From Eremomyces bilateralis CBS 781.70 (taxonomy: Eukaryota): a stretch of DNA of 64,000 bases. This document shows positions 1 through 64,000 of the stretch, piece after piece (position 1 is the first letter of the stretch; each line of letters begins with the position of its first letter). The translations under genes were made by a program, and so were the position numbers. The DNA is taken from the NCBI GenBank assembly GCA_010015585.1, contig ML975157.1, one strand, 5' to 3'. A model generated the notes under the pieces. The model had not been told where the DNA came from. It did no database searches and was given only the letters and a program-made list of their open reading frames with translations.

Positions 1-1
1 C

Positions 2-1171
2 CGAACCGTTATTGCATCCAAGCAGTCCGGAAACGAAGACCTGCTCGCCGATTTGGTTGCGGAGGCCGTACTTGCCGTCCTGCCCAAGGATCCCATAAAT
101 TTCAACGTTGACAACGTCCGTGTTGTGAAGATCATGGGAGGGAGTCTCGAACAAAGCAGGGTCGTCAAAGGCATGGTATTCGGTCGTGAACCCGAGGGCA
201 ATGTCAAGAAGGCCAAGAAGGCCAAAGTCGGAGTCTACACTTGTCCTGTTGACATCAGCCAGACCGAGACAAAGGGGACCGTGTTGCTGCACAACTCAAA
301 AGAACTCTTGGATTTCACCAAGGGCGAGGAGACGCAGGTTGAAGCCATTGTCAAGGAGCTCTACGATTCCGGTATTCGCGTCGTTATTGCCGGCTCTACG
401 GTCGGCGAACTTGCGATGCACTACCTGAACCGCTTCGGCATTTTGATCATCAAAATCCTGTCCAAGTTCGAGCTCCGGCGCCTCTGCCGGGTGGTTGGAG
501 CGACCCCGTTGGCCCGTCTTGGGGCCCCCATGCCTGATGAGATGGGGAGCATCGACATTGTCGAAACCCTCGAGATTGGTGGCGATCGGGTGACGGTCTT
601 CCGCCAAGAAAACGACCTGACACGAACCGCTACCCTGATCCTTCGTGGTGCGACCCAAAACCATCTCGACGACGTCGAACGCGCGGTCGATGATGGTGTC
701 AATGTGGTGAAGGCTATCACGAAAGATCCTCGCTTGGTGCCTGGCGCGGGAGCTACAGAAATGCAGCTTGCTGAGAGAATAGGAGCCATTGGCGAGAAAA
801 CTCCGGGACTGGCTCAGTATGCGATCAAAAAGTATGCTGAAGCATTCGAGGTCATTCCACGGACGCTTGCGGAAAGTGCGGGCTTGGATGCTACGGAGGT
901 CCTCAGTCGGTTGTACTCTGCCCACGCCTCCAAGGCCGAGGAGGACGACGAAGACTGGACCGTCGGTGTCGATATCGAGAACGAAGATGGAACGGGAACG
1001 CTTGATGCCGCCGATGAGGGCATCTTGGATTTGCTTGTGGCGAAGAGTTGGGCCATCAAGCTTGCGACCGAGGCCGCGCGGACTGTCTTGAGCGTCGACC
1101 AGATCATCGTCGCCAGACAGGCTGGTGGACCTAAGCCGCCGGGACCCAACGCGAATTGGGATGAGGACTAG
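2..1171 (+). CDS. CCT8: T-complex protein 1 subunit theta (CCT/TRiC chaperonin), 5'-partial
   Basis: Frame is open from the window edge. It contains FNVDNVRVVKIMGGSL, ISQTETKGTVLL, RGATQNHLDDVERAVDDGVN and the CCT8-type C-terminus IIVARQAGGPKPPGPNANWDED. Confidence 0.95.
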   Translation, partial: RTVIASKQSGNEDLLADLVAEAVLAVLPKDPINFNVDNVRVVKIMGGSLEQSRVVKGMVFGREPEGNVKKAKKAKVGVYTCPVDISQTETKGTVLLHNSKELLDFTKGEETQVEAIVKELYDSGIRVVIAGSTVGELAMHYLNRFGILIIKILSKFELRRLCRVVGATPLARLGAPMPDEMGSIDIVETLEIGGDRVTVFRQENDLTRTATLILRGATQNHLDDVERAVDDGVNVVKAITKDPRLVPGAGATEMQLAERIGAIGEKTPGLAQYAIKKYAEAFEVIPRTLAESAGLDATEVLSRLYSAHASKAEEDDEDWTVGVDIENEDGTGTLDAADEGILDLLVAKSWAIKLATEAARTVLSVDQIIVARQAGGPKPPGPNANWDED

Positions 1172-1317
1172 ATTGCAGATATGTTCAAGGCATCATCATA
1201 GAGGCGAAAAGGGCGTATACCCACCAACACACTTGGAGTTTATATGGATTGATAGAGCCAATGTATCATGATTTGAGCATACGTCTGGCACGTGCATTTC
1301 CGCCTTAAGATACTGTC

Positions 1318-2451
1318 TCATCCGAACTTGAACGCTACCCCTTCTTTCTTGACCGTGTTCTTTCCTCCACCTGCGTAACCCGTGCCCTCGCTTCTAATCA
1401 GCACAAGACCCGGTTTTCGACCCTTGTCCTTTTTCCGACCCTTTCCATCTTTCCCCTTCTTGCCTTCCTGCTGCTGGCTACTCAGGTCCGCGTCGCAAAC
1501 GTAGCACCTCAGAAGTCCTCCTGATTCACCATTGTGATCCCAGAGGTCCCGCGCCTCCTTGCCCGTCGGATCTACAAACTTTTCGACGCAGGGCTTGCAC
1601 ACAACATGACCACATGGAATGGCTATCATCGCCTTCGCAGCGTTACTGAGCCGCTTCTTACAGCTCGGACACGATGGCGCCGCCTCTCTATCGTTCGATG
1701 TACCGGATTGTGCTTTATCCCTATCGTCCGTTTGGAAATGGACAGGCGTGAGCGTCTTGAGGGAGAACTCATGTTTGGCGTTCGATGCCGAAGCTGGGCA
1801 TATTGCGTGCCATTTACGATCTTTAGTGTCTGGAGCGGCTTCATGTTCGCCACCTCGCACTCGATCGAGCTCATCCGGCGTCTGTGACGGCACCCAGAAG
1901 CTGGGTAGTTGGCTTTTGGCGTTCTTGGCTCGCTTCTCCGCTCTCATCCCCTCCTGTATCCGATTCTGATCTTCTTTTGCGATCCGCAAGAGCTCCGACT
2001 CATCCAGCTCAAACTTACGCTTGGTTCCTCGGTTTCTCTCCGTCTCTTTCTCCGATCGGCGCTCCTCCGGTTCGCTGCGGGGACCATTCGAACTGCCAAA
2101 GCCTTGCTGTATACGCTCAAACTGTTTTATACTTTCTTCCTGAGCCAGCTTCTCCCGCTCCAGTTCATCATCTTTCCTTTGCTCCACGTCGCGCTCCCTC
2201 CCCTTCTCCAATCGATCCTTCTCTTTGCGCTGTGCAAGTAGATTGGTGATCGCGCATTCGCGACAGAACAGGTCACCGGAGGGGCACGCGACCGGGTCTC
2301 GGAGAGCGTTCAGGCATAGCCGGCAGAAATGGAGAGGGAGGAAAGATTCGCGTGTGAGTTGAGTGGTTTTGGTCCCCCATTGAGCCTTCAGTAACGCCCG
2401 CTCGTGGGCCGTGGAGAATGGGAGCGTCGTGTTCCGCTTGCTGTGAGCCAT
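1318..2451 (-). CDS. NOSIP-like RING/zinc-finger protein
   Basis: N-terminal MAHSKRNT...[21 protein letters not shown]...[28 protein letters not shown], a C-terminal RING (CPSC...[10 protein letters not shown]...CYVC) and EGTGYAGGG. Confidence 0.85.
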
Positions 2452-2882
2452 GGTTCAGGAAATGCAGAAGGGGGTTGGCGGATGCCTGATCTTGGGTTCG
2501 GTATATCGCAGGTGGTCAAGATAGCTGGAGCCTTTGTGTAATAAACAAGATTATGGTGGGAATATTTGAACTCTCTCTAAGTTGAGAAACCGACAGTTGA
2601 AACTTTGATGTACACAGGCTAAAACCCAAAGGCCATCGCGGATTCGCGGTCGGCCGATAAACGACGACGGGTAGACTAGACCTAATTGAGCTTAGCTACA
2701 ACGACCCACATTCAACATCACTTCATCGGAACTCTCTTTTCGACTATTATATTTACAATGGTTAACACTATGTTCGATAGTGTTTATCAATAATTGGACG
2801 TATTGAGCATTTGGTACGGCCGAGTTACCTCTGAACAACAATTTATGTCCGGTCGGGTCGACCATCACAACTTTTCGACTCA

Positions 2883-3458
2883 ATGATGGCAGCGTATATG
2901 CGCCACCAGGCCTTCCGGTCCATAAGAGCTAGGATTGTCCCACGGAGCAGTTACAGCGTGCTGCATTTGCGTGAATACAGCGGCAATGAATACGATGTCA
3001 TTGATAAGGCACTGGGGGAGCCCTCGTGGTCGGCCCAAGACCTGCTATCCTCTGGAGTTTCAACCACGGCGGATGAGATAACTCCCACTCAACTCCGGAA
3101 ACTGCTTCGCCTTTCCGCCCTGCCTCCACCAAAAGACCAAGACGAAGAGTCCAGGCTTCTTGGCACTTTAGCTTCACAGCTGCACTTTGTCCAAGCAATC
3201 CGGAACGTGGACACTATCGGCGTACGTCCGCTACGGTCACTGCGCGACGAATCCGATGAAGCAGGGGCAGCTGCCGAGATCACAAAAGACTCATTGCAAG
3301 AGAACTTCGATAGCGAAGAGAGGATTGGCAAACACTATGTCCGGATCCGACGACGACCCTCAACCTTAGCCGAAACGAAAGAAGCAGAGGATTGGGACCC
3401 CCTGCAGTGCGCGACACGCAAGTCGAACCGATTCTTCGTTGTCAATGGAGCTAAATAG
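2883..3458 (+). CDS. mitochondrial Glu-tRNA(Gln) amidotransferase subunit C/F-like protein
   Basis: Arg/Ser-rich presequence-like N-terminus. Motifs PSWS, LRKLLRLSALP, LASQLHFVQAIRNVDTIGVRPLRSLRDE and a terminal FFVV are typical of fungal GatC-like proteins. Confidence 0.75.
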   Translation: MMAAYMRHQAFRSIRARIVPRSSYSVLHLREYSGNEYDVIDKALGEPSWSAQDLLSSGVSTTADEITPTQLRKLLRLSALPPPKDQDEESRLLGTLASQLHFVQAIRNVDTIGVRPLRSLRDESDEAGAAAEITKDSLQENFDSEERIGKHYVRIRRRPSTLAETKEAEDWDPLQCATRKSNRFFVVNGAK

Positions 3459-3743
3459 TGAACATTCTGCAGCTGCTCTAGACTGACAGACTCAACTCAA
3501 AAGGAGCATGCTATCGTTACATTACATCATGGGGGAATCTCTGATCCTTAACGCCTCCGTCTAAAAACGCCAAAAGAACAAATCATCATCCGGAGCGAGG
3601 GGGACTTTTCATAACAGCCGCCCTCATTCCCGAGTCATCATCGCCAGCCACAAAAGCTCCAACTCATATTTCCCGCTTTCCATTTCCGTCATCCGTCACG
3701 TGACTGACAACTCAGCCACTTCACGAAAACTGGTACGCAACTG

Positions 3744-4385
3744 TCAAGCGTATTTTCGCTGGCATAGAAGATGGTCATCTTCGACGGAATATCTACTTGT
3801 GTAGCAGTTGCACAAGTCGTGTCGCTGTGTTCGTTGGTTGTCGAAGTCTGGAGTGGGCAGCCTCTGAATCCTTGGCGTTGGCGGCACCTCCAATCTCTGA
3901 ATCGGCGACACGTCAAACCCTTCTAAGATTTCAGCACTGTCAGCCGAACCATTTTGGTCGTTACCCTGCACGATGACAGGCTTCGGCACGGGTTTTGCCG
4001 ACCATCGACTGTCTCGTGGAAGCCTTCGCTTCGACGGCGTCTTGGCAACAGCGACGTTGTGGCATTGCCAGTGGGCAGTATCATCTTTCTCATCTGGGAA
4101 CAGCACCTCATCATGGTGTAGCCAGTGACGACGCTCACATTGTCGAATGGATTCGATAACGCGGATTATATCGCCGTCTTGTACTTCAAGACGGCGATAC
4201 TGGCTAGCATAATCGTACTTCGACCCAACCGATGAATATGGGTCCGACAGCGATGTGCGAGTGGTTGTGTTGAAGGAATGTGATATGGTTGATAAGGACG
4301 GTGAAGAGGTGGAACAAGACGATGAGGTGTTGGCTTGCTCCTCTCCAAGACAGCGACGGTGGGGGGTAGTGGATGGCTCAGCCAT
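3744..4385 (-). CDS. hypothetical protein
   Basis: Long open frame, likely starting at ATG 4385 (MAEPSTTP...). Ser/Thr-rich, with a PPTPRIQRLPTPDF segment. No recognisable domain. Confidence 0.4.
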   Translation of the reverse strand: MAEPSTTPHRRCLGEEQANTSSSCSTSSPSLSTISHSFNTTTRTSLSDPYSSVGSKYDYASQYRRLEVQDGDIIRVIESIRQCERRHWLHHDEVLFPDEKDDTAHWQCHNVAVAKTPSKRRLPRDSRWSAKPVPKPVIVQGNDQNGSADSAEILEGFDVSPIQRLEVPPTPRIQRLPTPDFDNQRTQRHDLCNCYTSRYSVEDDHLLCQRKYA

Positions 4386-5584
4386 GACTGCACGTGATGC
4401 TTGGGACCCCTGAAGGTTCGAATGGCCTCCAAATGTTCGGAGACTTAGATGCACGAACAAGTTGATATTTCATGGGAGAGAAATTAAGAGGAAAGAAGGA
4501 GAAACCAGAAGGATGGAGGGATGTCGGAGTGGGGGGCTTTGCTCTTATAATGGGACGGAGGCCGCGATGGCTTGGCGGCGCGCTAACCTGATTCGTGCGG
4601 TACAGGGGTCTGCACAGGTTATCAGCTTGGGACTCATTCGTATATGCAGTTGACTACAGGGCGACTGGATTGGGATACCTCACCTTTCCCCGTATGGAGC
4701 ATCGTTAGTTCATTATTTCCTGGACATGTAGCTCTCGGACAGGTGTATATGGCTCGTGGTGTTGACATGGATACGGGGGACCACCTGACGTCTAGGCAAA
4801 TGTACCACGCCAAGTCTTTGAAATCACGTACATAGTATATATTGAAGTATTTCGGGGTGTTTTCGCCGAAGAAGTTGTGCTTCTCGATGATCTGTGAATA
4901 CGCATTGTAGATTGGGGGAAGGAGAGCCAGGACGCCAGGACTGCTTGGACAGTGCCTCAACCCAGTGTAGGCGGCTGATATGCGGCACGAGTCTCTGCTC
5001 TCTACCGAATGCCAGTATATGAATCGAAGCTTTTGACTCCCTCTGTTCACACGACCCACAGACCACTTATTTGGATGGTCGGGCGTTGCAAAGATGAGGT
5101 TACTGAAATACGCCGAGGGTCATGAATGGGCCTCAGGAGAGCACAGCGTGGCTAGGAGTATTCTTGCATGATAATATTGCCTCCTTAGGTACTTGACGTG
5201 TGCGATCTGACGAAACCTGTAAATTTAATCACAGAGGCTTCAGGTTCGCCAATCAGTATAAAGCAGGTTCTGTCCCTACTTAGAGTCTGGAAACATAGTC
5301 TTCTGGTCGTAATGAATGCTCCGCTGATACGCTGCGCAATGATTGTCACAAATACATGGATAAAATTATAAAATCAAAAGCTGCATTACATCACTAAATG
5401 AAACGTTGCTAAAGAGCCTGAAGCGACTGTCCATAGAAGAACTTCATGAAGCCCACTCACTAGCTATGGCTCCATCTGCAGTGTTCTGAAGACGTATCTC
5501 TGTATATGATAACTGAACCTCGCACAACATCATGCCTGTCCAATAATTAAAAAAAGAAAAGAATGTTACAGTAGCAACCAAGCA

Positions 5585-6788
5585 TTACTTGGCAAAATGA
5601 GTTCCAAAAAACTTCTCCACTGTCATCAGCTCCGCGTCACTTCCAATCTTGCCTTGAGCTTCAGTCGCAATCCTCTTCAAGGTCGCTGCGGTGTGGGTTT
5701 CAGTTGGCTCGCCGAAGTACAGCCCGCCAGAGATCTGGCAATAGCCGAACATGTGCCGGATAGTCTCTAGCGACTTCACTCCGAAAGTTGGCAAGTCTTT
5801 CCACGATGGCAGCGGAACATAGCGGGACTTGGTCCCAGTCACTGGATTACAGGTTAGTCAAGATCGGTAAGGGGCGTTGGGTTAACATACCCTTCTCGAA
5901 GTCGGACGCAACCTTGTCAAAGGATGCTGCCTCACTGACTCCTTGGATTGTTTTCCCGTTCCATGCCTTAGGGTCAAGGAACATGCCATGGACGATATCA
6001 CCATAGTCGTCCATCATGCCAATGAAGGGAACATCCTCCTTGCCACCCCACTTCGGGCAAACCAAGGACATGTAACCTTCGTTGTCGGCATTCAATGGAA
6101 AACCGCCTAGAACTGGAGCCAAGTCTGGGACGAGGAAATTCTCCAGATACCAGCCTGCATCAACGATGGTGACATAGTCAAATTTGCCAGAGGTCAGGGC
6201 ATAGGTCCCCACTTGGTTCTTGTCTGAAAGCTGTTAGAATGAGCTGATACTACAGGATGCATCGAAGCTGACTTTCGAAGGTGGGTATCATAAGTTCGCC
6301 GTTGGTCAAAGCAGACGGAGATGCGCCGGAGCTGTAGATAAAATGCTTGACACCAGCATCGGCAGCCGTATCGACAAGAAGCTTCCCCAAGTCCAACTCA
6401 GTAGGATTCTTAGGGTCATCAAACGCCTTAGAGAAATCAGTGGCCGGTCCCGTTCTCTTGCCGAGAGGACTTACTGGGTCATCCGAGTTAGTGTTCACGA
6501 AGACACCATAGCTTCCCTTGAAAGCCGCCAACATCTCATCCTTGTTGAAGCCATTTCCCTTGACCACTTCGACGCCGGCAGACGCGAGCTGCTTCGCTGC
6601 ATCAGAGTTGGGGTTTCGGGTGATGCCCCGGACTTTGAAAGCGCCGCTCTTGTTTTGAAGAATGGACTTGACGACGGAACCTCCTTGCGCTCCTGATCAG
6701 ATGATCAGTGTTAGTGATCTCTGGATGAAGTAACTCGACATTGATACGCACCCGTGGAGCCGAACACTGTGATGAGTTTGGAAGACAT
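5585..6788 (-). CDS. NmrA-like NAD(P)-binding Rossmann-fold protein (multi-exon)
   Basis: Spliced model MSSKLITVFGSTG|AQGGSVV...FKVRGITRNPNS...GVEVVKG...SYGVFVNTNS...GVKHFIYSS...AGWYLENF. The first intron starts GTGCGT at 6751. Further introns lie near 6470-6430, 6270-6225 and 5895-5845. Confidence 0.85.
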
Positions 6789-8106
6789 TTCTGAAGAGGG
6801 TGGGTAGATAAAGGAAGACGGCAAGTGTTATATTAGAAAGATTGGACTCTTTTGGCTATTGCTGAGAGACTGATGAGAACAGATGATGTTATATCAATGC
6901 TGAAGGGGATGGCACGGCCATCTTTATATACTTGACAGGAGGCAGTATATCTGAATGAGCACATACGAGAGAGTAAACAACACCTGCGACATATTATTGC
7001 CAAGTCATGAGCTAAACACCTATTGCATACATTGCGCGGCCTGACCACACCATTCCTTTGAATACGAAGCGATATTTTGACTCGCCGTCGACTCTCCAGC
7101 TAGATGTGAGAGAGGACATTGTAACTTCCTGCAGGTTAGCGATACGCCAAGTCTAATACGACGCAAAACGAAGCTTATCTGACAAATTCCTTATGAAGAG
7201 TGAGCCAGGACAGAGATGCTTGCCCTTCCGGTGTTATCATTACCACCCTCTCAGCTAATCGCTACATTAATCGCAGTCCGAAGCTAGAAATGGTTGGACT
7301 CCAGGGCCAAGAATGCAAGAACCGGCACGAACGAATAAGATCCATATGAGGCCATAGACCGCGGGGGGTCCGTGAGGAAATCCTCGTCTTCTCTGCGTAA
7401 TGCTTCAGAAAATGAAGACGATGCATATTATTCCGTATACTCCTTTACTCCGTATATGCTTGGCGATGATGTTGGAGGCTGAAATTCTGGAAAAGATCAG
7501 TAATCTCACTGCCTGACAAGGATTCCCCCAGAGATCCGTGCGCGCCATATCCCTGACTCGTAATTACAGCGTATCATTACATCGTGGAGTTGACCTCGTA
7601 ACCAAACCCACACTAGCAATTCCCTCATACGAATTGCTTCGATGCTCTGGACCAAAGTCGCCGTTAGCTGTTCAGTAATCCGAATGAATAATATCTAGGC
7701 AGCAATGGTTTGGTCTTAGATGAGCCTTCTCACCTCTTATCAGCCACACTGAAGTTTTCGGATCTTCGACGCGTCTTTCAGTGCTGCCAGCAAAGAGACC
7801 GAGCGAATCTAAACCCGAATGACGCGTTTTATTCTTTCAAAGGTGTCGTCAATGGCTTCCCAATCCGAGTAATAAACATAGGAGCATGGTTTTGGGGCCG
7901 CTACACGTTCGATCTCTGGCAGCAGGGTGTGAATTCATTCCCATTACGCGGAGCCGAGACCCCTTGTACATGAACAAATTCGCTGGTTTGGCGACAATCG
8001 CCTTCAATCGTGGACATAAATGAGATAGCCCCTCATTGGTTGGAATTGCGGCGGTATCGGCGAACCCTTCGATAGGCGAGATGATCAAGGTTCGGTCTTC
8101 CCACAT

Positions 8107-9728
8107 ATGCCGTCCGTTATGGCCTCAGTACTGAATGGTAGTTTAGGGTACGGTAGGGGGACATGTCTCCTCATTGAGGGATGTCAATCGACCATCACGC
8201 AAGGTATGATACACCATAATCTTCTTTATTCATATCGCCCTAGCCCCTTGGAAGTTCAACTATCGCAGCGTTGATACACAAGCGGCTGACGCTTAGACGA
8301 AGAGAAGGCGTCGATACCCATCTACCTCCAATCGTGGTCCAAATCTGGAGACCTCCGGCGTGCAAAGTTATGACAAGGAATCGGGTACTGTGTACTACGA
8401 GACCGAAATCCTCGCCCCTACAACGATGAATGGAATGGAATCATGGATAGATGAGTCCTGGGGGAGCCGCTATGGTTCGCTCTATGCGAAACCAGCGCAT
8501 AAAACCGGGGTAAATACGTTATCTGCCTTGGCAGCGAACTGCCTGGCGGCCAATTTACGTTACCTGGATCTCGAAGTTCTCCAAGCCATGCCGGAACACC
8601 TTGTGCGGACCGTATGGGAGTGTGCGACCAAAAGGTAAGCTTCGTTTTGGCAGCTTGGATACGTTCCACCATGTCCATTGGGAACTGATCTTGTGCCTTT
8701 ACAGCGATAGCGACTCTCTTCGAACATGGGCCTTATTCATCAGCGCCTATGGCAGCTTCGATGGTATCTCAAGGACTAGAGCCGAGAAACTTGATCGTTC
8801 TATCGACTTACGTTTGGTATTGAGCGGAATATGTCGCATCCTCACAGATGTTTCAACTGCTCCAGAGGCAACGATATTCAAAGCAGCCTCCCGGCCATCA
8901 TGCCAATCTCCGATGGTCTTAGCTAGCCTGGCACCAATTACAGGCTTTCCTTTTATGACATTCCTGGACCTTAAGCTCCGATCCACACTCCCCCATGGAA
9001 CGAGTGAGACCATCCAAGCACTGGCAAAATTGCCGAACCTGTTGGTTCTTAGAATCCGTAGCGGCCATAGACTGATCGACGACCGTGTCCTCACAGGTTG
9101 GGCAAGATCCTCTCAAGAATCACGCGGTTTTCCATCACTGCGAGTCTTCTTGTTACAGAGTCCCTACAGCGTGACCTCACTTGGCCTCACAAATCTCCAG
9201 TTGCTGCCAAAACTGATCGGCCTGTACCTATATTACCAGACATGGGACGAGCCACCAGTGAGCGCTGCCGCGACCAAGAACATCTGGGTGCCGGTACATA
9301 AGGAAGACTACTCCCAATTCCTCCCACCTCACTCATCCCAGAGGAACCGTGACCTCAGGTGGAGGGAAGACACGCTGTCCGAGGAGTTGGTTGCATTTGC
9401 AAGATGCGCCATGGACATGAACCGAGACGTCTTGCAAGCGGAGGAGGACTGGGCACGCGACTTCGACAAAGCGATGGCGGTGGTGAAATGGAACGATAAA
9501 TCGTTAGAGGGTTTCCGATCCGAGCTCGGATATAGGGGAGGGGAAAGATATTTGAGCTTAACCCTTGGGGACTGGTATGTGCGAAAATTCGACGCGCGAA
9601 GGAATGAAGGATCAGTCATACATGGGATTGTTCCTGAGAGGAATCCTCATGGCGACTCGTTGCGGAAACGACCGAAACTGCGTCAAGGAAAGCAGCCGAT
9701 GGATGTCGAGGAATTTTTGGGCGCGTAA
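8107..9728 (+). CDS. fungal hypothetical protein with a leucine-rich (LRR-like) central region
   Basis: In-phase spliced model: ATG 8107, intron 8204-8296 (GTATGA..GCTGAC..TAG), intron ~8635-8704 (GTAAGC..CAG), stop 9728. Contains LAKLPNLLVLRI, FPSLRVFLL and LQLLPKLIGLYL, with a basic C-terminus RKRPKLRQGKQ. Confidence 0.65.
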
Positions 9729-11842
9729 GGTGTGGTGGTTACCATATTCCCAGTGTATCATATAATCGTATCGACCTCGGCGGTTCATCATTCGGGTTCC
9801 TAATGGCAAGGCTGTGTGATCGTGTCCAACCTCCAACGTCCACGTTCGAGCAAGCCGACGATCGGGAATCCGTTAACTGAAACGCTTCTTAACTGCACAG
9901 ATCTCCTGGCCAGGAAAATGACGTTTTAGCTTAATGACATGTGATCCCGACCAAGTCCTGTGGCGCAATTGAAATGACCTGAAGGCCTGGATCAAAGCCT
10001 GGATCAAGATCTGTCACCATCGAAGGCTTTCATCAATGATGTATTCTTGAGGAATCCTCTTATCCCGGATATAGATCCCTGATATGACATCCTCTCGGCA
10101 TACCACGGCTCCCTCAGTCTCCATCACCAATCACCATCGGATTAGGGCTTGAGCCTCCACAGACCCTTTCCCAGCATCACCCAGGCTATCCGAGTGGACA
10201 AGGAAAGGGTTGGGCTCCAGCGACGGATGATTGGACGGATAGCCGGCGTCAGATGCAAGAGGCTGCCCCAACTGCAGGGCTAACGCGTGGCAGACGCGAG
10301 ATCGACTTGGTCATGTCATAACCTCACAATAAGCGAAAGCCGAACCTTGAGTCCTTGTCGGCTAGGTTTTTCCCGGATTGAGCATCGTTTAACTTTCCTT
10401 TTTTCTTTCCTTTTGGATTTGGATTTGGGTGTGACTTGTCAGCTCGTCGTGCCCGATGCCGTTCCCACAACCCGTCCGCCCGTCCGCTGATGGTCAAATG
10501 GCTTGGAACGGTAGGCCAGCTGAATGGCTGAAGCAATGGTTGATGGAGCGATGCCCTGGTAGCCTATCCCGGCCAGGTTGACGACCGAGGATGACTGACC
10601 GGTGCCAACTCACGAGCTCGTCGGCATCTTGTCTGAGGACTACGAGAGCAATCGGAGAGGAGACCCTGCGGTGGAACGGTCGAAAGCCATCGACCATCTC
10701 GCGAGGAGGGGTGGGATCAGACAAGGAGCACTGGATGCGGTGGAACGGGGGTTTCGTACTTTGCCTTGCTTTGCGGTTGTGTATAGGTCGGCTGGATACA
10801 TGGTCCATGGACATCACGATGCCAAGTCGAGGGAGTTTGGTACTTTGCCATGATATACCGTAGGGGATTCGATGGCTGTATCTGAATCTCCACGGGTGTT
10901 CGTTTATTCTCAAGAGCAGCCGAAATCGTAGCTGAGCGATCGCTCCAAACTTTCAGCGTCTTGGCGCGAGCTTCGGAGTAGATGCTATGGTATCCAAACG
11001 CTCAGCCGTGTCAACCCAACCACAGTTCGTCAGTTCTCTACGTGTGTTGCAACTTGAGGTAAGCTCTTGGTCCAGGTTCAGCAGGTTGGCATAAAACAGG
11101 CTAGTAGTCAAGGGGTCCACAGTACGCGCAAAACCGCACAAAACTTGATCGGGGATAACTGGAACGGAAGTCTCAAGAGTCACGATCACTAAGGCAAGGG
11201 AACCCGATACACCCGACTGCCAGCCATTAGCCAGCCACTCGCCTTGCTCCACAAACCACAGACTAGGCTCCCTGTAGGTCTGCACGCATCACCGATCTAC
11301 CTCACTAAGCGCACACAGACAACAGACATGAGACAACTGTAGACGAAGGTGACAGATACGCTCTAATAGTTAGGGAGAGGAGGGAACTAGGAACACTAGG
11401 ATTCTGGGCGACGCTACCGAAGGCCTGCCCACAGCCCAACCGGCGAGTGTGTTCCCGGTGGTCGACCAGGACTTAAGCTCCCATAGTTTTGCAGGTTGGT
11501 TGGTACGTACAGTGCCTAGTAAGGACCAATTCTGTGCGTTCTGTCCGTTTCCCTCTTCCACCTTTTCCAGCCTTTCCCACTCTTCCTCCCACACAAGGCC
11601 ACAACCCATCCGATCCATCGTCAAATCCCTCTGCTCTTTTAAATCCTCCGTCTTTCCCTTCCCTCTTCATCGCTTTCCGGTTCCCACTCTCGCGCACTTG
11701 CTCTCTCACATCGCATTCCGTCTTGACTTTGTAGCGGGTGTTGCTTGCTTTCTGGATTTCCCCTCGGGCTTTCCTACATCATACCTACCTGCTTCCGCTC
11801 GGTGCTCCGAATCTACTACTTGCCTTCGTCATCAGGGTTAAG

Positions 11843-13005
11843 GTACGTGACATCCCACTTTCTTTGATGCTTTCCCCATGTGCCTGGCCCAGCGCGCACC
11901 ACGCCCGACTTCAATATTCCCATTCATTCCGATGCGCCATGCCGTCCAGCCGAAGACAGACAACACGGCCGTCGACCCGATACACCACCGTAACCGATCA
12001 TGACTTGACGCCATGCCATCGTGCTCTCTTGTTGGTCGTCCTAGTACTTCCGCTTGAGACGCGTGTGCGCGTGGAGCCATGTGGGAGCAGAGGCCGAGCA
12101 GAGAGAGCTCTCACATTGATTTTCGCGCTTCGGCGCAACTCTCGGCGCAGAGTCCAAAATCACCACCAAAATCCATCACCAAAACATCATGTCTCCGCAT
12201 CCGCACCGCGCCGCTGGGCCTTGCAGCAGAACCACAACCGCGCAACGGTGCGCTCAGCGAGCATCTGGTTCCACGATCCCCCAGGACCCTACCCAACTCC
12301 CATCAACCTCCATGTGAAATCCACCATTACCCTGAACATGTGATTTGCGACATTGTTGTTGTTGTTGTTATCCGTGTGTTCTCGTGAATTTACCCCGCTG
12401 ACCTGTGGCTTGTTTTCGGAAAATTTTAGGTTGAACGAGTGCTACTGGTACTTCACATCCACAAACTCTCGCTCTTCAAACAAACTCCCGCTCATCACCG
12501 ATTCTGAAACGCAGATCCTTCTCTCTCCATCTTTCGCTCTCACTCTCACGAAGTCTACGACCGTGTGCAATCCCGGAGTTCCGTCATCGGCAATTTTCCC
12601 TTCACTTCCTGGATCGAATCGGTCTTGAAACCAGCGAATATTTCTTCCTTGCAGAACTCCCTCGACGGTGTCTTTCTTGCGCGCCTGCCCTTCGGTCCTT
12701 TCACTGGAGTCTGTCGTGCAAAGAGCCATTGCGAACCAGCGATTTTCGGTCCTACTACTGCATCGAATTCACTTTCTCAAGGAGGAATCCTCGGCCACGT
12801 GCGCTTGTTATCATCGTAGCCTATCTACGTCGGTGCCTGTCGGTTTAAAAGTGAGTGCCCCCCAATCCATCACCCTTTGTTCCATTCACCTCCACATCCC
12901 CAACTGAATATTTTACTTCCGTTCGACATTCTTCCCCGGTTCCTGATTTCCAATATTTTCTCTTTGTGCGCCTCTACTAACTGCATCTTCCTCTCCGCAT
13001 CACAG
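11843..13005 (+). other. two predicted 5'-UTR introns (11843-12429 and 12851-13005) of the NAM8-like gene
   Basis: Canonical donors AAG|GTACGT and AA|GTGAGT. Acceptors GCTGAC...TTTTAG and ACTAAC...CACAG. I found no ATG in the predicted exonic leader segments. Confidence 0.6.
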
Positions 13006-13130
13006 ACACCAGCAATCAGTCATTGACTTTGCGCATCTGCTCCGCTTCTGACAATAGAATTCCACTTCTTTTGTCATTCAGCCCTCGCGTCCCATCATCC
13101 AATCGCTCTTCACCATCGAATATCCCTACT

Positions 13131-14628
13131 ATGAGCTTTGCTCCACCCTTCCAAGGTCAGCAGAATATGGACGACGGTTCTGCTGCTGGTTCTGTTGGCA
13201 TGCCGCCTCAGCAACCTCAAGTCGGTCAGCCGATTGAGAGCGCCGCTGGTCAATTCCCTGGCGCTCCCAACATGACTCCTACTGGACCCGGTGCGGAAGG
13301 CAACCCGGTTGCCGATGGCAAAACCACTCTCTGGTAGGTTCTTGTGGCCCACTTGGTCGGAATTGCCGCGCGCAAATAGGAAATGCTGATGTGCTGTCTA
13401 GGATGGGCGAACTTGAACCATGGATTGATGAGAGCTTCGTGCGTAGCTTGTGGTTCGGCATGGGCGAGCAGGTCAATGTCAAGATGATCCGCGACAAGTT
13501 CTCGGGGTACGTTCTTCCCACTCATCATGCCCCGCCCTTGATGAGTTTACTGTCGATAATGCGATGAAATATCATTTCTAATAACACTTAAATAGCAGCA
13601 ACGCGGGCTATTGCTTCGTCGACTTTACCAGCCCCGAAGCTGCGGCCAAGGCCTTGTCCTTGAACGGCACTGTCATCCCCAACTCCAACCGGACCTTCAA
13701 GCTCAACTGGGCCTCTGGTGGCGGTCTTGCCGATCGCAGGTGAGTTATCCGACGCCAATTCCCATTCCCGTGGTCACATCTAACGATTTAGCGACAGGGA
13801 TGACCGCAGCCCCGAGTACTCCATCTTCGTCGGTGATCTCGGCCCGGAAGTCAACGAATACTCGCTCTTCCAAATCTTCCAGCAGAAGTATCCTTCTTGC
13901 AAGTCCGCGAAAATCATGACCGACCCCATCACCGGCTCGTCGCGCGGTTACGGCTTCGTTCGCTTCTCTGACCCCAAGCATCAGCAGAGCGCGCTCACCG
14001 AGATGCAAGGCGTCTTCTGCGGCAATCGACCCATGCGCATCTCTACCGCCACCCCCAAGAACAAGGGCGGTCCTGCTGCGCCTGGTCCTGGCGGTCCCGG
14101 TGGTCCCGGCGGTCCCGGAGGTCCACCCATGGGAATGCAAGGCGGTCCCGTCGGCATGTACCAGATGGGTGCCCCGCCTATGGGATACTACGGAGCTCCT
14201 CAGCCGATGAACCAGTTCACCGATCCCAATAACACCACCGTTTTCGTCGGCGGCCTTTCGGGATACGTCACCGAAGATGAGTTGCGCTCATTCTTCCAGG
14301 GATTCGGCGAGATCACCTACGTCAAGATCCCCCCGGGCAAGGGTTGCGGGTTCGTGCAGTTTGTCCAACGCCACGCGGCCGAGATGGCGATCAACCAGAT
14401 GCAAGGTTATCCGATTGGCAATTCTCGCGTTCGCCTGAGCTGGGGACGCTCCCAGAACAACAGCGGTCCGGCCGGAACCCCTTACCGTCCGGCACCTCCC
14501 CCACCGGTCTATCCGTCCATGGGCATGGCTCCCCAGCATCCCTATGGAAGCTTTGCGCCAATGAAGGTATGTATCAGCACCACCCCGTGCCCCAACCGGT
14601 GAATATCATGCTGATGTCTTAACAGTAA
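13131..14628 (+). CDS. NAM8: NAM8/NGR1/Csx1-like triple-RRM RNA-binding protein
   Basis: RRM1 TTLWMGELEPWIDE...NAGYCFVDF...FKLNWA, RRM2 EYSIFVGDL...SRGYGFVRF...RPMRISTATPK, RRM3 DPNNTTVFVGGL...GKGCGFVQF...RVRLSWG. Introns ~13334-13401, ~13507-13595/13598, 13740-13797 and 14567-14625. The last exon begins with TAA. Confidence 0.9.
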
Positions 14629-15139
14629 GCGCACAACGTCAATTCATTCCGTCGATGCCCCTCCCTTGCCTGCTCGCTCCCATTCGCGTGGAAGCAAGGG
14701 CGAAACCATGCTGATTCTTTTGCAAACCCCGCCACTCGCACTTCCCCTGGCCCCCACAGCACACATTAACTGCCCCATGCCCTCCCTTTCCTTTCAAGTT
14801 CCCTTTCCCGACCCCAGGTCATGACGAACGTCCGGACTCGCTATGATACGCTCGAACGGTTGGATCGGATGGGCGGTGACTGCATTTTCGTCGTTTTTTA
14901 CTTTGCCTTCTCTTCGTTTTCTGCACCTTGCTATTTTCCCATTATTTGCTACCTTCTTGCTTTTCACCCTTTCTTTCACGGCCCTCACGACCACCGAGCG
15001 CCTGGAAGCAAAAGCACGCGCCATCCTCATGGCGCACCGCATTCACACTTCGGTTTTCCCCTCTTTTTCGTTTCACCAATTGTTTCATCTCACTTTCTTC
15101 TGTACTTTCACACCCATGACACCCGGATCAGAACACTCG

Positions 15140-15168
15140 CACACACACACACACACACACAGACACAC
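15140..15168. repeat. (CA)n microsatellite
   Basis: About 10 perfect CA units followed by a degenerate tail, in the 3' region of the NAM8-like gene. Confidence 0.9.
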
Positions 15169-16271
15169 GATTGCAACCCTACCTTTCTTTACACACTCAT
15201 AGCTTAGACTTGAGGGGCCAGCAACATGGCGTGTATAAGGAGTTCAGCCAATTGAATTCCAGTTAGTGAAGGAAAAAAGCCCCTTTTTTTCTTACTTTCC
15301 TCCTCTCCTAACGGCCGTGTTATACCCCAATTCAAGCGCTGAATCCCGGGGTTTGCAATATCGATGCAGGGAGCAATCCTCATGCCCTTTTTTGATCATG
15401 TCATTTCCCCTCTCTTTCCTCCACAGTCGCCGGGTCGAATTTGCGGCGGAGATCGTTTCGACGGTTTTCGCAGTGCAAGACGAACGGTCCGACAAGTGGC
15501 AGGTGGCGAGGGATTTCTAGCATACCAATCAGGGCGAGCCTCCCCGTTTTCCTTACTTTCATATGCTGGGCAGGCAGCGATGCTTTTCATGGTTTCTCGG
15601 ATCGACGGAGGACACACATCACACTATCGAGATCCTCCCCCTCCCCCACTACCCCTTTTCTTTCTTTCAATTATCCGACACGATGAGGGGCGCCGACGGA
15701 ATGGTGGACCTCTCAACTCTCATGGGGGAAGATACCACGACGCGGAATAAAAACGAGGTCGATTGCATGTAACTAGCGTGAACCACACCAGCAACTGGGG
15801 TGCTACTATCGTTTTCACCATTCTCTCTCAGTCCATTTTGTCTGCCGTTGTTGAATTACGCCGTTCATTTGACCTTGACTTCCGCTTTCCGGTTCCCTTT
15901 CGCGATGAACCCCCTCGAGCGGATCCGCGTCGCCGATCCCACTTCTTTGCCTGCGCTGTGTGGGCTCTGCGCTTGCGTCGTCGCCTTTAGATTCTTCCCA
16001 CTTTCCACGTTGTCCTTTTTCCATCTTCCTCGCAGTCCAAATTCTGACATTCATCCCTTTCGCTTCCGATTTGGAAAATGCCGCCATTGCAGTCACCTCT
16101 ATCCGTCCGACCATTCAACCGCCCCGGCAAGCGATCCTCCTCTGGCCGTCCGTCTCTGGATCCTCCCCTCCCGGCCTCCTGCTGATTTCTCCATCTCCTT
16201 GCTCGCATTCCGCCGTCCTCTCGCATCCACAACATTCATCGCACCCACCGCAGAAACTAACTTCCTCCCAG

Positions 16272-16506
16272 CCCCGCCGCCGCCCACTCCCACCAACACC
16301 CACCGCTCCACCCTCTCGGCCTCCCTGCGACCGCTCCCGCCAACGCCACCCCCGCCCCCGGCGAGATCAACCGCGCCGACCTCCCCTCGCCGCTGCAGCC
16401 GCTGACCGCAGACGAGATGAACCGCGTCGACGAGGTGCAGCGACAGGCGTTGCGAGATCGGTTGGAGGAGGGGGGGATGGGGTGGGTCGGGGTAATGGGG
16501 CAATGA
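16272..16506 (+). CDS. candidate terminal exon of a small unannotated gene
   Basis: An ACTAAC branch point and CAG acceptor at 16271 precede a strongly GC3-biased frame (...PGEINRADLPSPLQPLTADEMNRVDEVQRQALRDRLEEGGMGWVGVMGQ*). No convincing upstream donor found. Confidence 0.3.
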
Positions 16507-16974
16507 GGACAGCGATAGGAACGGTCGGCGGTAAAAGTACCTTATCGGAATGTTTGGAGCGGGATCGTGGATCCGCGTGGGTGTCGTTAGGATATCTGGA
16601 AATCATAGGATTTAGGGAGGACGCGGATTTGGTCCACAGCGTGGAGCTACGTGATTGGAATTTGGCTATTGCCACATGTATGAAGCTGGGTCTTGCAGCG
16701 CTCAGTTGCAGGGTAATAATGTAAGTCAGGTGTCGTTCTTTCGAGGATCTACTTCACTTGATGAACTGAAGCTGGCATTCCAGCTACGCATGCGTGAAAA
16801 TGCCCACGGAAGCCTAGCGCTCATACAAACGCCCCGATCAACTCTGACTCCGCCGTTCACCTCACAAATCCCATCCACTCCCTCCAGTCCTATTCGTCTT
16901 CATCCTCGTCGTTTCGATCGATTCCCCCGATTCTCCCTATGGACCTTATCATCCCCCTCGTCTAGCCACCCGCC

Positions 16975-17538
16975 ATGGACACCGAAAACCTAGCAACCAT
17001 CGTCCTACAGGGCCACGTGGACAAACTCATCATCGAACGCGCGATCACGAACGCGCTCGAGCTGGGATTCGAGGACGCGTTCATCGTCGAGTCGGAGACG
17101 CCCTCGCGTGCGGCCAGTCCGTGCGAATTCTTCAACCACGTACCACCAGCGATCACTTGTCGTGTGGCGACGCAGGTGTATACGGAGACGGGAGCGTTGA
17201 CGGAGCTGAAGGCGTGCGAGTTTGTCGCGAGGAGGCGTACGTTGAGTTCATTGAAGGATTGGGTTGGGACTCTCGATTGACGCATACGAGCAGTCACCGA
17301 TGAAGTCGATTCTCCAGCGTCGGAGCTGTGGTCGAAACCGCCCAGCATATCAACGTCCGAGGCAAGGACCACCTCGAGTGATGCAACACCTCGACGACTG
17401 GGTGAACGAGAGAATTTCAGGGTGCCTGGATCGTATGCGACAGATATCCGGCCGATCGGTGGGAGACGCGCCTCTACGGTGCCATGGTTCTATGAAGGAG
17501 AAGACCCGTGGTTCATTATGGCCATATGGTACGTGTGA
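16975..17538 (+). CDS. hypothetical protein (two or more exons)
   Basis: GCCATGG start context and GC3-rich codons. An intron from GTACGT (17237) to CAG (17293) keeps the frame open to TGA at ~17538. The 3' end is uncertain. Confidence 0.4.
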
Positions 17539-18479
17539 AATGAGTGCGGTACATATTCTCCATCGACTTCATCTGCCGGAAGGCAAGCAAGTGCGAACGG
17601 TTCGGCATGTCGTCCTCCCGGTGGTGGATGATGAAATGACGGATGAGGCGGGTTTCTATATTGATACGGTTTTTGGCATGTCCTAACATAGCCCAAGTGC
17701 CTAAGTATACCGCACTGAGTTCTATACCAGTCCTGGCAGGGGAATTCCTATTTTTATATCGACACCTTATCCGACCTTCGGGTTGGGATGCTCACACACC
17801 ACACCGACTGAACTCCAATTCTTTGAGACTGAATCTGACATGCAATTAGTTCAGCGGTTTCATTTGTGGCTGGCATGTTTATAGCCGTATGGTTATATGA
17901 GAATTGAGTCATGGAGGTGAGCCGAATTGTTCGGGTACTTGAGAGCGATTGAGACGACTCGGGGTCAAACGGAGAGATCGAGATTGTTGTATTGTATGTA
18001 CATACCTACTTGCTGTGGTAGGCATGGCTAGTTTAGGGCAAGGCGTGCAATATGATAACGGTTAATCGTAATTTAAATCTAGAGGGAAACTATGTAGATG
18101 ATATCAATGCGCAGTCATATGCTAACCTACCTTAAGATTTATCACTGGATAAACTCGTTTGAACCTCCTGCCTGTCCATTCTCCGTACTCTCTAGATCGA
18201 GTTGAACCATCCCTTTCGTGTCCTCAACTCACTCTCAAGACAATAGATCAGCAAATTTCGGAGTTCACCAAGTGCAATATTTCTTCTCAAGCCCCGAGAA
18301 TCAGCCTCTAGGTTTAGATGTTAGGGCTTCGAGTCGTCCAATAGGAAATTGTGAATGTTGAGCTCTTAAATAAATTCTCAGGAACCATAGGACTCGAATC
18401 CTAATTCCTACAGGCCTGAACGCCACGATATTGGACCTATATTTGACCTATATTTGACGTATGCTTGTAAGTAGATTCA

Positions 18480-20751
18480 ATGTCCACGTTCAACGGAATC
18501 GTCGAAGGTTGGTATTTATCCTTAACATGATGGTGTTGAAATGAACTATGTTGCTCACTCAGAACAGAGTTCCCATATATCCGAATTGACAACTTCCGGA
18601 AATGGCCTGACGCTTCACCTCCTCTCGCATGTTTCTTAAGCCATGTGCATTCAGACCATCTCCTTGGCTTGGAGAGTTTGAAAGCCCCCTTCATTTACTG
18701 CTCGCCGGCAACCCGAGAGGTAACATCCCTCATTTCCATTCCTAGCACCGACCCCCTTGGATTCCATACCAATGCGGTGCGCATTGGTTAACATGGTCTA
18801 GATACTTCTTCGGCTCGAGAAATATCCTCATCGGCTGAACTTTGCAAAGGGGATACTCGAGCAGCGGTTACAGAGCTATGGTCATTTGAAGAAGCTCTTG
18901 AAGCCGATCCCGCTGGACACGTCGTGCGTGCTCCAACTGACCCCCCAAATCTGGATTCGGGTAACCCTCTTCGATGCCAATCATTGCATCGGTGCCGTCG
19001 GTTTTCTGATCGAAGGACTGGGCCAGGATGCCGGGAAGACAATTCTATACTCGGGAGATGTACGCGCGGAGCGGTGGTGGGTCGACTCACTTGCGCGAAA
19101 GCCGTACATGATTCCTTATATATCGCCGTCCTTTGGTCGACCGACGAACGATCGTCATAGTGACCGGAAAATTATGGATGATGCTGCTGACCCAGAAAAC
19201 GGGGCAGCCGTATATCGACCGAATATACTATCAACACTGTATCTGGACACGACGTTTGCGACCACGAGTTTGCCATTCTATCGAGAGTTTCCATCTAAAG
19301 CTTCCGGGATATCTGAATTGCTCCGAAAATGTGCAGAGTTCCCTCCGAAAACCATCTTCTATCTACGAGCATGGACATTTGGTTATGAGGATGTATTCCA
19401 GGCTCTTTCAACCGCGCTCAACTCAAGGATTCACTTGGACAAATATCGCTACAATCTATACACGTCTGTTTCCAAGGCTTCCATCGCCACTAACGAAGCA
19501 CCCTGTTTAGCAGGATATCGACTCGGTAATCATGAGGTGGAGGGGTGTCTAACAAGGACGACGGATGGAGTACGAATCCATGCCTGCGAGATTGGTATGG
19601 ATAGCTGCGCTATTCGCAAGAAACTAGACAGCGGGGAAGTGGTGGGGATTGTGCCGATTATCTCTCGGATAGATGAAGGGTCCGAGATTCTGGAAGTGGG
19701 TGCAGGCGGCGGGATAGGGGACCTGGATCAGGAGGCAGAAGGAAACTTGGAAGTTGAGTTGGATGCCGGATCTTTGGACAAGCTCAGACAACTCCTGTCA
19801 GAGAAGCTTAAGAATGAAAGCAAGAGGCTCAAGGTGTTCGCACTCCTTGAGCAGTCGTTGGAGAAGCTTCCTGATGGAAGAGCGAAGCTCGACTTGGCCC
19901 GCATCTTCCAAGAATCGACAACACAAATCGAGCTAGATAGACTGGTGCTGGACGGTATGCCTCTCAAGCATCTTGTTGAGATCATCCCACGATCGGTCGA
20001 AGCGGGGCTTGAAGGCGTTACGAAGGTTGGGGATGCGATAAAGAAAGGTCAAAATATTTCAACAGGAGGCAATGGGGAACAGTCACGGAAGCGAAGGACG
20101 ATCAGTTTCCCATACTCTCGACACAGCTCCCTTTCGGAGTTGCAGTATTTCGTCTCTGCGTTCCGGCCCGAAGAAGTGTACCCATGCACGGTGGAACTGG
20201 CGGCCTGGACGGAAGATGTCTGCATCGATGCCCTCTTCGGCCACCTGTGCGATGACGACGGCGCCGAGTTCCGAGCCGACGCTGAAATGAGGGCGCGGAT
20301 CAAGGAAAAGGAGGAGTATCGGATTGATAAGAGCCGTAAGAGACAGCGCCTGCGGGAGACATCACAAGAACGGCACCAAAGTTCGAGCCCGGTCCTCGAG
20401 AACGAACGTGAGGGCCAGGGAATCATACAGGCCAGCAGGGGAGATCGGAACCCCGAGAATGCGGGCGTCGCAGAGAGATCGGGGTGTCAATGGAGAAGCG
20501 AGATTTCAGTGGCTGTTGCCAAGGGCGAGTTCATCCCGATCTCCGATGACGAGGAGCAGGAGTCTAGCGGACGCACCATAACGCGTCAGCAAAAAGAACC
20601 GACACCACCGCAGCTCCGAACCACACGTCAATGGGCATATGAGGCGGCTTTAGGCAGGGATGGACTTGCGTGGGAGGATATGGGCGAGCTGGCATGCACG
20701 AGGAAGCGGAAGCCAGACGAATCACAGTTGGATAGTGAGGAGGAGCTGTGA
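18480..20751 (+). CDS. Artemis/SNM1-family metallo-beta-lactamase DNA repair nuclease
   Basis: Spliced N-terminus MSTFNGIVE|EFPYIRIDNFR...ACFLSHVHSDHLLGL (HxHxDH), followed by DANHCIGAVGFLIEG, ILYSGDVRAE, LYLDTTF, WTFGYED and FPYSRHSSLSEL (beta-CASP). Two 5' introns. Confidence 0.92.
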
Positions 20752-21009
20752 TTCTACTTCGCATTTTAGGACATGGCCGGATAGCGGCGTGTCTTATCGT
20801 CGTTTCTTCATTACCATCATCGCTGATGCGCGTGGTCATAAAACGCTGCCGGTTGGGGTCCGGTGCTCGCGTTCTTCATGGCGGCATGGAACGGTCATGA
20901 AGTTGCCTGTAGACGGGAGGATGGCGATCTCTCGCGACTTTTACCACGACCTACTAGATATCCGGATAGCGAAGGTGTCGAGATCGATATGCAAGCTTCC
21001 AGCCTGCAA

Positions 21010-21996
21010 TCATCTGCCCCTTGCCCGCATTTTTCTCCCCCCTCTTGCATTGAACCCCCCTCTCGCCGTCTCCGTCTCCCTCGCATCGACTTCCATCCCC
21101 TCGTCCACGTCATCCAACTCCATCCCCTCCCCCGCCTTCCGCGCCTTCGCCTTCGTCTTCCCAAACCGACGCGTTTCCACTTCCCGATCCAATGCCGCCA
21201 TCTTCTCACTCACCGCCACCTTCCGTGCCATTTCCGCCTCCTGCCTCCGCGCCGCCGCGACCTTGACCGCCCGAATCTCCAATTCCAGCTTCGTGGTTAC
21301 CGATTGCGTGCGCTCGCGCCACGCGGTGAGTTCGCTCATGACTTCGATGGTGTCTTGTGGGGTGATCGTTGAGGGCGTCGCCGTGTCGTTGGACACGTCC
21401 ATCGCCTCCGTGCCGGGAGGTGCACCGCCCAAGCTCCCCGGTCGCAGATCGCGGCAGCAGCTGGCGGAACTGACTATCACGCGCTGGGAAGCCGGGTCGA
21501 GCTTCGCGTCGAGGAGATCTTCGTATATTGCGGCAATGACGAGGTCTTCGAGGTCTCGGATTGAGGAGAGGGAGAGGGAGTGAAGGAGAGCGGGGTAGGT
21601 GAGAAAGGAATGTCGGTGGGATGATGAGAGGAGGGTCAATAGTTGGAGCTTGCGTGTCTGCTGGTCGGAGAGGGAGGGGAGGTTGAGGGTAGTAGCTTTC
21701 TCTGAAACACGCATTAGCCATGTTTCCCCGTTCCATGGACAATTACCAAATGCTCATGTACCTTGATACTCCGCTAAAGTTCCCCATGCAAACAGCTCCA
21801 GCAGGCGTAGATGACCTTCATACTGCGTCCCTTGGAGACCCTGTATTGACTGGCAGTGGAGCAGTTCGGCAAACACATAGGTGTTCAGGGCGGATGTGGC
21901 TTGGGTTATGATATCTGCCGCAGCTCGAGGAGCTGTCACGGATTTGGCGAGGGCCAGGTAGGAAGCGAGGGCGTTCACAGCTCGAGATTGATCCAT
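21010..21996 (-). CDS. CSN7: COP9 signalosome subunit 7 (PCI domain)
   Basis: PRAAADIITQATSALNTYVFAELL and LRLLELFAWGTLAEY, an intron at ~21761-21702, then RKLQLLTLL...IRDLEDLVIAAIYEDLLDAKLDP...RDLRPG. Confidence 0.9.
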
Positions 21997-22747
21997 GGTG
22001 AGGAAAATCGGTGGATGGATAGGGGAGAAAGGTTAGCTGTAGTGGAAATGAAAGAAGAGGTGATAGAGGATCTCTGGTCTTTTGTGAATGTGGGGAGAAC
22101 GGAGGTTGCACGGAGGAGCTGGGGAAGCCGCCACCCTGACTCCTGCCCTGACTACGTTGGTGCCTGAACCTTCTCACTTCCACAGCTTCATCCTTTCCTA
22201 CTTTTTATATCCTCTCGTCAATGCATCCCCTAGGACTGAGAGAGCATGCTGAACTAATACCGAATTAGGTAAGCATACTAGGGGAGAAACAGCTACTAAG
22301 CAATGCTCATCTCTCGTACTTCCATATCAAAGTAGCAAACAGCTATTCTCCTTGGCACGGCCTGTCCTCGTAGCCTAGCTGCAGCATGAGCATGACCGGA
22401 TTCACATTGAACCTGAAAGCTCTTCTCATTGGGCAAATATAATTATGTCTGGATTGCATGTGGACTGTCATTTGTATCCGTTTGAAGGCGTATTCCCATG
22501 AGCTTAAGGCACTTCACCTTGGAAGATCGGCGAAACGTGACAGTTCACTATAGGGGTGTAGAAAGCCGTTCTGTTCTAGAAGCTTCGTGCTTCACTTTTG
22601 CTGTCACTTCCTTCAGTATTCTTTAGTATTTGTCATTATGCTGTACTATTCATTCTTTTTCCTTCGACTGGCTCGCTGTACTTCAATCCATCAACCATCC
22701 CTGGTCTTTATAACAGATCTATACACCTATCACTTCACTCGGCACAG

Positions 22748-25700
22748 ATGAAGCTGTGGCTCGGTTCTATCTCACCGGACATCCATAATGAGGACCTCCA
22801 GAAGGCAATCAACGGCAGTCTGAGACCCTTTGGCATCGACTGCAGGAAGCTTTCCAGATTCTCGAATGGGACGTCCGCCACATTCTGTGTTTACGATGAC
22901 AACAGAGGCAACGAATTCCTAAGAACCTGGACGGCCGCCACTATCAATCGTCCACGGAGAAATGCGGTATTAGACCTTCGGACCGACACAAGAAAGTTCC
23001 GGGTCTTCTTGAATCGGGCCAAAGTCTCGGACGATGACACGACGCCGCTGGAAATACGGTGTGGAGAATTCGAGTCTACGACGGGAAGACATGAAAATCA
23101 ACCCACGAAAAACCGCGAGTTCCCTCTCACAGCCCTCGCGTGTGGTTACCTGGAGTTTGGCGACGCCGATCGAATGACTTTCGAAGACCATTATGCTTCC
23201 AATCGTACAGGATCTGTTGCATTCGGGAGGTCCTCCCTAAGACTGGAGCTGAATCAGGATGTCCGTGGGTCGGTGTATCGCATCGAGATGTCCTACCAAA
23301 GTGTGGATTGTGTGATACTCAACCCGGATCGTGCAGATCCGTCGGTTATTGTATCCCTGAAATGCGCCCCTCAGATACATTTTGTAACCCCTGATTTTAG
23401 TCTCGGCATGAGTGCTCCCGTTGACCGGGCGGCTCTGGAGGCGACAATGAGTTTCCTATCGATCGAGCCTAAAATGCGAAAACCACGAGCACCCCGTCCC
23501 TCACGCATGACAAACATTGATAACCGACATGCTTCCGTAGCCGGAATGTGCATGGTATATCGCATCTCCCTTTGATCCGCACAAGACAGGCTCACAATCC
23601 AGGAGATCTTAGAGAGGAATGTTGGTGTGCCAGACTGTTACAGTGTAAAACTTGTACATATTTCTCCTCGTTCTTCCTTGGACAAACTGCTTGCGATGAT
23701 CGAGCGCCGTCTTGAGAAAGCAGTGGAGTCCAATCCCCTTCCAGTCACCGTTCGCTTCCAGATCCAAAAGCTTGCAATGAACGGAACCCTCCACCCTGAG
23801 GTTGTTTTGAAACTCGTCGCAGCTATGCCTAAGCTGGTGAACCAGTTCGGTGCCGATGCCGTGGCAGACGCACTGCATCACATCTATCGAACCTGGCCGC
23901 TGCCGAGACCCAATAGCACAGAGCGTGTGACGAGAGAAAAAACAACAAACATGGTGATCGAACGCATGGAAGAGAAAGCTAAAGAAACCACTAGCACTCG
24001 AAGTCGAACGGTATCCCGAGCAAAGAACGAATTCATGATTCACCGCGCTAGAGTGACGCCCAGTGGCATATACCTCGAAGGGCCATTTGTGGAGCCGTCC
24101 AATCGAGTGTTGCGAAAGTATGCTGAGTCGACAAACCATTTCCTACGGGTCGTCTTCAGTGATGAAGACGGAGGGCGCATACAGGTCGACCCAGACTACG
24201 ATGATAGGTCTGATATCCCCGGGAAGTTCCTCTCGGTTATGACTAAGGGGGTTAAGATCTGGGGCGGAAGCTTGTATGAATTCCTTGGGTTCTCCCATTC
24301 ATCCCTCAGGGCTGCTTCGTGCTGGTTCAGTGCACCATTCATCCATGATCGAGGATTGATCCATACACCACACATCATTGCCCAGCTAGGCGACTTCTCC
24401 AAACTCCGATCGCCTGCGAAATGCGCAAGTCGAATTGGACAGGCATTTTCAGACACCACCAAAGCTCTCACACTCCCTAAGTCAATGTACTCTCGCGCCC
24501 TTGACGTAAAGCGGAATGGGTACTGCTTTAGTGACGGGTGCGGTACCATATCTCCGTCTTTGCTTTCCAAGGTCTGGAAAACGTACGGTCTGAGGCAGCC
24601 CGTCAAACCCACGATTCTTCAAATTCGGTTCAACGGTATGTCTGCCCCCAAGTTGTCGAGTACACTCCACTAATGCCGTCGCAAGGGGCGAAGGGTGTCG
24701 TCAGTCTCGACTCATCGAACCCCCAAGAGACGCTGACTCTTCGGCCTTCAATGTGGAAATTCGATGCACCTCACGATTGGGATATCGAAATCTGCGAAGG
24801 AAATTTCAGGCCCGGCCCGGCCTTTCTGAACCATCAGACCATCAAAATTCTGGAAGATCTGGGTGTTCCCACTGCTTCTTTCCTGAAGCTCCAGTCCGAC
24901 GCGATGGCCGAGCTCCAGGCTGTGGCTTGCACTGCCTGGAGAGCATCCGACCTTTGGCTGAAACGGTCATTCTCGGAGGCCGGTGGCGTCCGGACTCTTC
25001 TCGAGACCTGCCAAGTCATGGGCTGTAAAATCGGCGAGGACCCAACGCTCCGAAAGTTGATCGAGTTTGCGATCCTTTTCGAGGTCCGCGAAATGAAGTA
25101 TCGTGGACGTATTCCGGTCAAAGAAGGGTCTCACGTTTTTGGCATTATGGATGAGTACGGGGTCCTGGAGGAAGGCCAGGTTTATGTGGTGTTCGAGAGT
25201 CCCAATACCGGCTGAGAAGTAATTAGCGGTGTCCCAGTCGTTGTGACTCGCGCACCGACACTGTTTCCGGGAGACATCCAAGTTGTCGACGCTATTGATG
25301 TGCCAGAGGATTGCCCACTTCGAGAGCTCTCTAACTGTATCGTCTTCCCACGGAAAGGCGCGCGGGATATTCCTAGCATGCTCTCTGGCGGAGACCTTGA
25401 TGGCGACGAGTTCACCGTGTTCTGGGACTCTCACTTGATACCACCCACGCTCGAACAACCGGCGGACTTCCCTAGAGCCATTGCTCACGATCTTCAACAG
25501 GTCACGAATCAGGATATGGCCGAATTCTTTGTCCGGTTTATGACCAGTGATAAACTCGGCAGCATCGCGACGAAGCATAAGGTTCTCTGCGATCAGAAAC
25601 CTGAAGGAAGCCGCCATGGATACTGTGAGATGCTCGCCAAACTACATTCCGATGCAGTTGACTATAGCAAGAGTGGAGTTCCTGTAAGTTCTATTTTTGG

Positions 25701-26659
25701 GTATCCTTTGCGGTGGAGCGGTCCTGCGTCATTTTAGTCTGATGAATATATGCTGTGGGGATAATCCCTTAGATAGGCCACAGTTCACGTTCATTGTCAA
25801 CCGCATACTGCTGAAACTGACATTTGGCAGGTTGAGATGCGGAAAATCCCTCGAGGACTCAACAAACTCGCATCGTTCCGACCCGATTTCATGCAACCAG
25901 CTCCCCCGATACGACTGCTAAGCGATGTCACCCTGCTAGAGGCGATCGAGATAGGGGTGTAGGAACAGCCGAGCGATTTGGTTGAATTCGAAACACAACG
26001 GTTTCGATACTACCCAAGCGATCGAGTTCTAGGCCAACTCTTTCGGCCTATTAATGAGAAGGCGTCCATACAACGTGTCGAGAATGCCTTTACTCCAGCC
26101 AAGCAGGCCACGCTCAAAGAAAAGCTATTTGAATTGATGAGAAAAGAGACGAAATACTTGATGTTTAGCCGCCATGTTGACTTGGCTCGAGAAATCCGAG
26201 AATAGTAGGTCCCGGCATCCCCTTGCCAGCCTTCGTAGCAACAGTGACTGACCAAATACTCCTTCCAGCTACGAAGAAATGGTGGTTGACCTCATGCTCA
26301 CCTTCTCCGTGTCGCCATCCACCCCCTTAAACAAATTCGAAATCGTTGCGGGCAAGATTCTCGGAAGGTCGGATGGGCAGCAAGGCCGGGTCGTCCGAGA
26401 AACGACCATCCAACTTCGGCAGGCGTACGATTCAGAGTGCTGGTGGATTCGCGACTGGATCATCAGCGGTGAACAGGGCGTGGAACATCCGGAGTACACC
26501 TTGGAGTCTCTCCGTCGTGCGCTCGCGTGCTTGTGGGCCAGTACGAAAGAAAAAGGGACTCTGTGGCAAGGCGTGGGAAAGCTGGAATCTTTCTGGATTC
26601 TCTCTGCTTCCGTTGCATTGCAACTACTTGAGAAGTACAAGACGGGTGTCTTTAGGTAA
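22748..26659 (+). pseudogene. RNA-dependent RNA polymerase (RNAi; most like the RRP-3-type clade) with three in-frame stop codons
   Basis: Motifs SNRVLRKY, FLRVVFSDEDG, FLGFSHSSLR, RIGQAFS, FSDGCGTIS, QIRFNGAKG, TRAPTLFPGD, LSGGDLDGD, HSDAVDYSKSG and RPDFM. Introns 24636-24685, 25684-25830 and 26205-26268. In-frame stops TGA 23573-75, TGA 25213-15 and TAG 25960-62. Confidence 0.85.
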
Positions 26660-28749
26660 GATTGCGCTGAGGCAAACATATGGTTTTACCTTGCATTCTG
26701 TATCGAAATTTTCCCAGAGGCATGGAAGAAGTTGAGCAGACGACTGCCGATGACGAGAAATGTGGGTGGGTTCAGTACTTCCCTTTCGCAATTTCCGTAG
26801 GGCTGTTGTGTATATGGCTAGTTAATTGTACCCGCACTTGTGTAGATTCTGTTGTAACTCGTATAAGATCAAGTGCCTTGCCCGGGTTCAACTGATGCAA
26901 AGTTTAGCGATGATGTTGATTGTCACCAAGCGGATAACGGGTTACTCCAGTCCAAACTTCGGTTTGAATTGCTTCTGATCAGTCGACCTTTAGCTACAGG
27001 CTCACTTTCGGCGCTGCATCATATCGCCTGCCTGCAACAGTACAGAGTCCCGGAACTGGCACTACGCGGAAGAGACTCCTGTACTATAGCCGGTATATAG
27101 GGGTACATTGAACTTCAATCTACAAGTCCGTAGCTGACCGCGTAGTCCTGCAACTTCTCGCCTTGGTTGACCCGGGGAGACATAGATCAAAGGTGTGCCT
27201 ATGTCCGATCACGTCTCACGAATCGATCCTTCAAGATTTCAGTAACGACGACAAGTTTTCATGATTGATATCCCAAGGACAATGTGTGAAACCAGCAGCA
27301 GTGGTCTTGCTGCAATTTCTATATGACTGAATTCCTGTACTCGATTTCAATGCACTTATGTTTATTAAATCAGGAGTTCTTAGTGTAGTCATGCAATCGT
27401 GGTGCATCTAGCACATCCGTTCACTGTGCCTATACAACCTGTCAATAGGGGTCAATTAGCCATTCCTCAATATCTGTCGGCTGGGGCAGCCCCGGGTGCA
27501 GAGTTCGTTTCTCGGATGGACTCTTTTTTCTCTCGATTTTTATATTTTCTACAAGAATTTTAGTGCAGATGCACCACTTTCTTGTTCTCATGGGTGGAGT
27601 TGCCCGTGGTATTTCAACCTATACAAACCCCATTTCCAGTACATGATCATATTTCCTACCTTGATCTGGGAATGGGCTCTCGGAAAAGGAAATACATAAT
27701 CGGTTATTGGGAGAACCATAGCATCTGCATATGCAACGAAATCTTGCCGAACGATTTCTTCGGCAAAAGACATAGTTGGTGTACCGTTTGCAACAGGGTC
27801 TAGAAGGTCTCGAATAAGTGGTCATCGTATTGCAAGTTGAATTCCATTTCATTGAACATCAAGGTTCCATTCACCTCGTTTTCGTGATGACTGCTTGGCA
27901 AGCTCCCGCGTAACGCGACGGATTCTTGCGCCCCGAGTATTGACGCTGTGCCTCCATACCTCCACCGCTTGTCAGTGACGTTCCAATGCGTCGTGTATAT
28001 CTCGGTACCTCCCTAGCATGACTCCTCCGATGGTGACACACACGACGATACAGTATCACCGCATGCCAAACACCAAGGACTAGGCAGCGAACCGGGAGGA
28101 GGGAACCCCAGGTCTTGGACCATTGCGTAGCACATCAGCGCACAGCATAAATCGGCCGGACCAACACTAAGTATTGTACTGTGATACAAGACAATCCGCG
28201 ACGTTACTCCCCAGAGAAAGCCACAAATGTACGAGCTCGATCTTGGGAAAGACGTTATCTAGCTTAAACCATGCCAGTACCGCTCCTTCCGGTCTCAAAT
28301 TCTGTGCTGACAATTATCGTGACTTGAGTAGGACCTAGCCAAGCAAAGAAGAGGTTGACTTATGGAACAGGGTCCAATGTCTTGACTGAGGTACGGATTA
28401 TGAGACTCCCGCGCGGCATTTTAAGCTGAGAAATGTAATCTAGGAACAAACATATTGAAACGGAACAGTTGGTTTGGCAGAATGAAAGAACCCCCTGAAG
28501 ATCAACTTCTTTGCAAATAGATGGAATCTAGACCACTACAGGTACGAGACTCACCGCGCTATTCGAAGGGCCGGGTGCTAGAATGCACTAAAAGAGACAA
28601 TGGCATTATGAATCTATCAAATTCATCCAGTCCGTTTGAAACCGGGAACAGAAGTGAGCGATTGAAGTGATCCAAAAGCGTCACACAATATCCAACCACC
28701 TTTGCCGTTTAGGCGTGCTGGCATCAGCTGTCGCCCGTCAGAGTTAAGC

Positions 28750-29655
28750 TGGAATCAAGGTTAAAGATAGCCACAAACACAGTCCAATCATGGATCTGTC
28801 GGTTTGCGCAGCAAGGAAAAGTCACTTTCGGTTCCTGTTCCGGTACTGATGCAAGACAGACTTGTTGCATCGAAGGACCCGAACGCAACGAGTGCACTGT
28901 TCTCAAACTCGGGACGTATTGATTTGCTATCAATGAATACAAGATGTAGTGGAGGGCAGGTGCAAGGAAAGAAATATATGTATCTTGTGGCTACATTATG
29001 TCATAGAAATACCTGAGGTATCTCTGGCGGGACCTTGCCTAAACTACATCGCGGGGGACACTCGGCTTGCTCGAAACACTTCGAATATCCCCCAAGCCAA
29101 TGGGAGAATCAGCTCAAGGCTGTCAAACATATCCGGAAAGCCCCAAGGGATTGGTTATTGGATACTCTACGGTGTCCTGCATATAATCAATATGTTTGTT
29201 CCGGGAAGTTTATAATTCAAGAAGTAGTTTGCGCACCATTCACAAGTCCATCCATTCCTCATACCAAGTTTACGAAGTCCCTTACGTGGACGAATGGTAC
29301 CACACGTATAATGTAGGATACAGCCGTATACGATGCACTACTACAACCTCACAGCACGAGCTGGGTCCACTGTCTACCCCGTACGAGGGGCTGGTAGCAA
29401 GCATGCAGGATCATGCTGACAGAGCCATTGACAGCAGAGATCCATGAAAGGTGCGACGATCTATATCAGGCAGTGTGGCGCTGGTGTAGAGGAGAAGTAA
29501 TAAACCGTCCAATGCTGGAAATATGGACGTTGGACAATGTTGAAGTTGAGTACCTAACAATTGGAAACCAGTGGTGGTTACGCCACGGTCTGGAACCTGC
29601 TGTGGACCGCAGTGTCGTGCATGAAGGAAGCTCTGGGTGTTACCCGGCTGCCTAA
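28750..29655 (+). pseudogene. decayed multi-intron gene of unknown function
   Basis: ORFs at 28804, 29035 and 29413 share one frame, separated by TGA 29014-16 and TAG 29314-16. An in-phase intron (GTACGA ~29381 to GACAG ~29434) removes a third stop. The translation reads protein-like (HFEYPPSQW...LRCPAYNQYVCSGKFIIQE...LTWTNGTTRI). Confidence 0.45.
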
Positions 29656-32299
29656 GCCTTTATGGCGTTGATGTACCGCGCACTACTGATATCCATTCTC
29701 CCATACAACCTTTCGGACATCGCTCCGTCCTGAATTTTACCCACTTTAACCCACACCACTGGCATAGCTAACATCAGCCCATCGCACTTCAGGAACGCCT
29801 AGCTGAGCTTTGTTGTCAACGCGAGATTAATGTGCCTGTTTGAGGTTAGAAGATCCAGGCGCTTGTTCTCGACATCGTGCCCAGACCCCCTGATCCCCTG
29901 ACCCCCTGACCCCGTGAGACCCTACCTAGGAGGCTGGGATTCCAGTGAAGAGCCTCAGTCATAAGTCATCAACCTAGCAGCCCTACCAGATGCTTGTACC
30001 TGTTGGTGGCACATATGATATACGCCAGGTTTCTGGGGTTCCATTAGAATATTTGTTTGGTACGTACGACTTGCAAAGACGCCTCAAAACTAGGTTGCTG
30101 CAATGCGGTTCCGGGATTTCTATCCAAGATGCTGAGGTGGCTGGGACATTTACTCACGGGGTGCAATGATACTGCGTCTCAACATTCAACGATCATTATT
30201 CTGCCGGAGGGCCGGATGAAGACAAGTCAGCGGGCCTAAGCTTGGCGAGACGCGGTAACCAGTCGACTCAGTGTTGTGACGATATCAATATGCGGTCATA
30301 GCTCGAGTTCGTGATGAATACGCGAAGTGGGAGCTCAAGTTCCGCAGCTGCCCCGCATCGTATGCACCTGATAGCACACGAAACCGACATGGATCAGTAG
30401 TGGGGTGGTATGTCGAATGGTAAAGTGCAGGGAGTTACTAGCTCTGGGACTGGTACCGATCCACGGATATCGTGGTATTCCTGGAAGATGTACCATTATG
30501 ACGCCCTCCAGATCGGAACTATGTGACCCTAGAAGTTTCAGATATCAACAATTCCATGGCGATATTGAAGAAACTTTTGGTTTTGGGGGGCTCAAGGGGG
30601 TCCGAGGATGACGAAACCTGATGTAGAATCGGGGAGAGTTGTGGTCATGGGCACCATGCCGTGTCTGTGCTGGACTCCTGTTTCTTTGGTGCTTTGAAAG
30701 CTGCAATCATATCCTACTGCAGCGGACCGAGACGGTCCAACCAAAAGCGCATGCGAATATATGTTGCTTGACAGCTTTACCAACGCGCAGAATCATCCTT
30801 GACCTTGTTTGGTGGGAACTCTCCTGCGACCAGGGAATTCAATTGATGATGCTGGCACTGGAGTACAGTATATCTATCCGCATATTCGATCGGGTGGCTC
30901 AAACGAACAGATTGTGGCCTGGTTTTTGGGTCGGGGACACCGTCCAATCCCGTATCCGAGTTCCTGGGATCCCGTCACCAGCCTGCAAGACAACTAGCAT
31001 TGTTGCATTGTCCTAGACGATGCACTGGTTTGGATCACGGATCCTGGTTTCGCATATCGAGAGGGTTCCCTGTTAGAGCTAGACAACCCGTTCCTGGGTT
31101 CTCATGGTCCAAAGCGGAAAATACAATCGCGATCATTCAGGCTGGAGCAACCAATAATTAGGTGGAAGATAAGGATACAGACACCCCTCTGCTACGTTCC
31201 AGGCTGCAAATGGACGGATGCATTCGCCACTCAATAAATCGTGCCTTAGCACCAGCAGCTGTAACAGACTATATCTTTTGCTAAAGGCCTGGAACATTTC
31301 AGCAAGAAGACGTTGGGATGGCGAAGCGAATCCATAGGATTGAATTCCGCAAGGCGGAGTGGCTGGGGGAATTTTGTCTGATAGCGATACCAGATACCTA
31401 CCTAGTGGTTGGTACGGCATTAACCAGGCAGGTTCGGTTATGCCAAAGACGCACGCGACAGATGTCGTCTATGGTAGAGAGTACTTCGAGAATTTGCCAG
31501 CAAGCGTTCGCAGAAACTGATTTACCAAAGTCGTGATGGTATCCCCTTGATGAACAGGGCGATTTGAAGGATATATGCACGGAATAATAATAACGATGGC
31601 CCTTTTCAGGTCTAGAAATAAAACCCGGGAGCTAGCAAGCTAGCGTCCCAGTGCCGCTCCATTCGGGACGATTTCAAGCCTCGGGCCGCACCACGCTAAT
31701 GATGGCCTCTTAAATTAACCGCATACAGTGCGGTTTTTGGTACGCTAATTATCTTAGCTTGGGAGCTAGGGAACATGCTTAATAAAATCACTCATCACGT
31801 AGCCAACTCTCCGAATAATCCGGTCGAGGGAGTGGCCTAGATGTTGAAGCGTCTCGCAGAACGTTGAACGCCTGGCGCACGAGTGAACTCTGATATCGCG
31901 AACTTCATCCGATTTTGCGGGCAGGCTGGGTAGCTCGGATGGTCAGAAACCACACCATGTGTACATGATACTTGCAGGAAGAGCAGGACTTTCCCCGCAC
32001 CCAATGCATTGCCGGTTCCATCAACAAACAAGCGCGAGAGCTGAGGCAGTGTACCGACCTTGAATTTTGAAAGCTCTCCGCGAATGATAAGAGCTGGATT
32101 TGAAGATTGGTGAACATGCAATGACAAGCGCACAGTGCTAGTATTTCGATTGGCTCGCAGACTTTCGTCTTACAGACAACAAACGCTCGGCAGAGAAGAT
32201 GAACGTCGAAACTTCCTAAAAAGGTTCCAGTTACCTAGCCGAAGCGTCGATCTCTCCCAAAGGTGGACTTCCTATCTGCCCTTCGTCCTGATCTGGGTG

Positions 32300-33360
32300 C
32301 AACCCCAGACAATGACCTCCAACCTTCCCCTGACTGGGTGTCGTCCTCATTTTCCCTTTCGCATGCTAGTTCTAGGGCTTCAACGTGGCGCTTTGTGTAC
32401 GTATTGTTCACTGTTTATGGCAATCGGTTCTCGAATTGCATGGGTATGTCAGATGTCCCATGCCCGGCGAGGAACCTTTGGCTGATCGACAAGTCAACTT
32501 CCCACAAACTCCTAGTCCTCAGCTCTCTACTGCCACGCTGAGTGACGTCAACCGCTGCTGGAAGTTGGTGTTCGTGAATCCAAAGTACCAACAAATGTCA
32601 AGCCCTCTAGGTACCAGGATGGCTACTAGGATGTTGGTAGGGATTGATTCCAGAAAAATCCTCCGAGGCCACTAACCGGATCCAGGCTCTCGGACGCTCT
32701 CCAGGGCGCCATGTCAACCTGTTTCCACTTCCATTTTTGTCGGGTTTTACTGAGCACCATGAGACGGCGCCATGTTTGTAAGCAGCAATCAAGGTGTATC
32801 ATGTACAACGATGAGGAGTCCCAATCGAGCCGGAGCTATTCTGGAGGCGTCCCGACTGAGCTGTCCCAAGCACCAGTCATCCATGCTGTTCCGTACCCGA
32901 CTTTTCCAGGGCGTCTCTTAATATCGGTACCACTTATTCCCTATCCGACGGCAGGATGTATCAGTGGAAGCGTCCCGATCATTAATATATATCCCCGCAT
33001 TGGATTCATTGGGAAGGCATTGGCAGCACACTCGGCTCACAGTTATGAGTATGGTTACGATATTAAGAGGAAACGCGGACGCCTCCTCTGTCACGGTTGT
33101 TTCTTCCTAGGTGGGGATCCGCGACGATTCGGGAGATCGTCAATCATTCTTTAAGACAGCTCCGTCCCAACGATATTGTCCTGTCTCGGAGTCGGATCGA
33201 CAAATTCGAAATCGATTGGCCTTCAGGACCATGACTCTAGGATGTCCCCTAATCTCTTGGAACTCATCTGAGCGACTAGTCCGCATGCTTGAGTTTGGAC
33301 AACGTCTTATTTCCAGGCTACGGGTGAAACTTGCTTCGCAGTTGGACTACTGACGATGAC
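32300..33360 (+). pseudogene. HET-domain (heterokaryon incompatibility)-like remnant
   Basis: Degenerate motifs occur in the expected order across frames: CTYCSLF, PARNLWLID (cf. RLIDV), ATLSDV (cf. ALSYVW), RCIMYNDEES (cf. CIIQDD) and GQRLISR (cf. QERLLSR). Many stops and frameshifts. Confidence 0.35.
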
Positions 33361-35223
33361 CTGATTATGCATGGCATCACCATTTTCCTGATCGAGCCCT
33401 TCCGTCAGTGGGATCACAAATCACTGGCATGAATAGTTCCGCGGAGGATTGTGCGAGCGAAATTGGGGTCGATTTGAGAGCCTGGAGACTCAAAGCCCTT
33501 GTTTCGACAATCAAGAATCCTTGCAAGACTGTTCCTTCTGAAATCGCGGAGGATCGAATAATACATGTAGATACCAGTATTTTATACCCCCTAGGGATCT
33601 CTGAGTTTTTGAATTTGAATTCTGCATTATCAACCGCACTTTATCTCCATTGCTCCAGAACTTGGGTATGGTAGGTATAATATACGATACTGGTTCATGC
33701 AGCAGTGCAGTGTGTACTTGAGGCATCATGAGGCATCCCATAGCTCTGCGCGCCAGGCGTGCTTCCGCCGGCCCCAGGGGCCTGACCTGGTGCTCTCGAC
33801 CCCAAAATAAGCTTCAGCCTTCATTCAGGGTCACTGAATTTCTTTTGCCAAAATCTCAGAATAGATGGGTTGTTGACCGTATATTGAATAAACTCAAGAC
33901 AAAGAAACCATATATCATGATTTGTCTGGCAGCTTAGCCGGGGGATATGTTCCGAGAGTTATGGAAGTGGACGACTGGGAAATTGGCGAAGATGAAAGAG
34001 AATGAAAGGGTTTGGGAGAGGACCGCCGTTCTCGTTCCTCCTTATTAGAATTCCATCTGCACCCACCTCTTGATTAATTTGGTTGCGCGAACCACTGGGT
34101 AGTGCGAGCAAGTGGCTAGAAAGTTGAATTGATTCAGGTACATTACTCCGTGCCAGGGCACTGAGTACATACTACATAGGAACCCGAGTCTCAGGAATGC
34201 TTATGCTGTCATTGAAGATGCCACCGTACGTGCTCAACCTGTTAAGGGTGCGATCGAACAAGTGCTCGAGTTAGACTGCGGAAGAAAAGTTGAGCTCGTC
34301 AGCCTTCTTCTCGTCGTACCACCCCATGTGTCTCAGGCCGCCCAAAGATTGCGTGAGTTTAGTTAGAGGGACGCGCGCTGGCCTCGATAAACTTGCTAAT
34401 TCTGGCAGGATTGATTCTAATATGGGCGTGGAAACGCTGGCCCTGAACACGGGTATCAGGTTTACGTGAGTAAGAATAGAGGCGACATTGGTATCAGCAC
34501 CTTTCTTGGATCTATATCTGTGTTCTGAAATGGATCCAGCAGGTCCCCTTATTTTCTCAATTTCTCGATTATGATGCGCCTCTTCCACGTTCCCCGTCTG
34601 GCTGTCCTTGCCTACCTCTGGGGCGTGTTCCACTGCACCTCGTCCCGCACAGTCGCATTACACCCCCAAATGCACGCCCCCAATGTTACCGCCGCGCCAA
34701 TTCCCCCCTTAGTACCTATTCAGACTCTGCTCTTGTCTTTTGCACTCCCATAATCACAGCTGCTTCGTTTCCGCCTTTCCAACCATAGGGTTCTAGGCTG
34801 CCTGTGCTTGAATCTGTAAGCCTTTCGCCTTTTGGGCGTGGAACAAACAGAACATATATCTCCCCAGCCGGGCACTGGAAGCCCCGTCCATGTTCTTCTC
34901 TCGTTTGTTTCAATATGAAAATATCAATGACCGCCTTGCCCTGCCCTGTTTTCTCGTTGCAGTCCATTTATGTCGATAATGGCGTCTGATATGCCATTAT
35001 AATCTCCCTCCCGATGACCTGCATCCCGTCCTGGATCGGTGCCACCCTGCTTCGCCTCTGAGAATAAATAGGAATTGCCGATTTTCGGATTGCTCAGCAA
35101 GAAATCTAATCCATTAATATTTTGCCGATCTCCTACCTTTGGGCCGCTCTCCTCCCCCTTCTTTGAACGTCCACCTTCTTCCGCGTGCGAAAACAACCAC
35201 TTCGTCCGGCTTGATTGCCCGTC

Positions 35224-38200
35224 ATGGTGTTCTGTACCTACTGCGGACAGTCCTTTACTCGGGACGAACATCTCGAACGGCACATTCTCACTCGTAGGTT
35301 TCAGACTGCCCCATCGTCCAACTAGCTAGTCGAACTAGCTCGCATCCTTAAGTCAGGGTTAACTAAGGGTGAACAGATACGAACGTGAAGCCTTTCAAAT
35401 GCCTCACTTGCCATATGTCGTTCGCTAGACGGTAAGCGGCCATATATTCCTGATAGCCTAGCTCTTTGCTTTGGTTTCCACCTTGATGATTTCATCCCCC
35501 GATCGAAAGCCTAGGGGATCATATGAGCTTGGTTGACATGTGCGAGCAGGGACTTGCTTCAAAGGCATTATACCGTTCATGGACGGGATGCCAACAATCA
35601 AGAAGGCCTCCCAAACACGGCCATGATGCCAAGGACCGCTGGTCGGACACCAATCGCTTGCTCGAACTGTGCAAAAACTAAGACCAAGTGTGACAAGAAG
35701 TTCCCCTGCAGTCGGTGTGCTGGAAGGAATCTCAAGTGCACTCTAAGACCGACTCGCCGAGTTTCTCGTCAGAATATACCCCGAGTCCCGTCGGGCGAAG
35801 AAACCTCGCAGATGCTCCAGAAGCCTCAACCACCCGGAGATGGGTCAAGTACTGCCCAGAACGGATCAAAAGGGTCCCCAAATTACTCTTCTGGAAGCTC
35901 TCCGCCATCTCAACAGACAGCCATCCCCCAACCTCTGATTATGCAGGCAATTCAGACACACCAATCACATTCCCGTCCGGAGAATACGTTGCCTTCACCA
36001 AAGGAAGGGAAAGGGACGATTGACGGTGCGCCAACATACTTCGACACCGATTCACCTGAGGCGACTTCAGCCATGCTTGCTGGTGTACTCTCCCCATTGC
36101 CGACACCCACGTCCGGCTTTATTCAACAGACTCCGCTCTCAGGATACGAAGACTTTATCGGCACAACTCGCCCTGATTCCGGGGATGGTTCATCCCCTCC
36201 ATTCCTATTGGACTGGGCATCTGGAATGCATATCCCGGGTGGATTCGACCCAATGACGGGAAACATGATGTTGACGGGAGATATCGGTCTGGATATGCAC
36301 GGAATGACCGGCACCAGTGCAGCTGATGGGATGTATACCATGATCCCCGAGTTCACCCAAGCACTCCAATCAGTGCAAACGCCGATTACCACCCCTCCGA
36401 TACTTGAGGGGTCAATTTCGGAACAGGACACCGTCGGCGGTGGCAGCTCGGGTCCCGGTTCGGCTTTTTATGCATCTTCAACGCCTCACACTCATTCACG
36501 CTCACAATCTCACGCCACCTCGCGTCAAACCTCCATCTCACTTCCGGGCCCGATGATTCCTTCACTTTCGAACACTGGTACCGATGCCAGTTCCAACTCA
36601 ACCCCTGGATCCAACTCTTCCTCATCCTCTGAACTACCTGCTATCATCGCGGCTCAAGATTCTTGGACCTGTTTTCGGTGTCTCCCCACCACCCCACACC
36701 ATAATTGTCCGAAAACAGCTAGACTGAATCTGGAAAAGCTAGAGCAAAGCCTTAAGAATCCAGAAATTTGGAGCCAATGGGGCCCTAGTTGGGATGAGTC
36801 TGAGGTGTATGGTGGTTGCTCGGACTATCTTCAGGCCGTTGGCTTGCATGAATGCACTCGGGACAAGCTTCTCGCGATCACCCAAAGCTTCCTGCACAAG
36901 GCACTCGAAATTCACAAAGACCCGACAGGGACTCCCAATCTATCCAACATCAACCTCAACGGCGCGGCATCTCCGGCTCCCGGCACTTCTAACTTCGTTC
37001 TTCTACCTCCGGGTCGAATACTTGAACACCTGCTCCGCAGCTACTCTAACAGTGTCGAACGTTTCTTTCCCTTGACTCCTCGCTCCACTCTCGACTGCAA
37101 TGCATTGTTATCCCGTCAGGAAACCCCAGATAAGGCTTCTGCATTGCTTTTACTCCTCATGATCTCCGCCGGCGCTTCGACATTGCCTAACCCAGAAGCT
37201 CGGTTTCTTACTGGTGGACTCGTCGAAGCTTGTCGCATTAGTCTTTTCGACCTCATTGAGAAGAACATCATCATGGCAGGAGACTTAACAGTGCTCCACT
37301 CGGCGTTGCTTTTCACCAGCCAAGCCGCATGGTCCGGCGACAAATGGCAGATGGATATTTCTATGGGTCAACGTGGTATGTATACCGCCATGTTGAGGCA
37401 CAGCGGCTATTTGGACGCTGTTCCGGTTAGCCCATCCATTCAAGGAATGGATGTCGAGGCGATTTGGAAGGGTTGGCTTGAGCAAGAGGCCAGAAGCAGG
37501 TGAGTGTTCGCCCCCATATTTTCCGGCGTTTCGCAAGTGGCATTGTTTTTCTTCTGAGGCTGACTGTCGTATCGATATCCAGACTTATGTATTCTTGGGC
37601 GATGATTGACCAAGATCTGTCACTGTTCCACGATACTGCTCCTCTTTTCAATGTTACCGAGTTCGCGGCCGCCATGCCAGATGCAGAGCATCTCTGGCGC
37701 GCCAACTCCGCGGAGGAGTGGTCGACGTTGTTTGAGCAAGTTCACTCCTTTGGTGGCGGGTACTCTTCCGTGGGGTCTGGCGTACGCCCCTCAAGCCTTC
37801 GAGACGTATTTCGCCAGTTCTTAGACGACGAGCTACAGCAAGGCTGCGAGCTTACGCCTCTACACTTCCGTCTCCTTCTGCATCCCTTGCAAGGGCTCGT
37901 GAGCCAATACTGTCAACTGCTCTCTTACTTCTCCTCGGAAAGTTTAAGTGGCCAACGGCGGCACAGTCGTCCAATGTCTGCAGCCTCGACTCACGGACGC
38001 CTAGAAGAGGTCCAATCGCTCTTGCAGAGATGGTACGACTTAGCCAATGGATACGTCAAATCGCAGCCACTATGCCCAGTGATGCAAGCCAACCTAGTAT
38101 TGTTCCATCTTATCTTTCTCAACGCGATAACCAACTTCCACGAGATTGAGAAATTAGCCCGCCGAGAGGCCTTCGACGGAACATATGCCCAGCTTGTTTG

Positions 38201-38645
38201 GCACCATAAACAGTGCATATTTGACGTCGAAGAGGCCATAGTCCACTGTGGACAAGTGCTACGACTTGTTCGAGGAATGCCTAGCGCAATCCGCCCTATG
38301 TGGTGGCAGGCTGCTGTCTATCGGGCGGGGTTGATTCTGTGGGCGGATAGTCTGACCCACACGGAGAACAGTTTGACAACTACACTAGGAAGCAGTGGAA
38401 TCTTCGCTAGCGTGGCAGGATCAACATTTGCTGTCGATGTCCTCTCTCTGGAACATCCGCTTGTCGTAAAATACCTGACGAAGCGTGAAGGTATGCCGGC
38501 GTTGACAAAGCGCGACGGCAGTACTGTGCTATTGGATCATGCATACACAGTACTAACGCATTGCGTAGACATCATTGACGAGGGCGTATCGACTCGATTC
38601 GGAGATGGGCTCAGGAACAAGCTCGAGAGACTCTCTCGAGGTTGA
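35224..38645 (+). CDS. CMR1: Cmr1/Pig1/Zmr1-type melanin transcription factor (2x C2H2 + Zn2Cys6 + fungal TF domain)
   Basis: MVFCTYCGQSFTRDEHLERHILT|HTNVKPFKCLTCHMSFAR|RDLLQRHYTVH, ACSNCAKTKTKCDKKFPCSRCAGRNLKC and AAWSGDKWQMDI. Introns ~35294-35377, ~35432-35549 and 37500-37582. Confidence 0.95.
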
Positions 38646-41600
38646 AAGATCCCATCAATGACAGGACAGGGAAGGATGACTTAGAGGGGGATTGCACCCT
38701 TATTAACGATTCCTATGACTCTCGACCATATTTCTTTCATGGGACGGCAGAGTGGTGGCAATGGGATAATGCCGTGCTATCGGAGGGGTTGGCGAACTTT
38801 GCGTCGAGATATGGGTGCCACTGAAACGCTCCTTTGCCTTAGGTAACGGCCGTTCACGGGTTAATTTGTCCGGCACCAGTCAGAGGAGATACAGGAAATT
38901 GGAGAGCCCAGACAGGGACAAAGATAGAGTCCTTCGGCGACGTCGTCGCGGAATACCACAGCTGATGTGGTGTGCGGAACATAATAATGATCCTAGATTA
39001 CCTGTCAGCTATTTCTTGTTCTGCGGGCTCATCAAATGGCCAAAAAGTAGTCTTGTCAGGGTGGCCTTACACATTGGAGGGCCATGGCTGATTTCTCATC
39101 ACAACTCAAAAGTTCAGGTCTCGCAATTCCCACCAATTGCTGACCGTGAGTGCTTAAGTTAGTGAACGCCTTTCAGTCATTACGGTCGATCTCATGTTCA
39201 CGGCACCGCCAGACTCAAAGCTTGAAGAAAAATCCCGAATGTACACCGTACAGGGTAGAGTTCTCCATGTTGGGCCAAATTACAGTCCAGCGTTGACGCG
39301 TCGTCCATCATCATGGCTCCTCACTCATGCGGTGGAGGAGTGGACAGGATGTCACGAACTGTATTCCGGTCCGCAACCAACTTTCATCGTCCCAACCTCG
39401 TCATTTCAGTATGATTCCACGATGATATTGAGAATCGATAAAAAATAAGACATAGTCGGTCGTGGCTCCTGATATTGAATATGGGTCAACAGAGTTGGGG
39501 ATTATAGAGCGAAGTTGTTGAATCGATGGCTGCGTTGATAGAAGTCGAAGAGGTGAGGATCGGGTTAAGAGCGTGGAGATGATTGGATCGTAGATGAGAA
39601 ACCGACATATGACGTGTATGAGGAGACGAGGAGATCAGGTGATAGATATATCCCATTCTGGAGATGTGGCTGATTCAAAACCATTTCCTGGTGGTAGTAT
39701 TTAAATCCTTCTTGCATGATACGATGTCAACCAGTCTGATTCTATCACGCATAAGATGCGGCATACCTCAAAGAACATGTATGGTCTTGTAAATGTTCCT
39801 TGTGAGCGTTATTAAGCCTTGCTGATAGCAACATGCGGACCATTCACTGAAACCATCGATGGTGTCGATTGAAGATCTTATCTCGATCAGAGGGAGCGGT
39901 GGAATTAATTGATAGCCATTTGTGAGGGAAGACCGAAGAATATATCAAGTTAAGAGGAAGAGCGATTGAATGTGGAATGGCTTGTTTTTGTACCAGTCTC
40001 TTAGGCGGGAAATTGGCATGCGTCCCCTGTTGCATCAGGGATTGTACCATGTTTAGTCTGTTCTGATACCAGTGCGTTCAGTGGGAACTCCACGCTCATT
40101 GCTTTGAGCTTCACCAAACATATACCCTTGTATACACCCACAACGTGTCTGCTGTGCCATGTGTTGACGCGGCTCTGCAAGAGGCTTGGCCTATCACCGT
40201 GCTTCCATCACGATGCATTTGGGATATTCGTATCCACGAGGACCGCATTTCCAGCAATTCGGTTCTCAAAGTCTGTAAGAGCGGAGATGGGGAATGCAGG
40301 CACAGTAACGGCCGTTTAATTGCACGACCACTTTTTCCTAGCACTCCCTCTGTGATGGGCTACAGGTACAACTCTTTACCCAATTATGTTGTAAACAACT
40401 GATTTCACTGGCTCGCCGCAGCCATAGTAGGAGCTATGACATCCGATTTAGGTGACTTAAGCGCAGTGAGTGACAGAAGCATCAGGGATGCATGATAATA
40501 TAACTTCAATGATATGGAAAACAAGGAAATTGTGGCTGTCAGTCACACAAGTGCGATCAAGTTCAATCCAAACAAGGACATCGGAGTATTTAGTAAGGAG
40601 ATTTAAGGAGGACGTTATTGTGACGACATCTTAACCAGTTTCAAAGAAATGACTGAAATAAACCATCAAGGCTTGTATTGCCATACTGCCGTTTCTGCTC
40701 GTTTTCGTTCCACTGGACATTATCATACTCAAGACAGTGGTGGATAATTTTGACCTCTGTCACGGCAAATACACTCATTGAAAAGTTAAGCAGCGGCCTG
40801 GATGTTCAAGTAATGAAAAGGACTGACATTTTTAACCACATTATTGTGCAAATTGATCCCAAAAGCAGCTGACGGTGCTTCCCAAGACACCGTTTCGAGA
40901 TGTCTTGGGGAACAGAAAGATGCAGGAGTAACGGCGAAACAGCCACTTTGCCCGGAGACCTTCGTCACTTCATTTTAATGGATGCTCCTTTGCCGTCATG
41001 AGAATTCCAAGGGCTCAGTTAAAACAATAGCGAGGACATAATGAGGTGCTGGAATGATTTTGGGATATCTGGGAGGCTAAAGACCTCCGCTTCCCCTTTT
41101 CAGTGGCCTCCCACCAAGCTGGCTATAAAGTATCAGCCACCCAGCCGGCATAACAACAGGGCACTGGCGAAAGAAGCATTGACTTAGGCGGGAACACGTC
41201 GTAAAATTGAGATATTTGAGGCAAACCTAATCCTAAAGAAAAAAACAAGAATGGAGGGGACATGTAAGATACTGGAAATTTACTTGGACCTAGGAGTCAG
41301 GCCATTTACTGAAGTCCGGGCCATTCCTGTGGTGATAGGCCGAAATGATTGACTATTCTGGGAGTATTATGAGAAACAACAAGATGCCAATGTCCGATGG
41401 AGATTCAACCACCCGATTCTTGAAGAAGATCTGCTTGGGGAGACAAGAATTGAACACCATCGGGGCAACATGAAGGCCTTACCAGTGTATCATTTAGAGG
41501 TACAGGAGCTGAACTTGCAAACGCATGTCCTAAACATGACGGTAGCGGAGTCTGATTCCCATACATAGATAGAGTACATACCAGGAATAGGTACTTGAAT

Positions 41601-42364
41601 ACCAGATCCACCGAGCCGTGGTGTACAACCCATCGATTCCTTACCAAGACCGCCATTTAGCAAGTCATGAATCCGGGATCCCCCAATATACCGCAACCTT
41701 TGAGTTTCCAGCTTGGAATATTCTGGCAGCACCCAATTAGAGGGTGAGGACAACTAAATCTGAGCAAGGGAGATCTCGGAACGTAGAGACTCGAGCCTCG
41801 TAGCACGAAGCAGTGAGTTGCCCTTGGTGGAACGAGAAGGTCTCGGGACATGGAATGTTACTCGTCCCCTCTTTTCTCCGGAGGTAAATGTGAAATGCGA
41901 CGGAATATAGCGATTTGGATAGGTACTACATGCAGGTGGTGGAGCCGTGTAACGAAAATAACGGCTGGTGGGGATCCGAAGTTAAGTATAGCCCCCAAGA
42001 CTGGGGAACCGGAGAGCAGAATACTGAAGCTTGAATACGGAAGAATTAGAGAACCTAGCTCATAGAACCTTTGCCTACTGAATGCCCCAAAAATCAGAAA
42101 CTGGGGGGCCCAGCCCCACGGCCGGAATGCCCCAATCTGCCCCCTGTGTATCAACCAGGAGTCTCATATCCCAAATCGGGCCCCAATTTTACTATCCGTC
42201 CAAGATCCGCCGCTCAGCCAATTCAGCAATCCATCTCAGACTGCAGATGGTTTCTCGCAATTTTCTCGAGGCCAATAGAGCGAATCTCATGGACCCTGTC
42301 TCAAATAGCGAAGTCCGAAAGGCCGATGTTAAGAGACTCGAATATAGACAATTCAAAGCCGACG

Positions 42365-42372
42365 TATATAAA
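42365..42372 (+). promoter_or_regulatory. putative TATA box of the reductase gene
   Basis: TATATAAA about 125 nt upstream of ATG 42496, followed by a pyrimidine-rich tract. Confidence 0.45.
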
Positions 42373-42495
42373 TGGGATCCATAGGGATAAGTCTTCATAG
42401 AGTCATATTACTTCATTTCTTTCTCCACAAACCTTAAACTGCTAATTTCTCAGACCTCCATTTAAACCTCCATATCACCATCTAGCCTCGACACA

Positions 42496-43430
42496 ATGGC
42501 TGTTGGCGTTGAGACAACCCGTGATTCCGAATGCATCCCAAGCTGGAGCTTGGAGGGGAAGGTCGCCCTTGTCACTGGCTCTGGTAAGATACTGGATCAA
42601 GTAAAGCATTAGTATTTCTAACCATAGTTAACAGGCCGTGGTATTGGGCGTGAGATGGCCATAGAGCTCGCGCGTCGTGGAGCAAAGGTTGTCGTCAACT
42701 ATGCTAACAGCGCCGAATCGGCTGAAAAGGTTGTTAATGAGATCAGAGACCTGGGGTCCGATGCCTTGGCCGTCAGGGCTAACGTCGCCAACGTATCTGA
42801 GACCATCGCCATGATGGACCAAGCCGTCGCCCACTTCGGCAAGCTCAACATTGTCTGCTCCAACTCTGGGGTTGTCTCCTTCGGCCACCTGAAGGATGTC
42901 ACCGAGGAGGAGTATGATCGTGTCATGGCCACCAATACCCGTGGCCAATTCTTCGTCGCTCGTGAAGCCTACAAGCACCTTGAGGTCGGCGGCCGCATTA
43001 TCATGATGGGATCTATCACCGGCCAGGCCAAGGGGGTTCCTAGGCATGCGCTTTACTCCGGCTCTAAGGGCACCATCGAGACTTTTGTTCGCTGCATGGC
43101 CATCGGTAGGTCCCCGCACACTCGCCTCCCGGGTATGGCTGTTCAATTATTAACAGACCTTTAGACTGTGGTGACAAGAAAATCACTGTCAACTGCGTTG
43201 CCCCAGGGGGCATCAAGTCTGACATGTACCACGCTGTCTGCCGCGAGTATATTCCCGGAGGCGACAAGCTCAACAACGACGAAGTTGACGAGTATGCTGC
43301 TACCTGGTCCCCAGTAAACCGTGTTGGCCAGCCCTACGACGTTGCTCGAGTCGTCGCGTTTTTGGCGTCTGAGGACGGTGCCTGGATCAACGGCAAGGTC
43401 CTCGGCATTGACGGTGGTGCCTGCATGTGA
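42496..43430 (+). CDS. THR1: 1,3,8-trihydroxynaphthalene reductase (SDR; BRN1/BUF1/THR1 type)
   Basis: [33 protein letters not shown] (YxxxK), [12 protein letters not shown] and a terminal GIDGGACM. Introns ~42584-42634 and ~43106-43164. Confidence 0.95.
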
Positions 43431-44389
43431 GGGCTATGCTGGAGAGATATTGTCCACTGCAAGAACCTGCACTGGCGTTCGGTGTTTACTCCAGTATTTG
43501 AGTGTCGGTCATCTCGTGGGCCTAGGCGTGGTTAGAGAAATCTACCTAGGTGAATAAAAAAATACTGAATGTGTGGCGCCTCCATCACATCTAATGATTA
43601 TGTTTTAATTCTGTGATGCTCGTAAGAAGAATCAGATAGAGTGACGGATACTGACTCGGCGTTGAATTAATCTTAGAAGCGCTTGAGATTGTGACGCATA
43701 AAATTTTACAATCTATGAGGGGAAGAACCGCGACCTTTGCGAAGATCGATAGCAACCAAGCAACAAGTAAAATGCAACCGAGAGACAAGTTGACACGACG
43801 AACTCGACGGTGAGTCGTAGTAGCATTCCACTAGGGCTTCACAGCTGCTGCTGCCTGCCAAGTAACCCTCTGCCCTGCGGTGCGAGGGTGGCTTTAGATG
43901 GTACTACATCGGAGGGCCTGGCTGGCTGTAATCGGACTTCTCGTCCTTAATGGAACGCCTTTCGAATGAATCTGTCCCAATTGGAAGGAAAGCAAAGCTG
44001 GTGTTGATTACCGTAGCACAATTAGATCTCAAGACTGCAGGATGGGCGGACATGAGCCTAGACCGTTCTTCAAAAGACATGCCTGGACAGGTTCAGGGAA
44101 TTTTTGGAGACTTGTCTATGGCAGTACAACTCCAGACTCAAAAGAAGTAAGTAACTTTGGAATGACTTTAAGCATTGTTTAGCTAGTGGAATCCACATCT
44201 GCAACGACCCCCAACTCCAGGGCTCACAAAAACCAATACTCAATAAATGGCACCAAGGTGACTAGTCCAGGACTCAGTTCGATGCTCTTTTAAATCGCTA
44301 GGCTTATTACTGGGACCCGTAGGCGTGGTAGGAAGAAAGGCGACTGACAAAAGCATTAAAGACGCTCAAAAACAGGGTATGGGAGGTGT

Positions 44390-46721
44390 TCACGCCGTAT
44401 CAATGGGGCCGCCAGGGTTGGTATCTATGTAAGCCTGCCACTTCGCGCAAGTCTGGGAAATCATTTCCGGAATCGGCTTCAGATCTCCAGGTTTGACCAT
44501 GACATTCATGGACAGACCTCCTGAGAGATGCCAAGCGATGTGGCAGTGGAATGGCCAAACACCCGGGTTATCAGTAGTGACTTGATAGACGGCATATCCG
44601 TTCGCCTCAATAATGTGAACGTCGCGGCGCTGGGGGTTATGTGCGTTCACAATGCTACCGTTCCACTTGCCCTTGCCGCTGTCAAGAACAAAGAAGTCGT
44701 AGCCATGAAGGTGCCATGGATGGACCGCAGGAGCATTGTTCTCAATGATGAAGCGGACGGAAGTGTTGGTGCCATAGTTGTAGACATTCAACTGAGGATC
44801 GTCAGGGTAAGAAGTGATGCCTTGGGAAGCGAGGTCGAGGATTGGTTTGTTGAAATTCGTGCGAAAAGTCTGATTGTTGATGCGCCATTCAAATTGACCC
44901 ATCTGGTTTACGGCCAGGGACAGGACTAGCTCCTGGGTGAAGCTAGGTTCTCCAGGCACGATGGGGAACATTGGAACAGACGACATCAGGGGGTCGTTAT
45001 TGCAGGTCGTGGTGTCAATACGAGAGGCTGTGCTGGCAGGCACCTGCTCGGTATCTGCACGGTTGTAGTACACGACCGCGAGCGCCTCCGGATTTCGGGA
45101 TTCCCCGCAAGGTTTGCCCCCAACAAGAGTGGCGCGGACCCAATACAAGTCTCGATTGCCCTCGGTAGCCTTAACAATGACATCGGTACGTTGGCCAACC
45201 TGAAGAAAGATGAATGACAGTTCCAATTGGAATTAGGGGCATGAAACTTACGCCAAGTGTGACAACATCAGTATCGTATGGCTTGATCGGAACAAAGTCT
45301 TCGGCAATCACGGTCATTGTGTGTTGATCGATGGAAAATCGCTGCACGCCATCCGATCCGACATTCAGGAGGCGAAGCCGGTATGATTGGCCCTTGTCGA
45401 AGTGGAATTTTGAGAGCCCGGCATTTGGGGTACATTTTTGGGTTGAATTCAAAGGAATATTGTTGCAGTCGAAGTTGTTCCTGCCATTGATAAGATTATT
45501 GTCACTCTTCGGTGGAATTCTAGATAACTGACACGCTTGTTAGCCAACGTTTCAATTTAAAGGGTGGTTTAGTAGATTACATCCGTTCCGACCATATCTG
45601 AGACGATCTTGCTGTGGTGCTGTCAGACTCGTGCTGCGGAATCTGTGCGTATAACGCACTTAACTCACAAATAAGGTGCATGGTACCAATCGGAGAGCAT
45701 GATAGGGCCGACATCCTCGTCATATTTGTGTTGCGTTGGACCATAGATGATGATAGGACCGACCACACCAGCATTGTACTGAGCAGAAAAGTGAGCATGC
45801 CACCATGTAGTTCCGTATTCCTCGGCTTGGAAGCGATATGTGAGTGAAGCGCCAGGCGCAATCGGACATTGCTGAAAAGGAAGCGTGGTCAGGATCGCGG
45901 GCTACTCTTGCGGAAAAGGTGGAGGACGTACAGAAGTTCCGGAAACCCCATCAAACCACGGCGTTTCTGTCTGGAGGAATCCATGCCTGACGGAAAATTT
46001 AGTCCAATTACACAGCAAGGCTGGGTACGATCTCTTACCAGTGGATGGACGTGCCTTCCTTTGGTGACTCAATCTGGTTATGCACGGTAACTTCAATCCA
46101 ATCACCCCAGTTTGCCTCTATTTGGGGCCCAGGGAACTGTTCATTGACTAAAATCGCATCCCTCTCGACACCATCCGGAGCAATAACCGCACGGGCAACC
46201 TTAGGTTGTTAATAGTGTTTTCAGCCGCTTAACTCCGGACTGGCATACAGTGAAATCATATTTCCTGGTGATTCCTGTATTGGGTACGTCGGGCAGATGG
46301 GCGGGGTTGCTGTTTTCGCAGGTCCTGCATGGAAGGGTTATCAAATGCTCGCCATCGGAGGAGAGCCGCATCAACTGCGTACCGGGGGCCCCACGGAGAC
46401 CCATCGGGGATGGGCTAGTGGCCCTATTAGCGTCTGTATCTGAATCGAAATATAGGAGATCCTCCGGAGGCACCAACGACAAATGTCGCATAGACTCCGC
46501 CCGGTAGATCCAGATTGAGTGAACATACATTGTTAGTAAGTGCCGACGGGAATCGTGGTGCATCTAGGTTGCCCCAGAAGGATTTCCCTGCCCATGAAAC
46601 CTTAATGCTCCACTCCTAAGGATGGAATGCATATTGAAGTCGCACCATTTTGTTGGGCAGAAGACACTGTAGCGATCAACCTGCCGCCTGTCTTGATAGT
46701 CTTCCAAACCGATGGGGCCAT
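44390..46721 (-). CDS. laccase / multicopper oxidase (10 exons)
   Basis: Spliced model MAPSVWKT...[14 protein letters not shown]...[18 protein letters not shown]...[15 protein letters not shown]...[12 protein letters not shown]...SIHW|HG...|QCPIAPG...WWHAH...HPWHLHG...[15 protein letters not shown]. All four copper-binding motifs are present. Confidence 0.9.
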
Positions 46722-47859
46722 AGCGAAGATGAAGCTCGGCGAATGGACTCAGTACCAACTCGATAAGGTGAATATAACACGCCTAATAACGGAGAAAATA
46801 AGACGGGAAGAATCATCTGGAGCAGTAAGATTCCAGCTAATGGAGAGAGCCACTGCCTTATAGCAGGCTCTTTTGAGCGCATAATGGCCTCAGCTACAAA
46901 AAATACAGTCTCCCAGGACAAGAAAGGCAAAGATAGACGTCAATAAGCCGATTGAATGCTTCATCTGCAAAAAGACGAGCTAAGGTGCCAAACAGTGCCG
47001 CATAACTACCCTGAAAACGAACAGATTCTCGGCAAAGGGGACCAAAAGGCCTCCACAACTAACTGAATGAATTATCATCCAAAACCAACATTGACCAAGC
47101 TGAAGGAGGGCGGCATCTTGCCTTGCAGGTCTGACCTAGTCTAGATCATATCATGCATCTCATGAGCCAGCGAGCCTTCTTCTGACGAATCTGGTACGAT
47201 ACATGGACTGCACCTGGGGCTCTCAATGCGGCGGACAAGTATAGCACCATGTATGCGTTGTTCACTTATATAAAATACCGAAGGCGGAACACGCTGGCGA
47301 ACGGCGACCACACTTTTACCCAGCAAGGCCCGGTGGAATCCAGAGAACAGGCCGGGAATGTGGTGGAGGCTGAGTTCGGCCAAGGTTCCGAGAGGGATCC
47401 CGAATGGTGTTGGTGATCCGCTTGATTTAGCGCTTAGGCCTCCATAGGCCGCTCCGGAAATATCAATATGGCTAGAGCGTATAGTACAATTGCGGGGGTG
47501 AGCAAAAATATCATTGGACTGAATGCTATTCCAAGTTCCTATGAGAGGGAGTGGATGTGGAGAGACATAGAAGTGATGGAGATAGGAGAGAGCAGGAGAA
47601 AGTCGTAAGGATTTAAGGCTGAAATAATTCGGAGGGTCGGTTCACGTGACTCGGGAGCATCATCCCTGTCAAAGTCTCATCGTCATCGTTTTCGATTGCT
47701 TGCAAAGCTGAAAATTCGAGCTTGCGAACACCCCAGTGGTTCTATAGGGAGAAGATAATCCAAATCAAACTCAATCCCGTTCATCCTTCATGATGTTGCA
47801 ACGAAAGCCTTTAGTCCATGTTCATGCTGAATTCTCATTATGTGAATAATATAATATTA

Positions 47860-48462
47860 GGGAAATGCTTCATGTACATCCCTATTCCCTTCCGCATACA
47901 TCCCATTTCGCCTCCGCATACATCCCAATCACGTGTCGTAGGAATATTGCGCTCTGATTGGTCCTTTTCGATGCAGTCATTAACACGTGACTTATCTGAA
48001 TATAGTCCCTGCAGCGTGAACAGGCCCCCGCCTGTTTCAGGCACCCCCACCGCCTGTCTTAGGCACCCCAACCGCCCGTCTCAGGCGCTCCCTACCACCG
48101 ATACTAGGCGCCCCCCAGCACCCGTTTTGAGCACCTCCAACCACCGGTTTCTGGGCACGGGTATCAGAAAGGGTGGTAGAGGTGCCTAGAGCTGCCTAAA
48201 ATGAGTGGAGTGGTATGGGTGATAGGGATGCCTAAAATGGGTGGTAGAGAGTGCCTAAAATGGGTGGTAGAGGGTGCCTAAGACGGGCGGGGGCTTGCCC
48301 GCTCTACAGGAACTTTATTCAAATATGTCACGTGCTAATGACTGCATCCCAAAGGACCAATCAGAGCGCAAGATTCCTACTACACGTGATTGGGATGTAT
48401 GCAGAGGCGAAATGGGATGTATGCGGAAGGGAATAGTGATGTATGTACATGAAGCATTTCCT
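47860..48462. mobile_element. non-autonomous Mutator/foldback-like element (~600 bp)
   Basis: Imperfect terminal inverted repeats of ~190 bp (GGGAAATGCTTCATGTACAT... / ...ATGTACATGAAGCATTTCC). Internal ~21-23-bp subrepeats lie in opposite orientation. Flanking 9-bp direct repeat ATAATATTA at 47851-59 and 48463-71. Confidence 0.85.
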
Positions 48463-48613
48463 ATAATATTAACGGGGAATTCCAATCGATCTGGAGAGCC
48501 ACGTGCCGGGAGTCATTTATGAAGTTTCTGGTGGTTTGATTGGCTCGGACTTGGGTTGGGAAATACACTTGGCCGCTTGGCAGTTCCCGGCCAATACGAC
48601 TGTTCGACCCATG

Positions 48614-48888
48614 CCCAGCGGTGAGAAAAATTAGCAGCACACCAGAATTTAACAGGAGTCGATTCTGTGCAATGTTGAACTCCACAGCCCCGCGTATACG
48701 GGCTTTTTTAGGTGTATCATAATGCTTTTTAGGGTGTTCTGGCTGTGTAGCATATTTTCGAGCTTGATTTCGCGTTAAATCCATTTTCAGATGACTTATT
48801 GTAAAGTGACATTGACTTGTATACAATTTGGTGTGAGTGCGGGTGTACTTCGGGAATTGGCGTGCTGCTAATTGTGCTCACCGCTGGG
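48614..48888 (-). mobile_element. internally deleted DNA transposon (275 bp) with 27-bp TIRs
   Basis: TIRs CCCAGCGGTGAG(A/C)A(A/C)AATTAGCAGCAC at 48614-40 and 48862-88 (25/27 identical). CCATG flanks both sides. An internal minus-strand fragment MDLTRNQARK...HYDTPKKARIRGAVEF resembles the N-terminus of fungal Tc1-like transposases. Confidence 0.75.
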
Positions 48889-50600
48889 CCATGGCCCGCC
48901 CAGCACCCATCGTGCCATCCCGCCGGAAACCTTGGTGTAAATCTTGGCGGAAACCTCACTGCTATTCAATGGCTTCATCTCCTCTCCGCCAAGTCTCCTC
49001 TCTGAGGAACCTGCGAATCTCACTAAAATATGAATTGCAAGTTTGCAACAGCTTCTCTTGAAATCCCTCCATATCTACTCTACCAGGAACCAGATTTGGA
49101 CCCCTTACACTATTCCGTCTAGGCCTTCCAACCATGAACTAGATGCTTGGATCCGATTCTCCCCAAAACCGAAAATAATCCGCATTTCTAGGTACAGCTT
49201 ACGCGCTATGGGCCGCCTTGCTGGGCCAGCCGCCAGCGACCCAACTTTTGTTGACGTCCGCCATGAGCCGCCCCGTGGCGAGGTTTCCTCGTTCAAGATA
49301 TCGATGGGCGGGTAATCGTGCCTTATTCCCATCAGTTATACGAGCATCGCCGACGACAGTTGCAAGCTGGAATCGGTAATGAAATGTTTTCTCTCTTCGA
49401 AGAAACCAGGCTCGGATTTGCGTTGTCCCGGTACTCGGACTCCCCATCTTCGATCCACCGTCGTCCGGTCAGTACGCATTCTGTACTTCTCGAACGTTTG
49501 TTTGAAACGTTCGTTGGGGCGGTTCATTCCTCGATCTAATCATTAAGTATTGTGTAACCTCCGTATCCGAGAGGGCACCTATGGGTAGGAGCGCGGACCT
49601 TCAGTCTTCGGCTCTTCGCCTGTGTACCACCACAGTAACCAACCAAGTTGGTCGATTTCAACTAACTTCGACGCTTAACTATTTCCTACGCCGTAATACA
49701 GAATCGGAAAGCCCGATTAAATGATGCAAATCGGGAAAGAGTGCGGCAGTGTGTTCTACGGTTCGTCGTTCCTTAGTTACCTGCTTCATGACCTGAAGCT
49801 GACCTAATCCCAGCTCTCTCCATATCCACGGACAATCGAGGGGACCCGACAAGTCTAGCCGGAACTTTGAGACTGATGCACTATCATCCGTAGAGGACGC
49901 TCACTCATCGGTTGAACTCTTGATCTTCCAGTACGGGGATTTGGACACGTCGCTCAAATGGGTGCGGCATCTTTACTGTATGGCGTCTCAAAATAGTCAA
50001 CCTGCTTGCCGTATCGACCTTTAGGACCAGTTCTGATCGGAAGCATGGCTGAGCGCATTGTCAGGAATACTATCGCGAATCCACTTTGCTCACAGTAACG
50101 TCAGTATGCGGTTACGGTGCGCGTTCGGAATGAGCAAAACAAGGTCCCCCGTCGTAGTGCTCTGCAGAGTCTCGACCCGGATGCACTGGGAAATGCCATT
50201 GTTACCATCCCACTGCTATTGTACCTTTCCTGGTGATCTAACTATTATTCGAGCACATCTACAAATATCTCGGCTTCATCCGCCGTCGCCAATGCTTTCT
50301 CTTTATCACTTCTCCTCTACTGCTCCATCAATGCTCTGGTTCATCATTCTGTTCTGTATAGACATACCACCTCCCTCGTTATCTTAGACTCGTATTTTCT
50401 TTCCTCTCAAAACCTTCCGACAAGAGCCGCATATATATTGGATATTCCTTCCATACCTCATACTGACCGGGATACCACACTCGAGGTAGGCTCCTGAGAA
50501 TCGAGTCCATACTCATGAATTAAAGTCAAGCTGTCTTGTTCCTCGTCTTGCCCTCTCTTCCTTTCCTTTTCCTACCGTTACGAGCACGGTAGTCGTCACG

Positions 50601-53600
50601 ATGAATACCCTTGTTTTCGGTGACCAAACAGCAGACCAATATCCGCTCCTGCGGAAGGTCACCACCCGGAAGGACAATGCTCTCCTCGCTACTTTCCTCG
50701 AGCGAGCTGCGGTAGCTCTTCGAGAGGAAATCCAGCGGCTTCCACGTAGTCAACGTGAGGAATTTCCCGATTTTCTCACAATGAACCAGCTAGTGGAAGC
50801 ATACTACGAGAAGGGTGTGCGACTTCCTCAGATTGAGAGTTGTTTCGTTACCGTTGCTCAACTTGCGCATTTCATCGGGTAAGTACAACCTAAAATGACC
50901 TAGCTGGGACAACTTCTCACAACAGTTTAGTTATTACGGAGAGAACCCGTCTGAACTGCCTAATGCCTCGAACACCCGAATCCTAGGTCTCTGTACAGGT
51001 CTCCTGGCTGGATCGGCTGTTGCTTGCTCGCGTTCACTCTCCGATCTTTTGCCGCTATCAGTTCAAGTCTTGCGAATTTCCTTCCGCGTTGGCACCCTGG
51101 TTGCGGTTGCGAAATCCGCTTTGACAGACTCCAATGAAAGCTGGTCCACGATCGTGACTGGCACAAGCCACGAAACCGCTCAAAAAGCCTTGGATAAATT
51201 CCATGCCGAGAACAGCATACCAAACTCCAGCCGAGCGTACATATCGGCGATCAGTGTCATGGCCTTGACTATAAGCGGACCGCCTGCGACAACCCAGCGA
51301 ATCTTCAAAGAATCTGAGGCTTTGAACAAAAACCATCGAGTTGGAATCCCTATTTTCGCACCGTATCATGCACCGCACCTCTACAGTGATGCAGAACGAG
51401 CGAATATCCTTGGAACTGACTCCTTTCAGCTCAAGCAGTTCATCCCAAACTGCTTGATCCACTCTGCTGCCACTGGAAAATGTCATTCAGCGGCCAATGC
51501 CCTTGAGCTGGTTCATATTGCGTTGGAAGAGATTCTTCAGAAGCCAGTTCGATGGGACTACCTTCTCGAGGACATGGTTTCTCAAATTACAATGTTCCCT
51601 AAGTCAGAAGCGACCATCCATGCCATTGGCATCACCAATATCGCCAACAGCTTGCTCTCGGGCTTGAAAGCTGGTGGACAAACCCACGTTTCCGTCCGAG
51701 ACCACGCTTCCTGGGTAGAGAACGACAAGCACACCGGGCGCACACAGAACGACAAGATTGCCATTGTCGGCATGTCGGGTCGTTTTCCCAATGCTGCGGA
51801 TCACGAAGCGCTCTGGGATCTTTTGATGAAAGGATTGGATGTTCATCGAGAGATTCCTAAAGATCGATTTGATGCCAAGGCTCACTGCGACCCGTCTGGC
51901 AAAGGGAAGAACAAATCGCATACACCTTACGGCTGTTTTATTGATGAACCTGGTCTTTTTGACCCTCGTTTCTTCAACATGTCTCCCCGCGAGGCAGCGC
52001 AGACAGACCCTATGGGTCGGTTGGCTTTGGTCACCGCCTATGAGGCCCTCGAGATGTCGGGATGTGTTCCTAACCGAACGCCATCGACGAAGCTACACCG
52101 GATTGGCACGTTTTATGGTCAAACAAGTGATGACTGGCGTGAAATTAACGCGGCCGAAAATGTCGACACCTACTTTATCACGGGCGGGGTGCGAGCATTC
52201 GCCACAGGGCGAATCAACTACTATTTCAAGTTCAGCGGTCCGTCATTTTCCATTGACACCGCATGCTCTTCCAGCTTGGCCGCTATTCAACTCGCCTGTA
52301 CTTCGCTCTGGGCTGGGGACTGTGATACTGCATGTGCTGGCGGTCTGAATGTCCTTACCAATCCGGACATTTTCGCCGGCCTTTCCAAGGGTCAGTTCCT
52401 GTCCAAGACAGGGTCCTGCAAAACGTACGACAACGATGCAGATGGCTATTGCCGTGGAGATGGCTGCGGGACCGTCATTCTCAAGCGATACGAGGATGCT
52501 ATCGCCGACAACGACAACATCCTTGGATGCATCCTCGGTGCTTCGACGAACCACTCTGCTGAGGCTATCTCGATCACCCATCCTCACGCTGGTGCGCAGG
52601 AGTTCTTGTATAAGAAGGTCCTTGCCGAAGCTGGCGTTGATCCGCATGACATCTCTTATGTGGAGATGCACGGCACCGGAACTCAAGCTGGTGACGGAAT
52701 TGAGATGACTTCTGTTACCAATTCCTTCGCCCCATGCCACCGCCGGAGACGTCCGGAACAAACTCTGCATCTCGGCGCGATCAAGGCGAACGTTGGCCAT
52801 GCTGAGGCTGCATCGGGGATCAATTCGTTGATCAAGGTTATGCTAATGATGCAAAAGAACGCCATCCCGGCCAATGTGGGAATCAAGGGTGAAATCAACA
52901 AGACCTTCCCCAAAGACCTCTCCGAACGGAATGTCCACATCTCACAATCAAAGGTTGCCTGGCCACGCAAAGGCGCAGAGAAGCGTCGGGCGTTCCTGAA
53001 CAACTTCAGTGCAGCGGGTGGTAACACTGCCATTGTACTCGAAGATGGCCCCCTTCGCGAGGCTCCAAAGGGCGTGGATCCCCGAGGCACACATCTCATC
53101 TCAGTTTCTGCTCGATCTATTGCATCATTGAAGAGGAATCTCAACAATTTGATGAATTGGCTCCGCGAGAACCCTAGTACGACTCTACCTAGCCTTGCTT
53201 ACACCACTACTGCTCGCCGCATTCAGCACAACTACCGCATTGCATTCACCGCGTCCGATATGAGCCAAGTTAGCGAAGGTCTCGGGGGCCAACTCAAAGA
53301 CACGTACAGCCCGATCGCCATGGTACCGACCGAAGTTGCTTTCACCTTCACTGGTCAGGGTTCTCAATATACTGCCCTCGCGAAGAAGCTGTTTGAGGAA
53401 CTCAGTTCCTTCCGTGCGGACATTGAACAACTTGACAAGCTTGCTCGCATTCAGGGTCTGCCCTCTTTCATACCTATACTCGACGGTACGGATGTCGCGA
53501 CACTGTCCCCAGTGGTGGTCCAATTGGGCCTTGCTTGTATACAAGTTGCCCTGGCTCGCATGTGGGCTTCTTGGGGCGTCAAGCCTGTTGCTGTTATTGG

Positions 53601-56600
53601 CCACAGCCTCGGCGAATATGCCGCGCTCCACGTCGCCGGTGTACTCTCAGCTAGCGACATGATCCTGCTTGTTGGGCGTCGTGCCGAGATTTTGGTCGCC
53701 AACTGTACCGAATATACTCATGGAATGCTTGCTGTGAAGGCAAGTGTTGAGACTCTTTCGTCAGTCCTGGGTTCGAAGATGACCGAAGTCGCCTGTGTCA
53801 ACAGCCCCGAGGAGACCGTTCTGTGCGGTAGCACGGACGTCATTGCCTCAACCGCTGATATTGTTGCTGCTCAAGGGTTCAAGGCGACGAAGCTTAACGT
53901 TCCTTTCGCTTTCCACTCCGCGCAAGTCGGCCCAATCATGGATTCGTTCAAGTCTGCTGCCGCCTCCGTCGTCTTTAACAAACCTTCTGTACCCGTGCTG
54001 TCTCCTCTCACCGGTGAGGTGATTAGGGAGCAAGGGGTCATTGGGCCAAACTATCTTGCACGCCATGCTCGTGAGACTGTCAATTTCTGGACTGCTCTCA
54101 CTGCCGGGCAAGAGAGCAAGGCCTTCAACGAGAAAACCACCTGGCTTGAAATTGGTGCACACCCGGTTACCTCTGCTATGGTTAAATCGTCCTTGCTCAG
54201 CCCCCCAACCACTGCATATTCATTGCGCCGCAATGAGGACCCTTGGAAGAGTCTCACCAGCAATATCTCCACGTTGTACCTTGCTGGTGTGGCTTTTGAC
54301 TTCAATGAGTATCACCGCGAGTTCAATGACGCCCATGAGCTATATGTTCTCCCAACCTACTCGTTCGATAACAAGACCTACTGGCTCGACTATCATCACA
54401 ACTGGACTCTCACTAAAGGCGAAGCGCCTTTCGTGCCAGCTCAGCAAATTGAGGCTCCGAAGGTCGAGCAAAAACCGAAGCTCTCTACCACATCACTTCA
54501 AAAGATTGTCAATGAGGAATTCCACGCCAACTCGGGGACTGTCATTTTCCAGTCTGACATGCACGAACCCACATTCAAGAAAGCCGTGGAGGGTCATATC
54601 ATCAATGGCGTTCCCCTTTGCCCGTCATCCATCTATGCTGACATGGCATTCACCGCTGCGGACTACTTGTACAAGCAGCTTCGACCCGGTGCTTCTGATG
54701 TTGGACTCAACTGCTGCTCTATGGAAGTCCACAAACCGCTTATGCCATTGGATCCCGTACCTGATGCGGGCCAACATCTTCAACTTGTGGCTAAAGCTGA
54801 CCTGGAGGTTGGCGAGGTCCATTTGACCTACCGCAGCACTGATGCCAATGGCAAACTCATATTGGAACATGGTCATGGTCTTGTGAAGTACGAAAACAAG
54901 GAAACGTGGCGTGAAGAATGGCTCCGCGTACAGTTCATGGTCCAGACTCAGATCGACCTCCTCAAATCGAAACTTGCGTCCGGAAATGCCCATAAGATTC
55001 TTCGTGGCATGGCCTATAAACTATTTGCATCGATGTGCAAATACGAGAAACCATATCAAGGCATGGAAGAAGTCATCCTTGATGCGCACAACACCGAGGC
55101 AACCGCCAAGGTCCGATTCCAGAACACGAAAGAGGATGGAGACTTCTTCTGTGCACCTTTCTGGATTGACTCTCTCTGCCATCTCTCTGGCTTCATCGTG
55201 AACGGTTCCGACCTCTGCAACCCAGATAGCGGCTTCATCTCTCACGGTTGGAGCAACATGCGATTCAGTAAGCCTTTTTCCCTTGATGGTGTCTACCAGT
55301 CGTACGTCCGCCTGCTTCCTGGACCCCGGAAGACCATGGTCGGGGACGTCTATATTCTGGAGGGCGATGAAATCATTGCTGTGACCACCGGACTCAAATT
55401 CCAAGAGATTCCTCGAAAGGCGCTGGCTATCATGCTGCCATCAAAAGAGGCTGTTAGGAAGATGATGACTCAAGGCGGTGGATCGGTGCCTGCCAAATCT
55501 GCTCCCGCTACCGAAAAAGCACCCGTGAAGACTCTATCTGCATCCGTCAGAGCTATACCCGCACCAAGGCCCAAGGTCGAAAACAAAGTCGCGCAGAAGA
55601 GGCCTTCCGGTGGCAACACTATTACAGCTCGTGTCATGAAGATTATTGCCGCGGAGACGGACGTTGACATGTCGGAACTTGTTGATGAAGCTGCTTTCGA
55701 TAACCTTGGTGTGGACTCCTTGATGTCCCTCACCATCTCTGCCAAGTTTAGGGAGGACCTCGATCTCGAGATCAGCTCAGCCCTCTTCACTGACTACCCC
55801 ACCGTTGGTGCCATGAAGAAGTTCTTCGGCCAGTACGATGGTGATGCTCCCCTCATCGAATCCGACGACTCAGATATCTCTGAACAGGATGCCATTACAC
55901 CATTCGAAGGCGAGGGCGATGGAACCAGTACTCCAGCCAGTTCCGCTCCCAGCTTTGAGGCAACAGCAAAGTCTGCTGTGGAAGTGTCTGTCATTAGGAC
56001 GCACGAGGTCTCAAACGGAGCTCCCAGCATTGCGCGCCAGACAGTTGCGGAAGAAATGGGTGTCACCGTTTCGGAGATAACCGATACTGCCGACCTCGCT
56101 GAGCTGGGCATGGATTCTCTCATGAGCTTGACTATCCTCGGCTCTCTTCGTGAGAAGACGGGTGTCGATCTTCCATCAACCTTCCTCACCACTAATCCCA
56201 CCATTGAGGACATCGAGAACGCGCTTGGGATGCGGCCGAAACCGAAGGGGACTATCAAAATGCAAGCCAAAGTTGAAGCCAAGCCTCCGAATGCTGCACC
56301 CACCTCTCCCCAGCTAGCTGAGGTGAACCGTAAATTGCACGCCAATTCCTACGATGTGTCGAAATTCCCTCCCGCTACTTCTGTCCTCCTCCAAGGTAAC
56401 GCCAAGATTGCAACTAAGAAGCTCTTCCTCTTCCCTGACGGCTCGGGGTCTGCAACGTCGTACATCAGTATCCCGAACATCTCTCCCGATGTCGCTGTCT
56501 TTGGCCTCAACTGTCCCTTCATGAAAACCCCAGCTCAGTTCACCTGCGGAATTGAGGGCGTGTCAGCCATATATCTTGCGGAGGTGCGTCGCCGCCAACC

Positions 56601-57215
56601 CAGTGGCCCTTACTTTATCGGCGGCTGGTCTGCCGGGGGCGTGGTTGCGTACGAGGTCGCCCTGCAACTGATGGCGGCGGGCGAGAAGGTAGAGCGCCTA
56701 ATACTACTTGATTCGCCTTGTCCAGTCAAACTCGAGCCTCTTCCCGCACGCTTGCATCATTTCTTCGAGAGCATTGGACTGCTGGGAACCGGCAAAGCAG
56801 GTGGCACTCCAGGCTGGCTACTACCGCACTTTGAATCTTGTATCAAGGCACTGTCAGCTTATGAACCGGCGCCGATGCCGAAAGGAATCGCGCCGTCTAC
56901 CCTTGCCATCTGGGCTACTGATGGAGTGTGTGGGAAGCCTGGTGATCCAAGACCACCGCCGGCCGAGGGAGAGGATCCCAAACCGATGAAGTGGTTACTG
57001 GACAATCGAACTGATTTTGGTGACAATGGATGGGCACAACTATTGGGCGATGAGGCCTTAACTTTCCGGGTGATGGGAGGAAACCACTTCACGATGATGC
57101 GAGATGAGCATGTGAGTTTCAGCTTCCGAGAGACCGATCTTGAGCATTTTCTAACAATACATAGGGCAACACCCTTTGCAAGCTAATCAAAGAAGGAATG
57201 GGCCTGACAGACTAA
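50601..57215 (+). CDS. PKS1: non-reducing iterative type I polyketide synthase for DHN melanin (SAT-KS-AT-PT-ACP-ACP-TE)
   Basis: LVFGDQT and GLCTG (SAT), DTACSSS and EMHGTGT (KS), GHSLGEY (AT), GHIINGVPLCPSS (PT), LGVDSL and LGMDSL (two ACPs), FPDGSGSATSY and GWSAGG (TE). Introns 50879-50930 and 57112-57164. Clustered with CMR1 and THR1. Confidence 0.95.
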
Positions 57216-59334
57216 ATTGGCTGTTACCAGTTGCTTCGCAGTTTGGCCTTTGAAAAGTGCCCAATTTGGTGTTTCATATCAACACTGGCGTGCCTTTTGT
57301 TCCTTACTCTCCAAGTGCTCTGGACGCCTTTCTCTTCTGATTTCATTCATAGAAGCGGATTTGGATATAGCGGGGTTGGGTGTTGGGCTTCACTTGTGTC
57401 TGTCTTTGAGTCACTGCCCACGCCAGCGTCCGACGTCACGACTTTCCTAAGTTGTATATACGATCTGTTTCCAGATACTAAACAATTTCACTTTTACGTA
57501 GACTACGAATTACGTGACCGTGATACCCATTGATCACATGGGTCAAAGTGAAGGGATTGGTTCCGCTGTAGGACCACCTTATGGAATCCAAGGGATCGAT
57601 ACTGGCGATTTCTGGGTATCACAGATGGCACTTTCAATACGCTGCGCCAGACTCGGTACCCCTACTACACGCCACGGATCCGCTGCAAGCCTTTGATGAT
57701 ATGCATGTCTTGCTTTCGTAGCTCTCTGCCTTTGCTTCGGGTCAGGGAAACAGAATCAGGACGACCGGTGCGGATCCCGGATAAGCGATTATACAACATG
57801 AAGGTAGGACCTGGGGTAGATGTTGCGTTTCGTCCGGGACTCTAGTCGTGCGTACTATTCGACTCTGAGGTGACGGGAGGCGGTGACGTGCTTTCGATGA
57901 AGCACTGCCGCTACGGATGGGCATCTGGCACCAGCGACGGAGCATCGTCCGACGACGGGTCGTCCTGCCGCCTCCTGTGCTCCAGCCTTCTTATCGACGC
58001 ACACAAGGACGTTCTAGATTCATAGTGATACTAACCCTGCGTAGGAGCATGCAAGACCACCCAGTCCGCAGATGCGCGCCCCGGCGACGATTACTTGCAG
58101 ACACTGACACCTGCGGGTGCGCGGGAATCTCTCCCGTTTCCGAAGTCCGATGCATTCTCCGGGGGTCCATTGTCCAGGCGGCCGGGAGGGAATCATGGGT
58201 GGTGGGACGGCATCCACGTAGGGGTTGGACAGACATATACGAGCCAGTTTGGGCAAGATGCGAGATTTTTTACACTCCGGGGGTTCAACCACTGTCACCC
58301 CGAAAACTAATCATCGTGATACTGACTTGGGAGCGGAAGATGCGGTTGGCCGACCAGGCCCCAGGTCAGGCTCCAACGCGTCCACTCAAGTTCGGACATG
58401 TTTCTTCAATATCGAGTGGAGTTGGAGTTGTATCTTGGATGTTCTCTCCATAAAGGCCCGATGTATCATCCCTCTTCTTTTTTCTACATCTCTCCGTCTT
58501 GAATTTGCAACGATATTTAAGGTGGCTCGGTTAGGAGCGGAAATGGTATGAAAATAGGTAGAAATTTGTGATATCTAGCGCGTTTATGCCATGGAACTTG
58601 GATATTCAGCCTCTGGTATTACGTTGGCTCAATATGACAATATAGAACTCGAACAACGACTGTAGTATTATGCCTTGCCTTCCGCTCTACACCTGACGGC
58701 CGTCTGATCGTGTTCAACTCATCGCAGTCACCGTGAACATGGAATATCAACACCATGAGAATACGCAGTCCGCACTGCTTCCGAGCCTGGCTAGTTACTA
58801 TCGAACCACCGTCTCAGTATCTACAAATCAAACGACTCCACCGATGCCCTCCGCTCGCATGCATGCAGTATGTGAATAAACCGCCATATCGAATCCCTCC
58901 GGAACCCATCTCCTCGATCCGTTTTCCAACGCCAGCCGCACCATCGACAATTGCGTGGCCACCGAAGAAGCAGCGTCGAGCCCGTCATGTCGTGCACGTG
59001 ACCCAACTGTAGCTAGATCACTCCCGAGATGCGGTCGTTCGTTCGTGAACGCAGACAATCGATGATCCAGAGCCGCCCCGTCATATCGCCGCGTGTCATG
59101 CAAATCGAGAAAAAATCCTAGAAGAGGCGGCCGTGATGCGATGTGGTGGGGGGTGACTTCATCATCCATGAGATCCACGAGTGAGACTTTTCCCTCTCCG
59201 ATGTGTGTGCGCCGAACTCCGTAAAGCAAGAAATGTGTGTCGTCTGATGTCAACGACGATGGAAGTCATCGTCGACTCGAAGAATCGACGAACTACGGTG
59301 CGTCGCATCATCCTATCCTCCTATTTTTAACCCC

Positions 59335-62300
59335 TCAACCCCTCCCACTCCTCGTCCCCCTCGTCACCAACTTTGCACTCTTCCCCACTGCCTTCACTTC
59401 CCCCTTCTTCCCCTTCGCTATTTTCTTCCCCCCCGGCTCCCCGTGCCGATGCCCCAACCTCTCCACCGCCGCCCCATTCCTCCACATCAAACACCGATGC
59501 CTCGTCGCCCCCAGGTCTGCATACGTCTTCGTCCTCGTGCTCACCCGCGTCGCACCGTCTTCGCTCGCCGCAGCGCGCTTGGCCGCTGCGGCGTCGCGGT
59601 GCGCGTGCATCGCGGTCATGCATTGCGCGATGCTAACGCGCCACGTGACGAGTTCCTTGCGCAGTGTCTTCTCGCGCAGGCCGCGGTCATCGAGCCAGTC
59701 GATGAGGGCCGCGAGGTCGGTGGGGGAGTCGAGGTAGCCCCAGTGGTTCGCGTCGGGGAGGCGGGTGGCGCCTTCTTCTTTGTCACGGCGCTGGGGGACG
59801 GTCATGCCGATGCGTTTCTTGTAGTCGGCCATGTCGGCGGGGGGGAGGTCGATGAAGCCGGCGAGCTCGGAGGCGTCGGGGCCTTGGATCCAGAGGCGGC
59901 CGTTTTTGTAGCCATACGGGCAGGACTCGTCGTCGGAGGGGGCGAAGGACATGCCGTTGCGCTCGAACCAGTAGTAGCGGTTCCAGAAGCGGTCGCGGCC
60001 GAGCTGTTTGGTGCGCTGGATGTTGGTTTCGCGGAGGTGGTCGTCTATGGTGGCGATCTGGTCTTCGCAGCCTTTGATGGCGGCGCGCTTGCCGTCGATT
60101 TGCTTCATGAGCTTGGCGAGCGCCGTGTCTTGTTTCGAGGACTTGGCGTCCGCCTTCGCCTTCTTTTCTTGCTCTTTGCGCGTGATTTCTTCTTCGCGCT
60201 TGCGCTTGCGCTCGTCGGCGCGTCGGAGCGTCCGTGTAGGCATCTCGTCTTCCGTCTCCTCGGAATCGGTGTCCTTTATTTCTGGGGGTGGTGATTTCTC
60301 CTCGTCCGCTGCACCGTTAACGGGCTTCGCGTCACCGTTGGTTTCCGCAGCCAAATTTTTCTCGACGATCTCCGTCTGTAGCGTTTTCCGCTTATCGTCA
60401 ACCTCCCGGAGCTCTTCCATGCTGCATCCATTAGCCCGACCCATCTCAACAGTTAATAATCACTTACAATACTTTCCGCTTCCGCTGGCAGTCGATCTTC
60501 TGCTTGCGGAACTCGGTCATCTGCTCGCTCATCTGCTCCATATACTCCCTGATCGGCTTCGTCCGCACCGCCAGCATCGTGATGGTCTCGAGCGCCTGGA
60601 TGCGTAGGTTAATATCCATCGTTGCGTAATGCTCGCGCGTGGTCTCCTGCGTCGGTTCTACATCCAAAGGAGCGAGGTACCGGAGGACCGGCTCGCAGTT
60701 CTTCTTCTCCCGCTCGTCGAGCGAGAGCTGCCAGAGCACGCCGATCATGATGACTTCCCAGCCGCCGGCGCGGAAGTCACGGGCCTTTAATCGCTCGATC
60801 CAGCCGTAGTTCTCTAGGAGTTCTGGGGCGCGGTGCGTGGGAGCGTTGGGGTCGGGCGTTGGGGTGCGGAGGGCTCGTAATCGCTCGATCTCCTGTTTCC
60901 TGAGACTGCCTCGTGTGGTCCGGACGGGGACAGGCTCCGGTTCCGGGCTTGGTTCATCAGACTCCTCGGATTCGGACTCGGACTCGTCCGACGATTCCTC
61001 GAACTGCGGGAGTTGGGCGAGCACGTGACCTTGTGGATTTACGAGGATGGACAGCACGGCGCAGTGGATCTCGACGAAGAGCTCGCAGTCCAATTCGTCA
61101 GACGAAAAATCCATCGCATCTAGAAAATCATCGATCGTGAACGAGTCTAGAGTGAAGACTTCTTTATGGACGTTGAGCGTATTCCAGATTTCCAGGAGTG
61201 GGCCGACAGAATTAGGCTGTAACTCGGTCCGCTCCTCATGTTCCGAGTCTGACGAGCTCATCTCCGCCGTCTCCGTCGTCAAGTACTTCAATTGCGGTCG
61301 CGCAACTACATCCTCCTTGGGTGTGATATCCAGGTCTTCAATCGGGTATTTGATAGGCGGAGGTGGCGGTGTCGGATTGCGTGGCGGTGTCGGCACACGC
61401 GGCGATCGTGGAGATTCGGGCTGGTAGATCGGGACTTGGATGGGTTGGTGGGCGTATTGGTTGCCGTAGAGTTGTTGGACGGGGACAGAGGGAGGTTCGA
61501 ACTGGGAGTAAGGGATGTGCAGCATGGCACCAGGGGGGGCTCCGTAGGCTTGGTAGGGGACGAATTGAGGTTGGCCGTGCATATGTGGCATAGGATGACC
61601 TTGGTGGAAGTGCTGTTGCGGATGCATATTCGGATTCGAAACGCTGCGGTGCTTGCTCTTCCCGCTATGGGTGGAGAAGTCCGGCGATCGGTCCTCTGGG
61701 GGGCCTTGGTAGATGGTGATGTGGTTCTGGATGCCCGCGCGCTTGCTGCCCAGCTTCCTCTCTCGCTCCGCGAATCGCATCGCTTGGATCTCCGACTGCG
61801 CCAGATGGGGAGGGATGTCGATGTTGATGCTGTACTCTCTGGCGATGCCCGGCTTAACGTTCCACGGAGCGCCGACCCACGACGCACGGCTCAGCGTCTG
61901 CTTCAGGAACGCGCGGAGCATGTTTTTGGTAAAGAACTTCTTGTCGCGCGTGAGGTTGGATCCGTCCAGGTATGTCTCCTTCGGGAGGTCGGGTCGGTTG
62001 GCGAGCACGCGGATGAAGTACCGGGATTGCGCCGGTCGTTCGACGCTGCCGTCCGGATTCGTCAATGCCGACATCGTAGTCTTCTCGCGCACCTGACCGA
62101 CGGTCCGGTCGCCGGAAGGGAGGAGGACAATCACGGTCTCGCCGGGGAAGAAGTCTTCCTTGAACTCATCATACGCCAGTGTCACTGCAAGGGTGTATTA
62201 GTCTTGCCATTACCCTAGAAAACCCATGTCAACCCACCTAAATCATCGATTCTGGAGATTGTCGAGAACTGGACCCGGCGCAGAACGGGCTCGCGAAGCG

Positions 62301-62827
62301 GCTCGGGGAAATTGTCGTCGACGATGCGTGTCTCTTCCATCTGTAGCACGGTCAGACGTGGGTGGCCATTTTGGGCGGGGCAACCGACCTCGCTCTCCAG
62401 CGCATCGAAGAAGCTGAGTCCGGAACGGCCGGTAATCTCGCAGGTGAATTTCTTCTATAATAATGGTTAGAGACATAATACAGTGAAAAAGAGGGTATGG
62501 ACCACGCGTACTTGGAGGTAGAAATCGCGCCTGGAGGGGGATGTATTAGCCACTTTCTCTCTCCCACCACCTCATCGCATGCGAACGCACCTCTGTAGAT
62601 ATGCCTCATAATCACGAAAGATTTCCCCCGTCTGCTGAATAAAGAACACCTAACCACACATTAGCCCTCCATGCATCTCCACACCTGCTATGAGCTCCGC
62701 ACCTCGTCATTCTCTTTCAGCCGCTTGGGGTGCGGCACGTATTGCACCGGCTTCCTTTTGAATTGAACCTAGCGAACCCCATCAGCAACAGTCCTTCACC
62801 GCGTCCCGTCTGCACTTCGCTCACCAT
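59335..62827 (-). CDS. ITC1: ITC1-like ISW2 chromatin-remodelling subunit (WAC, DDT, WHIM domains)
   Basis: Spliced N-terminus M|VQFKRKPVQY...|VFFIQQTGEIFRDYEAYLQ|RRDFYLQ|KKFTCEITGRSGLSFFDALESE|...FPEPLREPVLRRVQFST (WAC). Also IKYPIEDL, LLEIWNTLNV...LDSFTIDDF (DDT), LGRDRFWNRYYWFE and WLDDRGLREKTL. Confidence 0.9.
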
Positions 62828-64000
62828 CCTCGCCTAGTCTCCCATACGACTCCCCAACAGCGAGCGAGCCTCCTGCAAGCCCGCCCCGCTGCTGAAGGAG
62901 CTTCTACGCGCACGATCCCGCGCGGTCTCGAATGCGACGCGTCCTCCTGGCGTGTCGCAAACGCCTTTATGTCGTGTCTCGATGTCTCTCGCCCGTCCGA
63001 ACCGGTCTGGGTAAGATTGCGTGGATGGCAACTCGTCCGGTTCGCGTGGTGGTCGGGTCGGGTCGAAGGTGGGCAAACGGCGGTCCGCAACGGGGCAATA
63101 TCAAACGCGTCTTTCCAATCTCGGTCGACGTGTCGCGGGGTGTTGGCGGAAATGGAGGGGTGGATGGTGGAAGATGTGCGGTCGACGGGGTGGAGGGATC
63201 GGGAGGTGGAAAGGTACGCCTGGGAAGATTGGAGAAGAGGAAGAGAAAATGGCGAGAGGAATGGTGTTGGGTCATGGGCGGCGGCTTGGGTGGTTCCAGG
63301 TGGATACGGTACAGGAATCATGGAGGTGCAAGGGTCTCCCTCGCATGGTGAATGACGAAAGTGAAGGAGAATGCTCGTTCACGTTCGCGATAAATCCTCA
63401 TAGCAGAATACAGCAACGGTCAAATCATATTAGTACATAGTTGGTATGCTTCTCATTCAGATGCAGCTATAATAAGGCGCATTCAATTAGGTTTAACGCA
63501 TTCAATTGCACATGAATATTATTACGTCCATCCGACCAAAGTACCAGGAACATCGGCACTAGTCGCTTTAGGAAAGGTGCTTCGCCTTAGTCATGCGGAG
63601 CCACAACGGTTAGGACAACCTCACCACTCCACCAAACCGCCAACCTGCCGGTGAGCTGTGAAGTGTGAACTGCCTGGGGCTGTTGAGCGGCCTTTGGTCG
63701 TGGGAAATGCCAACTGGAAACATCTACTGAAGCGCAAAAAGCAATCTTCTTACTGAAAGATTGGATGCATCCTTCAGATCATGGTATTATATGCAGGGAT
63801 CAGATCACATCAACTATCTGCTATGCCATCAAGTACAGCTCTTTTAACAGCAACCACCACGACTGGGACTCGGGTAGACAATTTCACTTCTATCCGTGAA
63901 CAACGCGAATCACATACGCAATGGGGAAATCATGTGTCACCCAAGTTTTGTCTCATTTAACTATCCATCCTAGTTTACAGATATGCTGATTGGAAACCTG

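Follow-up and report, generated by a model that had tools for sequence, protein, structure and literature searches.

Is a fungal RNA-silencing polymerase gene that keeps its full-length frame, interrupted only by in-frame stop codons, a dead gene, or is its product recovered by some form of recoding? The question is raised by positions 22748-26659 (+) of the window, by which we mean the whole 64,000-nucleotide stretch of Eremomyces bilateralis CBS 781.70 DNA analysed here. The locus is a four-exon gene for a cellular RNA-dependent RNA polymerase (RdRP). With its three introns removed the spliced model is 3651 nt long, which is 1216 codons plus a terminal TAA. ATG 22748 is the first in-frame ATG within the open frame 22580-23575, and exon 1 extends from an N-terminal RRM-like region through a PH-like domain into the RdRP domain, of which it holds the first third. 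The features of the locus are as follows.

22748..24635, + strand: exon 1, codons 1-629 plus 1 base; RNA contig unbroken over 22400-24634
23117..23671, + strand: PH_fung_RdRP domain (PF25358), residues 124-308; E 2.1e-28, 99.5 bits; interrupted by stop 1
23573..23575, + strand: premature stop 1, TGA, codon 276, VYRISL*SAQD; context cttTGAtcc, G at -1 of the A
24636..24685, + strand: intron 1, 50 nt, GTATGT..AAG, phase 1; joint visible in the X3 contig
24686..25683, + strand: exon 2, core of the RdRP domain; RNA contig unbroken over 24685-25683
25213..25215, + strand: premature stop 2, TGA, codon 806, PNTG*EVISG; context ggcTGAgaa, G at -1 of the A
25387..25407, + strand: catalytic GGDLDGD (DxDGD), intact; aligned with GGDLDGD of RDR2
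25684..25830, + strand: intron 2, 147 nt, GTAAGT..CAG, phase 0; joint visible in the X3 contig
25831..26204, + strand: exon 3; RNA contig unbroken, and alignment with homologues, for example at RYYPSDRVLGQLFRPI
25960..25962, + strand: premature stop 3, TAG, codon 1006, EIGV*EQPS; context gtgTAGgaa, U at -1 and G at +1 of the A
26205..26268, + strand: intron 3, 64 nt, GTAGGT..CAG, phase 2; joint visible in the X3 contig
26269..26659, + strand: exon 4, with the terminal TAA at 26657-26659
26660..26875, + strand: 3' untranslated stretch, minimum extent; the RNA contig ends at 26875

A sequence-only reading of this DNA had proposed the frame from ATG 22748 to TAA 26659 through three canonical introns, and RNA bears it out. 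A single contig of run X3, a different sample from a different study whose RNA nature is judged from the absence of the three introns in the contig, has joints at 24634/24685, 25683/25831 and 26204/26269, exactly those of the three predicted introns. It shows no differing letters and no gaps across 22400-26875, and all three stops are retained in it. Because this contig removes exactly three introns with its letters unchanged, the stops sit in the dominant form of the spliced RNA. On the DNA side, the Logan contigs of runs X1 and X2 cover 22400-27000, also with no differing letter, and these runs are possibly the source sample, so that they are not independent of the assembly. Logan word depth is 165 and 241 for the two DNA runs and 103 for the RNA run, a contig depth that is not usable as an expression level; contigs also drop rare variants and may miss minor isoforms. 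A fourth run under the same species label, X4, gives no cover of the RdRP locus.

The three stops are genuine. They might in principle have been assembly or sequencing errors, or mutations found only in the sequenced culture, a suspicion to which the possible identity of X1 and X2 with the assembly's own sample and the lack of a second isolate among the data lend some substance. Against this, the two DNA assemblies and the RNA assembly from another study agree letter for letter over 4.2-4.6 kb, and three independent nonsense changes in a culture would be very unlikely without hypermutation, of which there is no sign. We regard an artefact or a culture-specific lesion as very improbable. Sense codons, earlier named as the mark of an assembly error, occur at none of the three positions in the DNA or RNA contigs, and frame analysis together with both kinds of contig upholds the earlier count of three in-frame stops and no frameshift: the stops are the only interruptions of the 1216-codon model.

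Splicing does not remove the stops from the assembled RNA either. There is no extra splicing around any of them in the X3 RNA contig, and the 48-nt in-frame intron at 23555..23602 (+), earlier offered as a possible way around the first, has no joint there, the contig running unbroken from 22400 to 24634. The public annotation of the locus is misleading in this respect. The public protein model P0136 (763 aa, an Eremomyces bilateralis CBS 781.70 protein named 'RdRP-domain-containing protein') evades the stops by means of an internal start and two introns absent from the RNA contig. One of these, a 36-nt GT..AG 'intron' at 25191..25226 (+) that skips stop 2, has no RNA joint; P0136 is without the residues FESPNTG*EVIS, which matches its use. 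The other, a 310-nt GT..AG 'intron' at 25959..26268 (+), skips stop 3 together with 81 conserved codons, and the RNA uses the donor at 26205 instead. RNAi gene inventories drawn from annotation would thus tally a dead polymerase as intact.

What kind of RdRP does the frame encode? Domain comparison makes the predicted product an RdRP of the Pezizomycotina type, about 1200 residues long, in which a degenerate RRM at the N-terminus is followed by a PH-like domain and then by the RdRP domain. The PH_fung_RdRP domain lies upstream of the RdRP domain, and homologues have the same architecture. The RdRP profile PF05183 scores 180.2 bits on exon 1 (profile positions 1-196) and 347.6 bits on exon 2 (199-536), with no match at E<=0.01 for positions 537-582 in exon 3; in seven intact homologues, profile positions 1-582 give 624-646 bits. 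The gene is a member of the RdRP family by descent and not a working member, there being no continuous frame that covers the whole domain. Exon 2 matches an Arabidopsis-type RDR2 chain (PDB 7eu0, 7roz) at 1.2e-46 over all 331 residues, and QDE-1 chains (2j7n, 5fsw) at 2.4e-15 to 3.9e-15 over about 160 residues. The motif of the gene is DLDGD, and that of QDE-1 is DYDGD. By these comparisons the gene is not of the QDE-1 type, QDE-1 being clearly more distant than RDR2; it shares enzyme family and catalytic motif with Neurospora crassa SAD-1, RRP-3 and plant RDR2. An N-terminal RRM was found in two of the seven homologues scanned (P0404, 24.6 bits, above the Pfam cut-off, and P0242, 15.1 bits, below it), a likeness to SAD-1, for which PMC4182546 reports an RRM. 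For placement between SAD-1 and RRP-3 we found no usable published classification in the literature, and the matching ESM Atlas label is 'RdRP' and nothing finer.

The source organism is an isolated Dothideomycete lineage. No close relative of the protein was found in a word-indexed search of 5.8 billion proteins or in an exhaustive search of 1.84 billion representatives (2171 matches, with the organism's own model set aside). The best identity for a 353-residue piece of exon 1 was 54% over 174 residues (P0272), or 44% among the matches spanning most of the piece, and for exon 2 it was 50%; a scan of JGI metagenomes gave four loci with a best identity of 43%, and full-length identity to the nearest relatives is at most 33-36%. 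Within the organism itself, a 36-nt paralogous match with RdRP-like flanks is seen in DNA and RNA contigs. Another DLDGD-type RdRP is present and transcribed, which makes the loss of an RNA-silencing arm, as put forward in the sequence-only reading, no more than a possibility.

The three stop columns were compared across 27 homologues, none of which has Trp in any of them. The column of stop 1 is variable; that of stop 2, which lies 61 codons upstream of the catalytic motif, is Arg in 12 of 27; and that of stop 3 holds D in seven, E in six and Q in one. The sequence-only reading had derived the stops from CGA, CGA and CAG by one C-to-T transition each and had asked whether orthologues show R/R/Q or W in these columns. 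The derivation fits, but it holds for any TGA or TAG, and the homologues back it at stop 2 only: Arg is common there, while the column of stop 3 is mostly acidic (D or E in 13 of 27) with Q appearing once. An ancestral CGA is therefore plausible at stop 2 only.

The earlier proposal that cytosine deamination or a RIP-like process made the stops finds no support. In the gene, TpA/ApT is 0.55 and (CpA+TpG)/(ApC+GpT) 1.14, for a composite index of -0.59, values like those of the rest of the window; the usual thresholds for RIP are above 0.89 for the first index and below 1.03 for the second. RIP was rejected as the source on these indices and on the length of the sole paralogous match, 36 nt, and CpG deamination was rejected on a CpG observed/expected ratio of 1.01 in the gene.

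We also considered whether the codons are stops at all. The 13 long frames checked in the window end in TGA (eight), TAG (two) or TAA (three), some of them at no more than an exon boundary. A PKS frame of 2095 codons contains no in-frame TGA, TAG or TAA. At 27 places a single stop separates two frames of 80 codons or more, and two of these places are in the RdRP gene; the four inspected outside it were an ordinary intron (21754) and a low-complexity non-coding frame (11732, 12341, 12626). No in-frame stop was found in the other genes examined within the window. A stop-reassigned code was rejected since all three codons terminate long frames and other frames have no in-frame stops: the code in the window is the standard one. 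For the two TGA codons selenocysteine was rejected as well, since no homologue has Cys in those columns and Ascomycota are not known to possess selenocysteine machinery.

Could the stops instead be corrected in the RNA, or read through? The gene would then be conditionally rescued, either by readthrough or by an A-to-I editing in the sexual stage that turns UAG or UGA into UGG (Trp), with a full-length RdRP in fruiting bodies only. The frame is otherwise kept over 1216 codons without a frameshift, and the gene is transcribed and properly spliced; if it were a SAD-1-type (meiotic) RdRP, a product confined to the sexual stage would make biological sense. There is precedent in the PSC pseudogenes of Fusarium graminearum and Neurospora, which are likewise otherwise intact and transcribed and have in-frame stops without frameshifts, some of them two; according to PMC10776026, F. 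graminearum has 71 PSC pseudogenes, six of them with two editing sites. Stop 3 (gUAGg), moreover, has the U at -1 and the G at +1 favoured under the preferences set out in PMC11156358.

The known cases, however, are described as UAG codons with U at -1 that are edited to UGG in the perithecia of Sordariomycetes (also in Pyronema), whereas the present gene belongs to a Dothideomycete, has two UGA codons with G at -1 among its three stops and shows no editing in its RNA consensus. The sequence-only reading had called G at -1 of both TGA codons a poor editing context, and rightly so, since U is the favoured base there and is found at more than 70% of fungal editing sites (PMC11156358). PSC sites are described solely as UAG-to-UGG in the relevant passages of PMC11156358 and PMC10776026, and 'UGA' is absent from the main text of the latter. 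In Aspergillus nidulans and Botrytis cinerea no genome-wide editing has been found, nor has any been reported for Dothideomycetes (PMC11156358). By the same source, a PSC site is a UAG (U at -1), ideally located in the loop of a hairpin; here one of the three stops is UAG, and no loop is supported. We found no hairpin with the edited A in its loop, and folding z-scores were +2.55, +0.34 and -0.66, none better than shuffles. The homologues, as noted, have no Trp in the stop columns. The A-to-G change that would betray editing is seen at none of the three sites, where the RNA contig has A, in a consensus that drops minority variants and from a sample of unspecified stage. As for readthrough, the leaky contexts are UGA C and UGA CUAG, the contexts here are UGA U, UGA G and UAG G, and three successive successes would be needed.

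We consequently judge conditional rescue by editing or readthrough to be unlikely, and its most specific form, a meiosis- or fruiting-body-restricted RdRP whose three stops, including the two G(-1) UGA codons, are repaired in ascomata by an editing or decoding activity, to be highly unlikely. If this were true, restorative stop correction would extend beyond Sordariomycetes and Pezizomycetes and beyond UAG, and it would be recoding, not transcription, that ties an RNA-silencing polymerase to the sexual stage. The locus is a cheap test for restorative editing outside the known classes, as it comes down to three adenosines at 23575, 25215 and 25961.

The best explanation is, we believe, a unitary, still-transcribed and structurally young RdRP pseudogene, and we consider it probable. 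The sequence-only reading had preferred a pseudogene to recoding, and the evidence favours that choice: the contigs show no sense codons, no stop-skipping splicing and no A-to-G change. Promoter, splice sites and overall frame are preserved, so that a correctly spliced mRNA is still made. Under the standard code, its translation would end at codon 276, inside the PH-like domain; a product that read on would be halted again at codon 806, before the DLDGD loop, and then at codon 1006. With stops at these three codons no polypeptide with a complete polymerase domain should be possible, and we infer loss of function. Nonsense-mediated decay might be thought to deplete an mRNA with so early a stop, yet the RdRP mRNA was assembled into a contig, a point against the pseudogene reading.

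Transcription and accurate splicing persist, and for a dead gene the splice sites and the frame are in unusually good order. This might speak for a new role of the locus, either as a truncated product (a 275-residue fragment with the RRM-like region and part of the PH-like domain) or as an RNA regulator or decoy in silencing. Stop 1, however, takes away some 32 residues from the end of the PH-like domain (124-308), so that the fragment is unlikely to fold as this domain; neither form of the new role needs an open frame in the downstream 940 codons, and persisting transcription is also expected of a young pseudogene. Such a role seems to us distinctly unlikely.

If the gene is a pseudogene, how old is its decay? 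The earlier statement that all motifs are intact stands for the catalytic DLDGD but not elsewhere: the His of HPGD, present in 26 of 27 homologues, is Phe here, and 6 of the 82 columns invariant among the 27 homologues are broken, when other sequences break 0-4 such columns, except for one that breaks six. The gene is among the most divergent members of its family. Of 168 columns with a conservation of 90% or more it matches 151, a share that only one of the 28 sequences undercuts (0.876-0.994 in the rest), and only one of the 28 has a lower leave-one-out HMM score than its 1174 bits (mean 1379, SD 109). Its terminal branch is the longest (1.25 versus a median of 0.66). Two intact homologues, P0266 and P0250, are about equally divergent. 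Of the 17 conserved columns at which it deviates, six (L>N, F>T, T>Y, H>F, A>C and A>Q) call for at least two base changes, which would reflect old lineage-specific divergence, not recent neutral decay. We tried conserved-site erosion as a clock matching the missense load of about 4-5% that goes with three stops, and rejected it for the same six multi-base changes, which leave it as weak evidence only; much of the erosion is probably older lineage divergence.

Under the models tried, three nonsense mutations imply about 71-94 neutral substitutions. The ratio of indels to substitutions in fungi and in pseudogenes is about 0.03-0.1, so a pseudogene would be expected to carry some frameshifts, and that none is seen speaks against the pseudogene reading. 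The indels unique to the gene are two 1-residue insertions and one 1-residue deletion. The lack of frameshifts, the lack of excess indels and the mild erosion of conserved sites together suggest that the loss of function is evolutionarily recent.

A transcribed RdRP pseudogene is not without precedent. Cryphonectria parasitica rdr4, of the RRP-3 clade, is a transcribed RdRP pseudogene with premature stops in the account given in PMC4182546. Like the present locus, rdr4 belongs to a filamentous ascomycete, is transcribed and spliced, has premature stops and encodes no complete RdRP domain, and further RdRP genes in its genome stay intact (PMC4182546). The two differ in that the rdr4 transcripts are alternatively spliced and without DxDGD, whereas here a 1216-codon frame with DLDGD is found in a single splice form. 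The degenerate or truncated RNAi genes of Aspergillus nidulans cited in the same paper are also alike, in that single components of RNA silencing in Pezizomycotina decay one at a time and others survive; there, however, the genes are truncations or degenerate remnants, and here the gene is of full length with point nonsense lesions only. The locus would add to the documented cases in which filamentous ascomycetes lose parts of RNA silencing piece by piece, this time in a lineage that stands phylogenetically apart, and the decay may have been caught early, with transcription, splicing and frame still in place.

Reading the interval 22400-27000 as stop-to-stop frames reproduced the exon-intron model and the three in-frame stops that an earlier, sequence-only reading had proposed for the RNA-dependent RNA polymerase (RdRP) gene. 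ATG 22748 is the first ATG within an open frame starting at 22580. The three introns run from GT to AG (50, 147 and 64 nt), each with a plausible branch site, and the spliced exons total 3651 nt, or 1216 codons plus TAA, interrupted by the three stops only.

RdRP gene model from stop-to-stop frames
22748-24635, +, exon 1
24686-25683, +, exon 2
25831-26204, +, exon 3
26269-26659, +, exon 4
23573, +, stop 1, TGA, codon 276 of the RdRP frame
25213, +, stop 2, TGA, codon 806 of the RdRP frame
25387-25407, +, catalytic GGDLDGD, in exon 2
25960, +, stop 3, TAG, codon 1006 of the RdRP frame

The stops are present in every sequencing contig checked. Logan contigs of the DNA runs X1 and X2 cover 22400-27000 with no differing letter; both runs are from one sample, possibly the window's own source, and so are not independent of the window. 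RNA run X3 comes from another sample and another study, and its 7990-nt contig covers 22400-24634, 24685-25683, 25831-26204 and 26269-26875 with no differing letter and no gap. Its joints coincide exactly with the three predicted introns, so the contig is cDNA, and all three stops are therefore present unchanged in the dominant spliced transcript. The 48-nt in-frame intron suspected around stop 1 (23555-23602) is retained in this contig. Contigs lose minority variants, and their depth is not a measure of expression. The same contig extends about 3.8 kb further upstream (window about 18600-22400), across a PCI-domain gene (21010-22000, -) and a DRMBL (SNM1/PSO2-like) gene (18802-20751), which may reflect merging of overlapping transcripts or a chimeric assembly.

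An exhaustive protein search returned the public model of the locus, P0136 ('RdRP-domain-containing protein [Eremomyces bilateralis CBS 781.70]', 763 residues), as identical to the window. Mapped back, P0136 starts at an internal Met at 23825, omits FESPNTG*EVIS through a 36-nt GT..AG 'intron' (25191-25226), and omits stop 3 together with 81 conserved codons through a 310-nt 'intron' (25959-26268). Neither 'intron' is seen in the X3 RNA contig; as a model, P0136 is an artefact, produced by a gene caller dodging the stops.

A Pfam scan of each exon, with X substituted at the stops, found the fungal RdRP-associated PH-like domain PF25358 at residues 124-308 (99.5 bits) and the RdRP domain PF05183 in exons 1 (180 bits) and 2 (348 bits). 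Against solved structures, the whole of exon 2 matched an RDR2 chain (1.2e-46), whereas the match to QDE-1 was confined to about 160 residues (2.4e-15); the RDR2 match being both stronger and longer, the gene does not belong to the QDE-1 type. Throughout Dothideomycetes, Leotiomycetes, Eurotiomycetes, Lecanoromycetes and smaller classes there are full-length homologues (1100-1300 residues) that carry this same pair of domains. Among seven homologues scanned for an N-terminal RRM, P0404 scored above Pfam's cut-off and P0242 weakly, below it. Neurospora SAD-1 is reported, in the part of PMC4182546 consulted, to carry an RRM, and the domain in these homologues is a hint, and no more, that the gene's affinity may be with SAD-1 as against RRP-3.

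The sequence-only reading derived each stop from CGA, CGA or CAG by one C-to-T step. This is true, but it holds for every TGA and TAG, and we therefore examined the homologue columns, using all 1100-1300-residue matches of the protein searches (27 full-length homologues: P0001-P0006 and 21 others) and leaving out fragments, P0136 and the distant matches P0007-P0015.

Residues of the 27 homologues at the three stops
Stop 1 column: variable; A6, L4, S3, Q3, P2, E2, K2, D2, V1, N1, I1
Stop 2 column: R12, gap 4, Q3, H2, K2, V1, E1, G1, S1
Stop 3 column: D7, E6, A2, I2, P2, N2, and one each of S, Q, K, L, V and gap

Trp occurs in none of these columns (0/27). Arg in 12 of the 27 makes an origin of TGA from CGA plausible at stop 2 alone. 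The cytosine deamination or RIP-like mutation invoked as the cause is unsupported. We rejected RIP on its negative indices in the gene as across the window (TpA/ApT 0.55; (CpA+TpG)/(ApC+GpT) 1.14; composite -0.59) and on the single paralogous DNA match, of 36 nt; methylation-driven CpG decay was rejected on a CpG observed/expected ratio of 1.01.

Nothing points to a reassigned genetic code in the window, judging from the ends of 13 long frames (TGA 8, TAG 2, TAA 3) and a scan for single stops with at least 80 open codons on each side. Ordinary genes have long clean frames (CCT8, a non-reducing PKS, a multicopper oxidase and a Zn2Cys6 factor). The scan returned 27 places, two of them stops 1 and 2; four others were looked at singly, and most of the remaining 21 fall within known genes, in alternative frames. 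Rejected as premature stops were a TGA at 21754, which sits in an ordinary intron, and the chain 11732, 12341, 12626 in a low-complexity frame.

Places rejected as premature stops
21702-21761, -, 60-nt GT..AG intron of the PCI-domain gene, length 3n, in-frame TGA inside, between two long frames
11477-12904, +, four open stretches in one frame (85, 202, 94 and 92 codons) with single stops between; translation low-complexity, looks non-coding

Elsewhere in the window, the PKS is a single 2095-codon frame (50899-57186, +) with SAT, KS, AT, PS-DH, two ACP and TE domains; the multicopper oxidase (44390-45232, -) and Zn2Cys6 transcription factor (35527-37503, +) lie within 16 kb of it, so the region may be a pigment-type cluster. 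Two adjacent frames with DDT, WHIM1 and WSD motifs (59335-62197, -) look like an intron-split Itc1/ACF1-like chromatin-remodelling subunit.

Apart from its stops, the RdRP gene has decayed very little. No frameshift occurs across the 1216-codon model, which is slightly surprising if decay were purely neutral, given the indel-to-substitution ratios of fungi and pseudogenes, and its unique indels (two 1-residue insertions, one 1-residue deletion) are not above those of intact homologues. Four measures place it among the most divergent members of the family: of 168 columns conserved at 90% or more it retains 151 (second lowest of 28 sequences); it alters 6 of 82 invariant columns (A561S, F750T, S851P, Y891F, R900Q, A984Q), against 0-4 in other homologues except one altering 6; it scores 1174 bits in a leave-one-out HMM (mean 1379, SD 109; second lowest of 28); and its terminal branch, 1.25, is the longest (median 0.66; next 1.20 and 1.11). 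The HPGD motif carries a further change, H823F. Three stops correspond to about 71-94 neutral substitutions, i.e. missense in 4-5% of codons, which would roughly fit the conserved-site excess. Among the 17 conserved columns at which the gene deviates, however, six require at least two base changes, a sign of older divergence within an isolated lineage, and we therefore count the erosion as weak support for decay. No relative close enough for dN/dS or stop sharing was found in protein and metagenome searches: best identities were 33-36% at full length, 44% for a 353-residue exon-1 piece in matches spanning most of it (the top match, P0272, reaches 54% over 174 residues only), 50% for exon 2 and 43% for the best metagenomic locus. 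The CCT8 chaperonin fragment (2-1171, +) has at most 86% identity to any other species, with top matches across several classes, distances that show the lineage to be isolated in current databases.

Correction of the mRNA at all three stops by A-to-I editing or readthrough, giving a full-length protein, appears decidedly unlikely. As described in the portions of PMC11156358 and PMC10776026 consulted, fungal editing is specific to the sexual stage, favors U at -1 (>70% of sites), A/G at +1 and hairpin loops, and turns premature UAG into UGG, with two sites in 6 of 71 F. graminearum cases; it is documented there in Sordariomycetes and Pyronema and reported absent in A. nidulans cleistothecia and Botrytis apothecia. 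The context of stop 3, gUAGg, agrees with the sequence preference, but known restorative editing acts on UAG with U at -1, whereas at stops 1 and 2 the codon is UGA, which puts G at -1. Moreover, folding places none of the stops in a supported hairpin loop (z-scores +2.55, +0.34 and -0.66), a full-length product requires correction of all three, and basal readthrough at three stops in a row would be negligible. No A-to-G change appears in the X3 consensus, a contig that drops minority variants from a sample of unstated stage. The sequence-only observation is confirmed, and the favored reading is still the one first preferred, a pseudogene and not a recoded gene.

The X1/X2 DNA contigs and a 6236-nt X3 RNA contig also contain a second RdRP gene, which matches the GGDLDGD-coding stretch 25374-25409 with three differences. 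Its in-frame flanks, taken from loose contig ends, read RdRP-like (..GDRDLG / DYFVSWDENL), and therefore at least one further DLDGD-type RdRP is transcribed. Of 13 papers found under the name Eremomyces bilateralis, none deals with RNA silencing, judging from titles and the starts of abstracts. Cryphonectria parasitica rdr4 is an RdRP pseudogene with premature stops that is still transcribed, according to the part of PMC4182546 consulted, which also cites degeneration of RNAi genes in A. nidulans. The transcribed RdRP pseudogene is a type already in print, to which this locus adds a probable further case. The finding is useful because it corrects a misleading public gene model, and because the adenosines of the three stops are defined sites for probing restorative editing outside Sordariomycetes.
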